From NCBI GenBank assembly GCA_963737065.1, contig CAVTRC010000001.1:256001-320000 (forward strand): 64,000 bases of DNA. Direction: 5' to 3'. Below the pieces are notes generated by a model. It was not told the origin of the DNA. It worked only from the letters and a program-made list of their open reading frames with translations, and made no database searches. Below are positions 1-64,000 of this stretch, one piece after another; within the stretch, counting starts at the first letter, position 1; each line of letters begins with the position of its first letter. The DNA is from Candidatus Eremiobacteria bacterium. Its GTDB lineage: Bacteria > Vulcanimicrobiota > Vulcanimicrobiia > Vulcanimicrobiales > Vulcanimicrobiaceae. Made by a program: the position numbers and the translations under genes.

Positions 1-617
1 ATCCGACGGCGATGAACATCGTCAAGCAATATCCGATGCAGATGCCGGACCTTGGTCTTTCGCAAAGCGACGTCACCGCCGTGCTTGCATATATCGCGCA
101 GCAATCAGGCGGCGGCGCGTCGTCAGCGGCCGCCGCTCCCGCGGTCAAATTTCCCGCGGGCGATGCCGAAGCCGGGCGCGAGCTCTTCGTCGGCAACAAA
201 CGGCTTCAGAACGGCGGGCCGCCATGCATGTCGTGCCACAGTATTTCCGGCATCGGCGCGCTCGGCGGGGGAACGCTCGGACCCGACCTCACCAACGTGT
301 TTACGACGCTTGGCGGTGAAGCGGGGACGGAGTCGTTTCTGAGCAGCGTGCCGACGCCGACGATGAGCGCCGTTTGGTCGAAGCACCCGCTGACGCCGCA
401 AGAGATCGCGAACCTCGTGGCTTTCATTAAAGAAGGCGAAGTTGCGCAGCGCTCTCCCGGAATTTTGGCGCAGCTGATCGTGCTTGCGATCATTGCTGCA
501 CTGATATTGGTCATCATTTTTGCAACGTATTGGCGGCGGCGGCTGCGCGGGGTTCGCATCCCGCTCGTCGCGCGCGCGAATGCGACGTTCCTCAGTAAAG
601 AACCTCGGAGGCTGTAA
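1..617 (+). CDS. Membrane-anchored c-type cytochrome (NarC-like), probably 5'-truncated by the window edge
   Basis: CxxCH (CMSCH) followed by GPDLT; C-terminal TM helix and WRRRLR; N-terminal MQMPDLGLSQSDV looks like the end of an earlier cytochrome c domain; frame is open to the window edge. Confidence 0.85.
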   Translation, partial: PTAMNIVKQYPMQMPDLGLSQSDVTAVLAYIAQQSGGGASSAAAAPAVKFPAGDAEAGRELFVGNKRLQNGGPPCMSCHSISGIGALGGGTLGPDLTNVFTTLGGEAGTESFLSSVPTPTMSAVWSKHPLTPQEIANLVAFIKEGEVAQRSPGILAQLIVLAIIAALILVIIFATYWRRRLRGVRIPLVARANATFLSKEPRRL

Positions 618-620
618 CCG

Positions 621-3600
621 ATGGGTTGGATTCAGGACTTAGTCGACCCGAAGTCTCGCCGCTGGGAAGAGTTTTACCGTAATCGCTGGATGCACGATCA
701 GATCGTGCGCAGCACGCACGGCGTAAATTGTACCGGTGGATGCTCGTGGGCCGTCTACGTGAAGGACGGCATCATCACGTGGGAGATGCAGCAGACGGAT
801 TATCCGCTGCTCGAAAAGGGGCTCCCACCGTACGAACCGCGCGGCTGCCAGCGCGGCATATCGGCTTCGTGGTACGTTTACAGCCCAATTCGCGTCAAGT
901 ATCCGTACATTCGCGGAGCGCTGCTGGATTTTTGGCGCAAAGCGAAGACGCAATACTCGAACCCCATCGAAGCCTGGGGATCGATCGTCGAAGACGACCA
1001 AAAGCGCAAACGGTATCAACGCGCACGCGGCAAAGGCGGCTACCGGCGGACGAACTGGGACGAGGTCCTCGAGCTGATCACCGCCTCATGTCTCTACACG
1101 GCGAAGAAATGGGGGCCGGACCGCATCTTCGGGTTCGCGCCGATTCCCGCGTTTTCGTTTGCGTCGTATGCCAGCGGTGCGCGCTTCCTGCAGCTCATCG
1201 GCGGCGTCAACATGAGCTTCTACGATTGGTACGCCGATCTCCCGAACGCGTTTCCGGAAGTCTGGGGCGACCAAACGGATGTCTGTGAAAGCGCCGACTG
1301 GTACAACTCGAGTTACATCGTCTCGATCGCGGCGAATTTAAACATGACGCGTACACCCGACGTGCACTTCATTTCCGAAGCGCGCACGAACGGGAGCAAA
1401 TTTGTCGTCATCTCGCCGGATTTCAATCAGGTCGCGAAGTACGCGGACAACTGGATTCCAATCAAAGCCGGCCAAGACACGGCGTTCTGGATGGCGGTCA
1501 ATCACGTCATCTTGAAAGAGTATCACCACGATCGCACGGTGCCGTACTTCGATCGCTACGTGAGGCAATACACTGATGCACCGTTCCTCGTCGAGGTGAC
1601 GGGAGACGCGACGTCGGGATACAAGGCCGGTCAGTTGCTGCGCGCGAATCGCGTCGCCCGCTACGCCGACGTAGAGAACGGCGAGTGGAAGATGCTGATG
1701 ATGGACGGGCAAACTAATGCGCCGAAAATGCCGATGGGCACGGTTGGCTTCCGCTGGCAGAAACAAAAAGGACAGTGGAACCTCAAACTCGAGGACGGCA
1801 TGGACGGCAGTCCGATCGATCCGGTCCTGACCTTCATCGATAAAAACGACGGCGTGGTCGACGTCGACTATTATGAGTTCGCATCGAAGACGATGAGCCG
1901 CCGCGGCGTTCCGGTCCGTTACATTGAAACAGCGAAGGGCCGCGTCCCCGTTGCGACGGTATTCGATCTTTACATGGCGCAGTATGGCGTGAACCGCGGG
2001 CTTTCGGGCGAGTACGCGGCAAGCTACGACGAGGTCGGACCGTACACGCCGGCGTGGCAAGAGCAATACACCGGAATCGGTCGCGAGACCGTGATTCGCT
2101 TCGCGCGCGAGTTCGCGACGAACGCTGAGCTCACGAACGGCCGCTCGATGTGCATCACCGGCGCGAGCCTCAATCACTGGTACAACAACGGCCTTGCCTA
2201 CCGGGGGCCGATCAATGCACTGCTCTTCACCGGGTGTTGCGGCGTGAACGGTGGCGGCATGAACCACTACGTCGGCCAAGAGAAGCTTGCGCCGGCCGCC
2301 CCGTGGGCCACGATTGCGTTTGCGCTCGACTGGCAGAAGCCGCCGAGGCGCGCGCAGTCGCCCGTCTGGCATTACGTGATGAGCGATCAGTGGCACTATG
2401 AGGGCGACTTCACCGAGTATGCGGCCGTTCCACCGGACGCGAAATACGCCAAAGGCCACTGCATGGACATCGAGCGCGATGCCGTTATGCGCGGATGGAT
2501 GCCGCACTATCCGCAACTCGAAGACAATCCGCTCGACACCGTACGCGAGGCGCAGGCGGCCGGCGCAACCGACGACGCCGCAATCATTCAGAACGTCGTC
2601 GATCGATTGAAGTCGGGCAAGCTGAAGTGGGCGATCGAAGATCCGGACGCGGAGCAAAATTGGCCGCGCGTTTGGTTCATATGGCGCGGCAACGCAATCA
2701 TGGCGAGCGCCAAAGGTCATGAGTTCTTTTTGCGTCACTACCTCGGCACGCACGATAATGCGATCGCCGAAGACCGCGCAAAAGGCCACGTGAAAAAGGT
2801 GACGTTCCGCGAGCCGGCGCCGCGGGGCAAGTTCGATTTAGTCGTCGACATCAACTTCCGGATGGATACGTCGGCGTTGTACTCGGATATCGTTCTGCCG
2901 ACGGCCATGTGGTACGAGAAGAACGATCTCAATACGACGGATCTTCACTCGTTCGTCCACGTGCTCGGCGCCGCCGTGCCGCCCGTTTGGGAATCGAAGA
3001 CCGATTGGGACATCTTCAAAGCGCTTGCGCGCAAGTTTAGCGAGCTCGCACCGCTTGCGTTCCCTGAACCGGTCAAGGACGTCGTGATGCAGCCGCTCAT
3101 GCACGACACGCCGGACGAGATCACACAGGCCGAAGTGCTCGATTGGACGGCCGGCGACTGCGAGCCGATCCCGGGCAAGACGATGCCGCATATGCGCGTC
3201 GTGACCCGCGACTACAGCCAGGTCTACAACAAATATATTACGCTCGGGCCGAATGTTCCAAAAGACGGGATGTCGTTCAACGGCGTACACGTACCGGCTG
3301 AGAAGTTCTACAATCAGCTTCTTCAGAATCCGGTTAGCCTTACGCCCGATTCGCGCCATATGCGTTGCGTTCAGTGGAACGGGCAAAAATATCCGAGCCT
3401 CGAGGACGCGCTCGACGTCTGCAATACGATCCTGCATCTTGCGCCGGAAACGAACGGCGACGTCTCATACGAGACGTTCGCTCACGAGGAAGAAGAAACG
3501 GGCGTCCCGCTCAAGGATCTCGCTGAAGGAGTCCGCGGGGTGCGCATGAACTTCGGCGATATCACGAGGCAGATCAAACGCTTGCTGATCAGTCCATGTT

Positions 3601-4268
3601 GGACCGGAATGATCAATGACGGTCGAGCGTATTCCGCGTGGTGCCTAAACGTCGAACGCTTGGTGCCATGGCGGACGGTTACCGGACGTTCGCAGCTCTA
3701 CATGGATCATCCGTGGTACATCGACTTCGGCGAGCACTTCGCAACGTACAAGCCGAAGCTCGATCCGCACAAGACCGGCGATATCGTGTTGAGTCCGGTT
3801 GATGACAAGTGCCTCATCCTGAACTACATCACCCCTCACGGAAAGTGGCACATCCATTCGACGTACTATGACAACCTCCGCATGCTGACGCTTTCGCGTG
3901 GGATGGAGCCGTGCTGGATCAACGACAAAGATGCCGCACGCATAGGAATCGTCGACAATCAATGGGTCGAGGTCTATAACGACAACGGCGTCATGGTGAC
4001 GCGCGCTGCGGTCAGCGCACGCGTGCAACCGGGAACGTGCATGATCTACCACGCACCCGACCGCACGATCTCCATGCCGAAATCACAGGTTCGCGGCGGA
4101 CGGCGCGCCGGCGGACACAACAGTCTCACGCGCACGCGGATGAATCCGCTTCAAATTGCCGGCGGGTACGGCCAATTCACGTATGGTTTCAATTACTGGG
4201 GGCCGATCGGGATTATGACCCGCGACACGTACGCCGTCGTGCGTGCGCTCAGTAAATTAGAATGGTAA
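621..4268 (+). CDS. narG: Nitrate reductase/nitrite oxidoreductase alpha subunit, NxrA-like (Nitrobacter/Nitrolancea-type clade)
   Basis: 1215 aa; FS0 motif HGVNCTGGC..C; Mo-ligand segment SFYDWYADLP; TPHGKWHIHSTY; no Tat signal. Confidence 0.97.
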   Translation: MGWIQDLVDPKSRRWEEFYRNRWMHDQIVRSTHGVNCTGGCSWAVYVKDGIITWEMQQTDYPLLEKGLPPYEPRGCQRGISASWYVYSPIRVKYPYIRGALLDFWRKAKTQYSNPIEAWGSIVEDDQKRKRYQRARGKGGYRRTNWDEVLELITASCLYTAKKWGPDRIFGFAPIPAFSFASYASGARFLQLIGGVNMSFYDWYADLPNAFPEVWGDQTDVCESADWYNSSYIVSIAANLNMTRTPDVHFISEARTNGSKFVVISPDFNQVAKYADNWIPIKAGQDTAFWMAVNHVILKEYHHDRTVPYFDRYVRQYTDAPFLVEVTGDATSGYKAGQLLRANRVARYADVENGEWKMLMMDGQTNAPKMPMGTVGFRWQKQKGQWNLKLEDGMDGSPIDPVLTFIDKNDGVVDVDYYEFASKTMSRRGVPVRYIETAKGRVPVATVFDLYMAQYGVNRGLSGEYAASYDEVGPYTPAWQEQYTGIGRETVIRFAREFATNAELTNGRSMCITGASLNHWYNNGLAYRGPINALLFTGCCGVNGGGMNHYVGQEKLAPAAPWATIAFALDWQKPPRRAQSPVWHYVMSDQWHYEGDFTEYAAVPPDAKYAKGHCMDIERDAVMRGWMPHYPQLEDNPLDTVREAQAAGATDDAAIIQNVVDRLKSGKLKWAIEDPDAEQNWPRVWFIWRGNAIMASAKGHEFFLRHYLGTHDNAIAEDRAKGHVKKVTFREPAPRGKFDLVVDINFRMDTSALYSDIVLPTAMWYEKNDLNTTDLHSFVHVLGAAVPPVWESKTDWDIFKALARKFSELAPLAFPEPVKDVVMQPLMHDTPDEITQAEVLDWTAGDCEPIPGKTMPHMRVVTRDYSQVYNKYITLGPNVPKDGMSFNGVHVPAEKFYNQLLQNPVSLTPDSRHMRCVQWNGQKYPSLEDALDVCNTILHLAPETNGDVSYETFAHEEEETGVPLKDLAEGVRGVRMNFGDITRQIKRLLISPCWTGMINDGRAYSAWCLNVERLVPWRTVTGRSQLYMDHPWYIDFGEHFATYKPKLDPHKTGDIVLSPVDDKCLILNYITPHGKWHIHSTYYDNLRMLTLSRGMEPCWINDKDAARIGIVDNQWVEVYNDNGVMVTRAAVSARVQPGTCMIYHAPDRTISMPKSQVRGGRRAGGHNSLTRTRMNPLQIAGGYGQFTYGFNYWGPIGIMTRDTYAVVRALSKLEW

Positions 4269-4297
4269 ACGGCGCTAAATTAGAATGGTAAACGGCG
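4253..4297 (+). repeat. 22-bp direct tandem repeat TAAATTAGAATGGTAAACGGCG (two copies, 1-bp spacer)
   Basis: Exact copies at 4253-4274 and 4276-4297, spanning the last codons and stop of the alpha subunit gene. Confidence 0.95.
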
Positions 4298-4326
4298 ATC
4301 GCAGGATCCACGGGAGTTCGTAAATT

Positions 4327-5832
4327 ATGGACATACGCGCACAAGTATCAATGGTTTTCCACCTCGACAAGTGTATCGGTTGCCACACGTGCAGCATCGC
4401 GTGCAAGAACATATGGACCGACCGTAAAGGCACCGAGTACATGTGGTGGAACAACGTCGAAACGAAGCCCGGTACGGGCTATCCCACCACATGGGAAGAT
4501 CAAAGCAAATATCGCGGCGGCTGGGTCAAAGACGGCGACCGTCTGCGGCTCAAATTGCAAGGCCGCGCCGAAGGATTGGGAAACATCTTCTTCAATCCGA
4601 ATCTGCCGACGATCGACGACTATTACGAGCCGTGGACGTATCAATACGACGAGCTCTTCAATGCGCCCGAAGGCGACGATCAGCCGACTGCCCGTCCCAT
4701 ATCGCTGATCACCGGCAAACCGATGGATATCGAGGCGGGGCCAAACTGGGACGATGATCTCGGCGGCTCGCCCGTCTATGCCAGCAACGACGTCAATCTC
4801 GACAAGCTGAGCGACAAGGAACGCGAGCAGCTCAACGAAGTCGAACGGCTCGTTTTCTTCTACCTTCCCCGCATCTGCAATCACTGCCTGAATCCGGCGT
4901 GCGTCGGCGCATGCCCGTCGGGAGCGATCTACAAGCGCGGCGAAGACGGCATCGTCCTGATCAGTCAGGAAAAATGCCGGGCGTGGCGCATGTGCATCTC
5001 CGGCTGTCCGTATAAGAAGACCTACTACAACTGGTCGACGGGAAAGTCCGAGAAGTGCATTCTGTGCTATCCGCGTCTCGAGACGGGACAAGCACCGGCA
5101 TGCTTCCATTCATGCGTCGGGCGCATCCGGTATCTCGGCTTGCTGCTTTACGATGCGGATCGCATTACCGAGGCTGCGCTCCACGACGACGCGGATCTCG
5201 TGTACGCGCAACGCGATATCATTCAGGATCCGTTCGATCCGGTCGTGATCGCCGCGGCGAAAGCAAACGGCGTCACGGATCTTCAGCTCGCTGCCGCGCA
5301 GAACTCCCCGGTCTACAAGTTCGTGAAGCGGTGGGGCCTCGCGCTGCCGCTGCATCCCGAATTCCGCACGATGCCGATGTTGTTCTACGTACCGCCGATG
5401 CTGCCGGTCCTCGGACGAATGAACGAAAGCGGCATCTACGATAACTCAGGCATCGAAGGCCTCGGACAAATGATCAGCTCGCTCGAACAAGCGCGCGTTC
5501 CGATCAAGTACATGGCCAGCCTATTCACCGCAGGAAACACGCAGATCGTGGAAGAGGTTTACCGCAAACAAATCGCCGTCCGCTTATACAAGCGCTCGCA
5601 GCGGGTGAAAGACATCAGCGCCGCTGAAGCGCAAGAAGCGATGCGTATCGGACGAACGACGCCGGAAGAGTGCGAGGCGATCTTCAATCTCACGTCGCTT
5701 CCCACGTTTGAAGAACGGTTCGTGATTCCCGCGATGGCTCGCGAAGAAGCGGTGGAACAGTTCCTCGATCCGTACACCCACAAACCGGCGGCCGGCTTCG
5801 GCTTCCGCGAGACGCCCGCACGCAGATGGTAG
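4327..5832 (+). CDS. narH: Nitrate reductase/nitrite oxidoreductase beta (Fe-S) subunit, NxrB-like
   Basis: CIGCHTCSIAC, CNHCLNPACVGAC, CRAWRMCISGC and CILC..CFHSC cluster motifs. Confidence 0.97.
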   Translation: MDIRAQVSMVFHLDKCIGCHTCSIACKNIWTDRKGTEYMWWNNVETKPGTGYPTTWEDQSKYRGGWVKDGDRLRLKLQGRAEGLGNIFFNPNLPTIDDYYEPWTYQYDELFNAPEGDDQPTARPISLITGKPMDIEAGPNWDDDLGGSPVYASNDVNLDKLSDKEREQLNEVERLVFFYLPRICNHCLNPACVGACPSGAIYKRGEDGIVLISQEKCRAWRMCISGCPYKKTYYNWSTGKSEKCILCYPRLETGQAPACFHSCVGRIRYLGLLLYDADRITEAALHDDADLVYAQRDIIQDPFDPVVIAAAKANGVTDLQLAAAQNSPVYKFVKRWGLALPLHPEFRTMPMLFYVPPMLPVLGRMNESGIYDNSGIEGLGQMISSLEQARVPIKYMASLFTAGNTQIVEEVYRKQIAVRLYKRSQRVKDISAAEAQEAMRIGRTTPEECEAIFNLTSLPTFEERFVIPAMAREEAVEQFLDPYTHKPAAGFGFRETPARRW

Positions 5833-5836
5833 GCGC

Positions 5837-6469
5837 ATGAGCATGACATCCCAAACGCGGATACTCGAGTTGTTCGCCGATCTTCTCGACTATCCGCGTC
5901 CGGATTTGGACATCCCGGCGGCAGCGCGTGAATGTCGCGCGCTCGTTGTTGAGGAAAGCCCCGACGCGGCCGCGATGTTGGACGAATTCATTGGGTTCGC
6001 AGAGCGGACGCCGCGAGACACGATTGAAGAAATCTTCTCTGCGACGTTCGACTTGAATGCATCGTGTCATCCGTACGTCGGATACCACATGTTCGGCGAA
6101 TCGTATCCACGCAGCTTGTTCATGTTGGAACTCAAGGAGCGCTTTCGGGGTCAGAATTTCGACCCCGGAATCGAACTGCCGGACCACATCGGAGTGCTGC
6201 TGCGATTCGCATCGGTATGCAACGACGATGCGTTGCGTGACGAAGTCATTCGGGACGCGGTACTTCCAACACTCGGGCCCATGACGCTTGCGCCGGAAAG
6301 CGCACCCGTACTCGACGAAGGCGAAGGTGCGGCGCCCGAAGTGTTCGACGTCGGAACCGATTACCGTCGCATCTTGCAGGCCCTGCAATTCGTATTACAA
6401 GCACGCTACGGTGCGCCGGCGAAGCTGAAGCCGGTGCCCGTTCCGGAGTCTGAGCGTCTGGTTTCCTAA
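5837..6469 (+). CDS. narJ: Molybdenum cofactor assembly chaperone
   Basis: LLDYP, TFDL, PYVGYHMFGESY, ELPDHI motifs; operon position. Confidence 0.92.
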   Translation: MSMTSQTRILELFADLLDYPRPDLDIPAAARECRALVVEESPDAAAMLDEFIGFAERTPRDTIEEIFSATFDLNASCHPYVGYHMFGESYPRSLFMLELKERFRGQNFDPGIELPDHIGVLLRFASVCNDDALRDEVIRDAVLPTLGPMTLAPESAPVLDEGEGAAPEVFDVGTDYRRILQALQFVLQARYGAPAKLKPVPVPESERLVS

Positions 6470-6496
6470 CGTTAGCAGAACGAGCGGAGGAACTTC

Positions 6497-7234
6497 ATGT
6501 CTGACACGTTTCTCTGGGACGTATGGCCCTACGTCGCCTTCGCAATCTTTATCTTCGGCGGGCTGTACCGCTACCTGAGAGATCGCTTCTCCTTCTCCAG
6601 CCAGTCGTCGCAATTCTTGGAGAATCGTTTCCTCTTTTGGGGATCGACGATGTGGCACTACGCGATCATTCTCATCTTGATTCCGCACACGCTCGGGTTT
6701 TTGTTCCCGCAAGCATGGGCGGCGCTCATCGAGAATCAGACGCGGCTTTACATCCTCGAGATCACCGGCCTCGCACTAGCCGTCATGGCGATCATCGGCC
6801 TCTTCACGTTGATCTTCCGGCGTTTATCGAGTCCGCGCATACAATTCGTCACCACGGGAATGGACTGGGTCCTGCTCGCATCCCTCGCGCTTCAAGTCGT
6901 CATGGGATTTTGGATCGCGTTCTTCTATCGCTGGGGCTCCGAGTGGTATCTGCATACATCCGTGCCGTGGCTGCGTTCGCTTGCCGCGTTCAACCCGCAA
7001 ATTCAATACGTTACCGCTATGCCGGTGCCGGTGAAGATTCACATGTTCAACGCGTTCGTGTTGCTTGCGCTCTTCCCGTTCACTCGCCTCGCGCACGTCG
7101 TAACGGCTCCGCTGTTCTATCTGATCAGACCGTATCAAGTCGTAATCTGGTATCGCCAGCGTAACCTTCCGTATGGTGCACCCGCCGGAAGCGAGCGCGT
7201 CGGCCCCGATGTACCGTATCTGCGACACGGCTGA
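6497..7234 (+). CDS. narI: Gamma subunit (membrane di-heme b cytochrome)
   Basis: SSQSSQFLE; four heme-ligand His residues (WHY, PHT, IHM, PFTRLAH); about 5 TM helices. Confidence 0.95.
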   Translation: MSDTFLWDVWPYVAFAIFIFGGLYRYLRDRFSFSSQSSQFLENRFLFWGSTMWHYAIILILIPHTLGFLFPQAWAALIENQTRLYILEITGLALAVMAIIGLFTLIFRRLSSPRIQFVTTGMDWVLLASLALQVVMGFWIAFFYRWGSEWYLHTSVPWLRSLAAFNPQIQYVTAMPVPVKIHMFNAFVLLALFPFTRLAHVVTAPLFYLIRPYQVVIWYRQRNLPYGAPAGSERVGPDVPYLRHG

Positions 7235-7256
7235 GGTTTAACGAGTCCGCCGAAGC

Positions 7257-7814
7257 ATGGCACGTGATGGCCGCGTCATGCCTGCGGCGGACGATCGATT
7301 GGAGCGGTTGTGTCAGATAAGCTCGACCGTCGCTGTTCCCGCGTTAATGGCCCTCTTGACGGCGACGCAGCACGAATTTCTTCAGCCTGCGACTGCGTTT
7401 TTGGTGCTGCCTCCGTTCGCCGTCGTCATTTATCTGCTTTTCCGAGACCCGTACGGCAAATGGGCGAATCTCCGATCGATCGTCGTTTTGCCGTGCCTGG
7501 GCGCAGTGATCGGTCAGTTGAGCTTCCACTTCTTCGGGCTCACGCCGCTCGGGATAGCGATCGATACACTTTGCGTAGTGGGTGCTCAAACGCTTTTGCG
7601 AGGACGCATGCCGCCGGCATTAGCGCTCTCGGTTCTTGCGATGCTGCTGCGCGTTCAGTCATTCACGTACACGCTCGGCGTAGCCGAAGCGTCGGTCTCG
7701 ATCGGAATCGTGTTCTTCGTGTGGCGGCGGATCTTGGTCGCGCCGCTTCTTCACACGTCCTCATATAGGATACATCCCCCTCAACGCGACGTCTTGCCGG
7801 AGGTTCGCCAATGA
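7257..7814 (+). CDS. HPP-family membrane protein (possible nitrite transporter)
   Basis: Hydrophobic; PPF..YLLFRDP segment and RMPPALA matching the HPP motif position. Confidence 0.65.
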   Translation: MARDGRVMPAADDRLERLCQISSTVAVPALMALLTATQHEFLQPATAFLVLPPFAVVIYLLFRDPYGKWANLRSIVVLPCLGAVIGQLSFHFFGLTPLGIAIDTLCVVGAQTLLRGRMPPALALSVLAMLLRVQSFTYTLGVAEASVSIGIVFFVWRRILVAPLLHTSSYRIHPPQRDVLPEVRQ

Positions 7815-8755
7815 GCTCGAGTACAGACACAAACGCGTCTCTGTTAGCGGCACCATCAATATCGGCGCTAGCGGATTCAGGAAAAGACGCAGGCACGTAT
7901 GACGGAATTGCTGCGTTAGATTTCGTTAAGCCGCCGCAGTTATTGCGAACGATCATCGAAACGGGCGCGTCGAAAGGGGATTTGCCGATCATCAAAATCC
8001 TCGTGCGCGGCATGTTCGGCGGTGCGTTTCTCGCGTACGGTACCGCGATGGCGTTTTTCGGGATTGCGCAGGGGCTGCCGCCGATTGTGGCCGACGCGCT
8101 CTTCCCGCTGGGATTCATCGTCATCAACCTCTTACAGGTCGATCTCGCGACCGGCTATTTCGCCTACGTGCCGGTCGCGTACATGAACGGACGCATTACG
8201 TTCGCAAAGATGGCGCGCGCAATCTTCTGGGTGTACGTCGCCAATCTGATCGGCAGTCTGATCGTGGTGGCCTTGCTGTGGCTCGCGCTCACGATGTCCG
8301 GACAGGCGCCCGATACAACCGGAATTTCAGCGGTTCTCGTCAAGGTGGGAACGTCAAAAACGCTGCACTACGCGCAGTTCGGCATGGCGGGCGTATTCAC
8401 GGCATTCATCAAAGGGATCTTATGCAACTGGTTCGTGACGCTCGGCGTTGTGCTTCCCTTCACGACGCGATCGGTGATCGGTAAAGCGATCGCGACGTTC
8501 GTCCCAATTTACATGTTCTTCGGCATGGGCTGGGAACACTTAGTCGTCAATATGTTCATCATTCCGTCGGCGATGGCATATGGCGCGCATATCACGCTCG
8601 CCGATTGGTGGATCGGAAATGAACTGCCGGTAACGATCGGCAACTTCGTCGGAGGCTTCCTTTTCACCGGAGCGGCGATCGGCTTCATCTACGGCGTACG
8701 TGATAAATCGGCAACGAGCAATCCGCGCGGTGTAACTCCTGCTGCCGTTCGATGA
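7811..8755 (+). CDS. Formate/nitrite transporter (FNT, NirC/FocA family)
   Basis: LFPLG, KGILCNWFV, GWEHLVVNMF, PVTIGNFVGG motifs; ATGA overlap with the HPP gene. Confidence 0.92.
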   Translation: MSSSTDTNASLLAAPSISALADSGKDAGTYDGIAALDFVKPPQLLRTIIETGASKGDLPIIKILVRGMFGGAFLAYGTAMAFFGIAQGLPPIVADALFPLGFIVINLLQVDLATGYFAYVPVAYMNGRITFAKMARAIFWVYVANLIGSLIVVALLWLALTMSGQAPDTTGISAVLVKVGTSKTLHYAQFGMAGVFTAFIKGILCNWFVTLGVVLPFTTRSVIGKAIATFVPIYMFFGMGWEHLVVNMFIIPSAMAYGAHITLADWWIGNELPVTIGNFVGGFLFTGAAIGFIYGVRDKSATSNPRGVTPAAVR

Positions 8756-9315
8756 GCGAGAGCGCCGGCGAAGGCGTTCGTGATCCATCGCTCGGTGACG
8801 AAGAAGCGTATCGGCTGTGCACGGAGTTGGTTTCGCTCGGCGAATTGAGGGCTGCAGTCGACTACATGCGACGCAAGGTGAACCGCGCGCGCAAGTCGAT
8901 GCCGGCAGATTCCCGGATGCATCTCCGCCTGCTCTCACAGTACGCCGCCATATTAGAGCTCACGGAAACGTACGGTGAGGCAGAGTTTCTTCGCGCGAAG
9001 GCCGTTGAAATCGTAGAAACCGGAACGGTCTCCGCCGAAGACGCGCTTGACGCGTATCTCACGTATGGGCTTCTTCTCACGCGGAACCGCAACTACAACG
9101 CCGCGCTGGCGCCGCTGAAGGAAGCCCTACGCCGAGCCGAAACGGTCGAAGCGATTGCACCCGTCGAGCAGCAAATTGCGCTCGCAAAGGCCTGGAGAGC
9201 GTTGCAACAGGCATACGAAGGGCTCGGCGAGCTCTCGCAAGCGTCGGACGCCTTGGACGCACTCGACAACATCAAACGGCTCATCCGTTATCTAGTCTTC
9301 TCAATGTCGAGGTAA
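8752..9315 (+). CDS. TPR-like helical protein
   Basis: TPR-like pattern (AYLTYGLLL..NYNAALAPLKEAL); ATGA overlap with the FNT gene. Confidence 0.6.
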   Translation: MSESAGEGVRDPSLGDEEAYRLCTELVSLGELRAAVDYMRRKVNRARKSMPADSRMHLRLLSQYAAILELTETYGEAEFLRAKAVEIVETGTVSAEDALDAYLTYGLLLTRNRNYNAALAPLKEALRRAETVEAIAPVEQQIALAKAWRALQQAYEGLGELSQASDALDALDNIKRLIRYLVFSMSR

Positions 9316-9323
9316 CACCCAGC

Positions 9324-9653
9324 ATGTATATCGTCAACGGCAAGCCGGCGTGTCTGTTGATCACCGAAAATCTCTCCCGCGCGCATGCCGACGGCGAACG
9401 GCATTTCTATCCGGCGCTCGTCAAGGCGTTCGAACCAGGATATGAAGCAACCGATTGGGACTACGGTGCCGACTATCCCGAGGCGCAGCAACGCGTGGAA
9501 GCCTTCAACGCCGAACACGGCGTGAATAAGGACGCGGCGCTACTGATCGTCACCTCGTCGATGTTTCCTTCTGCACCGATTTCCACAGCGGATATCTACC
9601 GCGCGAACCTCGAGGAGTATGCAGACGATTCGAGTCAAAAGACGCCGGGATAA
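9324..9653 (+). CDS. Hypothetical protein
   Basis: 109-aa ORF with GAGGT upstream. Confidence 0.6.
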   Translation: MYIVNGKPACLLITENLSRAHADGERHFYPALVKAFEPGYEATDWDYGADYPEAQQRVEAFNAEHGVNKDAALLIVTSSMFPSAPISTADIYRANLEEYADDSSQKTPG

Positions 9654-10171
9654 TGGGAGCGCAGTGATTGCTTGAGCTGCATATCGCCAAGTCGATCGAT
9701 GGCGTCGAGAATCGTCTGCTGCGCGTGTTCCGCACCGTGTTCGGCGAGCCACTGCAACGCGCTGTTGACGCCCGAAGCAGCGGCGCGCTCTGCCGCAATG
9801 TCCTCGACGAGTTCATGCGCGCGCGTTTTGACCGCATCGGTCCAGCGTTCGACTTCCGCCTGTTCCGAAAGCGTACGTTTGATTCGCGACATCTCAGCCG
9901 CTCTCCACGGATACGGATTGCCGCACTGAAAGCAGTACGGATGGTACGGAACCCACTTCAGCATCTCCCCATCAGCGGGCAGCGGTGCGCGGCAGCCGGG
10001 ACACGCAACGATCACGTCGGCGCCGCATTTCGCGCAATGTTTCGGGACGAGCGGCGCTTCGGTGAACCACGCATAGACGTGGCCGTTCGTGCAGACGGCT
10101 GCGCACGGCCCGTGCCGTTCGGCCGCTAGCGCGGGCAGTTCGATCGGTTCAACTGGTCTATCGTTGGACAT
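9635..10171 (-). CDS. DUF2321-like zinc-ribbon protein
   Basis: CTNGH, CAKCG, CPGC, YCFQCGNPYPW motifs. Confidence 0.75.
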   Translation of the reverse strand: MSNDRPVEPIELPALAAERHGPCAAVCTNGHVYAWFTEAPLVPKHCAKCGADVIVACPGCRAPLPADGEMLKWVPYHPYCFQCGNPYPWRAAEMSRIKRTLSEQAEVERWTDAVKTRAHELVEDIAAERAAASGVNSALQWLAEHGAEHAQQTILDAIDRLGDMQLKQSLRSHYPGVF

Positions 10172-10646
10172 GGAAACATATTCGATACACGCACGTCGTC
10201 TGCTTTCGGAACAGATGTGGCTCGCGCTCTCCACCGTCGATGACGCCGGATTACCGATGGTAAGCTATACGCCGTTCGCCGCCGTTGCGGGCGCACTCGG
10301 CATCGTCGTGAGCAGGCTCGCTGCGCATAGCGCGCCCTTGCACGCGCGGCGTCCAGCTGCCGTACTCGTCGTCGAGACGCACACGCAAGCAGGCGATGCC
10401 TATATGCGCGCTCGGTTGTCGATCGCGGTCACCGTATCGCCGCTCGCAGCCGATTCCGAGCATGCCGTCGCCATTTGGTCCGCACTGGAGCAACGCCAGG
10501 GGGAGACTGTACGCACGCTTCGCATGCTTCCCGATTTCGATGCAATTCGTTTGGAGCCGAAGGAAGGCCGCCTCGTTCTCGGTTTTGCTTCGGCCCACAA
10601 CCTCAGCGGCCCGCAGATTGCAGCGGTTTTGGAAACCGGCGTCTGA
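10170..10646 (+). CDS. Pyridoxamine 5'-phosphate oxidase/HugZ-like split-barrel protein
   Basis: LSTVDDAGLPMVSYTPF, SRLAAH, RARLS, LPDF, GRLVLGFASA. Confidence 0.8.
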   Translation: METYSIHARRLLSEQMWLALSTVDDAGLPMVSYTPFAAVAGALGIVVSRLAAHSAPLHARRPAAVLVVETHTQAGDAYMRARLSIAVTVSPLAADSEHAVAIWSALEQRQGETVRTLRMLPDFDAIRLEPKEGRLVLGFASAHNLSGPQIAAVLETGV

Positions 10647-10662
10647 ACGCGCTTGCGGAGGT

Positions 10663-10668
10663 TATAAT
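10663..10668 (+). promoter_or_regulatory. Consensus -10 box for a probable leaderless transcript
   Basis: TATAAT 6 nt upstream of the ATG at 10675. Confidence 0.55.
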
Positions 10669-10674
10669 TACCCT

Positions 10675-11250
10675 ATGAGACGGCGCGTCTCCGACCGTTT
10701 GGGACCCAACGTTGCGCGACGACCGTGGACGCGTGCTGAGCGCCGCGTCGTGCTGCGCGGCTTTTGGGGCCGTCTGACGATCGCGATCGAGCCGCTCATC
10801 GTTGCAATATTCTTCGCATTGCTTCCGATCGGCATGATGCTGCGGCGACAAGAAGCCACGTTGCTGCTCGCTCCGATCTTCGGACTTGCATCGATTTCGT
10901 TCCTGATCTATGCCGTCGTGCTCATTGCGCCGTCCGCGCGCGCACTGTTCGAGACGTTCAATCCTATCTACACGGTCGACGGCTACATTCGGTATCGCTT
11001 CAAGGACGGCGAACCGATCTACTATGTGGCAGCGCTCGACGCCGAGCATCTGATCCTCGGTGAATGGCCACTCGCCCAATGGCCGCCCTCGATCAAAGAA
11101 CGAGAACTGTGGCCGGTTGTCGTGGAATTCAGTCCGTACGGCGGTATTCACAAAATCGACGGTCATCCGACGGGCGTCCTTCCAACGGAAATCGCGCCGT
11201 TCGGCATCGGCATCGCAGACGAAGACAAGCGCCGGCGCAAACTCGGCTAA
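10675..11250 (+). CDS. Hypothetical membrane protein (2 TM)
   Basis: Two hydrophobic helices followed by a soluble domain. Confidence 0.7.
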   Translation: MRRRVSDRLGPNVARRPWTRAERRVVLRGFWGRLTIAIEPLIVAIFFALLPIGMMLRRQEATLLLAPIFGLASISFLIYAVVLIAPSARALFETFNPIYTVDGYIRYRFKDGEPIYYVAALDAEHLILGEWPLAQWPPSIKERELWPVVVEFSPYGGIHKIDGHPTGVLPTEIAPFGIGIADEDKRRRKLG

Positions 11251-11251
11251 A

Positions 11252-11602
11252 TTACACGAGCGCGCGCCCGCAGAGATCGCAGAACACTATGCGCGGTCTG
11301 CGCGGCGGTTCGGCAGCTGCAGGCTGCACGACGTCGAGAGCGACTCGCTGCATCTGTACCGCTTCGTTCTCCGATTCGAAGGCCGCGACAATGTTCGCGG
11401 CTTGATCGTACGCGAGCGTGCCGTCGGTGCGGCCGTACGACGCCGGATAGTACCAGCCGTCGACGAGCAGCGTTAGCCGGTCTTCGCCTCGCCGCGCAAC
11501 GTGAACCGCTAATTCGCGCGGCGTGAGCGACGCTCGGTGCGTCGGAAGCAAACCGCGTGCGTCAAGCGCGCGGAGTGCGCGCGACCATAGCGCGTCATTC
11601 AC
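11252..11602 (-). CDS. DUF4129-like protein
   Basis: RASLTPRELA..YYPASYG pattern; C-terminal CDLC; GTG overlaps the upstream TGA. Confidence 0.55.
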   Translation of the reverse strand: MNDALWSRALRALDARGLLPTHRASLTPRELAVHVARRGEDRLTLLVDGWYYPASYGRTDGTLAYDQAANIVAAFESENEAVQMQRVALDVVQPAAAEPPRRPRIVFCDLCGRALV

Positions 11603-11934
11603 CGTCGCCATAGCCGCGCAGCAACCAGGAACCCAACAACGGCGATCGCATCGATCGCTAGTGCCCATGGAGTGATCAGCGGCCACAACACCGACCGGCG
11701 TTGCGCTTCGGAGGTCCGCGGCGCGCCGCGCGCCGTCACGTCGGACGGTGCGATCGTCGCTTGTTGCGTCGCCCGCGCTTGCTGCAATTGTTGCTGCGCT
11801 TGCGCGATGGAATTCGGCACGTAAACCGACGCGAATGCCAGGACCAAGGAGAGGGCGACGGACGCGATCGCGATTGCGGTAAGGGCAAGCCGCAAACGCA
11901 GTTGCGAACTATACGAGCCAGCAGATGACGGCAT
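11599..11934 (-). CDS. Hypothetical membrane protein (possibly the N-terminal half of the DUF4129 gene)
   Basis: Two TM helices around a Gln/Ala-rich linker. Confidence 0.55.
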   Translation of the reverse strand: MPSSAGSYSSQLRLRLALTAIAIASVALSLVLAFASVYVPNSIAQAQQQLQQARATQQATIAPSDVTARGAPRTSEAQRRSVLWPLITPWALAIDAIAVVGFLVAARLWRR

Positions 11935-12598
11935 GGTCGTGAGAACGTTCGAGTAGTGGGACGATGCTTTGCGGCAAAGAGAGCACGCCCTCCGGGCGCG
12001 ACAGAAGCTGCGCGCGGTGAAGCCGTCCGGCGATCGCACACACGGCCAAGTACGCAACGGCGATCGTGATGATGCTCAGCGGCAGGTGCAACGCGATGAC
12101 CGCTTCATTGAAGGCGATCGCGAACGCACAAACGAGGAGCAGCCCTGCAAACGCGGCCCACGTTACCACTTGCGGCCGACTGCGCCACTCGCGTGCGATC
12201 ACGATCGTGGAAACCAACGAGACGCCGGCAGCCACCATACCGACGAGCGGTGCGACGGAAACGGGATGCGTGTGAAGGCCAAAGAGAATGCCTATGGCGG
12301 CGGCGGCGAGCATAGCACGCAGACGCGCGTGCAATCGAGAAAGCACGACTGCGACAAGTACGGCAACGCCTAGGATCGCAATGTCAATCGCGCTCCAGAC
12401 GAGCGGGCTCGCAATCAATCCGTACGCGGCGAAGGAAACGACCGTCGCCGCGGCACGAAGCAGCCAATCTGCACGCAATACTTCGAGGCGCACTTCGACT
12501 TGCGCATCCTCGCCGTACCGCGGAATCTGCGCCTCGCTGCGCAGCACGTGCGGCTCTTTTTGATAGAATGCCGGATCGGCCCGGCGCATCCACTGCAC
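11909..12598 (-). CDS. Hypothetical multi-pass membrane protein
   Basis: About 6 hydrophobic segments; abuts the DUF58 stop. Confidence 0.65.
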   Translation of the reverse strand: MQWMRRADPAFYQKEPHVLRSEAQIPRYGEDAQVEVRLEVLRADWLLRAAATVVSFAAYGLIASPLVWSAIDIAILGVAVLVAVVLSRLHARLRAMLAAAAIGILFGLHTHPVSVAPLVGMVAAGVSLVSTIVIAREWRSRPQVVTWAAFAGLLLVCAFAIAFNEAVIALHLPLSIITIAVAYLAVCAIAGRLHRAQLLSRPEGVLSLPQSIVPLLERSHDHAVICWLV

Positions 12599-13761
12599 TA
12601 CTGCGCGACGACCTCGCGGGTAAAGATCGGCACGTGGTCCGGCGTGAGCGTCACCATCGGAAGCCGTTGCTGCTCGACCTGCTCGCGTTGCCGTAGACTA
12701 ACGAAGACGACCGCCAATCCATGCCGCGCTACCTCGTCCACGAGCAGCCGCGCAATCGTCGTGCGATCGCCGTGAAGGCCGATCGTTGAGAGTTCCATTT
12801 GCAGCCGATCGAGATCCGTATCGCGCGGGCGCAAGCGTAACGTCACGATCTCATGTGCGTTACGCTGAACGATAAACCGCACCGTAAGCTTCAGCGTAGC
12901 GAACGTCCGGCACAGTGCATACACGAAACAGATGGCTTTCTCGAGGCGGTAATGCCGAAGCTCGTCGTTGCCGTCGAGCGGCGGCGCCGTATCGAGCACG
13001 AGGCTCAGATCGTCGGCGGTCGGATCTTCGAATTCGCGCACGTAATAGCGATTGGGATCGCGCGTGCGCAGCGAGAGCACGCGATGGATCAGCTTCGGTG
13101 AATCGCCCGGGCGGTATTCTCGCACGCCGACGTACTCTTCGATCGCCGTTGGCAGCTTTTCGAATCGCCCCGACGCCGCGTGCCGTCCCGCGAGCAACGA
13201 GTCGACGAACGGTTCCAATTCATAGATCGCGGGCAACACCGTGACCGCGTGCACCGTATCGAAGACCGCGGTGACGCGTACCGCGCTCCCCGGCAATGCG
13301 ACCGCTGCGCGGAACGGTCCTACGAGCAACATTCCGCGCCGATTCGTCGTGACGTCCCATTGTGACGCACCGGCGAGACGGCTCGAAAGAATCGGAATCT
13401 CAGACCACGGACCAGCTTCCATCACCGAACCGGCAATCGAAAATCGCGCGGTCGCCTGCACGCCGATCGCCGGAAACGTTCGTCCGCCGAGTGAGAGCGT
13501 AAGACGTAATCGGAACGTCGTGAGCGCTCGCGTTCGCGCCGGCACGTCGACGCGTCGAATCCGAAGCGCGCTTGCCGCCATCAACGTAGCGATCGTCGAG
13601 AGGCCGACCCACAGCAGCGGAAAAGCGATCGCGAAGACGGTGAACTCGCGAATCGAAGGACGAAACGCGCCGGCGACTGCTGCAATCGCGATCGATGCTC
13701 CGAGCATCGCGATACCGGCCGGCGGCGCGCTTGCGAATTCGAACTGCGACGGCCGTTTCAT
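12598..13761 (-). CDS. DUF58 domain protein
   Basis: RRGMLLVGP, EEYVGVREYRPGDSPKLIH, VREFE, LVLDT; ATGA overlap with moxR. Confidence 0.9.
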   Translation of the reverse strand: MKRPSQFEFASAPPAGIAMLGASIAIAAVAGAFRPSIREFTVFAIAFPLLWVGLSTIATLMAASALRIRRVDVPARTRALTTFRLRLTLSLGGRTFPAIGVQATARFSIAGSVMEAGPWSEIPILSSRLAGASQWDVTTNRRGMLLVGPFRAAVALPGSAVRVTAVFDTVHAVTVLPAIYELEPFVDSLLAGRHAASGRFEKLPTAIEEYVGVREYRPGDSPKLIHRVLSLRTRDPNRYYVREFEDPTADDLSLVLDTAPPLDGNDELRHYRLEKAICFVYALCRTFATLKLTVRFIVQRNAHEIVTLRLRPRDTDLDRLQMELSTIGLHGDRTTIARLLVDEVARHGLAVVFVSLRQREQVEQQRLPMVTLTPDHVPIFTREVVAQ

Positions 13762-14720
13762 ACGCCGGCGACTTGCGGAACCGGAATTCCATCCACGAGA
13801 CGCCGCACGAGCTGCGTCTTCCATTCGGTCATGCTCATCAGTGATTCCGGCATGACCTTCGGAATGAGCCGGTGTGGAAGCGCGTGAACGAACAGCGCCT
13901 TGACGTCGTCGGGAGTTACATAGACGCGTCCTTGCACGAGTGCATACGCGCGCGCCAGCTGCATCAGCTGAACGGCCGCGCGCGGGCTCGCGCCGAGCAC
14001 GAGTTCGTCGGAGACACGCGTCTGCCGTACCGCAGCAATGATGTAGCGCAGCAGACGGTCGTCGAGCACGACGTTCGTGACCAAAGCCATCAGTTCGCGC
14101 ACGCGTTCGATCGTCAGCACCGCCGGAATACCCGCAAGCGGATCGTCTACCATCCGCTCGCGCAGGATCTCGATCTCTTCGTCTTCGCTCGGATACCCGG
14201 GCGAGAGCAACAATTGGAAACGATCGAGCTGCGCCTCGGGCAAATCGTTGACGCCTGAGTGCTCGATCGGATTCTGCGTCGCGATGACGATAAAGGGATT
14301 GGGAAGCGAATGCGTCGTGCCATCGACGGTCACTTGTCCCTCGCCCATCGCTTCCAACAGCGCACTCTGCGTGCGCGGCATCGCTCGGTTGAGTTCGTCC
14401 GCAAGCACGATGTTCGCGAACACGGGCCCCGGAACGAACACGTCGTTGCGCGGATCCACGTACCCGGTGATATCAACCGGCAACAGGTCCGGCGTGCATT
14501 GAATGCGTTTGAATTCGCACGAGATCGAGCGCGCGAGCGTTCGCGCCAGCATCGTTTTTCCGACGCCCGGCCGGTCTTCGAGCAGCACGTGCCCGTGCGA
14601 GAGAAGTGCCGCAACGACGAGGTCGACGACTTCACGTTTGCCGATGATGACGCGCTCGATGTTTTCGATCAGGCGCTCCACGTCCGCGCGTGCGGCGTTC
14701 AATGGAGTGCTGCTGTTCAC
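13758..14720 (-). CDS. MoxR-family AAA+ ATPase
   Basis: GHVLLEDRPGVGKT, RIQCTPDLLP, LADELNRA, ATQNPIE, LPEAQLDRF, GASPRA. Confidence 0.95.
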   Translation of the reverse strand: MNSSTPLNAARADVERLIENIERVIIGKREVVDLVVAALLSHGHVLLEDRPGVGKTMLARTLARSISCEFKRIQCTPDLLPVDITGYVDPRNDVFVPGPVFANIVLADELNRAMPRTQSALLEAMGEGQVTVDGTTHSLPNPFIVIATQNPIEHSGVNDLPEAQLDRFQLLLSPGYPSEDEEIEILRERMVDDPLAGIPAVLTIERVRELMALVTNVVLDDRLLRYIIAAVRQTRVSDELVLGASPRAAVQLMQLARAYALVQGRVYVTPDDVKALFVHALPHRLIPKVMPESLMSMTEWKTQLVRRLVDGIPVPQVAGV

Positions 14721-15391
14721 AGCGCCCGCTTATGCGGCACATGCGGCGCCGCAAACGCCGTCGGCGAGCTATTGAGCGCGAACGGAACCAGCCACCGTGC
14801 CGCAAGCGCGCCGATCGCTGCGACCAAGAGTATCGCCGCAGCAACATAAATGGCCGCGATCGACGGAAGGTCAGATGCAAGCGCAGCTCCGACGCCGCCG
14901 AACAATCCGGCGATTCCGTGGCCGGGAAGATCGGGGTGCTGAAACAGATATGCGGCGAGCACGACACCGAACCAGCGCGCCCCGCCGCCGATGACCCGTG
15001 CGATGTCGGCATCCCACGTAAACTGTCGCAAAATGTGCCCCGCGATCAGGCGCGCGAAAAAGTCCGTTTCGGCCGCGACCGCCAGAACGGCAACGACCGC
15101 TGAAACCGTCAAGAGTACGCCGCCCAGCGTAAAGCCGCTCTCATACGATGCCGCAACGAACGGCAATGCGACGAGAAACGCGAGCGCGCCCACGGCAAGC
15201 GCATCTGCAACGCGCGCTACACGCTCACCTCGCGCGTGCAGTTGCGTACAATGCGTGCAAAGCAATAAGTCGCCGGTACGATTCCGTCGTTGGCGCACGA
15301 AGAACGTGACCCACACGACGAGGGCCACTGCCTCGAATGCAACGAGAAGGGCGAACGGTACGTAACCGGGTACGACCGGCGCCATCGTCAC
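14717..15391 (-). CDS. Hypothetical membrane protein with CxxC
   Basis: Multiple TM helices; CTHC; overlaps the moxR start. Confidence 0.65.
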   Translation of the reverse strand: MTMAPVVPGYVPFALLVAFEAVALVVWVTFFVRQRRNRTGDLLLCTHCTQLHARGERVARVADALAVGALAFLVALPFVAASYESGFTLGGVLLTVSAVVAVLAVAAETDFFARLIAGHILRQFTWDADIARVIGGGARWFGVVLAAYLFQHPDLPGHGIAGLFGGVGAALASDLPSIAAIYVAAAILLVAAIGALAARWLVPFALNSSPTAFAAPHVPHKRAL

Positions 15392-15406
15392 ACCGCCGGT
15401 ATGCTG

Positions 15407-15631
15407 CTACGGCGTCAGATGGGACGGCGGCAGCGTCAGGGTTGTGGAACCGATGGCCGGCCAGATGTGACCCCACGGTGCGGCGGCGACGACGAACGCG
15501 CCTTGCATGATCGCAAGGATGATCGAGAAGAGAACGAACAGCAACGCGCCGTTTGGTATTGCGAAGCCGAGCTTATCGAGCATATGCGGCGGAATTCCGC
15601 CGCTCGATGCCGAGTGCACGTCATGGCTCAT
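15407..15631 (-). CDS. Small membrane protein, possible oxidase accessory subunit
   Basis: 74 aa, one TM helix, ATGA-coupled within the cox operon. Confidence 0.65.
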   Translation of the reverse strand: MSHDVHSASSGGIPPHMLDKLGFAIPNGALLFVLFSIILAIMQGAFVVAAAPWGHIWPAIGSTTLTLPPSHLTP

Positions 15632-15828
15632 GCGTGTTCTCCTAAGATATGAAGCGCTGCCAACAGCGCGAAAATACAGCCGAGCGCCATCAGGCCGAGT
15701 AAGACTTTCGTTACGACGGCGTCGAGCCCGCGCGCGTCCCAATCATTACGGAGTTGCACGAAGGCCGTTACGCCTACGATAATCGCTCCGACGAGCGCGA
15801 TCCATTTTTCAACTGCTGCTGCGTCCAT
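15628..15828 (-). CDS. Small 2-TM protein, possible oxidase subunit IV-like
   Basis: 66 aa (MDAAAVEKWIALV...), starts 4 nt after the subunit III stop. Confidence 0.65.
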   Translation of the reverse strand: MDAAAVEKWIALVGAIIVGVTAFVQLRNDWDARGLDAVVTKVLLGLMALGCIFALLAALHILGEHA

Positions 15829-15832
15829 CAAT

Positions 15833-16477
15833 TCACCATAAGTAGAACAGGAAGAACAGTGCAACCCAAACGACGTCGACGAAGTGCCAGTACAGCGTCC
15901 CGCACGTGAGGCCGAGATATTTCGACCCGGTGTATGTCCCGCGGTTTGCTTGCATACCGAGAACCGCGAGGAAGATGACGCCGACGAATACATGGAATCC
16001 GTGCATGCCCGTCAACGTGAAGAACGACGCACCCATCGTGCTGCCCGGCCACGTTACGCCATCGTGTAAAACGCCCGTCCATTCATGCGCCTGACCGAGA
16101 AGAAACAAGATGCCGAGGATGATCGTCGCGATCAGCCAGAGGTTGAATTTGGCTTTGTGTAAGTACTTCCAGTTCTCCAGCGCGAAGTGCATCGTCACGC
16201 CTGATCCAAACAGAATCACCGAGTTGACCGCGGCAAAGCTCGTGTCGAACCACGGCAGCTGGTGGCCTCCGACGAACGGAGGCCATGTCGGCGCCGACGT
16301 ACGGAGGTAGACGTACGCGAAGATGAACGACGAGAACAGGATGCAGTCGCTCAGCAGAACGAGCACAAACCCGAGAAGCCGGATGTCGCGAGTTTCCCAA
16401 TAAATGGGATCGACGTCATTGTACCGGGCCGCGACGGCTGCGTGTCTGCCGAGATGCGGTGCAGTGATAGCTGCCAA
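15833..16477 (-). CDS. ctaE: Cytochrome c oxidase subunit III
   Basis: FFTLTGMHGFHV, YWHFVDVVW. Confidence 0.95.
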   Translation of the reverse strand: MAAITAPHLGRHAAVAARYNDVDPIYWETRDIRLLGFVLVLLSDCILFSSFIFAYVYLRTSAPTWPPFVGGHQLPWFDTSFAAVNSVILFGSGVTMHFALENWKYLHKAKFNLWLIATIILGILFLLGQAHEWTGVLHDGVTWPGSTMGASFFTLTGMHGFHVFVGVIFLAVLGMQANRGTYTGSKYLGLTCGTLYWHFVDVVWVALFFLFYLW

Positions 16478-16480
16478 CGT

Positions 16481-18223
16481 CTATCCTCCCACGAGAGCCG
16501 GCTGCGGCATGACGAGCTTGCCGTACTCGGGATACGGCTCGATCGCGTTGTCGGTGTCTTTATACGGCAATGGCTTTTCGAAGTCGTACGGTCCGGCCGT
16601 GACCTCGGGCAGAGATTTGAAGTTGTAGTATGGCGGCGGAGAGCTGGTCGTCCACTCCAACGTGCGGGCGCCCCACGGATTGATGCCTGCGAGCCGTCCA
16701 TGCTTAAGGCTCCAAAGCGCGTTGAAGAGCAACAAGCCGACCGATGCGACCATCAAGAACGAGAACGCGGTCTCGAATTGGTTCCAGAACTGCGCATCCG
16801 GATTTCCGGCTGCGAAGGCGGCGTAGGAAGCATAGCGCCGCGGCATACCTTCAATGCCCAGCCAGTGCATCGGCAAAAACGTTCCGTTGAGTCCGATAAA
16901 GAACAGCCAAAATCCCAGTTGTCCCAAACGTTCGTTCATGAGTCTGCCGGTCGCTTTCGGATACCAATACGGAACGGCCGCGAGGAAGCCCATGACCGCG
17001 CCGCCCGCAACGACGTAGTGGAAATGCCCTACGACGAAGTAGCTGCCGTGCAAATGGAGATCGACCGGCACCGAGGCTAAGAAGATGCCGGTGATACCAC
17101 CGAACGTAAACGTGAGGAGAAATCCGACCGCGTATAGCATTGACGCCGTGAACCGGATCGAACCGCCCCATAGCGTCGCAACCCAGGAGAACATCTTGAT
17201 TCCGGTCGGGATCCCGATCGCGTACGTAAGGATCATGAACGGAATCTGCAACCATGGAGCCAGACCGCTGGGGAACATGTGATGCGCCCACACCGTGAAC
17301 GCAAGCAACGCGATCGCCATCGACGAGAACGCGATCATCTTGTATCCGAAGATTGGTTTGCGCGAGAACGTCGGCAGCACTTCGGAAACCACACCGAACG
17401 CCGGAATGATGAAGATGTAGACGGCGGGATGCGAGTAGAACCAGAACATGTGCTCGAAAAGCACCGGACTGCCGCCGCGAGCCGGATCGTACCACGGAAT
17501 GTTCCAGACGTGCTCGAGGAAGAGCGCGCCCGTTGCGACCGACAGCGCGACGGTCGCAAACATGTTCATCAATGCCGTTGCGAACGTTGCCCATACGAAG
17601 AGCGGCATACGCGTCCACGTCATACCGGGTGCGCGCATCTTTATGATCGTTACCATGAAGTTCATTCCGGTAAGCGTCGAACTTATGCCGACGACGAAGA
17701 TCGCGGCGCACCACAATGCGCCTGCCGTTCCGTCCGCGAGCGAGATCGGCGGATACTCGGTCCATCCGGCGTGCGGGCCGCCGAAGAGCATCGAACTGAA
17801 CAAGATGACGGCCGCAATAGGTAAGATCCAGAAGCTGATCATGTTCAGCCACGGAAACGCGACGTCGCGTGCGCCGATTTGAAGCGGCATCACGAAGTTC
17901 CCAATCGCTCCGGTGACGAGCGGAATCAAGACGATCCACACCATCGCCGTACCGTGCATGGTGAACATCTCGTTGTAGGTATTGTGATCCATGATCGCGC
18001 CGTTCGGATCGGTCAACTGCAAGCGCATGAGTTCGGCGAACGAACCGGCGATCAACATGATCAGCATGCCGGTGATGAAGTACTGGATCCCGATCACCTT
18101 ATGATCCAGCGAAAAGACGTACTTTCGGACGAAGCCTTGCGGTGCCGGGTGAATGTGCCCGATCGCGACGTGTTCTTCGTGTCCGGTATCGTGAGCGGTT
18201 AAGTGCTTTCCAGTGGTGTCCAT
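16481..18223 (-). CDS. ctaD: Cytochrome c oxidase subunit I, A2 type
   Basis: DHKVIG, TMHG, WFYSHPAVY (YS motif), WAHHMF, HFHY. Confidence 0.97.
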   Translation of the reverse strand: MDTTGKHLTAHDTGHEEHVAIGHIHPAPQGFVRKYVFSLDHKVIGIQYFITGMLIMLIAGSFAELMRLQLTDPNGAIMDHNTYNEMFTMHGTAMVWIVLIPLVTGAIGNFVMPLQIGARDVAFPWLNMISFWILPIAAVILFSSMLFGGPHAGWTEYPPISLADGTAGALWCAAIFVVGISSTLTGMNFMVTIIKMRAPGMTWTRMPLFVWATFATALMNMFATVALSVATGALFLEHVWNIPWYDPARGGSPVLFEHMFWFYSHPAVYIFIIPAFGVVSEVLPTFSRKPIFGYKMIAFSSMAIALLAFTVWAHHMFPSGLAPWLQIPFMILTYAIGIPTGIKMFSWVATLWGGSIRFTASMLYAVGFLLTFTFGGITGIFLASVPVDLHLHGSYFVVGHFHYVVAGGAVMGFLAAVPYWYPKATGRLMNERLGQLGFWLFFIGLNGTFLPMHWLGIEGMPRRYASYAAFAAGNPDAQFWNQFETAFSFLMVASVGLLLFNALWSLKHGRLAGINPWGARTLEWTTSSPPPYYNFKSLPEVTAGPYDFEKPLPYKDTDNAIEPYPEYGKLVMPQPALVGG

Positions 18224-18230
18224 ATCGCCT

Positions 18231-19346
18231 CTACTTTAGGCTTTGAAGGTAAGCAACGAGATTTGCGATGTCTTTGTCGGACAGGCCGTTGGCTTGCCGG
18301 TTCGGCATCGACCCCATCGAACCGGTAAAGCCGTTAACCAAAATCCACGCAATGTTCTGCGCCGACGGCGCTTTCCCGGTAACGAGCGTGGGATGCTGCG
18401 GATCGTCGGTAATGTGCAGCAGCCCCGGGCCGACGAGTTTCTGATCGAAGGGCGTCGGCGGATCATGGTGACACGCCGAGCACGTCTGATGGAACTTCGC
18501 CAGACCCGCTTCCACATTGCCGCCCGAGAGGTTGATCGGAGCGCCTGCCGCAGCGGCCGCCTTCTTCTGTCCTTCGAGCCACGCGTTGAATTGCGGAACG
18601 GTCTCAACGACGAGTTTCCCCTGCATTTTGCTATGATCGACGCCGCAAAATTCGGAACACGTGATCGTAAACGATCCGGTTCGATCGGGAGTGAAATTGA
18701 GGTTCTGGACTAATCCCGGAACCGCGGCCATCTTCAGTCTGAACTCCGGAACCCACCATTGGTGAATTACGTCGGCGGACGTGATCAGGAGCCGCACCGG
18801 AACACCGACCGGAAGATGCATGCCTTCCGTAGTGGCGGTAACGGGCGTTTTCAGGCCCGGATAGCGCGTGTCGAAATAGAATTGGTGGGCGACGACTTCC
18901 GTCGTGAGCCCCGGTTCCGAGACGCCGAATTGAATCTTGTGCCAGACGTTGATACTCAACGCGGTCAGAATCACAAGCAGCAAGGTCGGCAGTAGGGTCC
19001 ACCAAAATTCGAGCTTCGGCCGGTCGTGGACGGGAACGCCGATTGCATCGGGCGGATCCCCCGCACGGGCGCGAAACGCGATCGAGAAGTAAATGACGTA
19101 ACCGGCGACGATGAACATGATATCGCCGCCGAATACCGCCATAAATTTGAAGAGCCCGTCGACATCCGACGCGCGATCACTCACCGGGTGCATCGCACTC
19201 GGCAATAGCCAGTCAAGATTTCCGAAAAGCCAGTACGCCGTATTTGCGATGCAAATAAGCAGCAGTAGCGTGGTTACTTGCCAAAACCCGGGGCCGAGGC
19301 CATTAACCCGTACGATGTTGGGCCCCGGTACGATCCGCTGAGCCAA
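18231..19346 (-). CDS. ctaC: Cytochrome c oxidase subunit II with C-terminal cytochrome c (caa3 type)
   Basis: DVIH, CuA motif CSEFCGVDHSKM, CSACH heme c motif; TTG start. Confidence 0.95.
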   Translation of the reverse strand: MAQRIVPGPNIVRVNGLGPGFWQVTTLLLLICIANTAYWLFGNLDWLLPSAMHPVSDRASDVDGLFKFMAVFGGDIMFIVAGYVIYFSIAFRARAGDPPDAIGVPVHDRPKLEFWWTLLPTLLLVILTALSINVWHKIQFGVSEPGLTTEVVAHQFYFDTRYPGLKTPVTATTEGMHLPVGVPVRLLITSADVIHQWWVPEFRLKMAAVPGLVQNLNFTPDRTGSFTITCSEFCGVDHSKMQGKLVVETVPQFNAWLEGQKKAAAAAGAPINLSGGNVEAGLAKFHQTCSACHHDPPTPFDQKLVGPGLLHITDDPQHPTLVTGKAPSAQNIAWILVNGFTGSMGSMPNRQANGLSDKDIANLVAYLQSLK

Positions 19347-19479
19347 AACTATTCACCCCTCTGCGGAAGCTAATTTACCCTGTCGCTGCGCGTCCCTTCG
19401 CGATCTTTCAGCGGAAACTAAGAATATTCGAGTGGGAACCGCTGCGGAACCGCTGCGTAACTAGCATGTAATCGGTCCG

Positions 19480-19647
19480 TTAACCCGAGTAGGGTTTCGT
19501 CGGATATCGGCGATCAAGAATCAGTCCGATTCCGGTGCCGATGAGTACGCCGTAGATGGCGCCGACCACAACGCTTCCCGTCGGATACCCGACCGCAGCC
19601 CCGATCGCGAGGCAAATTATTACAGCCGCCCAAACTTTTCGTTGCAT
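19480..19647 (-). CDS. Small glycine-zipper membrane protein (55 aa, not in the ORF track)
   Basis: MQRKVWAAVIICLAIGAAVGYPTGSVVVGAIYGVLIGTGIGLILDRRYPTKPYSG; GGAGG SD upstream. Confidence 0.7.
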   Translation of the reverse strand: MQRKVWAAVIICLAIGAAVGYPTGSVVVGAIYGVLIGTGIGLILDRRYPTKPYSG

Positions 19648-19679
19648 AGATCAGCCTCCGTATATAGCATAATGGTACC

Positions 19680-19925
19680 ATGCCGACAAACAATACTCGC
19701 GATGCCGCCGCCGGAATTGCCCAGCGGATAAAAACGGGCCGAACCGATCCTTCGCAAATCGACGAGGCGGGCCGCGCGCCCAACGACCGTCCGCCGGGAT
19801 ATGCCGAAGTGCTGATGTCCGAAACGCCGACGTCCGTCGAGCAGAATGCTCAGTTGTCGAAAGCCGATTGGGATGTGATCGAGCTCGCACTTACGCATTA
19901 CGCTACGTGCGAAGGTAAAACGTAA
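19680..19925 (+). CDS. Hypothetical protein
   Basis: 81 aa; CATAAT 6 nt upstream of the ATG. Confidence 0.55.
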   Translation: MPTNNTRDAAAGIAQRIKTGRTDPSQIDEAGRAPNDRPPGYAEVLMSETPTSVEQNAQLSKADWDVIELALTHYATCEGKT

Positions 19926-19935
19926 ACCGGTCGCA

Positions 19936-20145
19936 ATGCCGGATACGCGTTTAGGAGAGATCGCGCGGAAGCTTCTGCCGCTCCTTGCAGAATTCAAAAC
20001 CGAAGCAGGGCGCGTGCTGGACGAGAACGGCAAGCGCGACGCGGTGATACTCCAGGATTACATGATGCGCAAGTACCCGCGCATCGTGACCTTTGTTGCA
20101 TGTATCGATACGCTTGCGGAGTTCGCCGAACATGCGCCGGATTAG
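19936..20145 (+). CDS. Hypothetical protein
   Basis: 69-aa helical-looking ORF following the previous gene. Confidence 0.5.
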   Translation: MPDTRLGEIARKLLPLLAEFKTEAGRVLDENGKRDAVILQDYMMRKYPRIVTFVACIDTLAEFAEHAPD

Positions 20146-20159
20146 GGTGTAGAAGCCCT

Positions 20160-20429
20160 TCAGTGAACTTCCGGATCACCGTTCGTGCGCACTTCGCTCA
20201 TGGGATCCGGCGGTCGCGGAACTTCTTGCTCGCGGCGTTCGAAGCGTTCGATCAGAATGCGTTTGCGTTCCTCTTCGATCGCTCCACCGCTTAACACGCG
20301 CGTCGCTGCGCTGGGGTGCACGGCTGCGATATGATCGCACACCTCGCATTGCACCGCCGGTTCCGTGCGAGATTGAAGTATCGCGAAGCACTCGCATGGC
20401 CCGAGGACGTCATCGTTGTCGTCGTTCAC
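20160..20429 (-). CDS. Hypothetical Cys/His-containing protein
   Basis: CEC..CEVCDH..H; GTGA overlap with the bcp stop. Confidence 0.55.
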   Translation of the reverse strand: MNDDNDDVLGPCECFAILQSRTEPAVQCEVCDHIAAVHPSAATRVLSGGAIEEERKRILIERFERREQEVPRPPDPMSEVRTNGDPEVH

Positions 20430-20875
20430 GTCAGCGCCTTCAACACTTCGATCTGATGATCGAGCACGGACACTTTCGGCCACACGTAGACGAGCTTACC
20501 GCTACGGTCGAAGAGAAACGTCGAACGTTGGATCGCATTCTTGCCATAGACATTTTCATCGACGATGACGCCGAAGGCGTTGCATAGCTGCGAATCCACG
20601 TCGGCCAAGAGCCGGAACGGCAGCATGTACTTCTCTTTGAAGCGGCGGTGAGACTCGACGGAATCGCGGCTCACGCCTATCAGTTCGGTGTCTTTGCTTT
20701 GCAACGCCTCGTACACGTCGCGGAATTGCGTGGCTTGCTTCGTGCAGCCCCACGTGTCGTCTTTTGGATAAAAATACAAGACGAGCTGCTTGCCGACGAG
20801 ATCGCTCGTCGAGATTTCGGTTCCGCTGTCGTCGCGAACCGTCAACGAAGGCATCATCGTTCCGGGTTCAAGCAT
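20426..20875 (-). CDS. bcp: BCP/PrxQ peroxiredoxin
   Basis: LYFYPKDDTWGCTKQA, GVSRDSVESH, RSTF. Confidence 0.92.
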   Translation of the reverse strand: MLEPGTMMPSLTVRDDSGTEISTSDLVGKQLVLYFYPKDDTWGCTKQATQFRDVYEALQSKDTELIGVSRDSVESHRRFKEKYMLPFRLLADVDSQLCNAFGVIVDENVYGKNAIQRSTFLFDRSGKLVYVWPKVSVLDHQIEVLKALT

Positions 20876-20892
20876 GGCGTGATATTCGCGCC

Positions 20893-21924
20893 CTACACCA
20901 CGCTCCCCTCAACGACGTTTGCAATCGCGAGCGCCGTCGTGGGGGCAAGCAAGATTCCGTGACGGTAGTGTCCGGAAGCAACGAAGTAACCGTCGAGTGC
21001 GGTTTTTCCGATGAACGGGCGGAGATTCGGCGAACGCGGACGCGACGCGGTCCACGTGTCGTTGACCGTAAGCTCGCTCAGCATCGGCATCGCACGCGCA
21101 ACGCGCTCGCGTAACGATTCTGATCCGTGCTCCGCGTCGGTCTCGCCGATCAACACGCTACCGTCGGTTCGTGGGATAACATAGATGCCTTCGAGGCGAA
21201 CCGGCCGTTTGAGGAGTCGCTGCGGCATTGCGAGCGCGAGCAGCGACGCTTCTGCCGGAACAACGGGAACGCGCGCGTATTCCGGCACCCCGTGAAACGC
21301 GCCTGCGAAGGCGCCTGCTGCGTTGACGACCGTCTCCGCGGGCAACAACTTCTCGCCCGTACGGACGCCGGCGGCGCGCTGCGCGTCGGCTTCCAGTGCA
21401 ACGAAGCCCGTTTGCTCTTCGAGCACGACGCCGACATCAACGCACGCTGCGCGTAATGCGCGGCCCAGATACCGGCAGTCGATCTGACCCTCTTCTTCGA
21501 TGAGCGACGCACCATGCAGCATCTCGGGTCCGAGCGCCGGTTCGATGCCGCGCGCTTCGTCGCGTTCGAACCAATGTGCGTGAATTCCGCGGTCGGCGAG
21601 GACCGCCGCGCGATTGCGCAAACAGTCCGCTTCGCTCTCGTCGTATGCGGCTTCGATGATTCCGTCGAATCGAAGACACGGGTCGATACCGGTGCGCTTG
21701 TGAAGTTCTTTGACGAAGACCTGATACAAGCCGAGCGCCCTCGCCAAGAACTCCTCTTCTTCTTCACTTTCGGAATCGCTGAACGGCGCAAGCAGTCCGG
21801 CGCCTCGCCACGACGACGCAGCCGGTGAATCACCGGCCTCGACCACATGCACTTGCGCACCGCGCTTTGCCAGCTCGTACGCGATGCAAAGTCCGACGAT
21901 GCCGGCTCCGACGACGACGATCAT
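20893..21924 (-). CDS. thiO: Glycine oxidase ThiO-like FAD-dependent oxidoreductase
   Basis: VVGAGIVG, ASSWRGAGLLAP, SGHYRHGILLAP. Confidence 0.8.
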   Translation of the reverse strand: MIVVVGAGIVGLCIAYELAKRGAQVHVVEAGDSPAASSWRGAGLLAPFSDSESEEEEEFLARALGLYQVFVKELHKRTGIDPCLRFDGIIEAAYDESEADCLRNRAAVLADRGIHAHWFERDEARGIEPALGPEMLHGASLIEEEGQIDCRYLGRALRAACVDVGVVLEEQTGFVALEADAQRAAGVRTGEKLLPAETVVNAAGAFAGAFHGVPEYARVPVVPAEASLLALAMPQRLLKRPVRLEGIYVIPRTDGSVLIGETDAEHGSESLRERVARAMPMLSELTVNDTWTASRPRSPNLRPFIGKTALDGYFVASGHYRHGILLAPTTALAIANVVEGSVV

Positions 21925-22082
21925 GAGCCTAGAGGCCGGCAGTCGCAGCACTCTGCGCAGAGCGTGCAGCCCAGGTGCAGCGGCACGTCTTCTTTGCCGC
22001 ATCGTTCGCAGACGATCGTGTTCGGTCCGGCGAACGCGGATGCGTTTTCTTCGAGTGCATCGCGAGCTTCTTCAGGATTCAT
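21921..22082 (-). CDS. Small cysteine-rich protein (53 aa, not in the ORF track)
   Basis: MNPEEARDALEENASAFAGPNTIVCERCGKEDVPLHLGCTLCAECCDCRPLGS; ATGA overlap with thiO; TATCAT 5 nt upstream. Confidence 0.7.
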   Translation of the reverse strand: MNPEEARDALEENASAFAGPNTIVCERCGKEDVPLHLGCTLCAECCDCRPLGS

Positions 22083-22087
22083 ACGCT

Positions 22088-22258
22088 ATGATATTCTCGG
22101 TGCTGAGTACCGTTCTCGTCGTAATATTCGCATTCGCATGCGTCGGCACGTTCGCCTTAGGAATACGAAAGGAGTGGAAGAGCTTACGCATTCTCTCGAC
22201 CGTCATTGCGATCGTGTCGTTCGCACTCGCGTTGGCGGTTTCTGCAATGCAGCGGTGA
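22088..22258 (+). CDS. Small 2-TM membrane protein
   Basis: 56 aa, two hydrophobic helices joined by a basic loop. Confidence 0.6.
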   Translation: MIFSVLSTVLVVIFAFACVGTFALGIRKEWKSLRILSTVIAIVSFALALAVSAMQR

Positions 22259-22271
22259 AGCGAGGTCCGCG

Positions 22272-22505
22272 TCACGGGGGAAGCACGACGGAATGTGGCG
22301 GAATCCGCCGCCGGACGATGTCGATGGCCCGCTCGCGGTCTTCCATCTGCTCTTTCAGTTCGATGAGCGCGGCTTCGACGAGGGCCGCCGTCTTCACGCG
22401 GAAGCCGATCTCCTTCAGTATTACGACGATCGAATCGAGCGCTTGCACCGAACCTGCGGTGAGTGCCACGTTCGTCGGTGCGCCGCCTTTTGCCGGCTCG
22501 TTCAT
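22272..22505 (-). CDS. Hypothetical protein, ribbon-helix-helix-like
   Basis: TNVALT strand followed by two amphipathic helices (AALVEAAL). Confidence 0.5.
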   Translation of the reverse strand: MNEPAKGGAPTNVALTAGSVQALDSIVVILKEIGFRVKTAALVEAALIELKEQMEDRERAIDIVRRRIPPHSVVLPP

Positions 22506-22546
22506 GCCTCGCGGATTCTCGCGATGACGCGCTGAAGTCCTGTGGC

Positions 22547-22960
22547 ATGGTGCACGTTCAGATGGCATTCGCTTGCGAAGACGTTACAAGCGAGTCAGGC
22601 GGACCGGTAACGTTCAAAAATGTCATGGACGGCATCGTCGCCTCGGATTTCCCCGCGCCGACCGGCCGCTGGTTCGCTATTTTTTGCTTTTTCAGCGTCG
22701 AAGCGCAGCACTTCGCGAATTGCCGCGTCGTCGTCGAACACGAAAACGGCGAGTCGGTCGCGGAGAAGACGCTGCGAGACCTGGACTTCACGCCGCACAA
22801 TCCGATATCGCGCAACGTCGTGAGCTTCCAGGGTCTGCAGTGGCCGTATCCCGGCGGATACGTCGTCAAATGCATGGCAGACGGCGACAACATCCTCGCA
22901 TACTTTCCGATCTGGGTGCAGCACGCGCCCGCGCCGGATGCAAACGACGAGGGTGCGTAA
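22547..22960 (+). CDS. Hypothetical beta-rich protein (DUF6941-like)
   Basis: AFACEDV..FPAP..WPYPGGYVV pattern. Confidence 0.6.
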   Translation: MVHVQMAFACEDVTSESGGPVTFKNVMDGIVASDFPAPTGRWFAIFCFFSVEAQHFANCRVVVEHENGESVAEKTLRDLDFTPHNPISRNVVSFQGLQWPYPGGYVVKCMADGDNILAYFPIWVQHAPAPDANDEGA

Positions 22961-22996
22961 CCGCCGTGGAACCGCTCCGCGTATCGTTAAACGGGC

Positions 22997-23263
22997 ATGG
23001 CGCTCTCACACGAAACGGCACTGTCGGACGTGCGCGCCCTCGTGCAGCACGCGGAAACGCTTCGAGAGAACGAAGTGCGGCGGCTGTTCGCGCGTTGCCC
23101 AGACCTCTCGGAGCGCGAGCGTTCGCTGATCGCCGCGATGTCGACGGCGCTCATCGGGCGGCTCGTGTACAGCGCAATTTCTAAGATTCACGACAAAGAC
23201 GCAGTCGACCGCGAACAAGCCGTACGCGACGCGCGTGCGCTGAGCGAGCTCTTCGGCGTATGA
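22997..23263 (+). CDS. Stand-alone glutamyl-tRNA reductase (HemA) dimerisation-domain-like protein
   Basis: VRALVQHAETLRENEVRR..LSERER..MSTALIGRL..ELFGV resembles the HemA C-terminal domain. Confidence 0.7.
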   Translation: MALSHETALSDVRALVQHAETLRENEVRRLFARCPDLSERERSLIAAMSTALIGRLVYSAISKIHDKDAVDREQAVRDARALSELFGV

Positions 23264-24195
23264 AGTTTTTTCGAATCTCGGCTACTGCTGCGGCATCGCT
23301 TGCGTTCGTGCAAGTCATATTGGGAAGCTGGGTACGGATCAACGGCGCGGGCATGACATGCCCGGACTGGCCGCTGTGCCGCGGCGCACTCGTGCCGCAA
23401 CTGATCGGCGGAGTCGTACTCGAGTGGACGCATCGCGCGACCGCGCTCTGCGTCGGCTTCGTCATCGTCGCGGCATTCGTAGCGGGATGGCGCATGCGGC
23501 ATCAAATTTCCGGAGTCACGCCGACGCTCTTTGCGCTCGTTGCAGCTTTCGCGCTGCAGGTCGTGGTGGGCGGCATCACGATTCACGAATCGAACAATCC
23601 GCCCTCGGTCGTGCTTCACTGGGCGTGCGCAATGGTGCTCCTCGTCTCGCTGACGTTCTTAGCGGTGCTTGCGCATCTCGCGCCGCGTCCCGGCAGCAGG
23701 CTTCCCGCGATACGCGGCGGCGCGTGCGTTCTAGGAATCGGGCTTGTCGCGCTGCTGGCATACATTACGATGTGCATCGGATCGTACGTCAGTTCTAGCG
23801 GCGCCGGCCTAGCATGCGCGACGTTTCCGGATTGCGACGGCACGCTGACGGGCACGACGCCCGCGCAATGGGCACAAATGTTGCACCGCGCGGCGGCCGG
23901 CGTATTTGTTCTTTCCGCGCTCGTTGTTTTGATATACGTCGTGCAGAGCGGGTTGCCGCGCGTACGCGCGTGGTTCTTCGCCGGCACTGCGCTCGCGCTC
24001 GTGCAGGGAACGTTGGGGACGCTCAATGTGATCTTACGCATGCCGTCGTTCTTGCGCGAGGCGCACGCGGCGAACGCAGCGCTGACGTTCATCGTCTTCG
24101 TGATCGCGACATCGCTCGCCATGCTCGAGCCGCTTCCGGTTCGCTCGGAAGTGAGTAGACCGTGCAGAACTCACGCCAATCCTACGTCAATTTAG
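23260..24195 (+). CDS. ctaA: Heme A synthase (COX15/CtaA)
   Basis: GSWVRINGAGMTCPDWPLC, EWTHR, second CATFPDC loop, QMLHR, EAH. Confidence 0.93.
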   Translation: MKFFRISATAAASLAFVQVILGSWVRINGAGMTCPDWPLCRGALVPQLIGGVVLEWTHRATALCVGFVIVAAFVAGWRMRHQISGVTPTLFALVAAFALQVVVGGITIHESNNPPSVVLHWACAMVLLVSLTFLAVLAHLAPRPGSRLPAIRGGACVLGIGLVALLAYITMCIGSYVSSSGAGLACATFPDCDGTLTGTTPAQWAQMLHRAAAGVFVLSALVVLIYVVQSGLPRVRAWFFAGTALALVQGTLGTLNVILRMPSFLREAHAANAALTFIVFVIATSLAMLEPLPVRSEVSRPCRTHANPTSI

Positions 24196-24409
24196 CGCTT
24201 GCGACCGCAGCACTTCCTGTAGCGTTTGCCGCATGGCGCCCGATCGCGGCGCTCTCGCGTGAGATTCGAAGCAACATCATTGCCTTTGTACACGACAGCA
24301 CGGGACGTTATGCGCTGCTCCTCGTTGGGCCGCATAAACCTCCGGCGCCCGTTGAGGCGCATCAGACCGATGGATTAGCGGAATTGAACCCGCTGGGGAG
24401 TGGGCGCTA

Positions 24410-25045
24410 ATGGAGACGAACTTACTTCAGCAGACGTCATTGCACGGTATTTCGATGTGGTCGTGGTGGCAGCCGGATCGCTCGATCTTCTTCAACTCAT
24501 TTTTCGTGCGCGGCGATGAGAACATCATCGTCGATCCGCTTGCACTCGGGGAAGATGACGTCAGGACCATACGCGAGCAAGGATCTGCTCAATGGATCGT
24601 CGTCACGACGCGCGATCACGAACGCGAAGCAGCTATCCTCGCTGAGGAGCTCGACGCGAAGGTCGCCGCTCCGCAGCTGGACGTCGACGAAATGGCGGTC
24701 GGTGTCCATCGCAGGTTACGCGACGGGGACACGATTGGACGGGTTCGGGTCGTGCAACTCGACGGGATGAAGTCGCCCGGCGAGTTCGGCCTCTACATCG
24801 CGGACTGCTCGACCGTTATCGTAGGCGACGCGCTGTGGGGCGATCCACCTGGGACGCTTCGCATGGTGCCCGATGGAAAGCTGGGCGATCCCCAGCGCGC
24901 GGCGTCGAGTTTGCGGCGCCTCTGGGAACTGGAACCGCAAAATATCCTCGTCGGAGACGGTCACTGCATCTACGGCAATGCGACCGAAAAAATCGCAGCA
25001 TATCTCGAATCACGCGGCGTGCCGCTGGAAAGGACCATACAATAA
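24410..25045 (+). CDS. MBL-fold protein with a degenerate metal motif
   Basis: IVDP, TTRDHER, KSPGE, VGDA, ILVGDGH. Confidence 0.75.
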   Translation: METNLLQQTSLHGISMWSWWQPDRSIFFNSFFVRGDENIIVDPLALGEDDVRTIREQGSAQWIVVTTRDHEREAAILAEELDAKVAAPQLDVDEMAVGVHRRLRDGDTIGRVRVVQLDGMKSPGEFGLYIADCSTVIVGDALWGDPPGTLRMVPDGKLGDPQRAASSLRRLWELEPQNILVGDGHCIYGNATEKIAAYLESRGVPLERTIQ

Positions 25046-25046
25046 C

Positions 25047-25313
25047 ATGAACGATGGAAAGAAGCTCTCTCGCTCGGAGATGATCGAAAAGCTGATCGTC
25101 GCACCAATCGCAATCGGCGCCTTTGCCGCGCTTTGCGCGGAGGCCGATGCCGCTGCGACGATCGATCAGAAAACGGCCGCGTACGTGCCGCATCCGGTGG
25201 GCGGCAAGCAATGCGATAAGTGTATCCAGTTTCAGCCGCCGTCAGCTTGCAAGCTTGTGAAAGGCAAGATTTCCCCGAAGGGCTATTGCAAGTTTTATAC
25301 GGCGAAGAAGTGA
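25047..25313 (+). CDS. High-potential iron-sulfur protein (HiPIP)
   Basis: Signal peptide, then Y..P..GKQCDKCIQF..CKLVKGKISPKGYCKFY (four-Cys HiPIP pattern). Confidence 0.88.
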   Translation: MNDGKKLSRSEMIEKLIVAPIAIGAFAALCAEADAAATIDQKTAAYVPHPVGGKQCDKCIQFQPPSACKLVKGKISPKGYCKFYTAKK

Positions 25314-25610
25314 GCCGTTAGGTGCGGTTGCCGCCCGGCGCCACCGACGCGGGGCGGCTACCGATGAATGCCGGATCGTTGCGCAACGGATATGCGAGCG
25401 GATACGTTCCCCATCCGCCGCGGTTCCAGCGGCCGTCGGGAGTATAACTCCCGGCAGTTTGTCCGTTCGCGGGGAGGGTGAACACGTCGCCACGTGAAGT
25501 CCGTGTGTCAGAGGCCACAATCGGTTCTCCTAATCGCTTCGGTTTGCGCGTTGCGTGCAAACCCATATGATGTTCAAGTATAGCAGCATCGACACGGAGG
25601 TTCACCCGCC

Positions 25611-25925
25611 ATGCCAAAGCCTGATGATATTCGCGAAGCCCTTAGTTCCGTTCAAGACCCCGAACTGATGATCGGCGCCGTCGATCTCGGATTGATTTAT
25701 GGGATCGAGTGCGCCGGCGACACCGGCGAACACGTTTCCGTGACAATGACATTTACCTCGCCGATGTGCCCGGTCGGCCCGGAATTCAAGCAAGCCGTCG
25801 AAGCAAAGGCGAAATCCGTCCAGGGCGTTGAGTCCGTCAAGGTTGACGTGACGTTCACTCCGCCGTGGGATCCCCGTACGATGGCGAGCGAAGATGCAAA
25901 ATTCGACCTCGGGATATGGTTCTAG
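25611..25925 (+). CDS. Metal-sulfur cluster assembly factor (DUF59/SufT-like)
   Basis: VQDPEL..VDLGLIY, MTFTSPMCP, FTPPWDP. Confidence 0.92.
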   Translation: MPKPDDIREALSSVQDPELMIGAVDLGLIYGIECAGDTGEHVSVTMTFTSPMCPVGPEFKQAVEAKAKSVQGVESVKVDVTFTPPWDPRTMASEDAKFDLGIWF

Positions 25926-25939
25926 GAGCAAGACGAATC

Positions 25940-26110
25940 GTGCTGGGCTATTGTGTGATCTGTCAAACCAAGTGCGAGCTGCGCGACCTCAAGCAAATTC
26001 AACGCAGTGGCTTACCGGCCGTTGAGGGCACCTGTACGGCCTGCGGCACGAAAACATTCCTTCTCGGCGCCGAAGTACCGACGCCGGAGGATGCGCCTAG
26101 CCCAGAATGA
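25940..26110 (+). CDS. Small zinc-ribbon protein (DUF5679-like)
   Basis: YCVIC..GTCTACGTKTF; GGAG upstream of a GTG. Confidence 0.7.
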   Translation: MLGYCVICQTKCELRDLKQIQRSGLPAVEGTCTACGTKTFLLGAEVPTPEDAPSPE

Positions 26111-27128
26111 TCCAGCGGCGCGTGATCCACACCAGCAGGGGGATCGTAATCGCCGAAATGCCGCCGATCATCGCGACAAGGAGCAATGTCGAGGCGACCG
26201 ACGCGTTCCCGCCGCAGAACGCGACGAGATTCGCAACCGTCGCAAACCAGAAACGGCGGAGCGGATTGGACGATAAGCCCGCGATGTTGTTCGCCATCGC
26301 AACGACATCGTCCGGATTCCAATCCGCAGTCTGCACCACGTCGTGAATCACGCCGTGACGATCCAGCAACGCCAAGCGGACGTCGTGTATATAGCTTGCC
26401 GAGCCGCTCGCGATCGATGAAACGCCGAACGCGTCTATAACGTCCTTTACTTGAGCCGGCTCTCCGGTGACGATCGACCAAATGCGCGGATCGGCGCCGA
26501 ATGTTTTTCCGTAATCCGACAGAACGGCCGGTGAGTCGTACACCGGATCGAGCGTCACTTCGACGAGACGGAAAAAGCGTGGATCGAGATGACTCTGCAG
26601 ATACGCAAACTTTCCGCTGATCGCGGGGCAGACCGTTTTATCGGGACAACGGCTAAAGACAAAGCTCAAGATGGTAATCTTGCCGTCGACCCGGTCCAGC
26701 CGGAACGGTGCCCCGGTCTGATCGACGAGCGTGTACGCCGGTGCCCGATCGCCCGTGGTCAGAATGTGCTTCACGGTGGGGTTCTGCGTGCCGGCGATGA
26801 ATCGCGGCGCTGCGACCGGCGCTTGATAGAACTCAAGACCGGTGCCGTGACGCACGATCAGCGCGTCGACTTCCGTCCCGGGAGCCGGAACGCGCGATTT
26901 GCGCGGCATGCGCACCGCGTACACGCCTCCCGGAAGCATTCTCGGCACGCCGAAAACGCGCATGATGATGCGTCCGCTTGCGAGGGGTGAAAGCACGTAC
27001 CCGTGCACCGGAATCAGTTCAGCCGCCGAGCTGATTTGCGTCGAAGCGAACAAGACACCAAGCGTGAGTGCGGTTTGAAGGATCGCACTTCGCACGAGGC
27101 TCGACAAGCGTTTGTTGGGTGAAACCAT
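26097..27128 (-). CDS. SCO-family copper chaperone with N-terminal extension and C-terminal TM
   Basis: LVDQTG, FSRCPDKTVCP, VTLDPVYDSP, YIHD; start uncertain. Confidence 0.85.
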   Translation of the reverse strand: MVSPNKRLSSLVRSAILQTALTLGVLFASTQISSAAELIPVHGYVLSPLASGRIIMRVFGVPRMLPGGVYAVRMPRKSRVPAPGTEVDALIVRHGTGLEFYQAPVAAPRFIAGTQNPTVKHILTTGDRAPAYTLVDQTGAPFRLDRVDGKITILSFVFSRCPDKTVCPAISGKFAYLQSHLDPRFFRLVEVTLDPVYDSPAVLSDYGKTFGADPRIWSIVTGEPAQVKDVIDAFGVSSIASGSASYIHDVRLALLDRHGVIHDVVQTADWNPDDVVAMANNIAGLSSNPLRRFWFATVANLVAFCGGNASVASTLLLVAMIGGISAITIPLLVWITRRWIILG

Positions 27129-27205
27129 GGCGAAGATACGAATTTATAGGCGAAAGCAGTGATTCCCTCGAATGCGCGCGTAACGCGAATTACGGGGTAA
27201 CGACG

Positions 27206-27499
27206 ATGATTACCGCACCGACGAAGCAAGACCCGAATCTCGCCTATGCACGCCGCGTGTTCGAAGCATTGGGCAACGGCAACGCGGCACGGCTCGATAA
27301 CGCACTCGCCCGGAACTCGATGAACGATCAGTTGATCGAGTACTTTCGCATGCTGCGCGAGCAGACGGGACGCGCGTACCAACTGGTGCCCGGTGCGTTC
27401 GCGGCATCCGGCGACAAAGTGCTTCGCCTCACGATCGCCGGCGGGAAAACCGTTGAAGTCTCAAATCACGTGGAGGTCTGCCGGCGCCGCGGTTCGTAG
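27206..27499 (+). CDS. Hypothetical protein (SnoaL-like, possibly degenerate)
   Basis: ARRVFEALGNGN..LDNALA start typical of NTF2-like proteins; short. Confidence 0.45.
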   Translation: MITAPTKQDPNLAYARRVFEALGNGNAARLDNALARNSMNDQLIEYFRMLREQTGRAYQLVPGAFAASGDKVLRLTIAGGKTVEVSNHVEVCRRRGS

Positions 27500-27504
27500 C
27501 TCCG

Positions 27505-28698
27505 GTGCGACAAACCGGTCCGCGTGCTCGGTCGACGGCGCTGCTGCTTTCGACGCTCGCTTTTGCGGTCTGCTTTTACGGATGGACGCTTTACGGTCCG
27601 CTCGCACCCGCGTTACAAACGACGCTGCGCCTTAATGACGTTCAGGTAGGGTGGCTCGTCGCGATCCCCGTTGTGCTCGGATCGCTGATGCGTATACCGC
27701 TGGGTTTTCTCAGCCAGCGATTCGGCGGCCGCATCGTATTCGTTGCGCTGATGGCGTTTGCACTCGTGCCGCTTCTGGCGATCATCGCATGGCACGAGTC
27801 GTATACCGCGTTGCTCGCGTTCGGCTTATTGCTCGGCTTCGCCGGTGCTTCGTTCGCGGTCGGCGTTCCATTCGTCAATGATTGGTATCCGCCGCAGCAG
27901 CGCGGATTCGCGCTCGGGATCTATGGCGCCGGGACCGGCGGAACCGTCATCGCGGGTTTGACCGCTCCACGGCTAGCCGCGGCGTACGGCATATCGGCTC
28001 CCTTCGTGCTCGCCGCGGTGCTCGTCGGGGCGATGCTCGTCATCTTCACGCTCTTTGCGCGCAATGCACCAAACGTCGAGCCGTCAACGGGCAGCTTCGC
28101 CTCGACTTTCGACGTCTTTCGCAAGAGTTTTCGCGCGTGGACGCTCGCCCTCGTCTACTTCGTGACCTTCGGCGGCTTTGTTGCGATGTTTCTTTACCTT
28201 CCGCAGATTCTCGTCGGCGTCTACGCGTTGTCGAAAACGGACGCGGGAGCGCGTGCTGCGGGGTTTGCACTCGTCTCGGTGCTCGCGCGTCCCATCGGCG
28301 GCGCGCTCGCGGACCGATTCGGCGCGGAACGTGTTCTCGTCTACGCGCTGGCATGGGCGGTTGCGGTGGCGGCTCTGCTCGGTGCAACGTACACGTGGAT
28401 GGCCTTCTTCACCGCATGTTGCTTGACGCTCGCAGCAGCGTTCGGCGCAGGCAGCGGCGCGGTGTTCAAGATCGTCGGCAGCGAATTTCCGAAGAGCGTG
28501 GGAGCCGTCACCGGAGTCGTCGGCGCGACGGGCGGCCTCGGCGGTTTCTTTCCGCCGATCGTCATGGGAATCGTCAAGGCCTACACCGGTTCGTATGCTT
28601 TGGGTTTCGCGCTGATGGGCGTGATGTGCGCCGTATGTCTCGCGCTGCTGCTCCCGAGACGCGAGCACGACATCAGCACCGGAAAACCGACGCTATGA
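27505..28698 (+). CDS. narK: Nitrate/nitrite MFS transporter
   Basis: GSLMRIPLG, GFAGASFAVG, FGGFVA, ARPIGGALADR, GVVGATGGLGGFF. Confidence 0.92.
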   Translation: MRQTGPRARSTALLLSTLAFAVCFYGWTLYGPLAPALQTTLRLNDVQVGWLVAIPVVLGSLMRIPLGFLSQRFGGRIVFVALMAFALVPLLAIIAWHESYTALLAFGLLLGFAGASFAVGVPFVNDWYPPQQRGFALGIYGAGTGGTVIAGLTAPRLAAAYGISAPFVLAAVLVGAMLVIFTLFARNAPNVEPSTGSFASTFDVFRKSFRAWTLALVYFVTFGGFVAMFLYLPQILVGVYALSKTDAGARAAGFALVSVLARPIGGALADRFGAERVLVYALAWAVAVAALLGATYTWMAFFTACCLTLAAAFGAGSGAVFKIVGSEFPKSVGAVTGVVGATGGLGGFFPPIVMGIVKAYTGSYALGFALMGVMCAVCLALLLPRREHDISTGKPTL

Positions 28699-28709
28699 TT
28701 GGTGACTAT

Positions 28710-29327
28710 TTACTGCGCGAAGACGGCGTCCGGAATATCGGGATTGATTTTGTAGTCCGAAAGGCTTGACGTAATCGTCCCCTTATACTGCGGTTCGTCG
28801 ACGACGCCGTTCTGCGAGGTGACGAGGATATACCCTTTGACGTTGCCGTACGCGTTGGTCATCTGCGCGGTGCCCCCGTTGGCGTACGTCCACTTCATCG
28901 ACGTCACGACCGCGCGCTTGTCATCGGCAACCGCATCGATTTCTTGAACGTTGCCCTGCTCTTTCGGAACGAGCTTGAAGTGCGCGGCCGTGCCGTCGTC
29001 GGAGATTTTCGTGATGGTGAACACGGCGTTCCATTGAGAAGGCGGAACGATGCGGGGGTAGAGCTGACTGAATTGCTGCGCGATTCCCGGCAACCCGCTC
29101 GTGATCGAAAGCTTGTCGCGGTCCGGATCCTTATGATAGTACGTCGCCATTAGGTCGGTGGAGAGATACGGGAACGTCGTCATCGCGACGTGCGCCTTCA
29201 TCGTCGCCGTATACGAATGGAGGTTGGCGTTCACCGCGCTCATCCGCGCGAGCAGATCGTCTTGCGCACGCGTCGCAGCGGGGATTGACGCGGCCAGGAT
29301 CGCGAGCACGCACAGTACCGGCTTCAT
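28710..29327 (-). CDS. Exported LolA-like hypothetical protein
   Basis: Signal peptide; C-terminal DYKINPDIPDAVF. Confidence 0.65.
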   Translation of the reverse strand: MKPVLCVLAILAASIPAATRAQDDLLARMSAVNANLHSYTATMKAHVAMTTFPYLSTDLMATYYHKDPDRDKLSITSGLPGIAQQFSQLYPRIVPPSQWNAVFTITKISDDGTAAHFKLVPKEQGNVQEIDAVADDKRAVVTSMKWTYANGGTAQMTNAYGNVKGYILVTSQNGVVDEPQYKGTITSSLSDYKINPDIPDAVFAQ

Positions 29328-30514
29328 GTAGTGCGTAACGTTGCGTCGTCGACGAAGGGTTCCAGCGCGCCGAAGACTTCCGAGCGTACGCCCGGGTCTT
29401 CTTCGACCGCGTAGTGCGCGCGCAAGTGCGCGATCGCGGGCGGCGAACCGATGCGGCCGAGCGCCCACGCCGCCGCGCTTCTTACCATCGCATGCGGATC
29501 GTCCGCTAACGCTTGCGCGAGCGCAGCGACCGCACTGCGATCGAGCGAATTTCCAAGCGCAAGCGCTGCATTGCGCCGCAAAACGGCTGCCCCGCGCCAT
29601 CCCATTGCGGTCCGCGCATAGCGGCGTTTGAATTCGCCGCTGCGCAATCGTAAGAGCCGGTCAAGCTGCGGCGCACCCGTCGCGGCATCGTACGGTTCGA
29701 AACGCTCGTCGCCGCGGTGGCGCGCCCGCATCGTGGGAGGACAGACGTCCTGGCATATATCGCAGCCCCATATCCAGTCGCCGAGCAGCGGTCGCATCTC
29801 ACGCGGAATCATGTCGGTGCGTTGCGTTAAATCGGCAATGCAGCGATTGGCGTCGATCGTATAGTCGCCGCGCAATGCACCGGTCGGACATGCGTCGACG
29901 CATCGCGTGCATGTACCGCAGCTCTTACGCAGCGGTGGATCGAGCGGCAAGTCCAGCGTGGTAATCAACTCGCCGAGGAACACGAACGAGCCGGCACGCG
30001 GCGAAATAAGGTTCGTGTGCTTTCCGATCCATCCGAGTCCGGCTCGCGCCGCAAATGCTCGCTCGGCGATCGGTTTCGTGTCGCACGCGATTGCCGTCAC
30101 GGCCGCGCCGGCGAATCGGTCGACGATCGCGGAGAGCTCGCGAAGCAGCGACCGCATCCGATGGTGATAATCCTCGGACCACGCGTAGTTCGATACGCGC
30201 CCATGGAGCCGGGTACGCGGCGCGGGCGGCGTCGCATACGGCACTGCGACACAAATGATGCTTCGCGCGCCCGCGAGCACCGTATCGGGATCGCTTGCGG
30301 CACGTGCATAGCGTTCGTCGTACGGCCACGTGGCGAGATCGCGACGCGCGAACGATGCGCGCAAGCGCGCGCGCAGTTCGTGATCGATCGACGCCTGCGT
30401 TACGCGAACGTCGACGGCTCCGCGAGCGCGTGCTTCGGCGACGATTCGCTCCTTGAGCGCTTCGCCGTCAGAGCGTTGCGATTGGGCGCTTGCGTCCGAG
30501 AGGGAACGCTGCAT
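29324..30514 (-). CDS. queG: Epoxyqueuosine reductase
   Basis: YAWSEDYH, AGLGWIGK, CGTCTRCVDACPT, WGCDICQDVCP, HEAT repeats; start uncertain. Confidence 0.92.
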   Translation of the reverse strand: MQRSLSDASAQSQRSDGEALKERIVAEARARGAVDVRVTQASIDHELRARLRASFARRDLATWPYDERYARAASDPDTVLAGARSIICVAVPYATPPAPRTRLHGRVSNYAWSEDYHHRMRSLLRELSAIVDRFAGAAVTAIACDTKPIAERAFAARAGLGWIGKHTNLISPRAGSFVFLGELITTLDLPLDPPLRKSCGTCTRCVDACPTGALRGDYTIDANRCIADLTQRTDMIPREMRPLLGDWIWGCDICQDVCPPTMRARHRGDERFEPYDAATGAPQLDRLLRLRSGEFKRRYARTAMGWRGAAVLRRNAALALGNSLDRSAVAALAQALADDPHAMVRSAAAWALGRIGSPPAIAHLRAHYAVEEDPGVRSEVFGALEPFVDDATLRTT

Positions 30515-31319
30515 CGATCTCCTCGATGTCGTGCGCATCGAGCTTGAGGGCGCCCGCGCGCGCGTTGTCCTCAACGTGCGCGACGGTCGACGCCTTCGGA
30601 ATCGTGAACACGTTGGGATGACGCGTGAGAAACGCGAGAACGACCTGACGCGGCGTCGCGCCGTGCTTTGCGGCGATACGCCCCAGAACGCCCTCCGGCG
30701 CCGTCGCTTCGCGCGGAAATCGCCCGCGACCGAACGGTGTGTACGCGACGATCGCGACATCGTGCTGTGCCGCCGTTTCAATCAACTCGTGCTCGGGGCC
30801 GCGCTCCTTTAGATGATACAGCACTTGGTTGCACGCGAGCGGAACGTTGTCGAGGTGGCGTTCGGCTTCGAGCATGTCGTCGACGTCGAAGTTGCTGATG
30901 CCGGCGAAGCGAATCTTTCCTTCACGTACGAGTTCCGCAAGTGCGCGCATCGTCTCTTCCAACGGCACGTCGCTCGGCCAATGCAACAGGTAGAGATCCA
31001 AGTACTCCAGCCGCAATCGCCGAAGACTGCGCTCGCATGCAGCAATGGTCTTACTGTACGTCGCGTTTGCGGGCAAGACTTTACTCGTAACAAAGATCGT
31101 TTCGCGCGGTATGTCGCGTATTGCGTCGCCGAGAATGCGTTCGACCGCACCGCCGCCGTACATTTCCGCGGTATCGAGGTGCGTCATGCCGAGTTCGATT
31201 CCGCGCCTGATCGCCCGCTTTGCCTCGTCAACGGCAGCACCGCTTTCCGGAATGTCCCACGTGCCTTGGCCGATGACGGGCAGGTCGATGCCGGTCGCTC
31301 CGAAAGGTTTCTTGCGCAT
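30468..31319 (-). CDS. Aldo/keto reductase
   Basis: IGQGTW, DTAEMYG, DLYLLHWP, GISNF, IPKAS. Confidence 0.95.
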   Translation of the reverse strand: MRKKPFGATGIDLPVIGQGTWDIPESGAAVDEAKRAIRRGIELGMTHLDTAEMYGGGAVERILGDAIRDIPRETIFVTSKVLPANATYSKTIAACERSLRRLRLEYLDLYLLHWPSDVPLEETMRALAELVREGKIRFAGISNFDVDDMLEAERHLDNVPLACNQVLYHLKERGPEHELIETAAQHDVAIVAYTPFGRGRFPREATAPEGVLGRIAAKHGATPRQVVLAFLTRHPNVFTIPKASTVAHVEDNARAGALKLDAHDIEEIDAAFPLGRKRPIATL

Positions 31320-31330
31320 CGGTTGCCTGT

Positions 31331-32464
31331 CTAATACAGCGTGAAATCGTCGTGGGCTGCGGCATATGCGAGCAAGCCGCCGCGCAAGTGTCGTACCCGC
31401 GTGAAGCCGGCATCACGCAAGCGACGTGCCGCCCACAGCGATTTTGCGCCGACGCGACACGCGACGACATACCGTCGCGCGCTATCGAGTTCGTGAAGCC
31501 GTGCCTCCAATTCCGACGCTGGAACGTGCAGGGCGCCCTCAACGCGCGCAACGATGACTTCATGCGGTTCGCGCACATCGAGGAGCAGCGCATCCGTCAG
31601 CGCATCGTCGAGTGCGGAAGGCTCCACTTCATCGTCGTCTCGCTCTTCTTCGTCTTCGTGGAGGACGGCGTCGCGGATGACCGGCGTATCGCCGCACACC
31701 GCACACTGCGTATCGCGCTCAAACCGAACCTCGCGCGTGCGCGCGCCGAGGCTCTCCACGAGCAACAGACGGCCGACGAGCGGTTCTCCGATGCCTACGA
31801 TCGTCTTGATCGCTTCGTTGGCTTGCCATGCACCGACGAGCCCCGCAAGGACCCCGAGAACGCCGCCCTCCGCGCACGTCGGCACCGTTCCGGCGGGCGG
31901 CGCGTCGGGATACAAGCACCGATAACACGGACCGCCGGACGAACCGAACACGCTCACCTGTCCGTCGAAACGGAAAATTGACGCATATACGTCGGGCTTG
32001 CGCTCCAACACGCACGCGTCGTTAATCAAGTACCGCGTCGGAAACCGGTCCGTACAATCGACGACGACATCGTACAAACGCACGAGCTCGCGTGCGTTTT
32101 CCGGCGCGAACCGTATCGCGAGCGTGTCGACCGCCACAAGCGGGTTGAGCGCGCGCACGTATTCGGATGCAGCTTCTGCCTTTTTGCGCCCGATGTCGCG
32201 CGTTGCAAAAATCGTCTGCCGCTGCAGATTCGTCTCGTCGACGACGTCGTCGTCCATAATCCCGATGCGTCCCGCGCCTGCTGCGGCAAGGTATTGAAGT
32301 ACCGGCGCGCCCAAACCGCCGGCTCCGATCACGAGCACGCGCGCTGCCGCCAGCCGCTCTTGGCCGGCAAGGCCGACTTCCGGAATCAACAAATGGCGGC
32401 TGTACCGGCGCAATTCCGGGCGCCCGGCGAGCCTTATTCGCGGGGGTGCAGTTTGTTCAGCCAT
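31331..32464 (-). CDS. moeB: Molybdopterin-synthase adenylyltransferase with rhodanese domain
   Basis: RYSRH, GAGGLG, NLQRQ, CYRCLYP, TCAEGGVLG; rhodanese CRVG. Confidence 0.93.
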   Translation of the reverse strand: MAEQTAPPRIRLAGRPELRRYSRHLLIPEVGLAGQERLAAARVLVIGAGGLGAPVLQYLAAAGAGRIGIMDDDVVDETNLQRQTIFATRDIGRKKAEAASEYVRALNPLVAVDTLAIRFAPENARELVRLYDVVVDCTDRFPTRYLINDACVLERKPDVYASIFRFDGQVSVFGSSGGPCYRCLYPDAPPAGTVPTCAEGGVLGVLAGLVGAWQANEAIKTIVGIGEPLVGRLLLVESLGARTREVRFERDTQCAVCGDTPVIRDAVLHEDEEERDDDEVEPSALDDALTDALLLDVREPHEVIVARVEGALHVPASELEARLHELDSARRYVVACRVGAKSLWAARRLRDAGFTRVRHLRGGLLAYAAAHDDFTLY

Positions 32465-33153
32465 TGCAGCAGTTCCGTGCGGGCGTTTTCGGCGGCGTTG
32501 GTGTGATCGCTTTCGATCGTCGCGAAACTTTTTGGGTCCGGCGCGTTGTCGTAAAGTTCGCGCGAACTCGCCATGCTCACCATTGCGTCCTTCGTTGCAG
32601 CGATATATATGCACGGCCGTCCCGCGAGTTTCGGAAGGTAGCGGTCGTACCACGTGCCGACGTCGGCAACGAGCGCGGAAAGATCGACGCCCTCGACATA
32701 TGACGAGCGAAAATCGGTCTTGCCGGCCGCTTTGAGTGCTGCAATCGCACTCGGGCGGCCGTATCCGGTTGCGATCGCCATGGCCCCGTCGAGCTCGGGA
32801 TTTCGCGCCGCGGTAAAGAGCGCCGTCATCGCACCCATGCTATGCCCCATCACATAGAGCGGCTGATCGTCGATTGTGCGCGCCATGTCGACGACTGCTT
32901 CCATGGCATCGACGCAATCCTCGATACCGCGCAGTTTTCCGCCGCTCGCGCCGAGCTTATGTCCGGGAAAGTCGAGGCTGAAAATGCTGAAGCCTTGCGC
33001 GGAAAGGAACGAGCAGAGCGGATCGAGATTGTGTTTGCTCGATGAATAGCCGTGGCCGGCAACGATCGTTACGCCGCGCGGACGCCGTGGGCCATAGCGA
33101 AGTACGGCGATGTCGTTATTGCGCGCTCGTGCGACGAGCAGATCAACAGGCAT
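32434..33153 (-). CDS. Alpha/beta hydrolase
   Basis: HGY, DFPGH, GHSMG nucleophile elbow, SDH. Confidence 0.88.
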   Translation of the reverse strand: MPVDLLVARARNNDIAVLRYGPRRPRGVTIVAGHGYSSSKHNLDPLCSFLSAQGFSIFSLDFPGHKLGASGGKLRGIEDCVDAMEAVVDMARTIDDQPLYVMGHSMGAMTALFTAARNPELDGAMAIATGYGRPSAIAALKAAGKTDFRSSYVEGVDLSALVADVGTWYDRYLPKLAGRPCIYIAATKDAMVSMASSRELYDNAPDPKSFATIESDHTNAAENARTELLQWLNKLHPRE

Positions 33154-33559
33154 TCGCGATCCATTCACCGCCACCGTCCGTATAGCGTTCCTTTTTCCAA
33201 ATAGGCGCGCGCGCTTTCAGCTCGTCGATCGCATATTCGCATGCATCGAACGCTTCACCGCGATGTTCCGCTGCTGCGCACACGACGACCGCCGTTTCGC
33301 CGACATTCAAAGCGCCTATGCGATGCGCGATCGCGAGGCGCGCGCCGGGAAACTGTTCGCGCACTTCGTTTGCGATCGTTTCGAACTCCGCGAGCGCCAT
33401 CGCTTCGTGCGCTTCGTACTCGAGCCCGGTGACTTCCCGTCCGTCGTTCGCGCGGTTGCGAACGACGCCGAGAAACGTGACGACGCCGCCGGTCGCATCG
33501 CTGAGCACGGCGGTTTCCAATGCGCGCGGTTCGATCGGCTCTCGCTGAATGCGGAACAC
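33143..33559 (-). CDS. moaE: Molybdopterin synthase catalytic subunit
   Basis: FLGVVRN, LEYEAH, HRIG, APIWKKE. Confidence 0.95.
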   Translation of the reverse strand: MFRIQREPIEPRALETAVLSDATGGVVTFLGVVRNRANDGREVTGLEYEAHEAMALAEFETIANEVREQFPGARLAIAHRIGALNVGETAVVVCAAAEHRGEAFDACEYAIDELKARAPIWKKERYTDGGGEWIANAC

Positions 33560-33569
33560 GCTGATGTCC

Positions 33570-33824
33570 CTACCCGCCGCCGACGGGCGGAAGCAATGCG
33601 ATCTCGTCGCCGCTCGCGACGCGTTCGTTCAACATCGCGACAACGCGTCCGTTGCGCGCGATACGCGTGCTCGACGCTAACGCATCGATTTTCCGATTGC
33701 GCGCGCGCAAGGCGTCCCACACGTCGACGAGCGTCGCGCCCTCGGCAAGCTGCAAGTCGAATTCGGCGACGTCGAGCAGCTCGCGCATCCGGGCGAATGC
33801 ACGAACGCGTATTATAATCGTCAA
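33570..33824 (-). CDS. moaD: Molybdopterin synthase sulfur carrier subunit
   Basis: FARMRE; C-terminal GDEIALLPPVGGG; TTG start inferred. Confidence 0.9.
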   Translation of the reverse strand: MTIIIRVRAFARMRELLDVAEFDLQLAEGATLVDVWDALRARNRKIDALASSTRIARNGRVVAMLNERVASGDEIALLPPVGGG

Positions 33825-33825
33825 C

Positions 33826-34080
33826 TTAGAAGCCGCCGATGTCGGTTGTGTATCCATGCTCCGTGAGCCACGCACGCGATGATTCGTGCTTTGCAAGCAT
33901 ATCCAAACGGTTGCAGATCAGCTTGTGCATCATGACTTCCCAGAAGTGCTGACCCTTTTCGTAGACTTCATCGGGAACTTGATTCTCGCTGCGCGCGAAT
34001 TCACGCAGTGCGACCCAATCCATCCGCTCGAGAATCGCCCGTAACCGCGACTCGTACTCGGGCGAAGGAATGCTTTGCAT
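33826..34080 (-). CDS. Hypothetical protein
   Basis: 84 aa; GGGAG upstream; within the operon. Confidence 0.65.
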   Translation of the reverse strand: MQSIPSPEYESRLRAILERMDWVALREFARSENQVPDEVYEKGQHFWEVMMHKLICNRLDMLAKHESSRAWLTEHGYTTDIGGF

Positions 34081-34091
34081 CGCTGCTCTCC

Positions 34092-34913
34092 CTAGGCACT
34101 CTTCTTCTCATCCTCGATAGGATCCAGCACGAAGCGTTCGATCGCGAGCGCTACGCCGTCTTCATCGTTGCTGGCCGTGGTATGCTTCACGGCCGCGCGC
34201 ACCTCCGGTAACGCGTTTGCCATCGCGACGCCGACCGCCGCCCAGCGCAGCATCGGAACGTCGTTGCGTGAATCGCCGACGGCCATGACGCGACTTGGCC
34301 GCACGGCCAGGTCGCGGCACAGTCGCGCGAGCGCGTTCTTCTTCGTCGCCTCGATGCTCGTGACGGCAAGCTCTTCGAAGTCGCCCCAGGTCTCGTACTT
34401 GAAGTGGACGGGAAAGGGCGCAAACGTTTCACGAATCGACCGGACGGCGTCGCCCCCGAAGAACCGGATGAACGTCGGTGCCGACGAGAGGACGCGCGAA
34501 AGCGAGTCGACTTCAACCCAACGCGGTCCGGCCATATCGGCCATGTAGGCCGGGCTTCCCGCGAGCCGGTGAAAGCGTTCTTCGACGTAGATGGCTGCGT
34601 CGATGCCGTTGTTCTCAGCGAACTGGATCATCGGCATCGCGTACTGGAGAGGGACCGGAATGTGTCCCAGGATCTTTCCGGTCATGACGTCTTTGGTCAG
34701 CGCACCGTGCGCGCAGATGATCGGAAGGTTGATCTGCAGTTCGCGCGCCACGTCGCCGGCCGCGTCCGCGCCGCGCCCCGTGACGATGACGACGCGCACG
34801 CCGGCAGCCAGCGCTGCGGAGATGGCCGCCCGGTTTGCGGGAGAGATGTGATCGCTCGAATTCAAGACCGTTCCGTCGAGGTCGAGCGCGATGAGATCGA
34901 TAGCGGGCACCAT
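34092..34913 (-). CDS. Cof-type HAD-IIB hydrolase
   Basis: DLDGT, TGR, GDSRNDVPML. Confidence 0.93.
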   Translation of the reverse strand: MVPAIDLIALDLDGTVLNSSDHISPANRAAISAALAAGVRVVIVTGRGADAAGDVARELQINLPIICAHGALTKDVMTGKILGHIPVPLQYAMPMIQFAENNGIDAAIYVEERFHRLAGSPAYMADMAGPRWVEVDSLSRVLSSAPTFIRFFGGDAVRSIRETFAPFPVHFKYETWGDFEELAVTSIEATKKNALARLCRDLAVRPSRVMAVGDSRNDVPMLRWAAVGVAMANALPEVRAAVKHTTASNDEDGVALAIERFVLDPIEDEKKSA

Positions 34914-35001
34914 CTACAGCATACCTCGCCTCGTCAAACGGGCGGCAGCTTGGGCGCCTAAGGGTGCGATGGTTGCTTGAAGCGAATCGTTGTAGTACAG
35001 A

Positions 35002-35382
35002 ATGAAGCCCTCGTCGTTGGTCGCCGCCATGGTCATAGCTGCCGTGCCGGCAATTGCACCCGCGCAAAGCCATTGTTCCCGCGAAACGTTAACCGTGCGG
35101 GGGACGGCCGTCACAATCTCCTACTGTCCGAGTGCACCGGCGGCCGACGGTCGCGAACTGACGGTCCCGGTGAACGAAGCGTACTCGTCGAGCGGCGGTT
35201 CGTTCTCCCGCAGCGCGAAGCTGCGGTTCATCACGGGCGAAGGTCCTTCGCGGGTCCTCGAAAACGTCGACCTGGACCGGCTGGGTTTGACCGGAACGCT
35301 GCATCTCACGCTCGTCTATACCGGCGGTGAGGTCCGTATCGAGAACGCCATGCTCACTCCGGGTGCCGTCATCATCAAGTAA
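35002..35382 (+). CDS. Exported hypothetical protein
   Basis: Signal peptide; two Cys. Confidence 0.65.
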   Translation: MKPSSLVAAMVIAAVPAIAPAQSHCSRETLTVRGTAVTISYCPSAPAADGRELTVPVNEAYSSSGGSFSRSAKLRFITGEGPSRVLENVDLDRLGLTGTLHLTLVYTGGEVRIENAMLTPGAVIIK

Positions 35383-35519
35383 ATTTGCCCGGTTGCCCGG
35401 TTGCAACCGGGTCGCGAACGGGGCAATCTAAGGAGACGATATGCGACGCCGCTACATCGCGTTCAGCAATTTCAAAATCCCCGACGGCTGTTGTCGTCGT
35501 CCAGAGGAGTAGATCGTTC

Positions 35520-36956
35520 ATGGCCTGTACGGCCGTTGTGCCGAATCTCACGGCTCGCGAGCAAGCGCAGTTTATCGAGGATAACGTCCCGCCCGGACTC
35601 TTCAAAACCGAAGACGAGAGCGCACGAATCCCGTGGCGCGTCAGCCCCGAGCCGTTTGCATTGTCGGCGAAGACCGTCGCGCAGATCGAAGAGATCGGCC
35701 ACGACTTACTCGCCTTCTATCGCGCGCTCAACAACCTCTACAACCGCAGCGCACGCGGCACCGCACCCGCGTTCATCGCCGACTATCTCGACCGCGGGAA
35801 GCCCGAACATATCGTGCGCCTCGAACGACAGAATCGCTTCAAGCAAGAACTACCCGGTGTGATTCGCCCGGATCTGCTACTGACGGACGACGGATTCGCC
35901 GCGTCGGAACTCGACAGCGTGCCGGGCGGCATGGGGTTCGTCGGCGCGATGGCGGAGGCATACTGCAAAGCGGGCATCGAGTCCATCGGCGGACCGGACG
36001 GCATTCCTTACGGTTTCGCCGCGATGCTAAGATACGCAACCGGCGTCGAAAAGCCGACCGTGGCGATCGTTGTTTCCGATGAATCGGGCGATTACCGGCC
36101 GGAGCTGCGATGGCTTGCAGCAGCGATACGGCGCCTGGACATTGCGAACGCGCACGTCATTGCGCCGCAGGACGTGATCTTCACCGAAGAAGCGACGTTC
36201 GCGCGCCTCGAAGACGGACGGGAAGAGAAGCTCGACGCGATCTACCGCAATTTCGAACTGTTCGATCTGCTCAACGTGCCGAAGTGGGAGCTGATGACGT
36301 ATGCGGCGCGGCACAATCGTGTGAGGCTGACGCCTCCGCCGAAAGCAGCGCTTGAAGAAAAACTTTCATTTGCACTCTTCCATCATCCGGCGCTCGCGCA
36401 ACTGTGGCGCGGCGAGCTCGGCAGGGAGATCCACGAACGGTTGAAGTCGCTCTTCCCCATGACGTGGGTGTTGGACCCGCGTTCGCTGCCTCCGCAAGGC
36501 GTGATCTGGGGACTGCAAATCAACGGCTCGCCGGTGTCGGATTTTCATCAATTGATCGAGCTCGGCAAAAGCGATCGCGACTACGTCGTGAAGCCGTCCG
36601 GTTTTTCGGAGCTCGCGTGGGGATCGCGCGGCGTGAAGATCGCGAACGATTTGACGAAAGAAGAATGGCGTGCGGCGCTCGAGAACGCGCTCGCGTCGTT
36701 CGATCATACGCCGTACATTCTGCAACGGTTCCATAAGGGCAAGCGTATCCGGATGCCATATCTCGACCGCACGGCAAGCGAGATCAAGACGTTCGATGCG
36801 CGCGTTCGTCTCACGCCGTACTTTTTCGTAACGGGCGAGAATGCGGTACAACTGGGCGGCGTTCTTGCGACCGTCGCGCCCGCTGACAAGAAATTGATCC
36901 ACGGAATGAGCGATGCGGTGATGACGTCGTCATTCATCAAAGACAACGGCTACTAA
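35520..36956 (+). CDS. Hypothetical ATP-grasp-like (glutathionylspermidine synthase-like) ligase
   Basis: IRPDLL..ELDSVPGG, IYRNFE, EEK, VVKPSG..WGSRGV, ILQRF. Confidence 0.6.
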   Translation: MACTAVVPNLTAREQAQFIEDNVPPGLFKTEDESARIPWRVSPEPFALSAKTVAQIEEIGHDLLAFYRALNNLYNRSARGTAPAFIADYLDRGKPEHIVRLERQNRFKQELPGVIRPDLLLTDDGFAASELDSVPGGMGFVGAMAEAYCKAGIESIGGPDGIPYGFAAMLRYATGVEKPTVAIVVSDESGDYRPELRWLAAAIRRLDIANAHVIAPQDVIFTEEATFARLEDGREEKLDAIYRNFELFDLLNVPKWELMTYAARHNRVRLTPPPKAALEEKLSFALFHHPALAQLWRGELGREIHERLKSLFPMTWVLDPRSLPPQGVIWGLQINGSPVSDFHQLIELGKSDRDYVVKPSGFSELAWGSRGVKIANDLTKEEWRAALENALASFDHTPYILQRFHKGKRIRMPYLDRTASEIKTFDARVRLTPYFFVTGENAVQLGGVLATVAPADKKLIHGMSDAVMTSSFIKDNGY

Positions 36957-36970
36957 AACGGCCGGACGAG

Positions 36971-38302
36971 CTATGGCCTAACGCGCTTGCCGGGCAGATC
37001 CTGGCCGTTCTGATGGAGGACGAGTGACGTGACTTTGCCCGATGCATCGCGGCTGAACGTTACCGTCGCGTCGACTTCCTTGATGCGCCAGCGATCTCCA
37101 GCCTCTCGCACGAGCGTGAAGCGGGACTGTCCTGTGGCTTGTCCGTACAGCGTGCCGTTTTCTTCGAAGATCGTGATTCTGAAGTTCGGCGCGAGCTCGT
37201 ACACGCCGACATAGGGAGAATTGCCGCGGGGTGCCGGCGGACCTTCGACGGGCGGCACCTTCGGTATTACGGATGGCTCGAGGAGGTGCGTACCGAGGGC
37301 CGTGACATTGTTATTCGCAACGTTGCTCAGAACCACGACGCCGACGTCGCCGCTAAATCCGATGAAGCTGGTGTAGCCGCCCGTTTCACCGTTATGCCAT
37401 GTGACGCCGCCGTTGCTCGTCATCCACACAAGACCGATGCGCGAAGGCGTTCCGAGCGCGATCGGTACGCGCGGCATGTGAGCCATCGCAATTGCGGCGC
37501 CTAGACTGCCCTGCGGCGCCTGCATGTTCGCCTGAAGGTACTTCAGCATATCGGCGATGGTTGAATTGATTGCACCGGCGCCCGCGGTAGCGTCGGTAAA
37601 CGTCCACGGTGACGCAGCCGAAAGGTCCTCGGCAAAGCCCGGCATCATCTTCGAACGCAGCGCCGGCGTTAGCACTGCGGCCGTCGACGTCATGCCGAGC
37701 GGTTTGAAGATCGACTGCTGCACGAGCGCATCATACGATGCGGCCTTCGCGCGATTGACCAGCAGCTGCCCGAGTAAGCCGACGCCGAGGTTCGAGTATT
37801 CGTACTGCGCACCGGGCGCGCGCGTCAGCGTATAGCCGTTGAGAAAGTCGTAGAGCCGCTGCGTCGTGTAGTCCGCGTACGGATCGTTCGCATCCGCGGG
37901 ACTGAGGTTGTCGGGTAAGCGCGGGAGTCCGGAGTTTTGCTCGGCAAGATTCAGCAGCGATATCGACTTGCCGTGATACTGCGGCGCTTTGACGTTCGCG
38001 GGCAGAAAGAGCGAGATGGGATCGGAAAGCGAGACGCGTTTCGCAAGCACCATCTCTGCAAGCACCGTCGCGGTGAACGTCTTGCTGATCGAACCGATTT
38101 GGAACTCGGTGTTCTCATCGAATTTCGGCGCGCCCGGCTGCGGTGAGCCGGCGTAGTATACGTGCGTGGCTCCGCGTTCGACGGTTCCAACGACCGTTAC
38201 AACGCCGTGCGCTTTGGCGACGAAGGCATCGATCGTCTCTTGAATCGCTGCCGGTGGCGGCAACCCGACCGCGACGGCAAGCACGACGGTAGTGAGAAAC
38301 AT
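36971..38302 (-). CDS. Serine hydrolase (class C beta-lactamase/PBP-like) with C-terminal DUF3471-like domain
   Basis: FQIGSISK (SxxK), YSN, WHNG.TGG; AGGAG SD. Confidence 0.9.
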   Translation of the reverse strand: MFLTTVVLAVAVGLPPPAAIQETIDAFVAKAHGVVTVVGTVERGATHVYYAGSPQPGAPKFDENTEFQIGSISKTFTATVLAEMVLAKRVSLSDPISLFLPANVKAPQYHGKSISLLNLAEQNSGLPRLPDNLSPADANDPYADYTTQRLYDFLNGYTLTRAPGAQYEYSNLGVGLLGQLLVNRAKAASYDALVQQSIFKPLGMTSTAAVLTPALRSKMMPGFAEDLSAASPWTFTDATAGAGAINSTIADMLKYLQANMQAPQGSLGAAIAMAHMPRVPIALGTPSRIGLVWMTSNGGVTWHNGETGGYTSFIGFSGDVGVVVLSNVANNNVTALGTHLLEPSVIPKVPPVEGPPAPRGNSPYVGVYELAPNFRITIFEENGTLYGQATGQSRFTLVREAGDRWRIKEVDATVTFSRDASGKVTSLVLHQNGQDLPGKRVRP

Positions 38303-38471
38303 ACGGCTCCTTTCTCTTCGATGCTGCGGCACCCGCGTCGATGCACCCCCGGCCAAGTTCACGTTCCGGATATGCCGGTCGAGTGCGATTGGAACGAACC
38401 GCCGGTACACTTCGCGCCTCGTATGGCTCTTTGGTAGAGGTCATCGAGTTCAGCGGTCATATAACGGAAAC

Positions 38472-39051
38472 ATGCGTTCAAAAGCCTGTTTTTTACCCGA
38501 CTCGTGCATTTCGACTTACCTACTCGTCACGTTCTTATCGACGGTCATCTGCATACAGCCGGTATGCGCGAATGAATCCCGTTCGGGATACGCGCCCACA
38601 AGCGCGAACGTCGAAGCTCGCGCTACGGGCGGCATATCGATCGCAATGTCAGGATGGCTTAACCGGCCGATTCGATCGTTTGCGTCAAACGATGGCGCCT
38701 GGATACGTCAATATCGACGTTGCGGGAAATCGCGCGACTGCGGAGCGGACGGTTCGAGACTCGGAGGCGTCGTTCAAGCAATATAAAATTGAATCGTGCG
38801 CGACGCGGATTCTCACGAGCGAGCAACGTGGTAACAAGATCGTCACGACGATTATCGAGCAGACGCGCGGCAAGGTACCTGCGGGGCATACATTGGCCCC
38901 GTTAGATATTTCGCAAAAGATGAACGACGCTTGGATTCGACAGGCCGACGGGTCATTGAAGATCGCGTCGTCCTCCACGATTGAATTGACCGTCCGTGTA
39001 AACGGTAAGGTCGTTCAGCACGCGATGGCAGCCGCAAAGCCCCGCATTTGA
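38472..39051 (+). CDS. Exported NTF2/DUF4440-like protein, apparently frameshifted near 38613
   Basis: Signal-like N-terminus in one frame and an NTF2-like body (MAPGY..DAWIRQADGSLKI) in another. Confidence 0.45.
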
Positions 39052-39072
39052 GGCTGCATTCGTATCAAACGG

Positions 39073-39708
39073 TCATTGCGTTCTTGTGATGGTTACGCCT
39101 TGCGTTGCGATATCGATTTCGTCGGGGACGAGCGTCGTGGGACTGTACCAGACGGTAAATGGCGCGTGCTGCGACTGAAACGAAAGCGCGACGTCGCTTG
39201 CGGGCACTGAGGCCGGGCGCGTTGGCGTTTGTTTGGTATCGGGCGCGATCACGATCGACTGCCCGAATGACGGAACGACGGCGCAGACGCTGGCGTTCTG
39301 CCACGCTTGCATTTGCGCCGGAAGCGGCACAAAGCCCGCAACGGTGCCGAGATCGACGACGACAAAGTGCTTCTGCTGCGGCGTCAATTTGAATGTCGCC
39401 GCCGTTCCCTGCGCGTTGGTCACTTGCGCCGTATCGCCGGATACCGTCGCCGAATCGGAAACGGGGTTGCCGGCCATCGTTCCGGTTGCCTTGTAACTCT
39501 CCGGCGATAAGTCGGCGTTGAGCACCAGCGTCGCGCTCGCGTTGCCCGAGGTCCCGCTGTACGAACCGGCGGTCTGTTCGCTGACTTGCATCGATCCATT
39601 ACTGCTCGTGACCGTGACTTTCGACGTGCCGACGTCGACACCGTGATATGACGTTTTATAAGTATAGCTGCCGGCGGCGAGATTCGCCGCTAAAAGAAGA
39701 CCGATCAT
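39073..39708 (-). CDS. Exported hypothetical protein
   Basis: Short signal peptide, beta-rich, GGAGG SD. Confidence 0.7.
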   Translation of the reverse strand: MIGLLLAANLAAGSYTYKTSYHGVDVGTSKVTVTSSNGSMQVSEQTAGSYSGTSGNASATLVLNADLSPESYKATGTMAGNPVSDSATVSGDTAQVTNAQGTAATFKLTPQQKHFVVVDLGTVAGFVPLPAQMQAWQNASVCAVVPSFGQSIVIAPDTKQTPTRPASVPASDVALSFQSQHAPFTVWYSPTTLVPDEIDIATQGVTITRTQ

Positions 39709-40829
39709 TCTACCTCCGAAACGAGCGTCAACAGGCGATCGATATCGTCCATCGAGTTGTATCCATGCGGTGCGACGCGAATACCGCTTGCCCGCCATGT
39801 GGTGATGACGCCCTCGCGCTGGAGCGCTTTTCCGAGCGCAACACTGTCGCGCCCCGGCATGATGAACGTTACGATGCCCGAGGAAATTCCCGGCCCTCGC
39901 ATCGTCAGAATATTCGCGCCTCGTTCGCGGAGTCCGTCACACAAGCGATCGGTTAACGAGAGAACGTGCGATGCGATTGCATCGGGACGCGCTTCTTCGA
40001 TTGCATCGATGGAACGTTCGAGCGAGAGAGCGCCGACAAAGTTCGGCGTTCCGCCCTCGAAGCGCGACGCACTTTCCGCATAGGGTTGTTCGTAGTTCAG
40101 AAAGTCCCAGATGTCGCTCATCGAACGCCAACCCGGCGCGCCCAGCAACAGCTTCTCGAGGAGGGTCGCGCGGACGTACGCGAAGCTCACACCCTGTAAC
40201 GCAAGCAGCCACTTTGCGCCACCGGCGTACAGCACGTCGATTCCCATCGCGCGCACGTCGAGCGGAAACGCGCCCAGACCTTGAATCGCGTCGACGCAAA
40301 ACAGCGCACCGCGCGCGTGCGCGATTTCCGCGAGCGCGGCGAGATCGTGACGGTAGCCGTCGGCGAACGATACCCACGATACCGCGACGACGCGCGTGCG
40401 ATCCGTCATCTCGCGCCGGAGCACCTCGGGCGTCATGCGCTCGCGCGCGCTCGCAATCAGGCGAACGTTGACGCCGTTACGCCGAAGCGCAAACCAGGGA
40501 ATGGCGTTAGCCGGAAATTCATTGTCGGTCAGAAGCACTTCGTCGCCCTCGTGCCAATCGAGACCGAGCGCAATGATATTCGCGCCGTCGCTGGTGTTGC
40601 GCAACACGGCGATCTCCTCGCCGCTTGCGCCGACAAACCGCCCGATGCGTTCGCGAAATTCCGGCATTCTGGCTTCGGTCATGTAGACGCCCATCACGCC
40701 GCCCTCCGCGTGAGCGCACACGAACGCGTCGATCGCTTCACGGGTGCGGCGAGGTAATACGCCCACCGCTGCATGGTTGAGATACGTGAGGCGTTCGGTT
40801 ACGGCGAATTCGGATCGATCGAGCGGCGT
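39705..40829 (-). CDS. Class V PLP-dependent aminotransferase (cysteine desulfurase-like); start non-canonical or uncertain
   Basis: YLNHAA, NTSDG, DAIQG, GAKWLL, RFEGGT, RVAPHGYN. Confidence 0.88.
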   Translation of the reverse strand, partial: TPLDRSEFAVTERLTYLNHAAVGVLPRRTREAIDAFVCAHAEGGVMGVYMTEARMPEFRERIGRFVGASGEEIAVLRNTSDGANIIALGLDWHEGDEVLLTDNEFPANAIPWFALRRNGVNVRLIASARERMTPEVLRREMTDRTRVVAVSWVSFADGYRHDLAALAEIAHARGALFCVDAIQGLGAFPLDVRAMGIDVLYAGGAKWLLALQGVSFAYVRATLLEKLLLGAPGWRSMSDIWDFLNYEQPYAESASRFEGGTPNFVGALSLERSIDAIEEARPDAIASHVLSLTDRLCDGLRERGANILTMRGPGISSGIVTFIMPGRDSVALGKALQREGVITTWRASGIRVAPHGYNSMDDIDRLLTLVSEVE

Positions 40830-40850
40830 ACGTTTCGCTCGTTGGACAGG

Positions 40851-41486
40851 TCACGCGGGTCCGATCATATCCTTCGTATGCCACGCGATGTTGCCGGCGC
40901 GATCGCCAACGCGTTCGAGCGAGGCGAGAATGAACAAGAATCGCGTGCCCGAACGCACCAGCTCGGGATCCTGCTGCATCTCTTCTTGCAACAGTTTGAT
41001 GCTGCGCTTGTAGAGCTTGTCCACTTCATCGTCCCGATCGATTACTTGGCTTGCGAGGTTCGAGTCACGCTCGGTGTACGCACGCATCACATCGAGCAGC
41101 ATGCCGTGCGCGACGCTCGCGATACGATCGATCTCGACTTTATGCGGACGCAGCGGCTGATCCGCGAGTTTGATCGCATTTTTTGAAATGTCGACGGCGT
41201 AGTCGCCGATGCGCTCGAGGTCGGTTGCAATTTCGAGCATTGCCGCGATTTCGCGCAACTCGCTAGCGACCGGCTGCTGACGCCAAATCAATTCGATACA
41301 ATTCGATTCGATCCGGCGGCGAAGATCGTCGATGGCATCATCGCCTGCGACGACGCGCGCGCCTGCGGTTGCATCGCGGCGATCGAGCGATTCAACGGCG
41401 ACGCGAATGGCATCTCCGCAAAGCGCGCCCAAGCGAACCACGTCCAAACGTGTAGATTCGAGTGCTTCGTGGTAAGCCGTACGCAC
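40851..41486 (-). CDS. phoU: Phosphate signalling complex protein
   Basis: QQPVASELR, DLERIGD, DDEVD, LERVGDRAGNIA; AAGGAG SD before a GTG. Confidence 0.95.
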   Translation of the reverse strand: MRTAYHEALESTRLDVVRLGALCGDAIRVAVESLDRRDATAGARVVAGDDAIDDLRRRIESNCIELIWRQQPVASELREIAAMLEIATDLERIGDYAVDISKNAIKLADQPLRPHKVEIDRIASVAHGMLLDVMRAYTERDSNLASQVIDRDDEVDKLYKRSIKLLQEEMQQDPELVRSGTRFLFILASLERVGDRAGNIAWHTKDMIGPA

Positions 41487-41588
41487 CGCTTCGTTGTCCT
41501 CCTTTACGAGCAAAGGTGAGTCTACCGCATGGCAGAAAAAGCCCCTGCGCTCTTTATATAACCATAAGATGGGCTAGGAGAATCGTTT

Positions 41589-42443
41589 TTGGCACAGATT
41601 CGAACGGTCGGCGTTTGCGGCGCCGGCCTCATGGGCAACGGCATCGCGCAGACGTGCGCTGCGGCCGGTTTCAATGTCGTACTCATGGAGGTCGCCGACG
41701 AACCGCTTAAGCGTGGTATCGCGACGATTACGAAATCGCTCGACAAATTCGTGGAGAAAGGGAAGCTGAGCGCGGCCGACCGCGATGCGACGATCGGGCG
41801 AATCAAGGGGACAACGAGCACCGGCGACCTCAAAGATTGCGATCTCGTGATCGAGGCGATCGTGGAAAACGTCGACGTAAAGACCGCGTTGTTCCAACAG
41901 CTCGACGAATTGCTCGCGCCGCACGGTATCATCTGCACCAATACGTCGAGTCTGTGCGTGATCGAACTCGCCGCAAAGACGCGCCGGCCGAACCGCGTCG
42001 CGGGACTACATTTCTTCAACCCGGTTCCCATCATGAAACTCGTTGAAGTCGTAAAGACGATCGCGACGACGCAAGATGTGATTGACGATCTCTTTGCATT
42101 TGCCAGGGCGCTCGGCAAAGAACCGATTCTCGCCCAAGATACGCCGGGCTTTGTGGTCAACCGGCTGCTGATCCCGTATCTGCTCTACGCAATTCGGTGT
42201 CTCGAAGCGGGGCTCGCGACGAAAGAAGACATCGACAAGGGCATGAAGCTCGGCTGCGGCTATCCGATGGGACCGTTGGAACTGCTCGATTTCGTCGGGT
42301 TGGATACGACGTATTACATCGCGGAGATCATGTTCGACGAGTTCAAGGATCCGATTATGGCGGCGCCACCGCTGCTCAAGCGCATGGTGCTTGCCGGACG
42401 TTACGGCCGCAAGAGCGGCAAGGGCTTCTACGACTATGCCTGA
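41589..42443 (+). CDS. 3-hydroxybutyryl/3-hydroxyacyl-CoA dehydrogenase
   Basis: GAGLMGNGIA, EAIVE, NTSS, GLHFFNP, PMGP. Confidence 0.95.
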   Translation: MAQIRTVGVCGAGLMGNGIAQTCAAAGFNVVLMEVADEPLKRGIATITKSLDKFVEKGKLSAADRDATIGRIKGTTSTGDLKDCDLVIEAIVENVDVKTALFQQLDELLAPHGIICTNTSSLCVIELAAKTRRPNRVAGLHFFNPVPIMKLVEVVKTIATTQDVIDDLFAFARALGKEPILAQDTPGFVVNRLLIPYLLYAIRCLEAGLATKEDIDKGMKLGCGYPMGPLELLDFVGLDTTYYIAEIMFDEFKDPIMAAPPLLKRMVLAGRYGRKSGKGFYDYA

Positions 42444-43224
42444 ATCGGAAAATATACTCGTCGAGCGCGACGGCGCGGTCGCTGTAATCACACTGAACCG
42501 TCCCAGCGTGCTCAACGCGCTCAACGCCGCGCTGCTGGACGAAGTTTCCACCGCACTCCACGAACTCGAACGCGATGATGCAACTCGCGCGGTTGTCATT
42601 ACGGGCGCGGGCGATAGAGCGTTCGCTGCGGGTGCAGATATCGCCGAATTGAACGCGCTGAAGAATGCGATCGACGGTGCGGACAAAGCGCGCACGGGAC
42701 AGTTGCTGACGCTGCAGATCGAACGCATGAACACACCGGTGATCGTGGCGGTCAACGGATTCGCGCTCGGAGGCGGATGTGAACTCGCGATGGCAGGCGA
42801 CATTCGCATTGCGAGTGAGAAGGCGAAATTCGGCCAGCCGGAAGTCAACCTCGGACTCATTCCCGGTTACGGCGGCTCGCAGCGCACGACGCGTTTGGTC
42901 GGAAAAGGCATGGCGATGTTTCTCTGTCTCAGCGGAGAGATCATCGACGCGCAAACAGCGCTGCGCATCGGACTGGTCGATCGCGTCGTTCCGCATGACG
43001 AACTGATGCCGGCATCAAAGCGACTTGCGAGCACGATCGCGGAGAAAGCACCGCTTGCAATAGCGGCGTGCAAACACGCGATCAACGCCGGCGCGCATCT
43101 TTCGATGGAAGACGCACTGGAGTTCGAGGCGCTCGCGTTCGGCACGTTAGTCGCCACGAACGATTTCCGTGAAGGGACCGGCGCGTTTCTCGAAAAGCGA
43201 AAACCGGCCTGGACGGCTAGCTGA
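42436..43224 (+). CDS. Enoyl-CoA hydratase
   Basis: FAAGADI, GGGCELA, FGQPEVNLG. Confidence 0.95.
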   Translation: MPESENILVERDGAVAVITLNRPSVLNALNAALLDEVSTALHELERDDATRAVVITGAGDRAFAAGADIAELNALKNAIDGADKARTGQLLTLQIERMNTPVIVAVNGFALGGGCELAMAGDIRIASEKAKFGQPEVNLGLIPGYGGSQRTTRLVGKGMAMFLCLSGEIIDAQTALRIGLVDRVVPHDELMPASKRLASTIAEKAPLAIAACKHAINAGAHLSMEDALEFEALAFGTLVATNDFREGTGAFLEKRKPAWTAS

Positions 43225-43491
43225 GAACAGCGTCCGCCTGCGCCGCGCCATCTTCTTCCTGGTGATGGGGAGCAAGCGCTGGAATTCTATCGCTCGTCCC
43301 TCGGCGGCGCGGTGACCAGCGCGCGTTATAAGGATGCATCACCCGAAATGACGCCAGACGCCTCGTACGATGACAAGGTCATGTACGGAACGCTTCAATC
43401 GCCGTACGGCAAGGTCAGTGCGATGGACGCGCCTCCGGAGCGTGCCGGTCGAAGCTGCGGACTAGCAGCCGTCACGTCGACGTTTACGTGA
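43225..43491 (+). pseudogene. Remnant of a VOC/PhnB-family gene
   Basis: Frame reads PGDGEQALEFYRSSLGG..DDKVMYGTL..AMD; no start codon ahead of the conserved segment and no C-terminal half. Confidence 0.6.
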
Positions 43492-43506
43492 GCGTCTACC
43501 TGATAC

Positions 43507-44469
43507 ATGGGCACATTGCGCACCGTCGTTGCCTGGCTCGGTGCATCGACCTTGGGGTTAGTTAGCGGACTTCCTCATGTGACGTTGGCCGATGACGCCG
43601 GGCCGGGCAAGGAGGTGCGCGCGATTCGCCATGACTTGCCGCTCATTTTGAAGGGCCAATTACAGCAGCCGTATAGCACGGACGCAAACGTTCAGATCGA
43701 GGACGTCGTGGTGAGCGGCTCCAGTGCGCTCGTTCAATGGCGATCGGCGTCCGCTGAGCGAGTCGGTTATCTCACCCGCCGCTATAAAACATGGTGGCTC
43801 AGCAATGAACTCTATATCGGCGACGCCGGCGCGTTCACGCTGAACGAACATTCGTCGTACGGGCCGACGAATTGGTTTCTTGCTCGTGCTTTTGGCGCGC
43901 CCGTCCCGCTCATTGATCTTGCCGCTGAATCCCTTGCCGCGGTGAAGACGGCAAACGCGCGTCCGACGAAATGCGGAGCGCGGAATGCACAACTCGTCGA
44001 GCCGTGTTCCATCGGTGAAGGGATCTTTCCACTTCTTTCCACGACGCTCTACCCGGGGCGTCGTGCGCAACCGCTAATCGTGGGCGACGGATATCAGATG
44101 CGGTTAGTTTTCGCGTCGAACGACGCGCACCCGGATGCGACGCTCGTAAACGCCGCCAGCCGTGCACCGACCGAAGCGGAGAGTTGGATGACGCCCGGCG
44201 GAAATAGCTATTTTTTCTTCAGCGGCACGGTGGAATCGGATGCGCCAATTCACGTCAGTGCCGGCACGGCGATCGATGTGTGGTTTCCCTTTTTGCTCGC
44301 TCCGTCGCTGTACTACGGCTTGACGATTGCGCATGCGGATAAGCCGGTCGGACCGATCGATGGGACGTTGAGCGACAATGTCGTGCACTTCGTGCTGCCG
44401 GCGTTGACGTTGCTCCCCGGCGCGACGCTGATGGGAGAAATCGAGGGCGATTCGTTCCGGCACGAGTAG
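43507..44469 (+). CDS. Exported hypothetical protein
   Basis: 320 aa with a signal-like N-terminus. Confidence 0.7.
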   Translation: MGTLRTVVAWLGASTLGLVSGLPHVTLADDAGPGKEVRAIRHDLPLILKGQLQQPYSTDANVQIEDVVVSGSSALVQWRSASAERVGYLTRRYKTWWLSNELYIGDAGAFTLNEHSSYGPTNWFLARAFGAPVPLIDLAAESLAAVKTANARPTKCGARNAQLVEPCSIGEGIFPLLSTTLYPGRRAQPLIVGDGYQMRLVFASNDAHPDATLVNAASRAPTEAESWMTPGGNSYFFFSGTVESDAPIHVSAGTAIDVWFPFLLAPSLYYGLTIAHADKPVGPIDGTLSDNVVHFVLPALTLLPGATLMGEIEGDSFRHE

Positions 44470-44520
44470 TGCGCGCAGGGGCTGTTTGCTTTACCGCATT
44501 GCGCGGTATCACATCAAGGC

Positions 44521-45822
44521 ATGGCATCGGTTGAGGCTGCAGGGAGCAAGGAACAAACCGGACTGACGGGATGGCGCCGGTGGTTCGACGTCCTCGGCCC
44601 CGGATTGATTACCGGTGCGTCCGATGATGATCCCTCAGGCATCTCAACCTATTCCGTAGCCGGCGCAACTGCCGGCTTTTCGATGCTTTGGCTGATCCTG
44701 ATCACGACGCCGATGATGTCGGTGATTCAAGGAATGTGCGCGCGCATCGGCATGGTTACCGGCGTCGGCTTTGCAACGAACATGCGCAAACGGTTGCCCG
44801 CGTGGATGCTATATCCGCTCGGTGTCGCCGTGATCGGCGCAAACATTCTCAACGCCGGCGCAGACTTGGAAGGGATGGCAGCCTCCGCGCAAATGGTCGC
44901 CGGTTTGCCGCACTGGATCTGGATTCTGCTTTTCGGCGGAATGTTGCTCGTCTTTCAGGTATTTTTCTCGTATCGCAGCATCTCGGCGGTCGTCAAGTGG
45001 CTTACGCTCACGCTCTTTGCGTACATCATCACGGCGTTCATCGTGCACGCTCATTGGGGAGACGTCCTTCGCCATCTCGTCGTGCCGCAAGTCTCGTTCA
45101 ACTCCACGTGGATGACCACCGCCATGGCGGTGCTCGGCACAACAATCACCCCGTATCTCTTCTTTTGGCAGGCGTGTTTGATGGTCGAGGAAGAGAAGGC
45201 GATGGGCCGTGAGACGGTGCGCCAACGACGCGGCGCGACGCAACAAGAGATTACCGACGCGCATCTCGATATCAACAGCGGCATGATCTTTTCTAATCTC
45301 GTCGCGTTTTTCATTATCGTGACGGCCGCCGTGACGCTCAACGCGCACGGGCTGACGCACATTGCGTCCGCACAAGATGCCGCAAAAGCGTTGGAACCAC
45401 TCGCCGGCAAATTCGCATTCCTGTTGTTCACGCTCGGCATGGTTGGTACGGGATTACTCGCGATCCCGGCACTCGTGGGCTCCTCGGCATACGTCGCCGC
45501 GGAATCGTTTCAGTGGAAACACGGCCTCGACTTGCCGATGCGCCGCGCGCCGGGATTTTACAGCGCGCTCATCGCCGGCATGCTTATCGCCATGTTGATC
45601 GGATTCGCGCACGTCAATCCCATCGCGGCGCTTTTTTGGTCGGCAGTGCTCAACGGCATGGTCGCCGTGCCGTTACTTGCGGTGCTCGTTCATTTCGCAA
45701 GCGATCAACGCGTTATGGGAAGATGGCGCAGTTCGCTTGCCGCGCGCATGTGGGGGTGGGCGACGGTAGCCGTCATGGGCGTGGCCGCGATCAGCATCTT
45801 CGTATTCTGGGGTAAGAGTTAG
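44521..45822 (+). CDS. NRAMP-family divalent metal transporter
   Basis: GPGLITGASDDDPSG, GTTITPY, multiple TM helices. Confidence 0.92.
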   Translation: MASVEAAGSKEQTGLTGWRRWFDVLGPGLITGASDDDPSGISTYSVAGATAGFSMLWLILITTPMMSVIQGMCARIGMVTGVGFATNMRKRLPAWMLYPLGVAVIGANILNAGADLEGMAASAQMVAGLPHWIWILLFGGMLLVFQVFFSYRSISAVVKWLTLTLFAYIITAFIVHAHWGDVLRHLVVPQVSFNSTWMTTAMAVLGTTITPYLFFWQACLMVEEEKAMGRETVRQRRGATQQEITDAHLDINSGMIFSNLVAFFIIVTAAVTLNAHGLTHIASAQDAAKALEPLAGKFAFLLFTLGMVGTGLLAIPALVGSSAYVAAESFQWKHGLDLPMRRAPGFYSALIAGMLIAMLIGFAHVNPIAALFWSAVLNGMVAVPLLAVLVHFASDQRVMGRWRSSLAARMWGWATVAVMGVAAISIFVFWGKS

Positions 45823-45826
45823 CCCG

Positions 45827-46357
45827 CTATCGCAATTCCTTTTGTGCGTTCGACATCGCGAGAGCAATGGCGGGGTTGAACCCCGTCCACGTCGCGCGAA
45901 TCAGGCCCTTCGGATCGATGACTACGATCGTCGGGAAGCCTTGAACGTGGAACAAACCTTGCGCGCTGCTCGTCGGGTCGAGGGCAACGTCGAGCAGCTT
46001 GTATGACTTTGCAAAGCGCGCGGCGACGATGGGCGGTTCGCCGACGTCGACCGGCACGACGATCACCTGTGGATGTGAGCGCGCGTAGTGCTCGACCATC
46101 GGCATCTCGAGTTTGCACGGCTCGCACCACGAAGCAAAGAAGTCGAGAAACAGCACGTGTCCGCGCGCGTCGCTGACGTGAAACGTACCGCCGGCGAGCG
46201 TGTGATATGCAATTCGCGGCGCCGGATAGGCGTCGGCGCCTTTGAACGCGCGCGGCGCGATAAAGATTTTCCAGACGACGAAGGCGACGGCGGCGACCGC
46301 AATGACGTCGAGGAAGCGGCCCGGCGTGAGCCACCGTTGCCGCCTCACGCCGGTCAT
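45827..46357 (-). CDS. TlpA/ResA-like thiol-disulfide oxidoreductase
   Basis: N-terminal TM, FFASWCEPCKLEMP, GFPT. Confidence 0.9.
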   Translation of the reverse strand: MTGVRRQRWLTPGRFLDVIAVAAVAFVVWKIFIAPRAFKGADAYPAPRIAYHTLAGGTFHVSDARGHVLFLDFFASWCEPCKLEMPMVEHYARSHPQVIVVPVDVGEPPIVAARFAKSYKLLDVALDPTSSAQGLFHVQGFPTIVVIDPKGLIRATWTGFNPAIALAMSNAQKELR

Positions 46358-46361
46358 CGTG

Positions 46362-47588
46362 TCATTCGGCTGCAAGCACGGCGGCGATGCCTTGTCCGCC
46401 GCCGATGCACGCGGAAGCAACGCCGTACCCGCCGCCGCGATGGCGCAGGTCGTTGAGCACGGTGACCGCGAGACGCGCGCCCGATGCGCCGAGCGGATGC
46501 CCAAGCGAAATCGCACCGCCGTGCGGATTCAACCTTATACGAGCCTGCCCTGAGCTTGTCGAAGGGTTCGTGCCCATGTCTTTCAGACACGCGAGCACTT
46601 GGGGCGCGAATGCTTCATTGATCTCCATGACTTGAAGATCTTTCTCCGTGAGGCCGGCGCGCTGCATGGCTTTTGGTATCGCAACCGCGGGACCGATACC
46701 CATGATGTCGGGGTCGACGCCGACGACACTGCCCGAGATGAGGCGACCGATCCACGTGCGTCCGTCTTTGCGCGCTTGTTTCACCGTGGTCAACACAACC
46801 GCAGCGGCGCCGTCCGTAATACCGCTTGCATTCCCCGGCGTGACGACGCCGTCTTTGACGAAGCGCGCCGGGAGCTTTGCCAACTTTTCCATCGTCAGTC
46901 CCGGGCGCGGGCCTTCATCCTTATCGACAACGGTCTCCGCGCCTTTCGAACCCGGCACGGTGACCGGTGCAATTTCATCCGCGAAGTAGCCGTTGTTCTG
47001 CGACTCAACCGCGTTCGTTTGACTCATCAGCGCAAGCTCGTCGCACGCCTCCCGCTCGATGCCGTACTTCTTCGCAAGATTTTCGGCCGTTACAGCCATT
47101 GCCGTATCGCTGTATGAATCGGTGAGCGCGCTCCACAGTGAATCTTCGAATTGCGCGTTCGCGCCGAGATGAAACCCTTTGCGCGCGCCGCGAACGACGT
47201 GCGGCGCCTGGCTCATATTTTCGGCGCCGCCGGCGAGCGCGTACGTCGACTCACCAAGCCGCAGCGATTGCGCTGCACTGAGAATCGCTTGCAAACCTGA
47301 TCCGCATAGACGATTGAGCGTGAGCGCCGGGACGCCGATCGGGAGACCGGCGCGCAGCCCGATGTGACGCGCAAGATAGATCGCGTCGGCGCTGCTCTGT
47401 ATCACGTTGCCGAAGACAACGTCGTCGATCTGCTCGGTCGGCACTCCGCTGCGTTCGATTGCGGCTTTGGCGGCCGCCACGCCGAGATCCGTTGCAGTTA
47501 GCTCGGCGAGGACGCCGCCGAAATTGCCGAACGGCGTGCGGGCGCCCGCGAGAATGACGACGTCATTGTCGTTGGGTGTACTAGTCAT
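46362..47588 (-). CDS. Acetyl-CoA C-acyltransferase (thiolase)
   Basis: NRLCGSG, EINEAFA, GHPLGASG, CIGGGQG. Confidence 0.96.
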   Translation of the reverse strand: MTSTPNDNDVVILAGARTPFGNFGGVLAELTATDLGVAAAKAAIERSGVPTEQIDDVVFGNVIQSSADAIYLARHIGLRAGLPIGVPALTLNRLCGSGLQAILSAAQSLRLGESTYALAGGAENMSQAPHVVRGARKGFHLGANAQFEDSLWSALTDSYSDTAMAVTAENLAKKYGIEREACDELALMSQTNAVESQNNGYFADEIAPVTVPGSKGAETVVDKDEGPRPGLTMEKLAKLPARFVKDGVVTPGNASGITDGAAAVVLTTVKQARKDGRTWIGRLISGSVVGVDPDIMGIGPAVAIPKAMQRAGLTEKDLQVMEINEAFAPQVLACLKDMGTNPSTSSGQARIRLNPHGGAISLGHPLGASGARLAVTVLNDLRHRGGGYGVASACIGGGQGIAAVLAAE

Positions 47589-47654
47589 GGCGCGGCACTA
47601 TTCCGCACCGGCGAACGAGGAACCCCTAGCGAGCCCAGATAATGAACGCGGGTC

Positions 47655-48602
47655 ATGCCAATAAATCGACCCGCCGCCATGACGCTCGATGCCCGGTCGT
47701 TACCCGCTGCCAGCAAGACGGAACAGATCCTCGAGAACTTCGACAAACTCCAACTCGGAGGAGCGCTGGAAATCAACGAGGAGAGCGACCCGCGCGCGCT
47801 GCGCAATGAGATGACGCAACTGCGTCCCGGACGGTTCTCGTGGGACGCGCGCAATCTGGGCGGCAGCCGCTGGACCATTCGTCTCGAGCGAATCGACGAA
47901 AACGCGGACGGCGAAACGTTCCTGCAACACGTTCCGCAGTTCACGCAAGCGAAGGCGACGACGATCAAAGAGCTCGCCGGGCAGATGAGCGAGCGCAGTT
48001 ACAAGTCGGGCGACACGATTTTCGACGAAGGCGAAATGTGGCCGTACCTCGGCATCGTGAAGAGCGGCAAAGTCATCTATACGCTGCTTTCGCCGGACGG
48101 CAAGACGCATACAATCGGCGAGCGTCTGACGCACGACACCCTCAATGAAAGCGGCACCTTCGACAGCGGCGGGGCAACGACGCGCGCCGAAGCGCTGACC
48201 GACGCAACCGTCGTGACACTCCCCAGCGAAGCGGTGATGCATGCGATTCGTAACGATGCCGAACTTGCGCTTGGATTTCTGATCGCGAGTTCGCAAGCAC
48301 GGCGCCGTTCGATCGACACGATTGCCGATCTCGCGTTCGCGCACGTGCTGCAGCGCGTCGCGAAGTTTTTGCTCGGCTATGCTCGTACGTCCGTCGGCAT
48401 GACGCGCGGACTTCCCGGCGTCGAGAATCTTTCACAAGCGCAGATCGCCGCAGCGGCGGGAACGGTTCGTGATATGGCCGCTCGCGCGTTGCTTCGTTTG
48501 AAGAACGCAAATGCGGTGGAGCTCGATCGCGGACGCGTCAAGGCGATCGATCGCGCGCGTCTCGAAGCGTTCGCGCACAACGTTCAAGCACCGCCGGTCT
48601 AA
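47655..48602 (+). CDS. Crp/Fnr-family regulator with N-terminal DUF2249-like domain
   Basis: LDARSLP..FDKL..DPRAL..PGRFSW..W domain; cNMP-binding fold; HTH LSQAQIAAAAGTVRD. Confidence 0.85.
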   Translation: MPINRPAAMTLDARSLPAASKTEQILENFDKLQLGGALEINEESDPRALRNEMTQLRPGRFSWDARNLGGSRWTIRLERIDENADGETFLQHVPQFTQAKATTIKELAGQMSERSYKSGDTIFDEGEMWPYLGIVKSGKVIYTLLSPDGKTHTIGERLTHDTLNESGTFDSGGATTRAEALTDATVVTLPSEAVMHAIRNDAELALGFLIASSQARRRSIDTIADLAFAHVLQRVAKFLLGYARTSVGMTRGLPGVENLSQAQIAAAAGTVRDMAARALLRLKNANAVELDRGRVKAIDRARLEAFAHNVQAPPV

Positions 48603-48603
48603 A

Positions 48604-49146
48604 ATGGTCGAGCTGCTTCGTCCGAGCAACTATCGGCGGCAGCGTTGGAAAAACAATGGCGGCGTGACGGACGAAATTGCCGCCGATGCGGCGAGTCCGC
48701 CGGCATGGCGCGTGTCGATTGCGACGATCGAACACGATGGCCCGTTCTCGGATTTCCGCGGCTACGATCGCACGATCGTCGCGCTCGATGGCGGCGTAAC
48801 GCTCACGGTCGACGGCAGCGAGCTTACGCTACGGCAACACGAACCGTTCGATTTCCGCGGCGAATCGACGGTTGAAGCGCGCATCACGACCGGCACCGCG
48901 CGCGATCTCAACGTCATGACGCTGCGTACCGAGTTCGCGCACGACGTCGAAGTTCTTCGAACGCCGCGGCGTTATCTCGTCGATGAGGACGAGCTGGTCT
49001 TCGCATACATGCTGTGCGGCGAAGCGACGGTTCACGACGTGCATTGCGCCGCCGGTGAAACGGCATACCTCGATGAGGTGGAGCGCTTCGATATCGTGCC
49101 GGCTGCCGAGTCGGCCGTCTGCGTGATTCACATCACCCCACGCTAA
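48604..49146 (+). CDS. HutD/Ves-family protein
   Basis: WKNNGGVTDEI, WRVSIA, GPFSDFRGYDR, DLNVM. Confidence 0.9.
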   Translation: MVELLRPSNYRRQRWKNNGGVTDEIAADAASPPAWRVSIATIEHDGPFSDFRGYDRTIVALDGGVTLTVDGSELTLRQHEPFDFRGESTVEARITTGTARDLNVMTLRTEFAHDVEVLRTPRRYLVDEDELVFAYMLCGEATVHDVHCAAGETAYLDEVERFDIVPAAESAVCVIHITPR

Positions 49147-49344
49147 GTGATTACGGTCAGCGTCGTTACCGCCGATGATTGGCATACATGGCGAGCGATG
49201 CGCATCGAGGCGCTACGCGAAGCACCGTACGCGTACAGCTTAACGCTCGCGAGCCCCATTGCGCTTTTCGCATTGCCCGATGTTACCGTCGCCGCTAGTG
49301 CCGTGTCCGTTTCGCGCAATCGCAAAGTGCCTGACCACGATTAG
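49147..49344 (+). pseudogene. Truncated GNAT acetyltransferase remnant
   Basis: ADDWHTWRAMRIEALREAPYAY is a typical GNAT N-terminus; similarity is then lost and the ORF ends at 65 aa. Confidence 0.5.
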
Positions 49345-49441
49345 ATGAAGAAAATCGAGGAGAACTGCGCGCGCCGAACTTGGCCCACGACACGGTGCGG
49401 GCGCGTTCAAGATCGTGAGTCAAACATGGGACGGCTACGGT

Positions 49442-49861
49442 TTAGTGAACGATGTAGACGTCTGATGTTTGGCCGGGGACTACGAGTGCGCTGGTAACGC
49501 CTTTGCCGATGCAGTACGCGCGGTCTTTTGCGATTTCGATACGAACGCGTGCAATCGCGCCGCGATAGATATCGGACGTCTCACATCCGGTTCGAAGGCC
49601 ATCGGCCGTCGCCGTTACGACGTAACGGCCCGGTTCAAGTAACAGGTTCCCGAAGAAACCGTGTTTGTTCGTGTGCAACGTCGAGATAGCGGTAGCTGCA
49701 TCGCCGATCGGCATGCGGTAGATCGCGACTTGAGCGTCGCGGAGCGGTTTATGCGTATCGGCGTTCATGACAAAGCCGTCGATCCCCGTGGGTTGGTTCT
49801 GCGCCAACGCAGGGAGAGATGCCAGCGCCAAAGCCCCAACAATAAGGGCGAGTGCTCTCAT
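49442..49861 (-). CDS. Exported carboxypeptidase-regulatory-like domain protein
   Basis: Signal peptide; IDGFV..KPL..A.V, LEPGRYVVTA. Confidence 0.75.
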   Translation of the reverse strand: MRALALIVGALALASLPALAQNQPTGIDGFVMNADTHKPLRDAQVAIYRMPIGDAATAISTLHTNKHGFFGNLLLEPGRYVVTATADGLRTGCETSDIYRGAIARVRIEIAKDRAYCIGKGVTSALVVPGQTSDVYIVH

Positions 49862-49906
49862 GCTTGCGAGCATTATACTCGCAACTCGCCCTTTTGAAAC
49901 GCGTTG

Positions 49907-50185
49907 TTACGGATTAGGCGGCCGTGATGGAAGAAGTCCCGTAAATCCGTCGCGCAGGTAAGCCGCATTGCAAGGAACCTGCTGCGCAATCGGGATAGCG
50001 CTTATGTAGAGATAACGGATAAACGTGCATCGCGGCTTTTCGTTCTCAAGGAGCGGCGTTTCCGGCACGCGCTTCACGCGACGCTCGACATCGACGACCG
50101 GCGTGCGAGCCGCGACCGTGTGAACCGGTGCGGAAATCGGGGCCGAATGGACTGCGGCCGCGGCAGTTATCGCGAGCAGAAGCAT
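49907..50185 (-). CDS. Exported hypothetical protein
   Basis: Signal-like start; GAGGA upstream; two Cys. Confidence 0.5.
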   Translation of the reverse strand: MLLLAITAAAAVHSAPISAPVHTVAARTPVVDVERRVKRVPETPLLENEKPRCTFIRYLYISAIPIAQQVPCNAAYLRDGFTGLLPSRPPNP

Positions 50186-50205
50186 GTCATGATCCTCCTC
50201 TCCAA

Positions 50206-50757
50206 TTATACCGATTCCAGTTCCGCCGTTTCCTGAGAGGCCAGGTCGAACGCAGCTCGCTTACTCTTCGCCGCCGCGTCGGCAAGCGGCGCAGACGCCG
50301 GCGTTGCTGCGGGACGCGGAGCGTTCGCTAGCGCTGCGCGACCCTTTTGCACCGAACCCAGCGCCGCCGACAAGCGTCCTTCCATCTCCGCAAGGATCTG
50401 TGCCGCGTATTGATCCGCGCCTTCCTTAATCTTGCGCGCGCGCTCTTCGGCTTCGCGCAGCACGATCTCCGCCGTCGTACGCGCACGATGGACGATCTCG
50501 TTCTGATCGACCAGTTCTTCATGCACCGTCGATGCTTCATCGACAATCGCTTGCGCCTTCTCTTGCGCCGCGCGAATAACGCGCTCTTGATCCTTCGCGA
50601 TGATCTTCGCGCGGCCGACTTCTTCGGGCAGCGTCGCGCGGACTTTTTCGATATATTCGATTAGCCGCTCTTCGGAAAGAACACGATATCCGGCCGGAAG
50701 CCACGTTCCTTCGTGAACGTACGCTTCCAATTTGTCCAGCACGCGATAAACCGACAT
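50206..50757 (-). CDS. Coiled-coil protein commonly found downstream of coaD
   Basis: LPEEV..A, AEERA..GADQYA pattern; GGAGG SD. Confidence 0.8.
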   Translation of the reverse strand: MSVYRVLDKLEAYVHEGTWLPAGYRVLSEERLIEYIEKVRATLPEEVGRAKIIAKDQERVIRAAQEKAQAIVDEASTVHEELVDQNEIVHRARTTAEIVLREAEERARKIKEGADQYAAQILAEMEGRLSAALGSVQKGRAALANAPRPAATPASAPLADAAAKSKRAAFDLASQETAELESV

Positions 50758-50770
50758 CAGGATACCTCCG

Positions 50771-51286
50771 TTACGAACGTTTGAGCGCGGCTCGTTTGCT
50801 CGACATCACGTCGAGTACGACGTGCGGCACGAACTGCGACACGTCACCGCCCAAGAAAAAGACTTCCTTCACTAAGCTCGAGCTGACGAACGAATATTTT
50901 GCATCCGACATCAGAAAGAGCGTATCGACGTTCGAGAGCGACCGGTTCATCAACGCGGTCGACATCTCGTTTTCGAAGTCTGAGACGACGCGAAGCCCCT
51001 TGACGATCACGTCGGCATCGTTTGCGCGAACGTAATCCGCGAGCAAGCCGCGGAAATGTTCGACGTGCACATTCTCTATGTGCGCCACGCATTCTTTGAG
51101 CATTTGTTCGCGCTCTTCGAGCGTGAACATCGGGTTGCGCTTCTGCGGGTTGACGACAATCGCGACGGCGAGCTCGCTGAATGCGACTGCGGCGCGTTCG
51201 ATGACATCGAGGTGACCGTTCGTCAAGGGATCGAACGATCCGGGGTAGACTGCCCGCGTCGGGCGTACGGGGCGACCGTTGTTCAA
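50771..51286 (-). CDS. coaD: Pantetheine-phosphate adenylyltransferase
   Basis: YPGSFDPLTNGHLD, KGLR, SSSLVKE. Confidence 0.97.
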   Translation of the reverse strand: MNNGRPVRPTRAVYPGSFDPLTNGHLDVIERAAVAFSELAVAIVVNPQKRNPMFTLEEREQMLKECVAHIENVHVEHFRGLLADYVRANDADVIVKGLRVVSDFENEMSTALMNRSLSNVDTLFLMSDAKYSFVSSSLVKEVFFLGGDVSQFVPHVVLDVMSSKRAALKRS

Positions 51287-51838
51287 TCAGCCGTCCGCAC
51301 GCGCAAAGAATGCCAAGGCGACATCGCCGTACACTTCTTCGCGCGTCGAGCGATACCCCGGTATGTCGGGAAGAATTCGTTTCGCAGCATGTTCATAAAT
51401 CACGAGCGCGTCGGACGCGAGCAGCGCTCGGTCGAGCAGCAGGCGGAAGATTTGCAACGGCACATCATTCCCATAGGGCGGATCGAGATACACGATATCG
51501 AACGGCCCTTCAATACGGTAGAGCGCGCGCTCAACGGGCGCTGCCATCACCGACACGCGATCGTCGATCCTGAGTTGCTTTGACGCTTCTTCGATCGCGT
51601 GCGCCGTTTCGCGATTTGCTTCTACGGAGACTACGCGCGCCGCACCGCGCGACGCAGCTTCGAATCCGATTGCGCCGGTTCCCGCGAAAAGGTCGAGCAC
51701 CGCTGCTCCGTTGATGCGGTTCATCAGGATCGAAAACAATGACTCTTTGACGCGTCCCGGTGTGGGACGAATGCTCGTGCCTTTCGGCGACTTCAACTTT
51801 CGACTCCCAAGCGATCCGCCGGTGATCTTCGGACTCAT
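51287..51838 (-). CDS. rsmD: 16S rRNA (guanine(966)-N2)-methyltransferase
   Basis: RPT..VKESLF, LDLFAGTG, DPPY. Confidence 0.95.
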   Translation of the reverse strand: MSPKITGGSLGSRKLKSPKGTSIRPTPGRVKESLFSILMNRINGAAVLDLFAGTGAIGFEAASRGAARVVSVEANRETAHAIEEASKQLRIDDRVSVMAAPVERALYRIEGPFDIVYLDPPYGNDVPLQIFRLLLDRALLASDALVIYEHAAKRILPDIPGYRSTREEVYGDVALAFFARADG

Positions 51839-52554
51839 CGCGACGCGACGGCAGTCACGAGCGGAATTAGCTCGCGCAACGAGTGCACGACATGTGTCGG
51901 CTCCGGTAGATTGGTCGGATAGGCTTTCCCTTCATTGTCGATCCAGACCGCTTGGAAGCCTGCTTGCATAGCGCCCGCGATGTCGACGTCAGGTGTGTCG
52001 CCGACGTACACGCAGCGTCCCGGCTCGAGGCCGAGCTCGTCGGCCAGGGCGCGAAACGCTTCCGCATCCGGCTTTTGGATCCCAAGGTCGCCGCTCGCGA
52101 GGACTTTTCCGCTGAAGCCGGCGCGCCGCGCCTTTACGACTTGCAGCGGATTCCAGCCGTTGCTAAGGATCCCTAAGGCGAACGGACCGCGCGCCAACTC
52201 GTCGAGCGTCGACTTTGCATCGGGATCCGGCACGATAAACGTTTCCGCCATCGCAAGCGCCATGCGGCGGAACCCTTCGGCGAACTCGCCGCTCGGTTCG
52301 ACGCCGCGGTCGCGCACGAACGCGTGGACCGCTGCGTCGATCGTACAGTGGCCCGCACGTTGCGACGCAAGCAGCGCGTCGATGTTCTTCGTCTCGTCCG
52401 CGAGCGAGCCCAACGCCTGGCCGCCCTCCTCTACGATCTGCTCGAGAAGATGCAGAAACGCGACGCGCTCGAGCTTGTTGTCGATGCAAAGCGTGTGATC
52501 GATATCAAACCCGACGCCGCATACGCGGCGCGAAGCCCCCGAATGCGCGATCAT
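51835..52554 (-). CDS. HAD-family hydrolase
   Basis: FDIDHTL, SNG, KPD, VGD..DI.GA. Confidence 0.9.
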   Translation of the reverse strand: MIAHSGASRRVCGVGFDIDHTLCIDNKLERVAFLHLLEQIVEEGGQALGSLADETKNIDALLASQRAGHCTIDAAVHAFVRDRGVEPSGEFAEGFRRMALAMAETFIVPDPDAKSTLDELARGPFALGILSNGWNPLQVVKARRAGFSGKVLASGDLGIQKPDAEAFRALADELGLEPGRCVYVGDTPDVDIAGAMQAGFQAVWIDNEGKAYPTNLPEPTHVVHSLRELIPLVTAVASR

Positions 52555-52562
52555 CAGCGGCG

Positions 52563-55232
52563 CTATTTCGGACCGGGACCGAGGATCACCCGGACGAAGT
52601 CGTTCGGACGCACCCACTTGTTGAGCGCGTGCACGACCGAGGTGTTCGTCGTACCGACTTCGCGTTGTGCGTCGGTCACATACTGATCGAGCGGCAGTTG
52701 CAGCTGCGCGTAGCCGATCAACTGAGTCGCGATTCCGCTAAAACTTTGTTGTTTGAGCGGAATTTGCGAGACGAGCATCGCCTTGCCGCGCGCCAAGTCA
52801 TCGTCGCTCACGCCGTTTTTCATCATTCCGTTCAAATCGGCGAACGCGAGATTTTGCGCCGCGATGATCTTCTCGGGATCGGACGCAAAGTAGAGGCCGA
52901 AGCTGCCCCGATTTTTGCTGGCCTGAAAGCGACTGCCGATGCCGTAGACGAGCCCGTGTAAGTCCCGAACGTCATGGAAGAGTATCGAACTTCCACCGGA
53001 ACCGAACGAGGCATTTGCGACGGCGAGCGCGGCCCAATCGGGATTGTCTCGGGTAAGCATGTTGGTTTGCATGTACGTGACTTGCGACTGCACGCGCGTC
53101 GGATCGGGCACTTGCACCGTGCTCGGCTTATTGTTTGCGACCGCCGGCAGATAGACGTCGGGCTTGGCTCCCGTTGCCTTCCACGCGCCGAAGTATTTCT
53201 CGAACGTCGCGCGTACCTGATCGGGCGTCACGTCGCCGATGACGACCGCAGTCGTCATGTCAGGGCGATATGCCGTCGTAAACCAACTCTTCACCGAATC
53301 GAGCGCCACGGCGCCTACCGTCTCTTCCGTTTGCTGCACCTGCATGGGATCGTCCGACGGATAAAGCGCTTTGTTCAGCGCGACTTCCTCGCGATAACTC
53401 GGTGAGGACATCACGCCCGGCATTGCTGAAACGTCTTGCTGTTTCACGATCGCGAAATTTTGCGCCGGGAAGGCCGGATGCAGTTCTTCATCGGCGAGCA
53501 GCGCCACGCCGCGGTCGAATTCATTTGAGAGCGCGGTGAGCGAAAACGCCGTGCCGGCGTCGACGTCGGCTGCAATGTCGTCGAGTTGCTTGCGCAGCTC
53601 GAGCCGATTGTACGTCGTCGTGCCGAACGGAAGCAGCTGCGCGGTGATATCGGCGACGCCTTGCACGTCTTTCGGCGCCTGTATCGTCTCGTTCGAAAGA
53701 ATCGAGCCGGAAACCACGACGGTATGCGAAACGTGTTCCGGAACGACGATCAAACGCATACCGTTCGAGAGCGTCATGTCGACCGGCGCTAGCGTCTGCG
53801 TCGGTACCCTGACATTCTTGAACGCAGCAACGGCCCAAGACGGTAGCGGGTCGTGATGTTGCAGCGTGAGTTTGTTGCTCTCCTTTGCAATCGGCTCTTC
53901 ACTCGTTTGTGCTTCGCCGCCGTGCTTGGGGAGCGCCACAACGGTCACGGCATGATCGAAGTTGAAGTTCGCGCGTAACACGCGATTGACGTCAGCGACG
54001 GTGACGGCTTGAATCTGCGCGGTTTGTTCATCCGGCGAACGCAATCCGCGTTTGGCAACCGCGTCGCTCCATTCGAAAGCAAGATTTTCGATCGAGTTCG
54101 CCTTGAATGCGTCGCTTGCCACCTCACGGCGCTTTTCAACGTCTACCAAGTCGGCCGGCACGCCGTCCTTCTTATAGTCGTCGATAACCGACTGCAGCGC
54201 CGCTACCGTAGATTGCACGTTTCCGCCGATCGGCATCACGCCGAGCAGCAGCGTTCCGGAAGCGAGCGGGTGCGACTCCAGCGGCTCGACTTCAGCCTGC
54301 AGCAGTTTACCCGATACAACGAGATCGTAGAGCTTCGAACGCTGGTCGTCGAGCAGATCGGTGAGAATCTGCGACGCCGCGTAGTCCTTGGAGTTCCATC
54401 CCGGAAGCCGGAACGCGAGGCTGACGACGTCGACGGGCAAATTGCTCTCGATCGTGCTCGATGACTTCTTCACGGGTCGCAGAACGATCGAAGGCCGCGC
54501 GGGAAGCGTCGCTTGCCCGAAGTGTCCGAAATACTTCTTCACGTCGGCAACGGTCGACGGACCGTCGACGTCGCCGGTGATGACGTATACCGCGTTGTTC
54601 GGGTGGTACCACGCATTATAGAATGCATGCAGCTTTTGACTGTCGATAACATGCTGGAAGCCGTTGACCGTTCCGAGCCCGTTCTTCTGATACGGCGTTC
54701 CGGCATACAGCGCGTCGCTCACTTTGGCGAGCAAACGCCATTCCCAATTGCTCTGGTCTTGCGTTACTTCTTGCGTGATTGCGCCCTTTTCGATGTTCCA
54801 GTCCTTTTCCGAAAGGTACGCATCGCGCATGCGCGACGCTTCCATCCGCAACACCAGATCGAGATACTGCGACGGCGCTGAAAAGAAGTATTGCGTGATC
54901 TCGGCCTGCGTATCGGCGTCGTTGTTTCCGCCTAAAAGCTCACTGATGTCCGAGAGCTGCGATTCCGAGAGCGTCGGGCTGCCGCGAAACATCATATGTT
55001 CGAGCGCGTGCGCCTGCCCGTCGTACTGCTGTTCGTTCGATCCGACGCGATAGTTCAGCACGGCCGTTACGACCGGTGCAAGCGGATCGTGCACGACGAC
55101 GACATGCAGCCCGTTCGGCAACGTCGCGCGCGTCACGCTCAGTGCCGGCGTGTCGACGCCCTCGGCCGATGCGATGCCCGCGCCAATCAGAACGAACGCC
55201 AGTACGGGAAGCACCAGTCGGATCAATCGCAT
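52563..55232 (-). CDS. M16 (pitrilysin-family) zinc peptidase, exported
   Basis: Signal peptide, HALEH inverted zinc motif, duplicated halves. Confidence 0.93.
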   Translation of the reverse strand: MRLIRLVLPVLAFVLIGAGIASAEGVDTPALSVTRATLPNGLHVVVVHDPLAPVVTAVLNYRVGSNEQQYDGQAHALEHMMFRGSPTLSESQLSDISELLGGNNDADTQAEITQYFFSAPSQYLDLVLRMEASRMRDAYLSEKDWNIEKGAITQEVTQDQSNWEWRLLAKVSDALYAGTPYQKNGLGTVNGFQHVIDSQKLHAFYNAWYHPNNAVYVITGDVDGPSTVADVKKYFGHFGQATLPARPSIVLRPVKKSSSTIESNLPVDVVSLAFRLPGWNSKDYAASQILTDLLDDQRSKLYDLVVSGKLLQAEVEPLESHPLASGTLLLGVMPIGGNVQSTVAALQSVIDDYKKDGVPADLVDVEKRREVASDAFKANSIENLAFEWSDAVAKRGLRSPDEQTAQIQAVTVADVNRVLRANFNFDHAVTVVALPKHGGEAQTSEEPIAKESNKLTLQHHDPLPSWAVAAFKNVRVPTQTLAPVDMTLSNGMRLIVVPEHVSHTVVVSGSILSNETIQAPKDVQGVADITAQLLPFGTTTYNRLELRKQLDDIAADVDAGTAFSLTALSNEFDRGVALLADEELHPAFPAQNFAIVKQQDVSAMPGVMSSPSYREEVALNKALYPSDDPMQVQQTEETVGAVALDSVKSWFTTAYRPDMTTAVVIGDVTPDQVRATFEKYFGAWKATGAKPDVYLPAVANNKPSTVQVPDPTRVQSQVTYMQTNMLTRDNPDWAALAVANASFGSGGSSILFHDVRDLHGLVYGIGSRFQASKNRGSFGLYFASDPEKIIAAQNLAFADLNGMMKNGVSDDDLARGKAMLVSQIPLKQQSFSGIATQLIGYAQLQLPLDQYVTDAQREVGTTNTSVVHALNKWVRPNDFVRVILGPGPK

Positions 55233-55252
55233 TCTTCTCCCTATTTCTTTCC

Positions 55253-57304
55253 TTACGATGACAGCACGAGCGCACGGGTCGTCGGTTGACGTTCGAGTGC
55301 CGCTCGCAGCCCCGCGTGTTCCGGTTTGCGCAATTCCGGGTCGTTTGCCAAGAGCGATTGCGCGACCCGCTTGGCTGCGCGATAGACGTCGATGTCGCGA
55401 ACGAGATCCGCGATCCAAAGATCGGCGGCGCCCGATTGCGCCGTTCCGGCGAATTCGCCCGCACCGCGTATCCGCAGGTCCTCTTCCGCAATGTGGAAGC
55501 CGTCCGTAGACTCCGTGAGGATTTCCAAGCGTTCGCTCTCGACGTTATCGTCGGGATAGACGAGGATGCAAAAGGACTTCGCCGCACCGCGTCCCACACG
55601 TCCGCGCAGTTGGTGCAGTTGCGCGAGACCGTAGCGGTGCGCGTCGAGAATGACCATCACGCTCGCATTCGCAACGTCAACTCCGACTTCGACAACCGTT
55701 GTTGCAAGCAGCACGTCGAGCTCGCCGCGCGAAAACCGCGCCATGGCGTCGTCTTTTTCCCTCGGCGCCATGCGTCCGTGCAGCAAGCCGATTCGCAAGT
55801 CCGGAAAAACATCGTTCTTCAAGCGCTCCGCTTCCGCGACGACGCTCGTCAATTCGCTTTCTTCATCGATTGCCGGCGCGACGATATACGCCTGGTGACC
55901 GAGTTCCACGTTGCCGCGAACGAACTCGTAGACGTGTTCTAAACGGCTCACGCGGACGGCGTAGGTTTCGATCGGCGTGCGTCCCGGCGGAAGTTCGTCG
56001 ATCGTAGATGCATCGAGATCGGCGTATACGGACTGCGCGAGCGTGCGGGGAATCGGTGTCGCGGTCATGTGCAGCGTGTGCGGCGCGGCACCTTTCGCGC
56101 GCAGACGCGCGCGCTGTTCGACCCCGAAGCGGTGCTGCTCGTCGATAATCACGAGCCCCAGCCGGGCGAAATCGACGCCTTCCGTTAATAGCGCGTGCGT
56201 GCCGACCGCAAGCGCCGCTTCGCCGCTCGCAATGCGCGCAACGGCGGCGTTGCGCGCGCGTGCGCCTTGGCTGCCGAACACCGCTTCAACGGGAATGGCC
56301 AACGGCAGCAACAGCGGCGCGAGTTTCGCGGCATGCTGCGCCGCAAGAATCTCCGTTGGCGCCATGAGCGCTGATTGCACGCCGTTGCGCGCAGCGAGCG
56401 CGATCGCCGCGGCGGCCGCCAGCGTTTTTCCGCTTCCGACATCGCCTTGCAGCAACCGGTTCATTGGGACGTCACGCGACATGTCGTCCCAGATCTCGCG
56501 GATAACGCGCCGCTGCGCGCCGGTCAACGCAAACGGTAAGGCCGCTTCGAAATCCTCCAGCAGCTGCGCCGGTACGTTCAATGCGTCCGCGTCGTGTTCG
56601 CGCTCGCGCTCCGAACGGCGCATCTCCGCCGCCGTGGCGAGCGTGAGAAATTCCGTAAAGATAAAGCGCTCGCGCGCCACCTGCGCTTCTTGTGGCGTTG
56701 AGGGCGCATGCACGGCATGATATGCGCTCGCCATGGTTCCGTACTTGCGTTCAAGCGCGACGGCGGGCGGAAGCGGATCGTCGCCGGCCAGCGCGACCAA
56801 TCGCGGCAGATTTTTTCCCACGACGCTTGCAATTTTGCGCGTCGGCAGATCTTTGCTCGCGCGATAGACAGGGAGCATTTCGCCGTGGTAGGTCTCATCC
56901 TCGCGCAGTTGCGAGTACTGCGCCACGTTGACGGCGGCGCCGGCCGGCGTCTTGTCGGTGCGCCCGCGCACGAACAACCGCATGCCTTCGCTGAACCGTC
57001 CGATCACGTAGCGATTGCGTCCGATCCACTTCGCGGTGAATTCGCCGGTATCGTCGCGCAGCCGCACCTCGACGATTTCGAGTCCACGCACGCGCCGTTC
57101 TTTCACCTGCGTCACGACGCCGACTGCGTTTTCTTCACCGCCGCTCGCTCCGAGCTTGTTCGACGGCGTCGGAAAGCGCAAGTCCTCGTAGCGGAACGGC
57201 AGGTAGTCGAGAAGATCGTGCGCCGTGTGGATGCCGAGGTCGTGAAAGAGCGGCGCGGACTTCGCACCGACGCCCGCGAGGGACTCGATGGGAAGATCGC
57301 TCAT
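55253..57304 (-). CDS. recG: ATP-dependent DNA helicase RecG
   Basis: MNRLLQGDVGSGKT, DEQHRFG, MTATPIPR, QLRGRVGRG. Confidence 0.97.
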   Translation of the reverse strand: MSDLPIESLAGVGAKSAPLFHDLGIHTAHDLLDYLPFRYEDLRFPTPSNKLGASGGEENAVGVVTQVKERRVRGLEIVEVRLRDDTGEFTAKWIGRNRYVIGRFSEGMRLFVRGRTDKTPAGAAVNVAQYSQLREDETYHGEMLPVYRASKDLPTRKIASVVGKNLPRLVALAGDDPLPPAVALERKYGTMASAYHAVHAPSTPQEAQVARERFIFTEFLTLATAAEMRRSEREREHDADALNVPAQLLEDFEAALPFALTGAQRRVIREIWDDMSRDVPMNRLLQGDVGSGKTLAAAAAIALAARNGVQSALMAPTEILAAQHAAKLAPLLLPLAIPVEAVFGSQGARARNAAVARIASGEAALAVGTHALLTEGVDFARLGLVIIDEQHRFGVEQRARLRAKGAAPHTLHMTATPIPRTLAQSVYADLDASTIDELPPGRTPIETYAVRVSRLEHVYEFVRGNVELGHQAYIVAPAIDEESELTSVVAEAERLKNDVFPDLRIGLLHGRMAPREKDDAMARFSRGELDVLLATTVVEVGVDVANASVMVILDAHRYGLAQLHQLRGRVGRGAAKSFCILVYPDDNVESERLEILTESTDGFHIAEEDLRIRGAGEFAGTAQSGAADLWIADLVRDIDVYRAAKRVAQSLLANDPELRKPEHAGLRAALERQPTTRALVLSS

Positions 57305-57765
57305 TGCAAGCGCAGTTCCATGTCGCTCGTCGTCTCGAATCCTAAGCTGCGATAGAGCGGCATCCCCATGTCACTGGAGTGCAACCGCACGGAATAGCAG
57401 CCGCGTTCGCGAGCCCAATCGATCGCCGCCTGCGTCAATGCACGCGCGATTCCGCGACGCCTATACGCCGGTTTCACGAACACCCCATGCAACATCGCAT
57501 AGGTTCGGCCGAATACAGCCGTGCGATAATGCTCTCCGATGTACGTAATGCTCATCCCGATCGCTTGCGCACCGTCGTAGGCCAGAAACAGTTGCGCGCG
57601 GCCCAAGGCTTGGCGGCTCGTGAAAAATTCGCGAAAGCGCTCGCGCCAGCCGGGGTCTATTTCGTCCCACGGCGCAGCCTCATGCGAGTCGCGCGACATC
57701 TCCGCGCGCAGTTCGATTCCGGCCTCGTATTCGTCGAGTCCGGCGGCAAGGACGCGAACGCTCAC
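57301..57765 (-). CDS. GNAT N-acetyltransferase
   Basis: VFVKPAYRRRGIA, LYRSLGF; GTG overlaps the TGA of the frame-corrected panE. Confidence 0.85.
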   Translation of the reverse strand: MSVRVLAAGLDEYEAGIELRAEMSRDSHEAAPWDEIDPGWRERFREFFTSRQALGRAQLFLAYDGAQAIGMSITYIGEHYRTAVFGRTYAMLHGVFVKPAYRRRGIARALTQAAIDWARERGCYSVRLHSSDMGMPLYRSLGFETTSDMELRLQ

Positions 57766-58713
57766 GCGGTTGCAGCCGACAGCGAGCGCAGACGATCGTA
57801 CACGTCGCGCACGCGCGGAACCGGCACGCCGAGTCGCTCGCCGACTTCGATGACCGCGCCGAGAATCGGACGCGGCTTCGAGCGCGCGCCCCGCTTGATA
57901 ATCTTGCAGCATCGAGGTTCGAACGTCCGCCAATCGCTGCGCATACGCGAGGCGCGCTTCGATATCGACGTGCGCGACAACGCCAAGTGCTTGACCGACT
58001 GCTAGCGCTTCTTCCATCAGCATACGCACTTCGTCGCGCGTCGAGCTGCGCTCGAGCATCTGCCGAATTGTCAGTTCGTGCAACGTGCTGATCGGATTTA
58101 AGCCAACGTTATTCACGAGTTTCAACCAGACGGTGCCGCGGATATTCGTGTCGACTTCCGGGGCCAGTTCAGCGGATGCAAACGCCGCAATCAGCGCGGC
58201 GACGCGCTCGTTCGTTCCGCCGGGGGGAGCGCCGAACGCGTAGCGCGTTCCGCCGCTTTGGTGAATCTTTCCCGGTTCGACGATGTGTCCGGAGACATGC
58301 ACGACACCGCCGACAACTCGCTCGTCGGCAAACAACGCTCCGATGCGTCCGCCGGGATCGACCGACTCGAGCGCAGGCGTACGAACGAACCAAAACGGCA
58401 CGCCGTTCTGAAGCGTGACGATCGTTGCGTTCGTTTGCGCAACAGCGGCGAGCTGCGGGAGCAGTTCGGGGTATTGATGCGCTTTGAACGTCAGGAGCAC
58501 CGCATCGAACGCGCCGAGCGTCCGTACATCGTCCGTCGCTTCGACGCGCGTTGTAAACGGGCCGAGGTCGCTGTGAACCAGCGTAATCCCTTTGCGACGA
58601 ATGACGTCGAGATGCGCGCCACGTGCCACGACCGCGACGCCCGTACCGGCACGGGCGAGTGCAGCAGCGATGAATCCGCCGATGGCGCCCGCACCCATGA
58701 CCGCGACTCTCAT
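57762..58713 (-). CDS. panE: 2-dehydropantoate 2-reductase family protein with a single-base frameshift near 57870
   Basis: GAGAIG, LQNG, WLKL, TSMLQD..GRALE; the expected C-terminus PILGAVIEVGERLGVPVP is in another frame. Confidence 0.8.
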
Positions 58714-58729
58714 CTTGCAAACAACTTCG

Positions 58730-58801
58730 AGGCGACGGGCAGATTCGAACTGCCGGATGGGGCTTTTGCAGAGCCCTGCCTTACCACTTGGCTACGTCGC
58801 C
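58730..58801 (-). tRNA. tRNA-Cys(GCA), CCA not encoded
   Basis: Cloverleaf GGCGACG..CGTCGCC, anticodon GCA, U discriminator. Confidence 0.95.
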
Positions 58802-58802
58802 G

Positions 58803-58876
58803 TGGAGCGGGTAGTGGGAATCGAACCCACGCATCAACCTTGGGAAGGTCGCAGGCTACCATTACATCATACCCGC
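58803..58876 (-). tRNA. tRNA-Gly(CCC)
   Basis: GCGGGTA..TACCCGC-TCCA, anticodon CCC, GTTCGA T-loop. Confidence 0.95.
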
Positions 58877-58945
58877 AGACGATCCATCGGCGCCCGCCGG
58901 ATTCGTTGCAGGCCACAACCCGTCCTTTGGGTGAACGGTGGAGCT

Positions 58946-59728
58946 GTGACGTGGGTGTATAGCCTGCCCCTTTGGGTTGCAGCGGTCGTCTTTATCGGCG
59001 GCTGCTGCTTGCTTTCCGCCGCAGGGTTATACATCGTTCGCAAACAGTACGGCGAGGCCGAGGGATTCACGCACAACGACGTCGCGGGCCCGATCATGGG
59101 AACCGTCGGAACCGTCCTTGCGGTGTTGCTTACCTTCATGGTGGTCACCGTGTGGCAAGAGTACGACAACGCCGCGCAAGGGGCTAATGAAGAAGCGGCG
59201 GAGCTTTCCGATCTCTATCACGAAAGCTACGCGTTGCCCGCGCAGTTCGGAACATCGTTACGCGTGAAGGTCCTCTCGTACATTCATCTCGTGATTCGTG
59301 AAGAGTGGCCGTTGATGAAGATCGGCCTGGAGAGCCATACCGCCGAAAATCTCGCGCGAAAAATCGTCGATACGGTTCAATCGTATCCGCCCACGACGAT
59401 GGGACAGCAGACGGCGCAGGCCGACGCACTGGACCACGCCCACAACTTCCTCGATCAGCGACGCGCGCGGCTGTTCAACAACGGCGAGTCGGTACCGGGG
59501 CTCGTTTGGGCGATGATGATCTTCGTTGCCGCGATTACGATTAGTTTTTCGTACTTCTTCCGCGTGGCAAACGCGCACGCGCACCTCTTGATGATCCTCG
59601 CGCTCGCGTCGGTGGTCGGTGCGACGTTCCTGATGATCGCCGAGCTCGATTTGCCGTTCCGCGGACCGTTGCAGGTTGCGCCGAGCGGGTTCAGCCACGC
59701 CTTGCAGCGCCTAAGCCAGCTTCACTAA
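58946..59728 (+). CDS. DUF4239-like membrane protein
   Basis: HNDVAG..GTVLAVLLTF..VWQEY, ELDLPFRG; GGAG SD. Confidence 0.8.
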   Translation: MTWVYSLPLWVAAVVFIGGCCLLSAAGLYIVRKQYGEAEGFTHNDVAGPIMGTVGTVLAVLLTFMVVTVWQEYDNAAQGANEEAAELSDLYHESYALPAQFGTSLRVKVLSYIHLVIREEWPLMKIGLESHTAENLARKIVDTVQSYPPTTMGQQTAQADALDHAHNFLDQRRARLFNNGESVPGLVWAMMIFVAAITISFSYFFRVANAHAHLLMILALASVVGATFLMIAELDLPFRGPLQVAPSGFSHALQRLSQLH

Positions 59729-60381
59729 CTCAAAATGTTGACCGAGCGCGCCAAAATGAGGGCCACGGTGATGAACGAAATCAGCGACTCAATGAGCATC
59801 AACACTTTGGCGATCCGCGTGAGCGGCATTACGTCGGTCGGACTGAAGGCGAGCGCATTGGTGAACGAGAGATAGAGGTAATCGAGGAACATCGGGCGCC
59901 AATTGGCTGGTACGCATTGTGCATGCGTCTGGATCAGCGTCAGCTGCGGAAAAAGAAAGTCCGCTTGTATGGGACCCTCACTCAAAGTACCTTCACGAAT
60001 CTCTACTCCGCCCTCATCGATCTCCCAGAACCATAGTGCGAAAACGATGACGTTCGTGCACCAGATTAGCGCACCCGAGTGCAGCAGCTCCCCGGCGACG
60101 ATACCGTGGTGTTTCGTATGCGGATTGAGCAAGTCGTTGACCAACAAAATCACCGACATGATGTTGAAGAAATTAAGGATCGCAATCAACGTCACGGCTG
60201 CGCTGCTGCGGACGGTTCGCGACATCCGTCCGCTGAACAGGAGCAGTGGCAAGAGTAAGATTGCGACGAGCAACGGCGCCACCCAAATCGGACCGAACGT
60301 CAGTTTTGGAGGCAGGCGCTCGTACAGCACGAGCGCGGCGACGACGGCAATCGCAGGATGCCAGCGCGGTTCGGGATTCAC
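59725..60381 (-). CDS. DUF1345-like membrane protein
   Basis: EPRW, FALWFWEID, DFLFPQ, DYLYLSFTNALAFSPTDVMPLT. Confidence 0.8.
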   Translation of the reverse strand: MNPEPRWHPAIAVVAALVLYERLPPKLTFGPIWVAPLLVAILLLPLLLFSGRMSRTVRSSAAVTLIAILNFFNIMSVILLVNDLLNPHTKHHGIVAGELLHSGALIWCTNVIVFALWFWEIDEGGVEIREGTLSEGPIQADFLFPQLTLIQTHAQCVPANWRPMFLDYLYLSFTNALAFSPTDVMPLTRIAKVLMLIESLISFITVALILARSVNILS

Positions 60382-60433
60382 GAGCGCGTTTTCGCGCAGC
60401 AACCCCTTCTTACCGCCCGGCGTTGTTATCAAT

Positions 60434-60784
60434 ATGGCTACAGATTTTCGCGATGGCAAGGCGTTCCCACGCCGCGGCCGGGAACCGATGGGCGACGCGC
60501 TTTGGCTCGCTCGCGTGTTCGACAAGGCCCGCGCAGCAGCGGCGGGAACGATCGATGACTACATTTATCCCTGCCCGATGGATAAAGGCGTGATGGAGCG
60601 CTGGGGAATAACGCCGCAGGAATTCGACGAAGCGATTCGCACACACACGAGCGATCAGGCGATTCGCGCTTGGCTTGCGTCACGTGCGCCCGCCGATCGC
60701 GTTCGCGCCGCAAACGACTGGCTTCTCAATGAAAGAAAAGAGAACTTAGACCGGCAAGACGCTGAGGAAGGGATAACGGTTTGA
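60434..60784 (+). CDS. DUF5069-like protein
   Basis: PR..WLARVFDKARA..GTIDDYIYPCPMD. Confidence 0.8.
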   Translation: MATDFRDGKAFPRRGREPMGDALWLARVFDKARAAAAGTIDDYIYPCPMDKGVMERWGITPQEFDEAIRTHTSDQAIRAWLASRAPADRVRAANDWLLNERKENLDRQDAEEGITV

Positions 60785-61470
60785 GCGAGACGATCGAGTT
60801 CGCGCGGCCCGACGCTAAAGCGGCGCCCGGGTACTACACCGCCCCCCAAAATGCGAGCACAGCGCCGGGCGTCGTGATGATCGAAGAATGGTGGGGCGTC
60901 ACTGATTCAATCAAACAGATGGCCGACAAACTCGCGAGCGCGGGATTCCGCGTGCTCGTTCCGGATCTTTTCCGCGGCCGCAAAGCGGTTGTGCCCGATG
61001 AAGCAAACCATTTGGTCGAAGGCCTCGACTTCGGCGATGCCGCGAATCAAGACGTTCGCGGCGCGGTGGAGTACTTGAAATCGACGGGTTCGAAAAAAGT
61101 CGGCGTCCTCGGTTTCTGCGTCGGTGGTGGCCTCGCGCTGCTCGCCGCGATGAACGATTCGCAAATCGATGCCGTCGTGACGTTCTACGGCGTGACGCCG
61201 CCCGAAGCCGGTGACGTGGGCAAAATCAACGCTCCGGTACAAGGCCACTGGGCTGAACATGATGAGTTTGCAAGCCCGCAGGCCGTGAACCGCATCGAGG
61301 CGCGCTTCAAAGAAGCGGGCGTGTCACACGAGTTTCATCGCTACGATGCGCATCACGGATTCAATAATCCGAATCCAATCGGTCAGGCGGGACTCGGGCA
61401 CTACGACGAAGAGGCCGATGCGCAGTCATGGTCGCGCGCGATCGATTTTCTACGCAAAGCGCTTCAATAG
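60781..61470 (+). CDS. Dienelactone hydrolase family protein
   Basis: EEWWG, GFCVGG, AHHGF. Confidence 0.92.
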   Translation: MSETIEFARPDAKAAPGYYTAPQNASTAPGVVMIEEWWGVTDSIKQMADKLASAGFRVLVPDLFRGRKAVVPDEANHLVEGLDFGDAANQDVRGAVEYLKSTGSKKVGVLGFCVGGGLALLAAMNDSQIDAVVTFYGVTPPEAGDVGKINAPVQGHWAEHDEFASPQAVNRIEARFKEAGVSHEFHRYDAHHGFNNPNPIGQAGLGHYDEEADAQSWSRAIDFLRKALQ

Positions 61471-61477
61471 CGGGGCG

Positions 61478-62302
61478 TTAGTGCGAGAATAGCGTGCCCG
61501 CATTAACGGGCACGCTTCGCAACGCGCCCTGTCCGAGTCCCCACTTCTTTAGCAGCCTGTCGTACGTGCCGTCGCGGATTACCGCTTGCAGCGCGGCAAT
61601 CACCCGCCGACGCAGCGCTGCATTATTCTTCGCCAACGCGATGCCGTACGGCACAAGTGCGAACTGGCGTCCCGCGACTTCATACCTGCGATCGTTCGTC
61701 TTCGCAAGATACGCGATCACGGGGTAATCGGTGACGTGCACGTCGGAGTTTCCGGCCGCGAAAAACTTGAACGCCGCTTCGTCGGTCGAAAATGCGCTCA
61801 ATTTGATCTCGGCGAGACCGATTTGCTTGCAGCGCTTCGATTGGTCGTTGAGCGCCGTCTGCTGCGACGTGCCTTTTTGTACGTCGACGCGAAGTCCACA
61901 AAGCGCGCCGAGATCGAACACGTGCTTGGGATTGCCGGCAGGCACGAGCATGCCGCTGCCCGCGAGCATGTAATCGATGAAATCAACTTGCGCTTCGCGC
62001 TCGCGCGTATCGGAGAGCGCCGAAATAGCGAGGTCGAACGAGCCGTTCTTTACAGCCGGGATGAGGTCGTCGAACGTGTGGTTCGAAATCATCACCGGCG
62101 TACCGAGCTTTTCGCCGAGCGCTGCCGCGAGGTCGATATCGAATCCGCGCAGTTGATGGGCGCCGGAGTAGAATTCCAGCGGCGCATACGAGACGTCGGA
62201 CGCACCGCGCAGCGGTGCACCGGCGGCCATGGCGCGTGCGGCGCACACGGAAAAGACGACCGCGAGTACGAGGCTACTCGCGCGGCGGACAAATGAGCTC
62301 AT
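61478..62302 (-). CDS. Amino-acid ABC transporter substrate-binding protein
   Basis: YAPLEF, GFDIDL, EREAQVDFIDY, DGTYDRLLKKWG. Confidence 0.92.
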   Translation of the reverse strand: MSSFVRRASSLVLAVVFSVCAARAMAAGAPLRGASDVSYAPLEFYSGAHQLRGFDIDLAAALGEKLGTPVMISNHTFDDLIPAVKNGSFDLAISALSDTREREAQVDFIDYMLAGSGMLVPAGNPKHVFDLGALCGLRVDVQKGTSQQTALNDQSKRCKQIGLAEIKLSAFSTDEAAFKFFAAGNSDVHVTDYPVIAYLAKTNDRRYEVAGRQFALVPYGIALAKNNAALRRRVIAALQAVIRDGTYDRLLKKWGLGQGALRSVPVNAGTLFSH

Positions 62303-62396
62303 AAAGCCGTTATCGGTCGCACGTTGCGCCATTCTTTAGATCGGCGCCGCGACAGCGAAGAAGCCCCACGAACCGCGAGGCTTCCGTTTGCTTTCA

Positions 62397-62472
62397 TGGT
62401 GCCAAGGGCGAGAATCGAACTCGCGACACCGCACTTTTCAGGCGCGTGCTCTACCGACTGAGCTACCTTGGC
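62397..62472 (-). tRNA. tRNA-Phe(GAA)
   Basis: GCCAAGG..CCTTGGC-ACCA, anticodon GAA. Confidence 0.96.
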
Positions 62473-62868
62473 ACGGCGACCGGGCCAGATTCGAGACGGT
62501 AAGTCTGGTCCCTTTCGATGAGCGTCATTCCGCGAGCAAGACGTCAGATATTGCGCCGCCGACATGCATCAGCAGCGATCGCATCGGCGTGCCGAATCAA
62601 GAACGAAAGTGCTGGCGAAGGTTAACGATTCGGTGTATTGTATCAGCGATTGCGACACGGGGTGGTCTCGTCCTCGGTGAAATTTGGCGGCTGCGAGTGG
62701 CACCGGAAGTTCGAGAAGTAACACGGTCGCCGCCTAATACGAAACACGCCTGGCGCGATAGGACTCCCGCGAGTACGCAACGCGCACTGACGAACGCCAA
62801 CCGTGATCGCGGTGTTCCGCGCGGCGCAGCCGGTTGTGAGGTAGCCATTTCAGGCGACAACCTATACG

Positions 62869-62893
62869 AAAAGCCCCGATTCGCATCGGGGCT
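62869..62893 (-). terminator. Rho-independent terminator after tRNA-Val/tRNA-Asp
   Basis: 9-bp stem AGCCCCGAT/ATCGGGGCT with a 4-nt loop and a short T-tract on the minus strand. Confidence 0.7.
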
Positions 62894-62903
62894 CCTCCAA
62901 AAG

Positions 62904-62980
62904 TGGCGACGTTGATGGGGCTCGAACCCACGACCTCCGCCGTGACAGGGCGGCGCTCTAACCAACTGAGCTACAACGCC
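62904..62980 (-). tRNA. tRNA-Asp(GTC)
   Basis: Cloverleaf, anticodon GTC, GCCA end. Confidence 0.96.
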
Positions 62981-63013
62981 ATGCGGCGCCGTCGACTCGG
63001 GGCTTGACCGAGA

Positions 63014-63088
63014 TGGTGGGCACGATAGGATTCGAACCTATGACCCCTCCCGTGTGAAGGGAATGCTCTCCCACTGAGCTACGCGCCC
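63014..63088 (-). tRNA. tRNA-Val(CAC)
   Basis: GGGCGCG..CGTGCCC-ACCA, anticodon CAC. Confidence 0.95.
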
Positions 63089-63177
63089 GAAGTGCCCAAC
63101 GACGATTGGACAAGGTGGGAGTTTATCCTATCGGAGGGCATGTTGTCCAGCGCGTTCGGTAGAACCGCCGGAAAGCG

Positions 63178-63609
63178 ATGCTCGAACGATTCCCTCTTAT
63201 CATGCGTTTCACCGTTCCGTTCTCCGACGTCGACATGATGCAGCACGTAAACAACGTCGCGTACATCCGCTGGTGCGAAGCGATGCGCGCGGAATACTTT
63301 GCTCAAGTGATGAACGAACCGATCAACGGTGAACGCGGCATGATTCAAGCGAACATCAACTTTACGTACGACCGGGAACTCCACTATCGCGAAGCCGTCG
63401 CGATCGGCATCAAAGTTTCGCGGATCGGAACGAAATCGTGGGATTTCGCGTACGAAATTTGGAGCGATAGCGCGGGCGAGCGCGCTGCGCACGGAACGAC
63501 GACCGTCGTCGCGTACGACTTCACGAATCACCAGACGATCGTCATCCCGGAACAATGGCGTGACGAGATCGCGCGTTTCGAAGATGGGCCGCAGCACGTC
63601 TTCATATGA
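63178..63609 (+). CDS. Acyl-CoA thioesterase (4HBT/YbgC-like)
   Basis: FSDVDMMQHVNNVAY..EAMR, IGTKSW. Confidence 0.9.
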   Translation: MLERFPLIMRFTVPFSDVDMMQHVNNVAYIRWCEAMRAEYFAQVMNEPINGERGMIQANINFTYDRELHYREAVAIGIKVSRIGTKSWDFAYEIWSDSAGERAAHGTTTVVAYDFTNHQTIVIPEQWRDEIARFEDGPQHVFI

Positions 63610-64000
63610 TTCTGGCTCTGACGCTCGCGGGATCGCTCGCCGCACAAACCGCATTTTCAACCGGGCTTACCGACCTCTACGCGTACGCCGGTCCGCAAGC
63701 TGCGGAACAATTCGTCGCCGCGCAGCGTGCCGATCCAAACGACGTGTTGCCGTACTGGGGAGAGGCGCTCGCGCGCGGGACTGATCTCAACAACGGCCTC
63801 ACCGCGACGAAGTTCGCCGCGTCGCAAGCCGCGATCGCGAAAGCGGCACCGTACGCCGCGCTCGCATCCGATCAGCATCGCGCGCTCGTCGAAGCCGTTA
63901 CCGCGCGGTATGCGGGCACCTACGCCGATCGTGATCGCGATGAGGTCGCGTATCGTGCGGCAATGGAGCAGTATATCGCAGCGTATCCGGATGACGACGA
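63606..64000 (+). CDS. Exported TPR-like protein, 3'-truncated by the window edge
   Basis: Open frame MILALTLAGSLAAQTAFSTGLTDLYAY..DP..YWGEALARG running to the window edge; ATGA overlap. Confidence 0.7.
   Translation, partial: MILALTLAGSLAAQTAFSTGLTDLYAYAGPQAAEQFVAAQRADPNDVLPYWGEALARGTDLNNGLTATKFAASQAAIAKAAPYAALASDQHRALVEAVTARYAGTYADRDRDEVAYRAAMEQYIAAYPDDD

What the first reader, a model, noticed from the sequence alone, without database searches (positions are those of the whole stretch)
1..9653. NXR-clade (Nitrobacter/Nitrolancea-type) molybdoenzyme operon in an apparently unexpected host: candidate nitrite-oxidation system
Seen: a tightly packed operon of cytochrome c, alpha, beta, narJ, narI, HPP, FNT and TPR genes. 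The alpha subunit reads [51 protein letters not shown] and ends KLEW; the beta subunit starts MDIRAQVSMVFHLDKCIGCHTCSIACKNIW. From my recollection of reference proteins, these match Nitrobacter-type NxrA/NxrB. They differ from E. coli-type NarG (CTGSC, DLPPASPQTWGEQTDVPES). There is no Tat signal, so the active site faces the cytoplasm. Inference: the flanking housekeeping genes do not look alphaproteobacterial and may be Eremiobacterota-like, so this could be a new nitrite-oxidiser lineage or a horizontally acquired NXR-clade enzyme. Caveat: these enzymes are reversible and the clade includes nitrate reducers, so direction cannot be read from sequence.
Basis: partly seen in the sequence, partly recalled or inferred. 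Interest (0 to 1): 0.9.

Follow-up and report, generated by a model that had tools for sequence, protein, structure and literature searches.

The report
Cytochrome-c nitrate reductase linked to oxidase
An uncultured soil bacterium of the phylum Eremiobacterota carries a membrane nitrate/nitrite enzyme of the broad family that also holds the nitrite-oxidising enzyme of Nitrobacter; it most likely breathes nitrate, but it is inherited with, and seems to share a control element with, its own oxygen-reducing oxidase.

Summary
The operon is real: dihaem cytochrome c, alpha, beta, NarJ, NarI, HPP, FNT, TPR-like and orf109 genes. The quoted motifs are there, but they mark a large cytochrome-c-linked (NarC-type) clade. 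That clade also holds the nitrate reducers Thermus and Methanoperedens.

The host is Eremiobacterota. Its enzyme forms its own clade and is not sister to Nitrobacter NxrA. At all 14 positions in NarI, beta, cytochrome c and NarJ where the Nitrobacter branch has lost an otherwise conserved residue, Eremiobacterota keep it. One is the NarI arginine that aligns with E. coli K86.

The new result concerns linkage and control. In 13 of 14 operon-bearing Eremiobacterota genomes the operon co-occurs with a diverged caa3 oxidase cluster. A SARP-type direct repeat (CGGAACC-N4-CGGAACC) lies upstream of the operon in 15 of 15 loci and upstream of the oxidase in 12 of 12 genomes. In this genome the only two near-exact copies are those two.

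Best reading, 0.55: a quinol-dependent, Thermus-type nitrate reductase inside a GAF-SARP-controlled respiratory island. Nitrite oxidation to oxygen stays open at about 0.3.

The parts
1..617 (+). 3' part of the NarC-like dihaem cytochrome c gene, first gene of the core operon. The whole gene is L167:11772-12617 (G000:C1:255772-256617), 281 aa.
   Evidence: Pfam Cytochrom_C, two stretches. CAACH and CMSCH motifs and a C-terminal membrane helix are visible in the translation. 51% identical over 245 aa to the cytochrome c upstream of N. vulgaris nxrA. 31% identical, E 6e-23, to the Thermus c-type cytochrome upstream of narG.
621..4268 (+). Alpha (catalytic molybdopterin) subunit, NarG/NxrA type, 1215 aa.
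   Evidence: TIGR01580 1442 bits over a cut-off of 1084. Full-length alignment to E. coli NarG structures. Trees.
4327..5832 (+). Beta (iron-sulfur) subunit, NarH/NxrB type, 501 aa.
   Evidence: TIGR01660 643 bits over a cut-off of 524. Tree.
5837..6469 (+). NarJ-type assembly chaperone, 210 aa.
   Evidence: Pfam Nitrate_red_del 28 bits, cut-off 22. TIGR00684 44.6 bits, below its cut-off of 59.
6497..7234 (+). NarI-type dihaem b membrane subunit, 245 aa. R83 aligns with E. coli NarI K86.
   Evidence: Pfam Nitrate_red_gam 225 bits and TIGR00351 138 bits over a cut-off of 106. Alignments.
7257..7814 (+). HPP-family membrane protein.
   Evidence: Pfam TM_HPP 31.9 bits, cut-off 27.2. Found downstream of narI only in Eremiobacterota loci. 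That HPP proteins transport nitrite is recalled, not tested here.
7811..8755 (+). Formate/nitrite transporter (FNT) family channel.
   Evidence: Pfam Form_Nir_trans 192 bits. Below the NCBIfam cut-offs for FocA and NirC.
8752..9315 (+). TPR-like ORF of unknown role, 187 aa.
   Evidence: Only sub-threshold TPR hits. Conserved at 40-87% in Eremiobacterota loci.
9324..9653 (+). orf109, a conserved small protein of unknown role.
   Evidence: No Pfam or NCBIfam match. 71-82% identical across Eremiobacterota loci. No informative ESM Atlas hit, best score 0.76.
9635..10234 (-). DUF2321 protein at the conserved end of the cluster.
   Evidence: Pfam DUF2321 57 bits. Found next to orf109 in 12 Eremiobacterota loci.
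10396..11250 (+). orf284, a conserved companion of Eremiobacterota caa3 clusters.
   Evidence: No family match. 61-83% identical in the operon-linked oxidase loci. 39-45% identical next to COX3 in 10 common-type oxidase loci.
15833..16477 (-). Cytochrome c oxidase subunit III.
   Evidence: Pfam COX3 86 bits.
16481..18223 (-). Cytochrome c oxidase subunit I, the operon-linked type.
   Evidence: Pfam COX1 513 bits. TIGR02891 642 bits, just under its cut-off of 671. Distribution.
18231..19346 (-). Cytochrome c oxidase subunit II with a fused C-terminal cytochrome c domain (caa3 type).
   Evidence: Pfam COX2, COX2_TM and Cytochrome_CBB3/Cytochrom_C at residues 277-371. TIGR02866 CoxB 151.5 bits over a cut-off of 147.7.
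19434..19462 (+). Three tandem heptamers at an 11-bp period (GGGAACC, CGGAACC, CGTAACT), 88-116 bp upstream of the COX2 start and inverted relative to that gene. Operator-like.
   Evidence: Together with the site upstream of the operon, this is one of only two sites in the genome within 1 mismatch of the repeat. Equivalent sites lie upstream of COX2 in the 11 other genomes examined.
22956..22973 (+). A third copy of the repeat (CGTAACC-N4-TGGAACC), about 290 bp upstream of ctaA.
   Evidence: It ranks among the top five weight-matrix sites in the genome. The same 18-mer occurs in G003.
23260..24195 (+). Haem A synthase (CtaA/COX15).
   Evidence: Pfam COX15-CtaA 105 bits.
26097..27128 (-). SCO1/SenC copper chaperone for oxidase assembly.
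   Evidence: Pfam SCO1-SenC 65 bits.
27505..28698 (+). NarK-family nitrate/nitrite MFS transporter, about 18 kb from the operon.
   Evidence: TIGR00886 is the best hit at 222 bits, below its subfamily cut-off of 312. 43-46% identical to MFS genes beside nar operons in L003, L012, L013, L020 and L163.

Best explanation
The operon encodes a four-subunit, cytoplasm-facing, membrane-bound nitrate/nitrite oxidoreductase of the Thermus NarC type. It comprises a dihaem cytochrome c, NarG, NarH and NarI, with NarJ as chaperone. In Eremiobacterota it belongs to a conserved respiratory island that also carries two nitrite channels (HPP, FNT), Moco genes, its own diverged caa3 cytochrome c oxidase cluster with ctaA, and a GAF-SARP regulator.

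Most likely working (inferred):
- When oxygen is limiting, quinol is oxidised at NarI.
- Electrons pass through the NarI haems and the NarH clusters to the molybdenum site of NarG, where nitrate is reduced to nitrite in the cytoplasm.
- Nitrite leaves through FNT and HPP.
- The GAF-SARP protein binds the 11-bp-spaced CGGAACC repeats. It switches the nitrate reductase and the linked oxidase, either in opposite senses or together.
- The periplasmic NarC haems give the complex a second electron door towards the cytochrome c domain of the caa3 oxidase.

Shown: gene content, clade membership, co-inheritance with the oxidase, the shared repeat, and retention of the ancestral residues. Inferred: direction of catalysis, regulator-repeat binding, the sign of regulation, and electron transfer between NarC and caa3.
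For: 1. Family scores lie above the curated NarG, NarH and NarI cut-offs, and alpha aligns end to end with E. coli NarG structures.

2. In the trees, Thermus NarG from the narC operon is basal in the clade. Methanoperedens is sister (99*) to the crown group, which holds the Eremiobacterota clade (100*). Nitrobacter is nested deep in another sub-clade. Thermus NarCGHI is an experimentally studied nitrate reductase (PMC7694296, passages). Methanoperedens is described as nitrate-dependent (PMC6094997, passage).

3. The NarI residue aligned with E. coli K86 is:
- R in 13 of 13 Eremiobacterota sequences;
- R in 26 of 28 other crown sequences;
- R in 23 of 26 deeper NarC-type sequences, Thermus included;
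- A, T or V in 8 of 8 named Nitrobacter, 16 of 16 alphaproteobacterial MAGs and 3 of 3 Burkholderiales MAGs.
The role of K86 in quinol binding is recalled, not tested.

4. Fourteen columns in NarI, beta, cytochrome c and NarJ are conserved at 85% or more elsewhere but lost on the Nitrobacter branch. The Eremiobacterota majority keeps the conserved residue at all 14.

5. Of 24 alpha columns specific to the Nitrobacter group, Eremiobacterota share 1. Control tip clades share 0-4.

6. The upstream regulator has GAF, winged-helix and BTAD domains. It is 30-31% identical in two regions to the Thermus GAF protein encoded upstream of narC. The review calls that protein DnrS, the oxygen-sensitive activator needed for nar transcription. 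Such a regulator is conserved in all Eremiobacterota loci and was not found in the Nitrobacter loci.

7. A NarK-family transporter lies in the island, and an FDH-N-type formate dehydrogenase is present.

8. The genome holds two cytochrome b genes, a second haem-copper oxidase and a bd oxidase, so the host looks like a facultative aerobe.

9. The shared operator-like repeat is documented. The SARP domain matches AfsR and EmbR structures.
Against: - A nitrate reductase has no obvious need for its own co-inherited cytochrome c oxidase. Yet the operon-linked COX1 type occurs, by identity or position, in 13 of 14 operon-bearing Eremiobacterota genomes. In the 38 other relatives searched the best identity is 71% or less.
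- Named Nitrobacter loci also carry COX1 and COX3 about 5 kb from nxrA, in 11 of 25 loci. Only 2 of 69 other non-Eremiobacterota loci have a COX1 gene within their flanks, and both of those are 98-99% Nitrobacter-like.
- SARP proteins are generally activators (recalled), so the shared repeat could mean co-expression with an oxygen reductase.
- The cytochrome c is closer to the Nitrobacter one (51%) than to Thermus NarC (31%).
- The operon carries nitrite channels rather than NarK.
- No NirK above cut-off, NirS or NrfA was found in this 95%-complete genome.
- The genome has form I RuBisCO with CbbX and PRK but no [NiFe] hydrogenase, reaction centre or form I CO dehydrogenase.
- Direction was not measured, and the enzyme family is reversible.
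Confidence: 0.55

Rival explanations
1. Nitrobacter-like nitrite oxidation. Nitrite enters through FNT and HPP and is oxidised at the cytoplasmic alpha subunit. Electrons run through beta and NarI to the periplasmic NarC-like cytochrome c, and from there to the cytochrome c domain of the co-regulated caa3 oxidase and on to oxygen. The GAF-SARP protein activates both operons and ctaA. The enzyme may still run backwards under anoxia, as reported for Nitrolancea (PMC3504966, passage).
For: - Co-inheritance and physical linkage of the operon with a diverged caa3 cluster. The two lie on the same contig in 11 of 14 genomes, and the oxidase sits on either side of the operon, 1-14 kb away.
- COX1 identity runs against taxonomy: 96% in G003 and 82% in another genus (G016), but 62-65% in the five other genomes of the same genus.
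- The repeat lies upstream of the operon in 15 of 15 loci, upstream of COX2 in 12 of 12 genomes, and upstream of ctaA in this genome. It is absent next to 9 common-type oxidase loci.
- Nitrobacter shows a parallel arrangement of cox next to nxr. The Thermus review describes this same electron path for Nitrobacter.
- The cytochrome c is 51% identical to that of N. vulgaris.
- Form I RuBisCO occurs in 8 of 14 operon-bearing genomes, against 7 of 38 others. Related genomes are not independent observations.
- This genome lacks hydrogenase, reaction centre, CO dehydrogenase and nitrite reductases.
Against: - The enzyme is not sister to Nitrobacter NxrA.
- None of the 14 substitutions derived on the Nitrobacter branch is shared, including the loss of the NarI arginine.
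- The regulator is DnrS-like, and no such gene was found in the Nitrobacter loci.
- There is no FKBP-type gene between alpha and beta.
- RuBisCO is missing from 6 of the 14 operon-bearing genomes, and PRK of this genome is split over two frames.
- FDH-N offers another electron donor for autotrophy.
- One regulator acting on both an oxidase and a nitrate reductase operon is also usual in oxygen/nitrate switches. Thermus DnrT represses the bc1 promoter, and E. coli FNR acts this way (recalled).
- In 10 of 13 genomes the linked caa3 is the only copy of that oxidase type, so it may simply be the cell's general oxidase.
Confidence: 0.3
2. Electron-branching complex. NarI and NarC act as a quinol:cytochrome c oxidoreductase that feeds the linked caa3 oxidase when nitrate is scarce, alongside nitrate reduction. 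This is what the Thermus review proposes for NarC feeding the nitrite and NO reductases. It can coexist with the best explanation.
For: [quoted passage not shown]
- This genome has no periplasmic nitrite, NO or N2O reductase candidates for NarC to serve. A cytochrome c oxidase is therefore the only evident acceptor.
- The NarI arginine is retained.
- Earlier notes of this scan found NarC-type operons fused to ACIII or bc-type complexes in other phyla. Those notes are unchecked leads.
Against: - The genome already has two cytochrome b (bc-type) genes, one next to the second oxidase, so a bypass is not obviously needed.
- There is no direct evidence that NarC and caa3 interact. No complex prediction was run.
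Confidence: 0.1
3. The linkage with the oxidase and the shared repeat reflect neighbourhood and common descent only, with no functional coupling.
For: - The operon-linked oxidase cluster has the same architecture as the standard Eremiobacterota caa3 cluster: COX2c, COX1, COX3, orf284, then ctaA.
- The operon-bearing genomes are related, so the counts are not independent.
- A genome of this size is expected to hold about 2 near-exact repeat sites by chance. Mononucleotide shuffles gave 0, 1 and 0 per 500 kb.
Against: - The repeat falls in the two promoter-like intergenic regions in every genome examined (15 of 15 and 12 of 12). The flanking sequence, the orientation and the side of the operon on which the oxidase lies all vary.
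- The background rate is 1.16 hits per 100 kb in 1.89 Mb of control loci.
- The two other high-scoring sites in this genome lie inside genes.
Confidence: 0.05

Closest known systems
Thermus thermophilus NarCGHJI(KT) nitrate reductase of the nitrate respiration conjugative element, with the dnrST regulators
   Same: - The gene order is the same: dihaem membrane-anchored cytochrome c, then alpha, beta, NarJ and NarI.
- Thermus NarG is 59% identical to the window's alpha subunit.
- The cytochrome c is homologous (31% identity, E 6e-23).
- A GAF-plus-BTAD regulator is encoded upstream (30-31% identity).
- The conserved NarI arginine is kept.
- The enzyme sits in a mobile or island-like respiratory cluster with its own regulators (PMC7694296).
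   Different: - Thermus has NarK/NarT transporters in the operon, a CRP-type DnrT and DUF2249 proteins next to it.
- The window has HPP and FNT channels, TPR-like, orf109 and DUF2321 genes, and a linked caa3 oxidase that shares an operator-like repeat.
- Thermus reads CTGSCSW where the window reads CTGGCSW.
Nitrobacter nitrite oxidoreductase cluster (cytochrome c, nxrA, FKBP-type nxrX, nxrB, narJ-like, narI-like) with aa3 oxidase genes nearby
   Same: - Both belong to the same crown clade: alpha 67-68% identical, beta 69%, cytochrome c 47-53%.
- Both read CTGGCSW and ...GDQTDVCES.
- Both alpha subunits are cytoplasmic-type and lack an N-terminal extension.
- Both have cytochrome c oxidase genes within a few kb.
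   Different: - The window's enzyme is not a sister group of Nitrobacter NxrA.
- There is no FKBP-type gene between alpha and beta: the gap is 58 bp, against a 234-aa ORF in N. vulgaris.
- Nitrobacter has lost the NarI arginine and 13 other conserved residues that the window keeps.
- No GAF-SARP regulator was found in the Nitrobacter loci.
- Nitrobacter has NarK directly after narI.
Candidatus Methanoperedens NarGH-type nitrate reductase locus (L019, L021)
   Same: - Alpha is 71% identical to the window's.
- The active-site-region motif [16 protein letters not shown] is identical.
- A cytochrome c gene lies upstream.
- It is sister to the crown group that holds the window.
   Different: - The host is archaeal.
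- NarI has H, not R, at the column aligned with E. coli K86.
- There are no HPP or FNT genes and no caa3 oxidase. If the contig mapping is right, a 758-760-aa PF00115 protein lies near the operon. That mapping is unverified.
E. coli NarGHJI (structures 1Q16, 1R27)
   Same: The subunit set is the same, and alpha aligns over its full length at 1206 bits. The FS0 motif HxxxCxxxC and the aspartate-containing TDV.ES segment are conserved in the alignment.
   Different: - Alpha is only 45% identical.
- E. coli has no cytochrome c subunit.
- E. coli NarG carries a roughly 20-residue N-terminal extension.
- E. coli has narK upstream and NarXL control.

Membership tests
Membrane-bound respiratory nitrate reductase NarGHI (type II DMSO reductase family) | The catalytic, iron-sulfur and dihaem b subunits score above the curated equivalog cut-offs. 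| tested here: met
   narG 1442 bits against 1084, narH 643 against 524, narI 138 against 106.
Membrane-bound respiratory nitrate reductase NarGHI (type II DMSO reductase family) | A NarJ-type chaperone is encoded between beta and gamma. | tested here: met
   Pfam Nitrate_red_del is above its cut-off. The TIGR00684 score is below its cut-off, at 44.6 against 59. Position is as in E. coli and Thermus.
Membrane-bound respiratory nitrate reductase NarGHI (type II DMSO reductase family) | Quinol-dependent reduction of nitrate to nitrite. | not testable with these tools
   The only hint is sequence-based: NarI R83 aligns with E. coli K86 and is conserved outside the Nitrobacter branch. The role of K86 is recalled.
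NarC-type (Thermus-type) heterotetrameric nitrate reductase | A membrane-anchored periplasmic dihaem cytochrome c is encoded as the first gene of the operon. | tested here: met
   281 aa with two CxxCH motifs and a C-terminal membrane helix. Homologous to the Thermus protein.
NarC-type (Thermus-type) heterotetrameric nitrate reductase | Alpha and beta group with Thermus NarG and NarH, apart from the E. coli type. | tested here: met
   A 100* branch separates the cytochrome-c-linked clade from the canonical NarG outgroup in three trees.
NarC-type (Thermus-type) heterotetrameric nitrate reductase | [quoted passage not shown] | not testable with these tools
   Known for Thermus from PMC7694296 passages.
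Nitrobacter/Nitrococcus/Nitrolancea-type cytoplasmic nitrite oxidoreductase (NXR) | Alpha and beta fall inside the branch made by NxrA and NxrB of known nitrite oxidisers. | tested here: not met
   The Eremiobacterota clade (100*) lies outside the branch that holds Nitrobacter, which has several starred nodes. Nitrococcus and Nitrolancea sequences could not be obtained, so only Nitrobacter was tested. The AU test did not finish.
Nitrobacter/Nitrococcus/Nitrolancea-type cytoplasmic nitrite oxidoreductase (NXR) | Substitutions derived on the Nitrobacter branch at otherwise conserved positions of NarI, beta, cytochrome c and NarJ. | tested here: not met
   The Eremiobacterota consensus shares 0 of 14. 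At the NarI arginine column, Eremiobacterota have R in 13 of 13, against 0 of 27 on the Nitrobacter branch. That these positions define function is my inference.
Nitrobacter/Nitrococcus/Nitrolancea-type cytoplasmic nitrite oxidoreductase (NXR) | An FKBP-type nxrX gene lies between nxrA and nxrB (Nitrobacter gene order). | tested here: not met
   The alpha-beta gap in the window is 58 bp. N. vulgaris has a 234-aa FKBP_C ORF there.
Nitrobacter/Nitrococcus/Nitrolancea-type cytoplasmic nitrite oxidoreductase (NXR) | A route from the enzyme to a terminal cytochrome c oxidase (cytochrome c plus an aa3-type oxidase). | tested here: met
   A NarC-like cytochrome c and a linked caa3 cluster with a shared upstream repeat are present. 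Electron transfer itself was not tested.
Nitrobacter/Nitrococcus/Nitrolancea-type cytoplasmic nitrite oxidoreductase (NXR) | Aerobic growth or energy gain from oxidising nitrite to nitrate. | not testable with these tools
   No culture exists, and no sequencing run was listed.
SARP-family transcription activators | A winged-helix domain plus a BTAD domain, with target sites made of direct heptamer repeats at an 11-bp period. | tested here: inconclusive
   The domains are present, and the protein matches AfsR and EmbR structures. Conserved 7-bp repeats at an 11-bp period lie next to the gene. Binding was not tested. That SARPs use such repeats is recalled.

The most novel reading that the evidence does not exclude
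A lineage of Eremiobacterota (Vulcanimicrobiaceae) performs facultative aerobic nitrite oxidation. A NarC-type enzyme passes electrons from cytoplasmic nitrite oxidation through its own dihaem cytochrome c to a dedicated, co-regulated caa3 oxidase. This would be a second, independent recruitment of this enzyme clade for nitrification, outside the Nitrobacter branch and without its sequence signatures, in a phylum abundant in acidic and peat soils.
Probability: 0.3. Interest if true: 0.9.

Novelty: new variant of a known kind. Interest (0 to 1): 0.55.

Why it matters
- **Limits of gene-based calls.** The sequence motifs, and even an exact match to the Nitrobacter nxrA primer F1norA, are spread over many phyla. 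The primer hit 38 stretches of genome DNA, and only 12 are titled Nitrobacter. Reading nitrite oxidation from such signatures can therefore mislead.
- **A candidate marker.** Loss of a conserved NarI arginine and of 13 other residues marks the Nitrobacter branch. This could help separate nitrite-oxidising from nitrate-reducing members of the clade, once Nitrococcus and Nitrolancea have been checked.
- **A testable unit.** The Eremiobacterota island couples a nitrate/nitrite enzyme, its regulator and a private cytochrome c oxidase through one DNA repeat. That makes an open question testable: what is the extra cytochrome c of NarC-type enzymes for?
- **The high-stakes outcome.** If the unit runs towards oxygen, a widespread soil phylum would join the nitrifiers.

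Tried and rejected
1. **Nitrolancea and Nitrococcus sequences.** The search for related loci with N. vulgaris NxrA returned neither. A protein search with the Thermomicrobiaceae alpha (L143) listed no Nitrolancea among its 120 rows. The Nitrolancea paper says that nxrA lies fragmented at contig ends in the genome assembly, so I ran no further search on it. The trees therefore test only Nitrobacter among known oxidisers.
2. **AU test.** The test of Eremiobacterota plus the Nitrobacter branch as one clade did not finish in three 300-s calls. No result.
3. **Sequencing runs.** None was listed, and no RNA holder was listed.
4. **Convergence with Nitrobacter in alpha.** Eremiobacterota share 1 of 24 Nitrobacter-specific columns, against 0-4 in control tip clades. 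No alpha column separates the Nitrobacter branch from the rest. Alpha is uninformative on direction.
5. **Recent horizontal transfer judged by composition.** Operon GC is 58.5% against 60.5% for the genome (5th percentile). Tetranucleotide distance falls in the top 9%. The deviation is mild and not diagnostic.
6. **Other regulon members.** The two further high-scoring weight-matrix sites lie inside a peptide deformylase gene and a beta-lactamase-family gene, so I treat them as chance. The matrix was trained on sites that included this genome's own operon and COX sites, so only the ctaA site is an independent hit.
7. **orf109.** There are no family hits, and the best ESM Atlas score is 0.76, with viral and bacterial hypothetical clusters. 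Uninformative.
8. **GAF domain.** No PDB sequence match.
9. **Oxidase linkage in 14 other genomes.**
   - Clear cases: the nearest COX1 is more than 1.4 Mb away on the 10.4-Mb Ardenticatenaceae contig, and two alphaproteobacterial MAGs on the Nitrobacter side have COX1 3-10 kb past the locus.
   - The remaining hits could not be assigned to the contig that holds the locus.
   - The 9-kb flanks would also have missed the oxidase in the Eremiobacterota loci themselves (0 of 13). The contrast with other phyla is therefore weaker than it looks.
10. **Earlier print.** Searches for Eremiobacterota with 'nitrite oxidoreductase', 'narG' or 'nitrate reduction' listed no paper that claims nitrite oxidation or an oxidase link. 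I saw only listings and the passages cited. The main Eremiobacterota genomics paper was not held and may describe nitrogen genes. Supplements were not read.
11. **Complex or structure prediction.** Not run. Transient electron-transfer contacts are poor targets, and the report does not claim binding.

Full report
**1. Observation**

The window is G000:C1:256001-320000 of a 3.08-Mb, two-contig genome, 95% complete. Nine co-directional, tightly spaced genes fill positions 1-9653.
- A c-type cytochrome, cut by the window edge.
- Alpha: TIGR01580 narG 1442 bits, cut-off 1084.
- Beta: TIGR01660 narH 643 bits, cut-off 524.
- NarJ and NarI.
- An HPP protein and an FNT channel.
- A weak TPR-like ORF and orf109.

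The E. coli counterparts it recalled are correct when read from the K-12 record. Upstream DNA from the genome shows the whole cytochrome: 281 aa, two CxxCH motifs and a C-terminal membrane helix. Before it come a GAF, winged-helix and BTAD regulator, a conserved orf180, and MoaA. Alpha aligns over its full length with solved E. coli NarG and only remotely with the periplasmic anammox NXR.

**2. Host**

The closest alpha proteins, at 80-87% identity, come from contigs titled Eremiobacteraeota, Vulcanimicrobiaceae, WPS-2 or Candidatus Zemynaea. Genes outside the operon are syntenic with those contigs at 59-82% identity: DAO, AhpC, orf107, a metallo-beta-lactamase and MoaA. Three loci titled Limnocylindria(les) sit inside this clade with the same synteny, so I take those titles as labelling or binning problems.

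Of 41 related genomes, 5 have a NarG above cut-off, and these belong to three different lineages:
- this type, in G000, G003 and G016;
- a deeper cytochrome-c-linked type, in G025;
- a canonical E. coli type, in G027.

The tallies include genomes G014 and G036. Those include G041 and G046. Loci L001, L008 and L009 belong to the latter two. The tool flags all of these as unpublished.

**3. Where the enzyme belongs**

I obtained Nitrobacter loci with the published primer F1norA (PMC12542910, passage; scan). Further relatives came from N. vulgaris NxrA. Thermus, Bacillus, Mesorhizobium and E. coli operons came from annotated records.

The identity ladder for alpha is:

| Group | Identity to the window's alpha |
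|---|---|
| Eremiobacterota | 80-94% |
| Chloroflexota, Acidobacteriota, Gemmatimonadota and other MAGs | 69-76% |
| Methanoperedens | 71% |
| Nitrobacter | 67-68% |
| Thermus | 59% |
| E. coli type | 45-48% |

Three trees give the same picture. They are FastTree on 88 alpha sequences, IQ-TREE LG+C20 (quick search) on 50 alpha sequences, and FastTree on 75 beta sequences.
- A long 100* branch separates canonical NarG from a large clade in which a homologous cytochrome c gene precedes alpha.
- Thermus is basal in that clade.
- Methanoperedens is sister (99*) to a crown group.
- The Eremiobacterota form their own 100* clade in the crown.
- Nitrobacter is nested deep in another part of it, with Burkholderiales, Thermomicrobiaceae and Dehalococcoidia sequences as successive neighbours.

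Methanoperedens shares [16 protein letters not shown] exactly, while Nitrobacter differs at two residues. An AU test of Eremiobacterota plus the Nitrobacter branch as one clade did not finish. Nitrococcus and Nitrolancea could not be included.

**4. Sequence signatures of direction**

- In alpha, no column separates the Nitrobacter branch from a residue conserved elsewhere. Of 24 columns specific to the Nitrobacter group, the Eremiobacterota share 1, no more than control tip clades do.
- In the other subunits, 14 columns are conserved at 85% or more elsewhere but lost on the Nitrobacter branch: NarI 4, beta 8, cytochrome c 1, NarJ 1. The Eremiobacterota majority keeps the conserved residue at all 14.
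- The clearest case is the NarI residue aligned with E. coli K86:
  - R in 13 of 13 Eremiobacterota;
  - R in 26 of 28 other crown sequences, the two H being Methanoperedens;
  - R in 23 of 26 deeper sequences, Thermus included;
  - A, T or V in all 27 sequences of the Nitrobacter, alphaproteobacterial and Burkholderiales branch.

From memory, K86 helps bind and oxidise quinol at the distal haem. If so, the Nitrobacter branch has given up quinol chemistry and the Eremiobacterota have not. This is inference and needs the other known oxidisers.

**5. The island**

Six kb past orf109 lies a caa3 oxidase cluster: COX2 with a fused cytochrome c domain, COX1 and COX3. Further on come ctaA, SCO1 and a NarK-family transporter.

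*Co-occurrence.*
- The window's COX1 has close counterparts only in G003 (96%) and G016 (82%). Those are the two other relatives with this operon.
- The best identity in the other 38 relatives is 71% or less. That includes the five other genomes of the same genus, at 62-65%.
- In 11 further operon-bearing Eremiobacterota genomes the type is present at 81-86% in 8 and in split form in 1 (G044).
- In 1 more (G045) it is present by position only, with six in-frame TGA codons and 65-78% identity. It is missing from 1 (G041, 68%).
- The oxidase lies on the operon's contig in 11 of 14 genomes, on either side of the operon, 1-14 kb away.

*Origin.* Its architecture matches the standard Eremiobacterota caa3 cluster, and its nearest relatives are other Eremiobacterota oxidases at 60-66%. 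The best outside the phylum is 51% or less. It is therefore a diverged copy from within the phylum that travels with the operon. In 10 of 13 genomes it is the only copy of that oxidase type.

*Comparison with other groups.* Nitrobacter loci also hold COX1 and COX3 about 5 kb from nxrA, in 11 of 25 loci. Only 2 of 69 other loci do, and both are Nitrobacter-like. That comparison is limited by the 9-kb flanks, and a wider look at 14 genomes gave few clear cases.

**6. A shared operator-like repeat**

Between the regulator and the cytochrome c gene lies CGGAACC-N4-CGGAACC, 80-97 bp before the start codon.

| Location | Frequency | Details |
|---|---|---|
| Upstream of the operon | 15 of 15 Eremiobacterota operon loci | Same orientation, at most 1 mismatch; exact matches in 11 of the 169 loci held at that point, all Eremiobacterota |
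| Upstream of the linked COX2 gene | 12 of 12 genomes | 0-2 mismatches, often three copies, 30-420 bp before the gene; same orientation in 7, inverted in 5 (this genome is inverted, window 19434-19462) |
| Upstream of ctaA | this genome; the same 18-mer also occurs in G003 | About 290 bp upstream of the gene in this genome |
| Upstream of the NarK-like gene | two loci | |
| Upstream of the regulator gene | one locus | |

In the whole G000 genome only two sites lie within one mismatch, and they are the operon site and the COX site. Two other high-scoring weight-matrix sites are intragenic.

Controls:
- 1.16 hits per 100 kb in 145 other loci covering 1.89 Mb.
- No hit next to 9 common-type Eremiobacterota oxidase clusters.

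The C-terminal part of the regulator matches the SARP proteins AfsR and EmbR. Two regions of it are 30-31% identical to the Thermus GAF protein upstream of narC. The review names that protein DnrS, the oxygen-sensitive activator of the nar operon (PMC7694296, passages). No such regulator was found in the Nitrobacter loci.

**7. Rest of the genome**

G000 has the following:
- form I RuBisCO with CbbX, a CbbR-like regulator and a PRK split over two frames, which may be an assembly error;
- an FDH-N-type formate dehydrogenase;
- two cytochrome b genes, a second haem-copper oxidase and a bd oxidase;
- a NirA/Sir-type reductase.

None of the following was found: [NiFe] hydrogenase, photosynthetic reaction centre, form I CO dehydrogenase, NirK above cut-off, NirS, or NrfA. 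Form I RuBisCO occurs in 8 of 14 operon-bearing genomes and in 7 of 38 others. Related genomes are not independent observations.

**8. Reading**

The enzyme is a NarC-type member of the NarGHI family. That part is secure.

*For nitrate reduction:*
- the phylogenetic position among lineages whose characterised members (Thermus, Methanoperedens) reduce nitrate;
- the retained NarI arginine and the other 13 ancestral residues;
- the DnrS-like regulator;
- the NarK-type transporter and the formate dehydrogenase.

*For nitrite oxidation:*
- the private, co-inherited oxidase that seems to share a control element with the operon;
- the parallel arrangement in Nitrobacter;
- the Nitrobacter-like cytochrome c;
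- nitrite channels in the operon;
- RuBisCO without hydrogenase.

A shared operator does not settle the matter. Regulators of oxygen/nitrate switches commonly activate a nitrate reductase and repress an oxidase or complex III. Thermus DnrT does so, and E. coli FNR does so (recalled). I put 0.55 on nitrate respiration within a regulated island, 0.30 on physiological nitrite oxidation, 0.10 on an electron-branching role as the main point, and 0.05 on linkage without function.

**9. Known or new**

- NarC-type operons are common and were met repeatedly in this scan on other DNA, sometimes fused to ACIII or bc-type complexes (unchecked notes).
- narG/nxrA-type genes have been listed in Eremiobacterota MAGs (PMC9455692, passages).
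- The similarity between the Thermus and Nitrobacter clusters is in print.
- I found no paper, in the listings, that describes the oxidase linkage, the shared repeat or the NarI signature. The main Eremiobacterota genomics paper was not available.

I rate the finding a new variant of a known kind.

Noticed in passing
NarI, window 6497-7234 (R83); loci L001-L166: The NarI arginine that aligns with E. coli K86 is conserved across the NarC-type clade but replaced by A, T or V in all 27 sequences of the Nitrobacter, alphaproteobacterial-MAG and Burkholderiales-MAG branch. It may be a sequence marker for the nitrite-oxidising lineage. It also hints that those Burkholderiales and Xanthobacteraceae MAGs share the Nitrobacter-type state.
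   Followed up: partly
Genome-contig loci L067-L104: The 'Nitrobacter-specific' nxrA forward primer F1norA matches 38 stretches exactly, of which only 12 are titled Nitrobacter. The rest include Flavobacteriales, Saprospiraceae, Anaerolineales, Burkholderiales, Planctomycetaceae, Calditrichaceae and one Eremiobacterota MAG. The window itself has no match within 3 mismatches. The reverse primer was not checked.
   Followed up: partly
window 47655-48602 (+): A 315-aa regulator fuses DUF2249, a cyclic-nucleotide-binding domain and a Crp-type HTH. In Thermus, separate DUF2249 proteins lie just after the nar operon and a Crp/Fnr regulator lies before it.
   Followed up: no
G000:C1:751994-752621 (L168:11566-12900): The phosphoribulokinase match is split over two reading frames in G000 but intact in G003. 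This is either a frameshift or a long-read assembly error. Several related MAG loci also show split alpha or beta ORFs.
   Followed up: no
G000:C1:1330070-1332691 (L169:3070-5691): The ORF for the FDH-N-type formate dehydrogenase alpha subunit begins at model position 202. That pattern would fit an upstream in-frame selenocysteine codon, which was not checked. The gene occurs in all six same-genus genomes, as 877-aa frames.
   Followed up: no
L012, L183, L184: Contigs titled Candidatus Limnocylindria(les), a Chloroflexota group, carry the Eremiobacterota-type operon, oxidase, flanking synteny and repeat. The taxon labels or the binning look wrong.
   Followed up: no
L138 (G063), L097 (G062): Two alphaproteobacterial MAGs have alpha subunits 82-83% identical to Nitrobacter NxrA. 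Each has two COX1 genes 3-10 kb beyond the nxr-like locus.
   Followed up: no
L019, L021 (Methanoperedens): A 758-760-aa PF00115 protein maps inside the coordinate range of the nar locus, if the contig is the same. Its length suggests a quinol-type NO reductase. The contig identity was not verified.
   Followed up: no
L010:6316-8018 and equivalent regions of L001, L002, L004, L012: In some Eremiobacterota the repeat is followed by MobB-like and MoeA genes before the cytochrome c gene. There the operon starts with Moco biosynthesis genes.
   Followed up: partly
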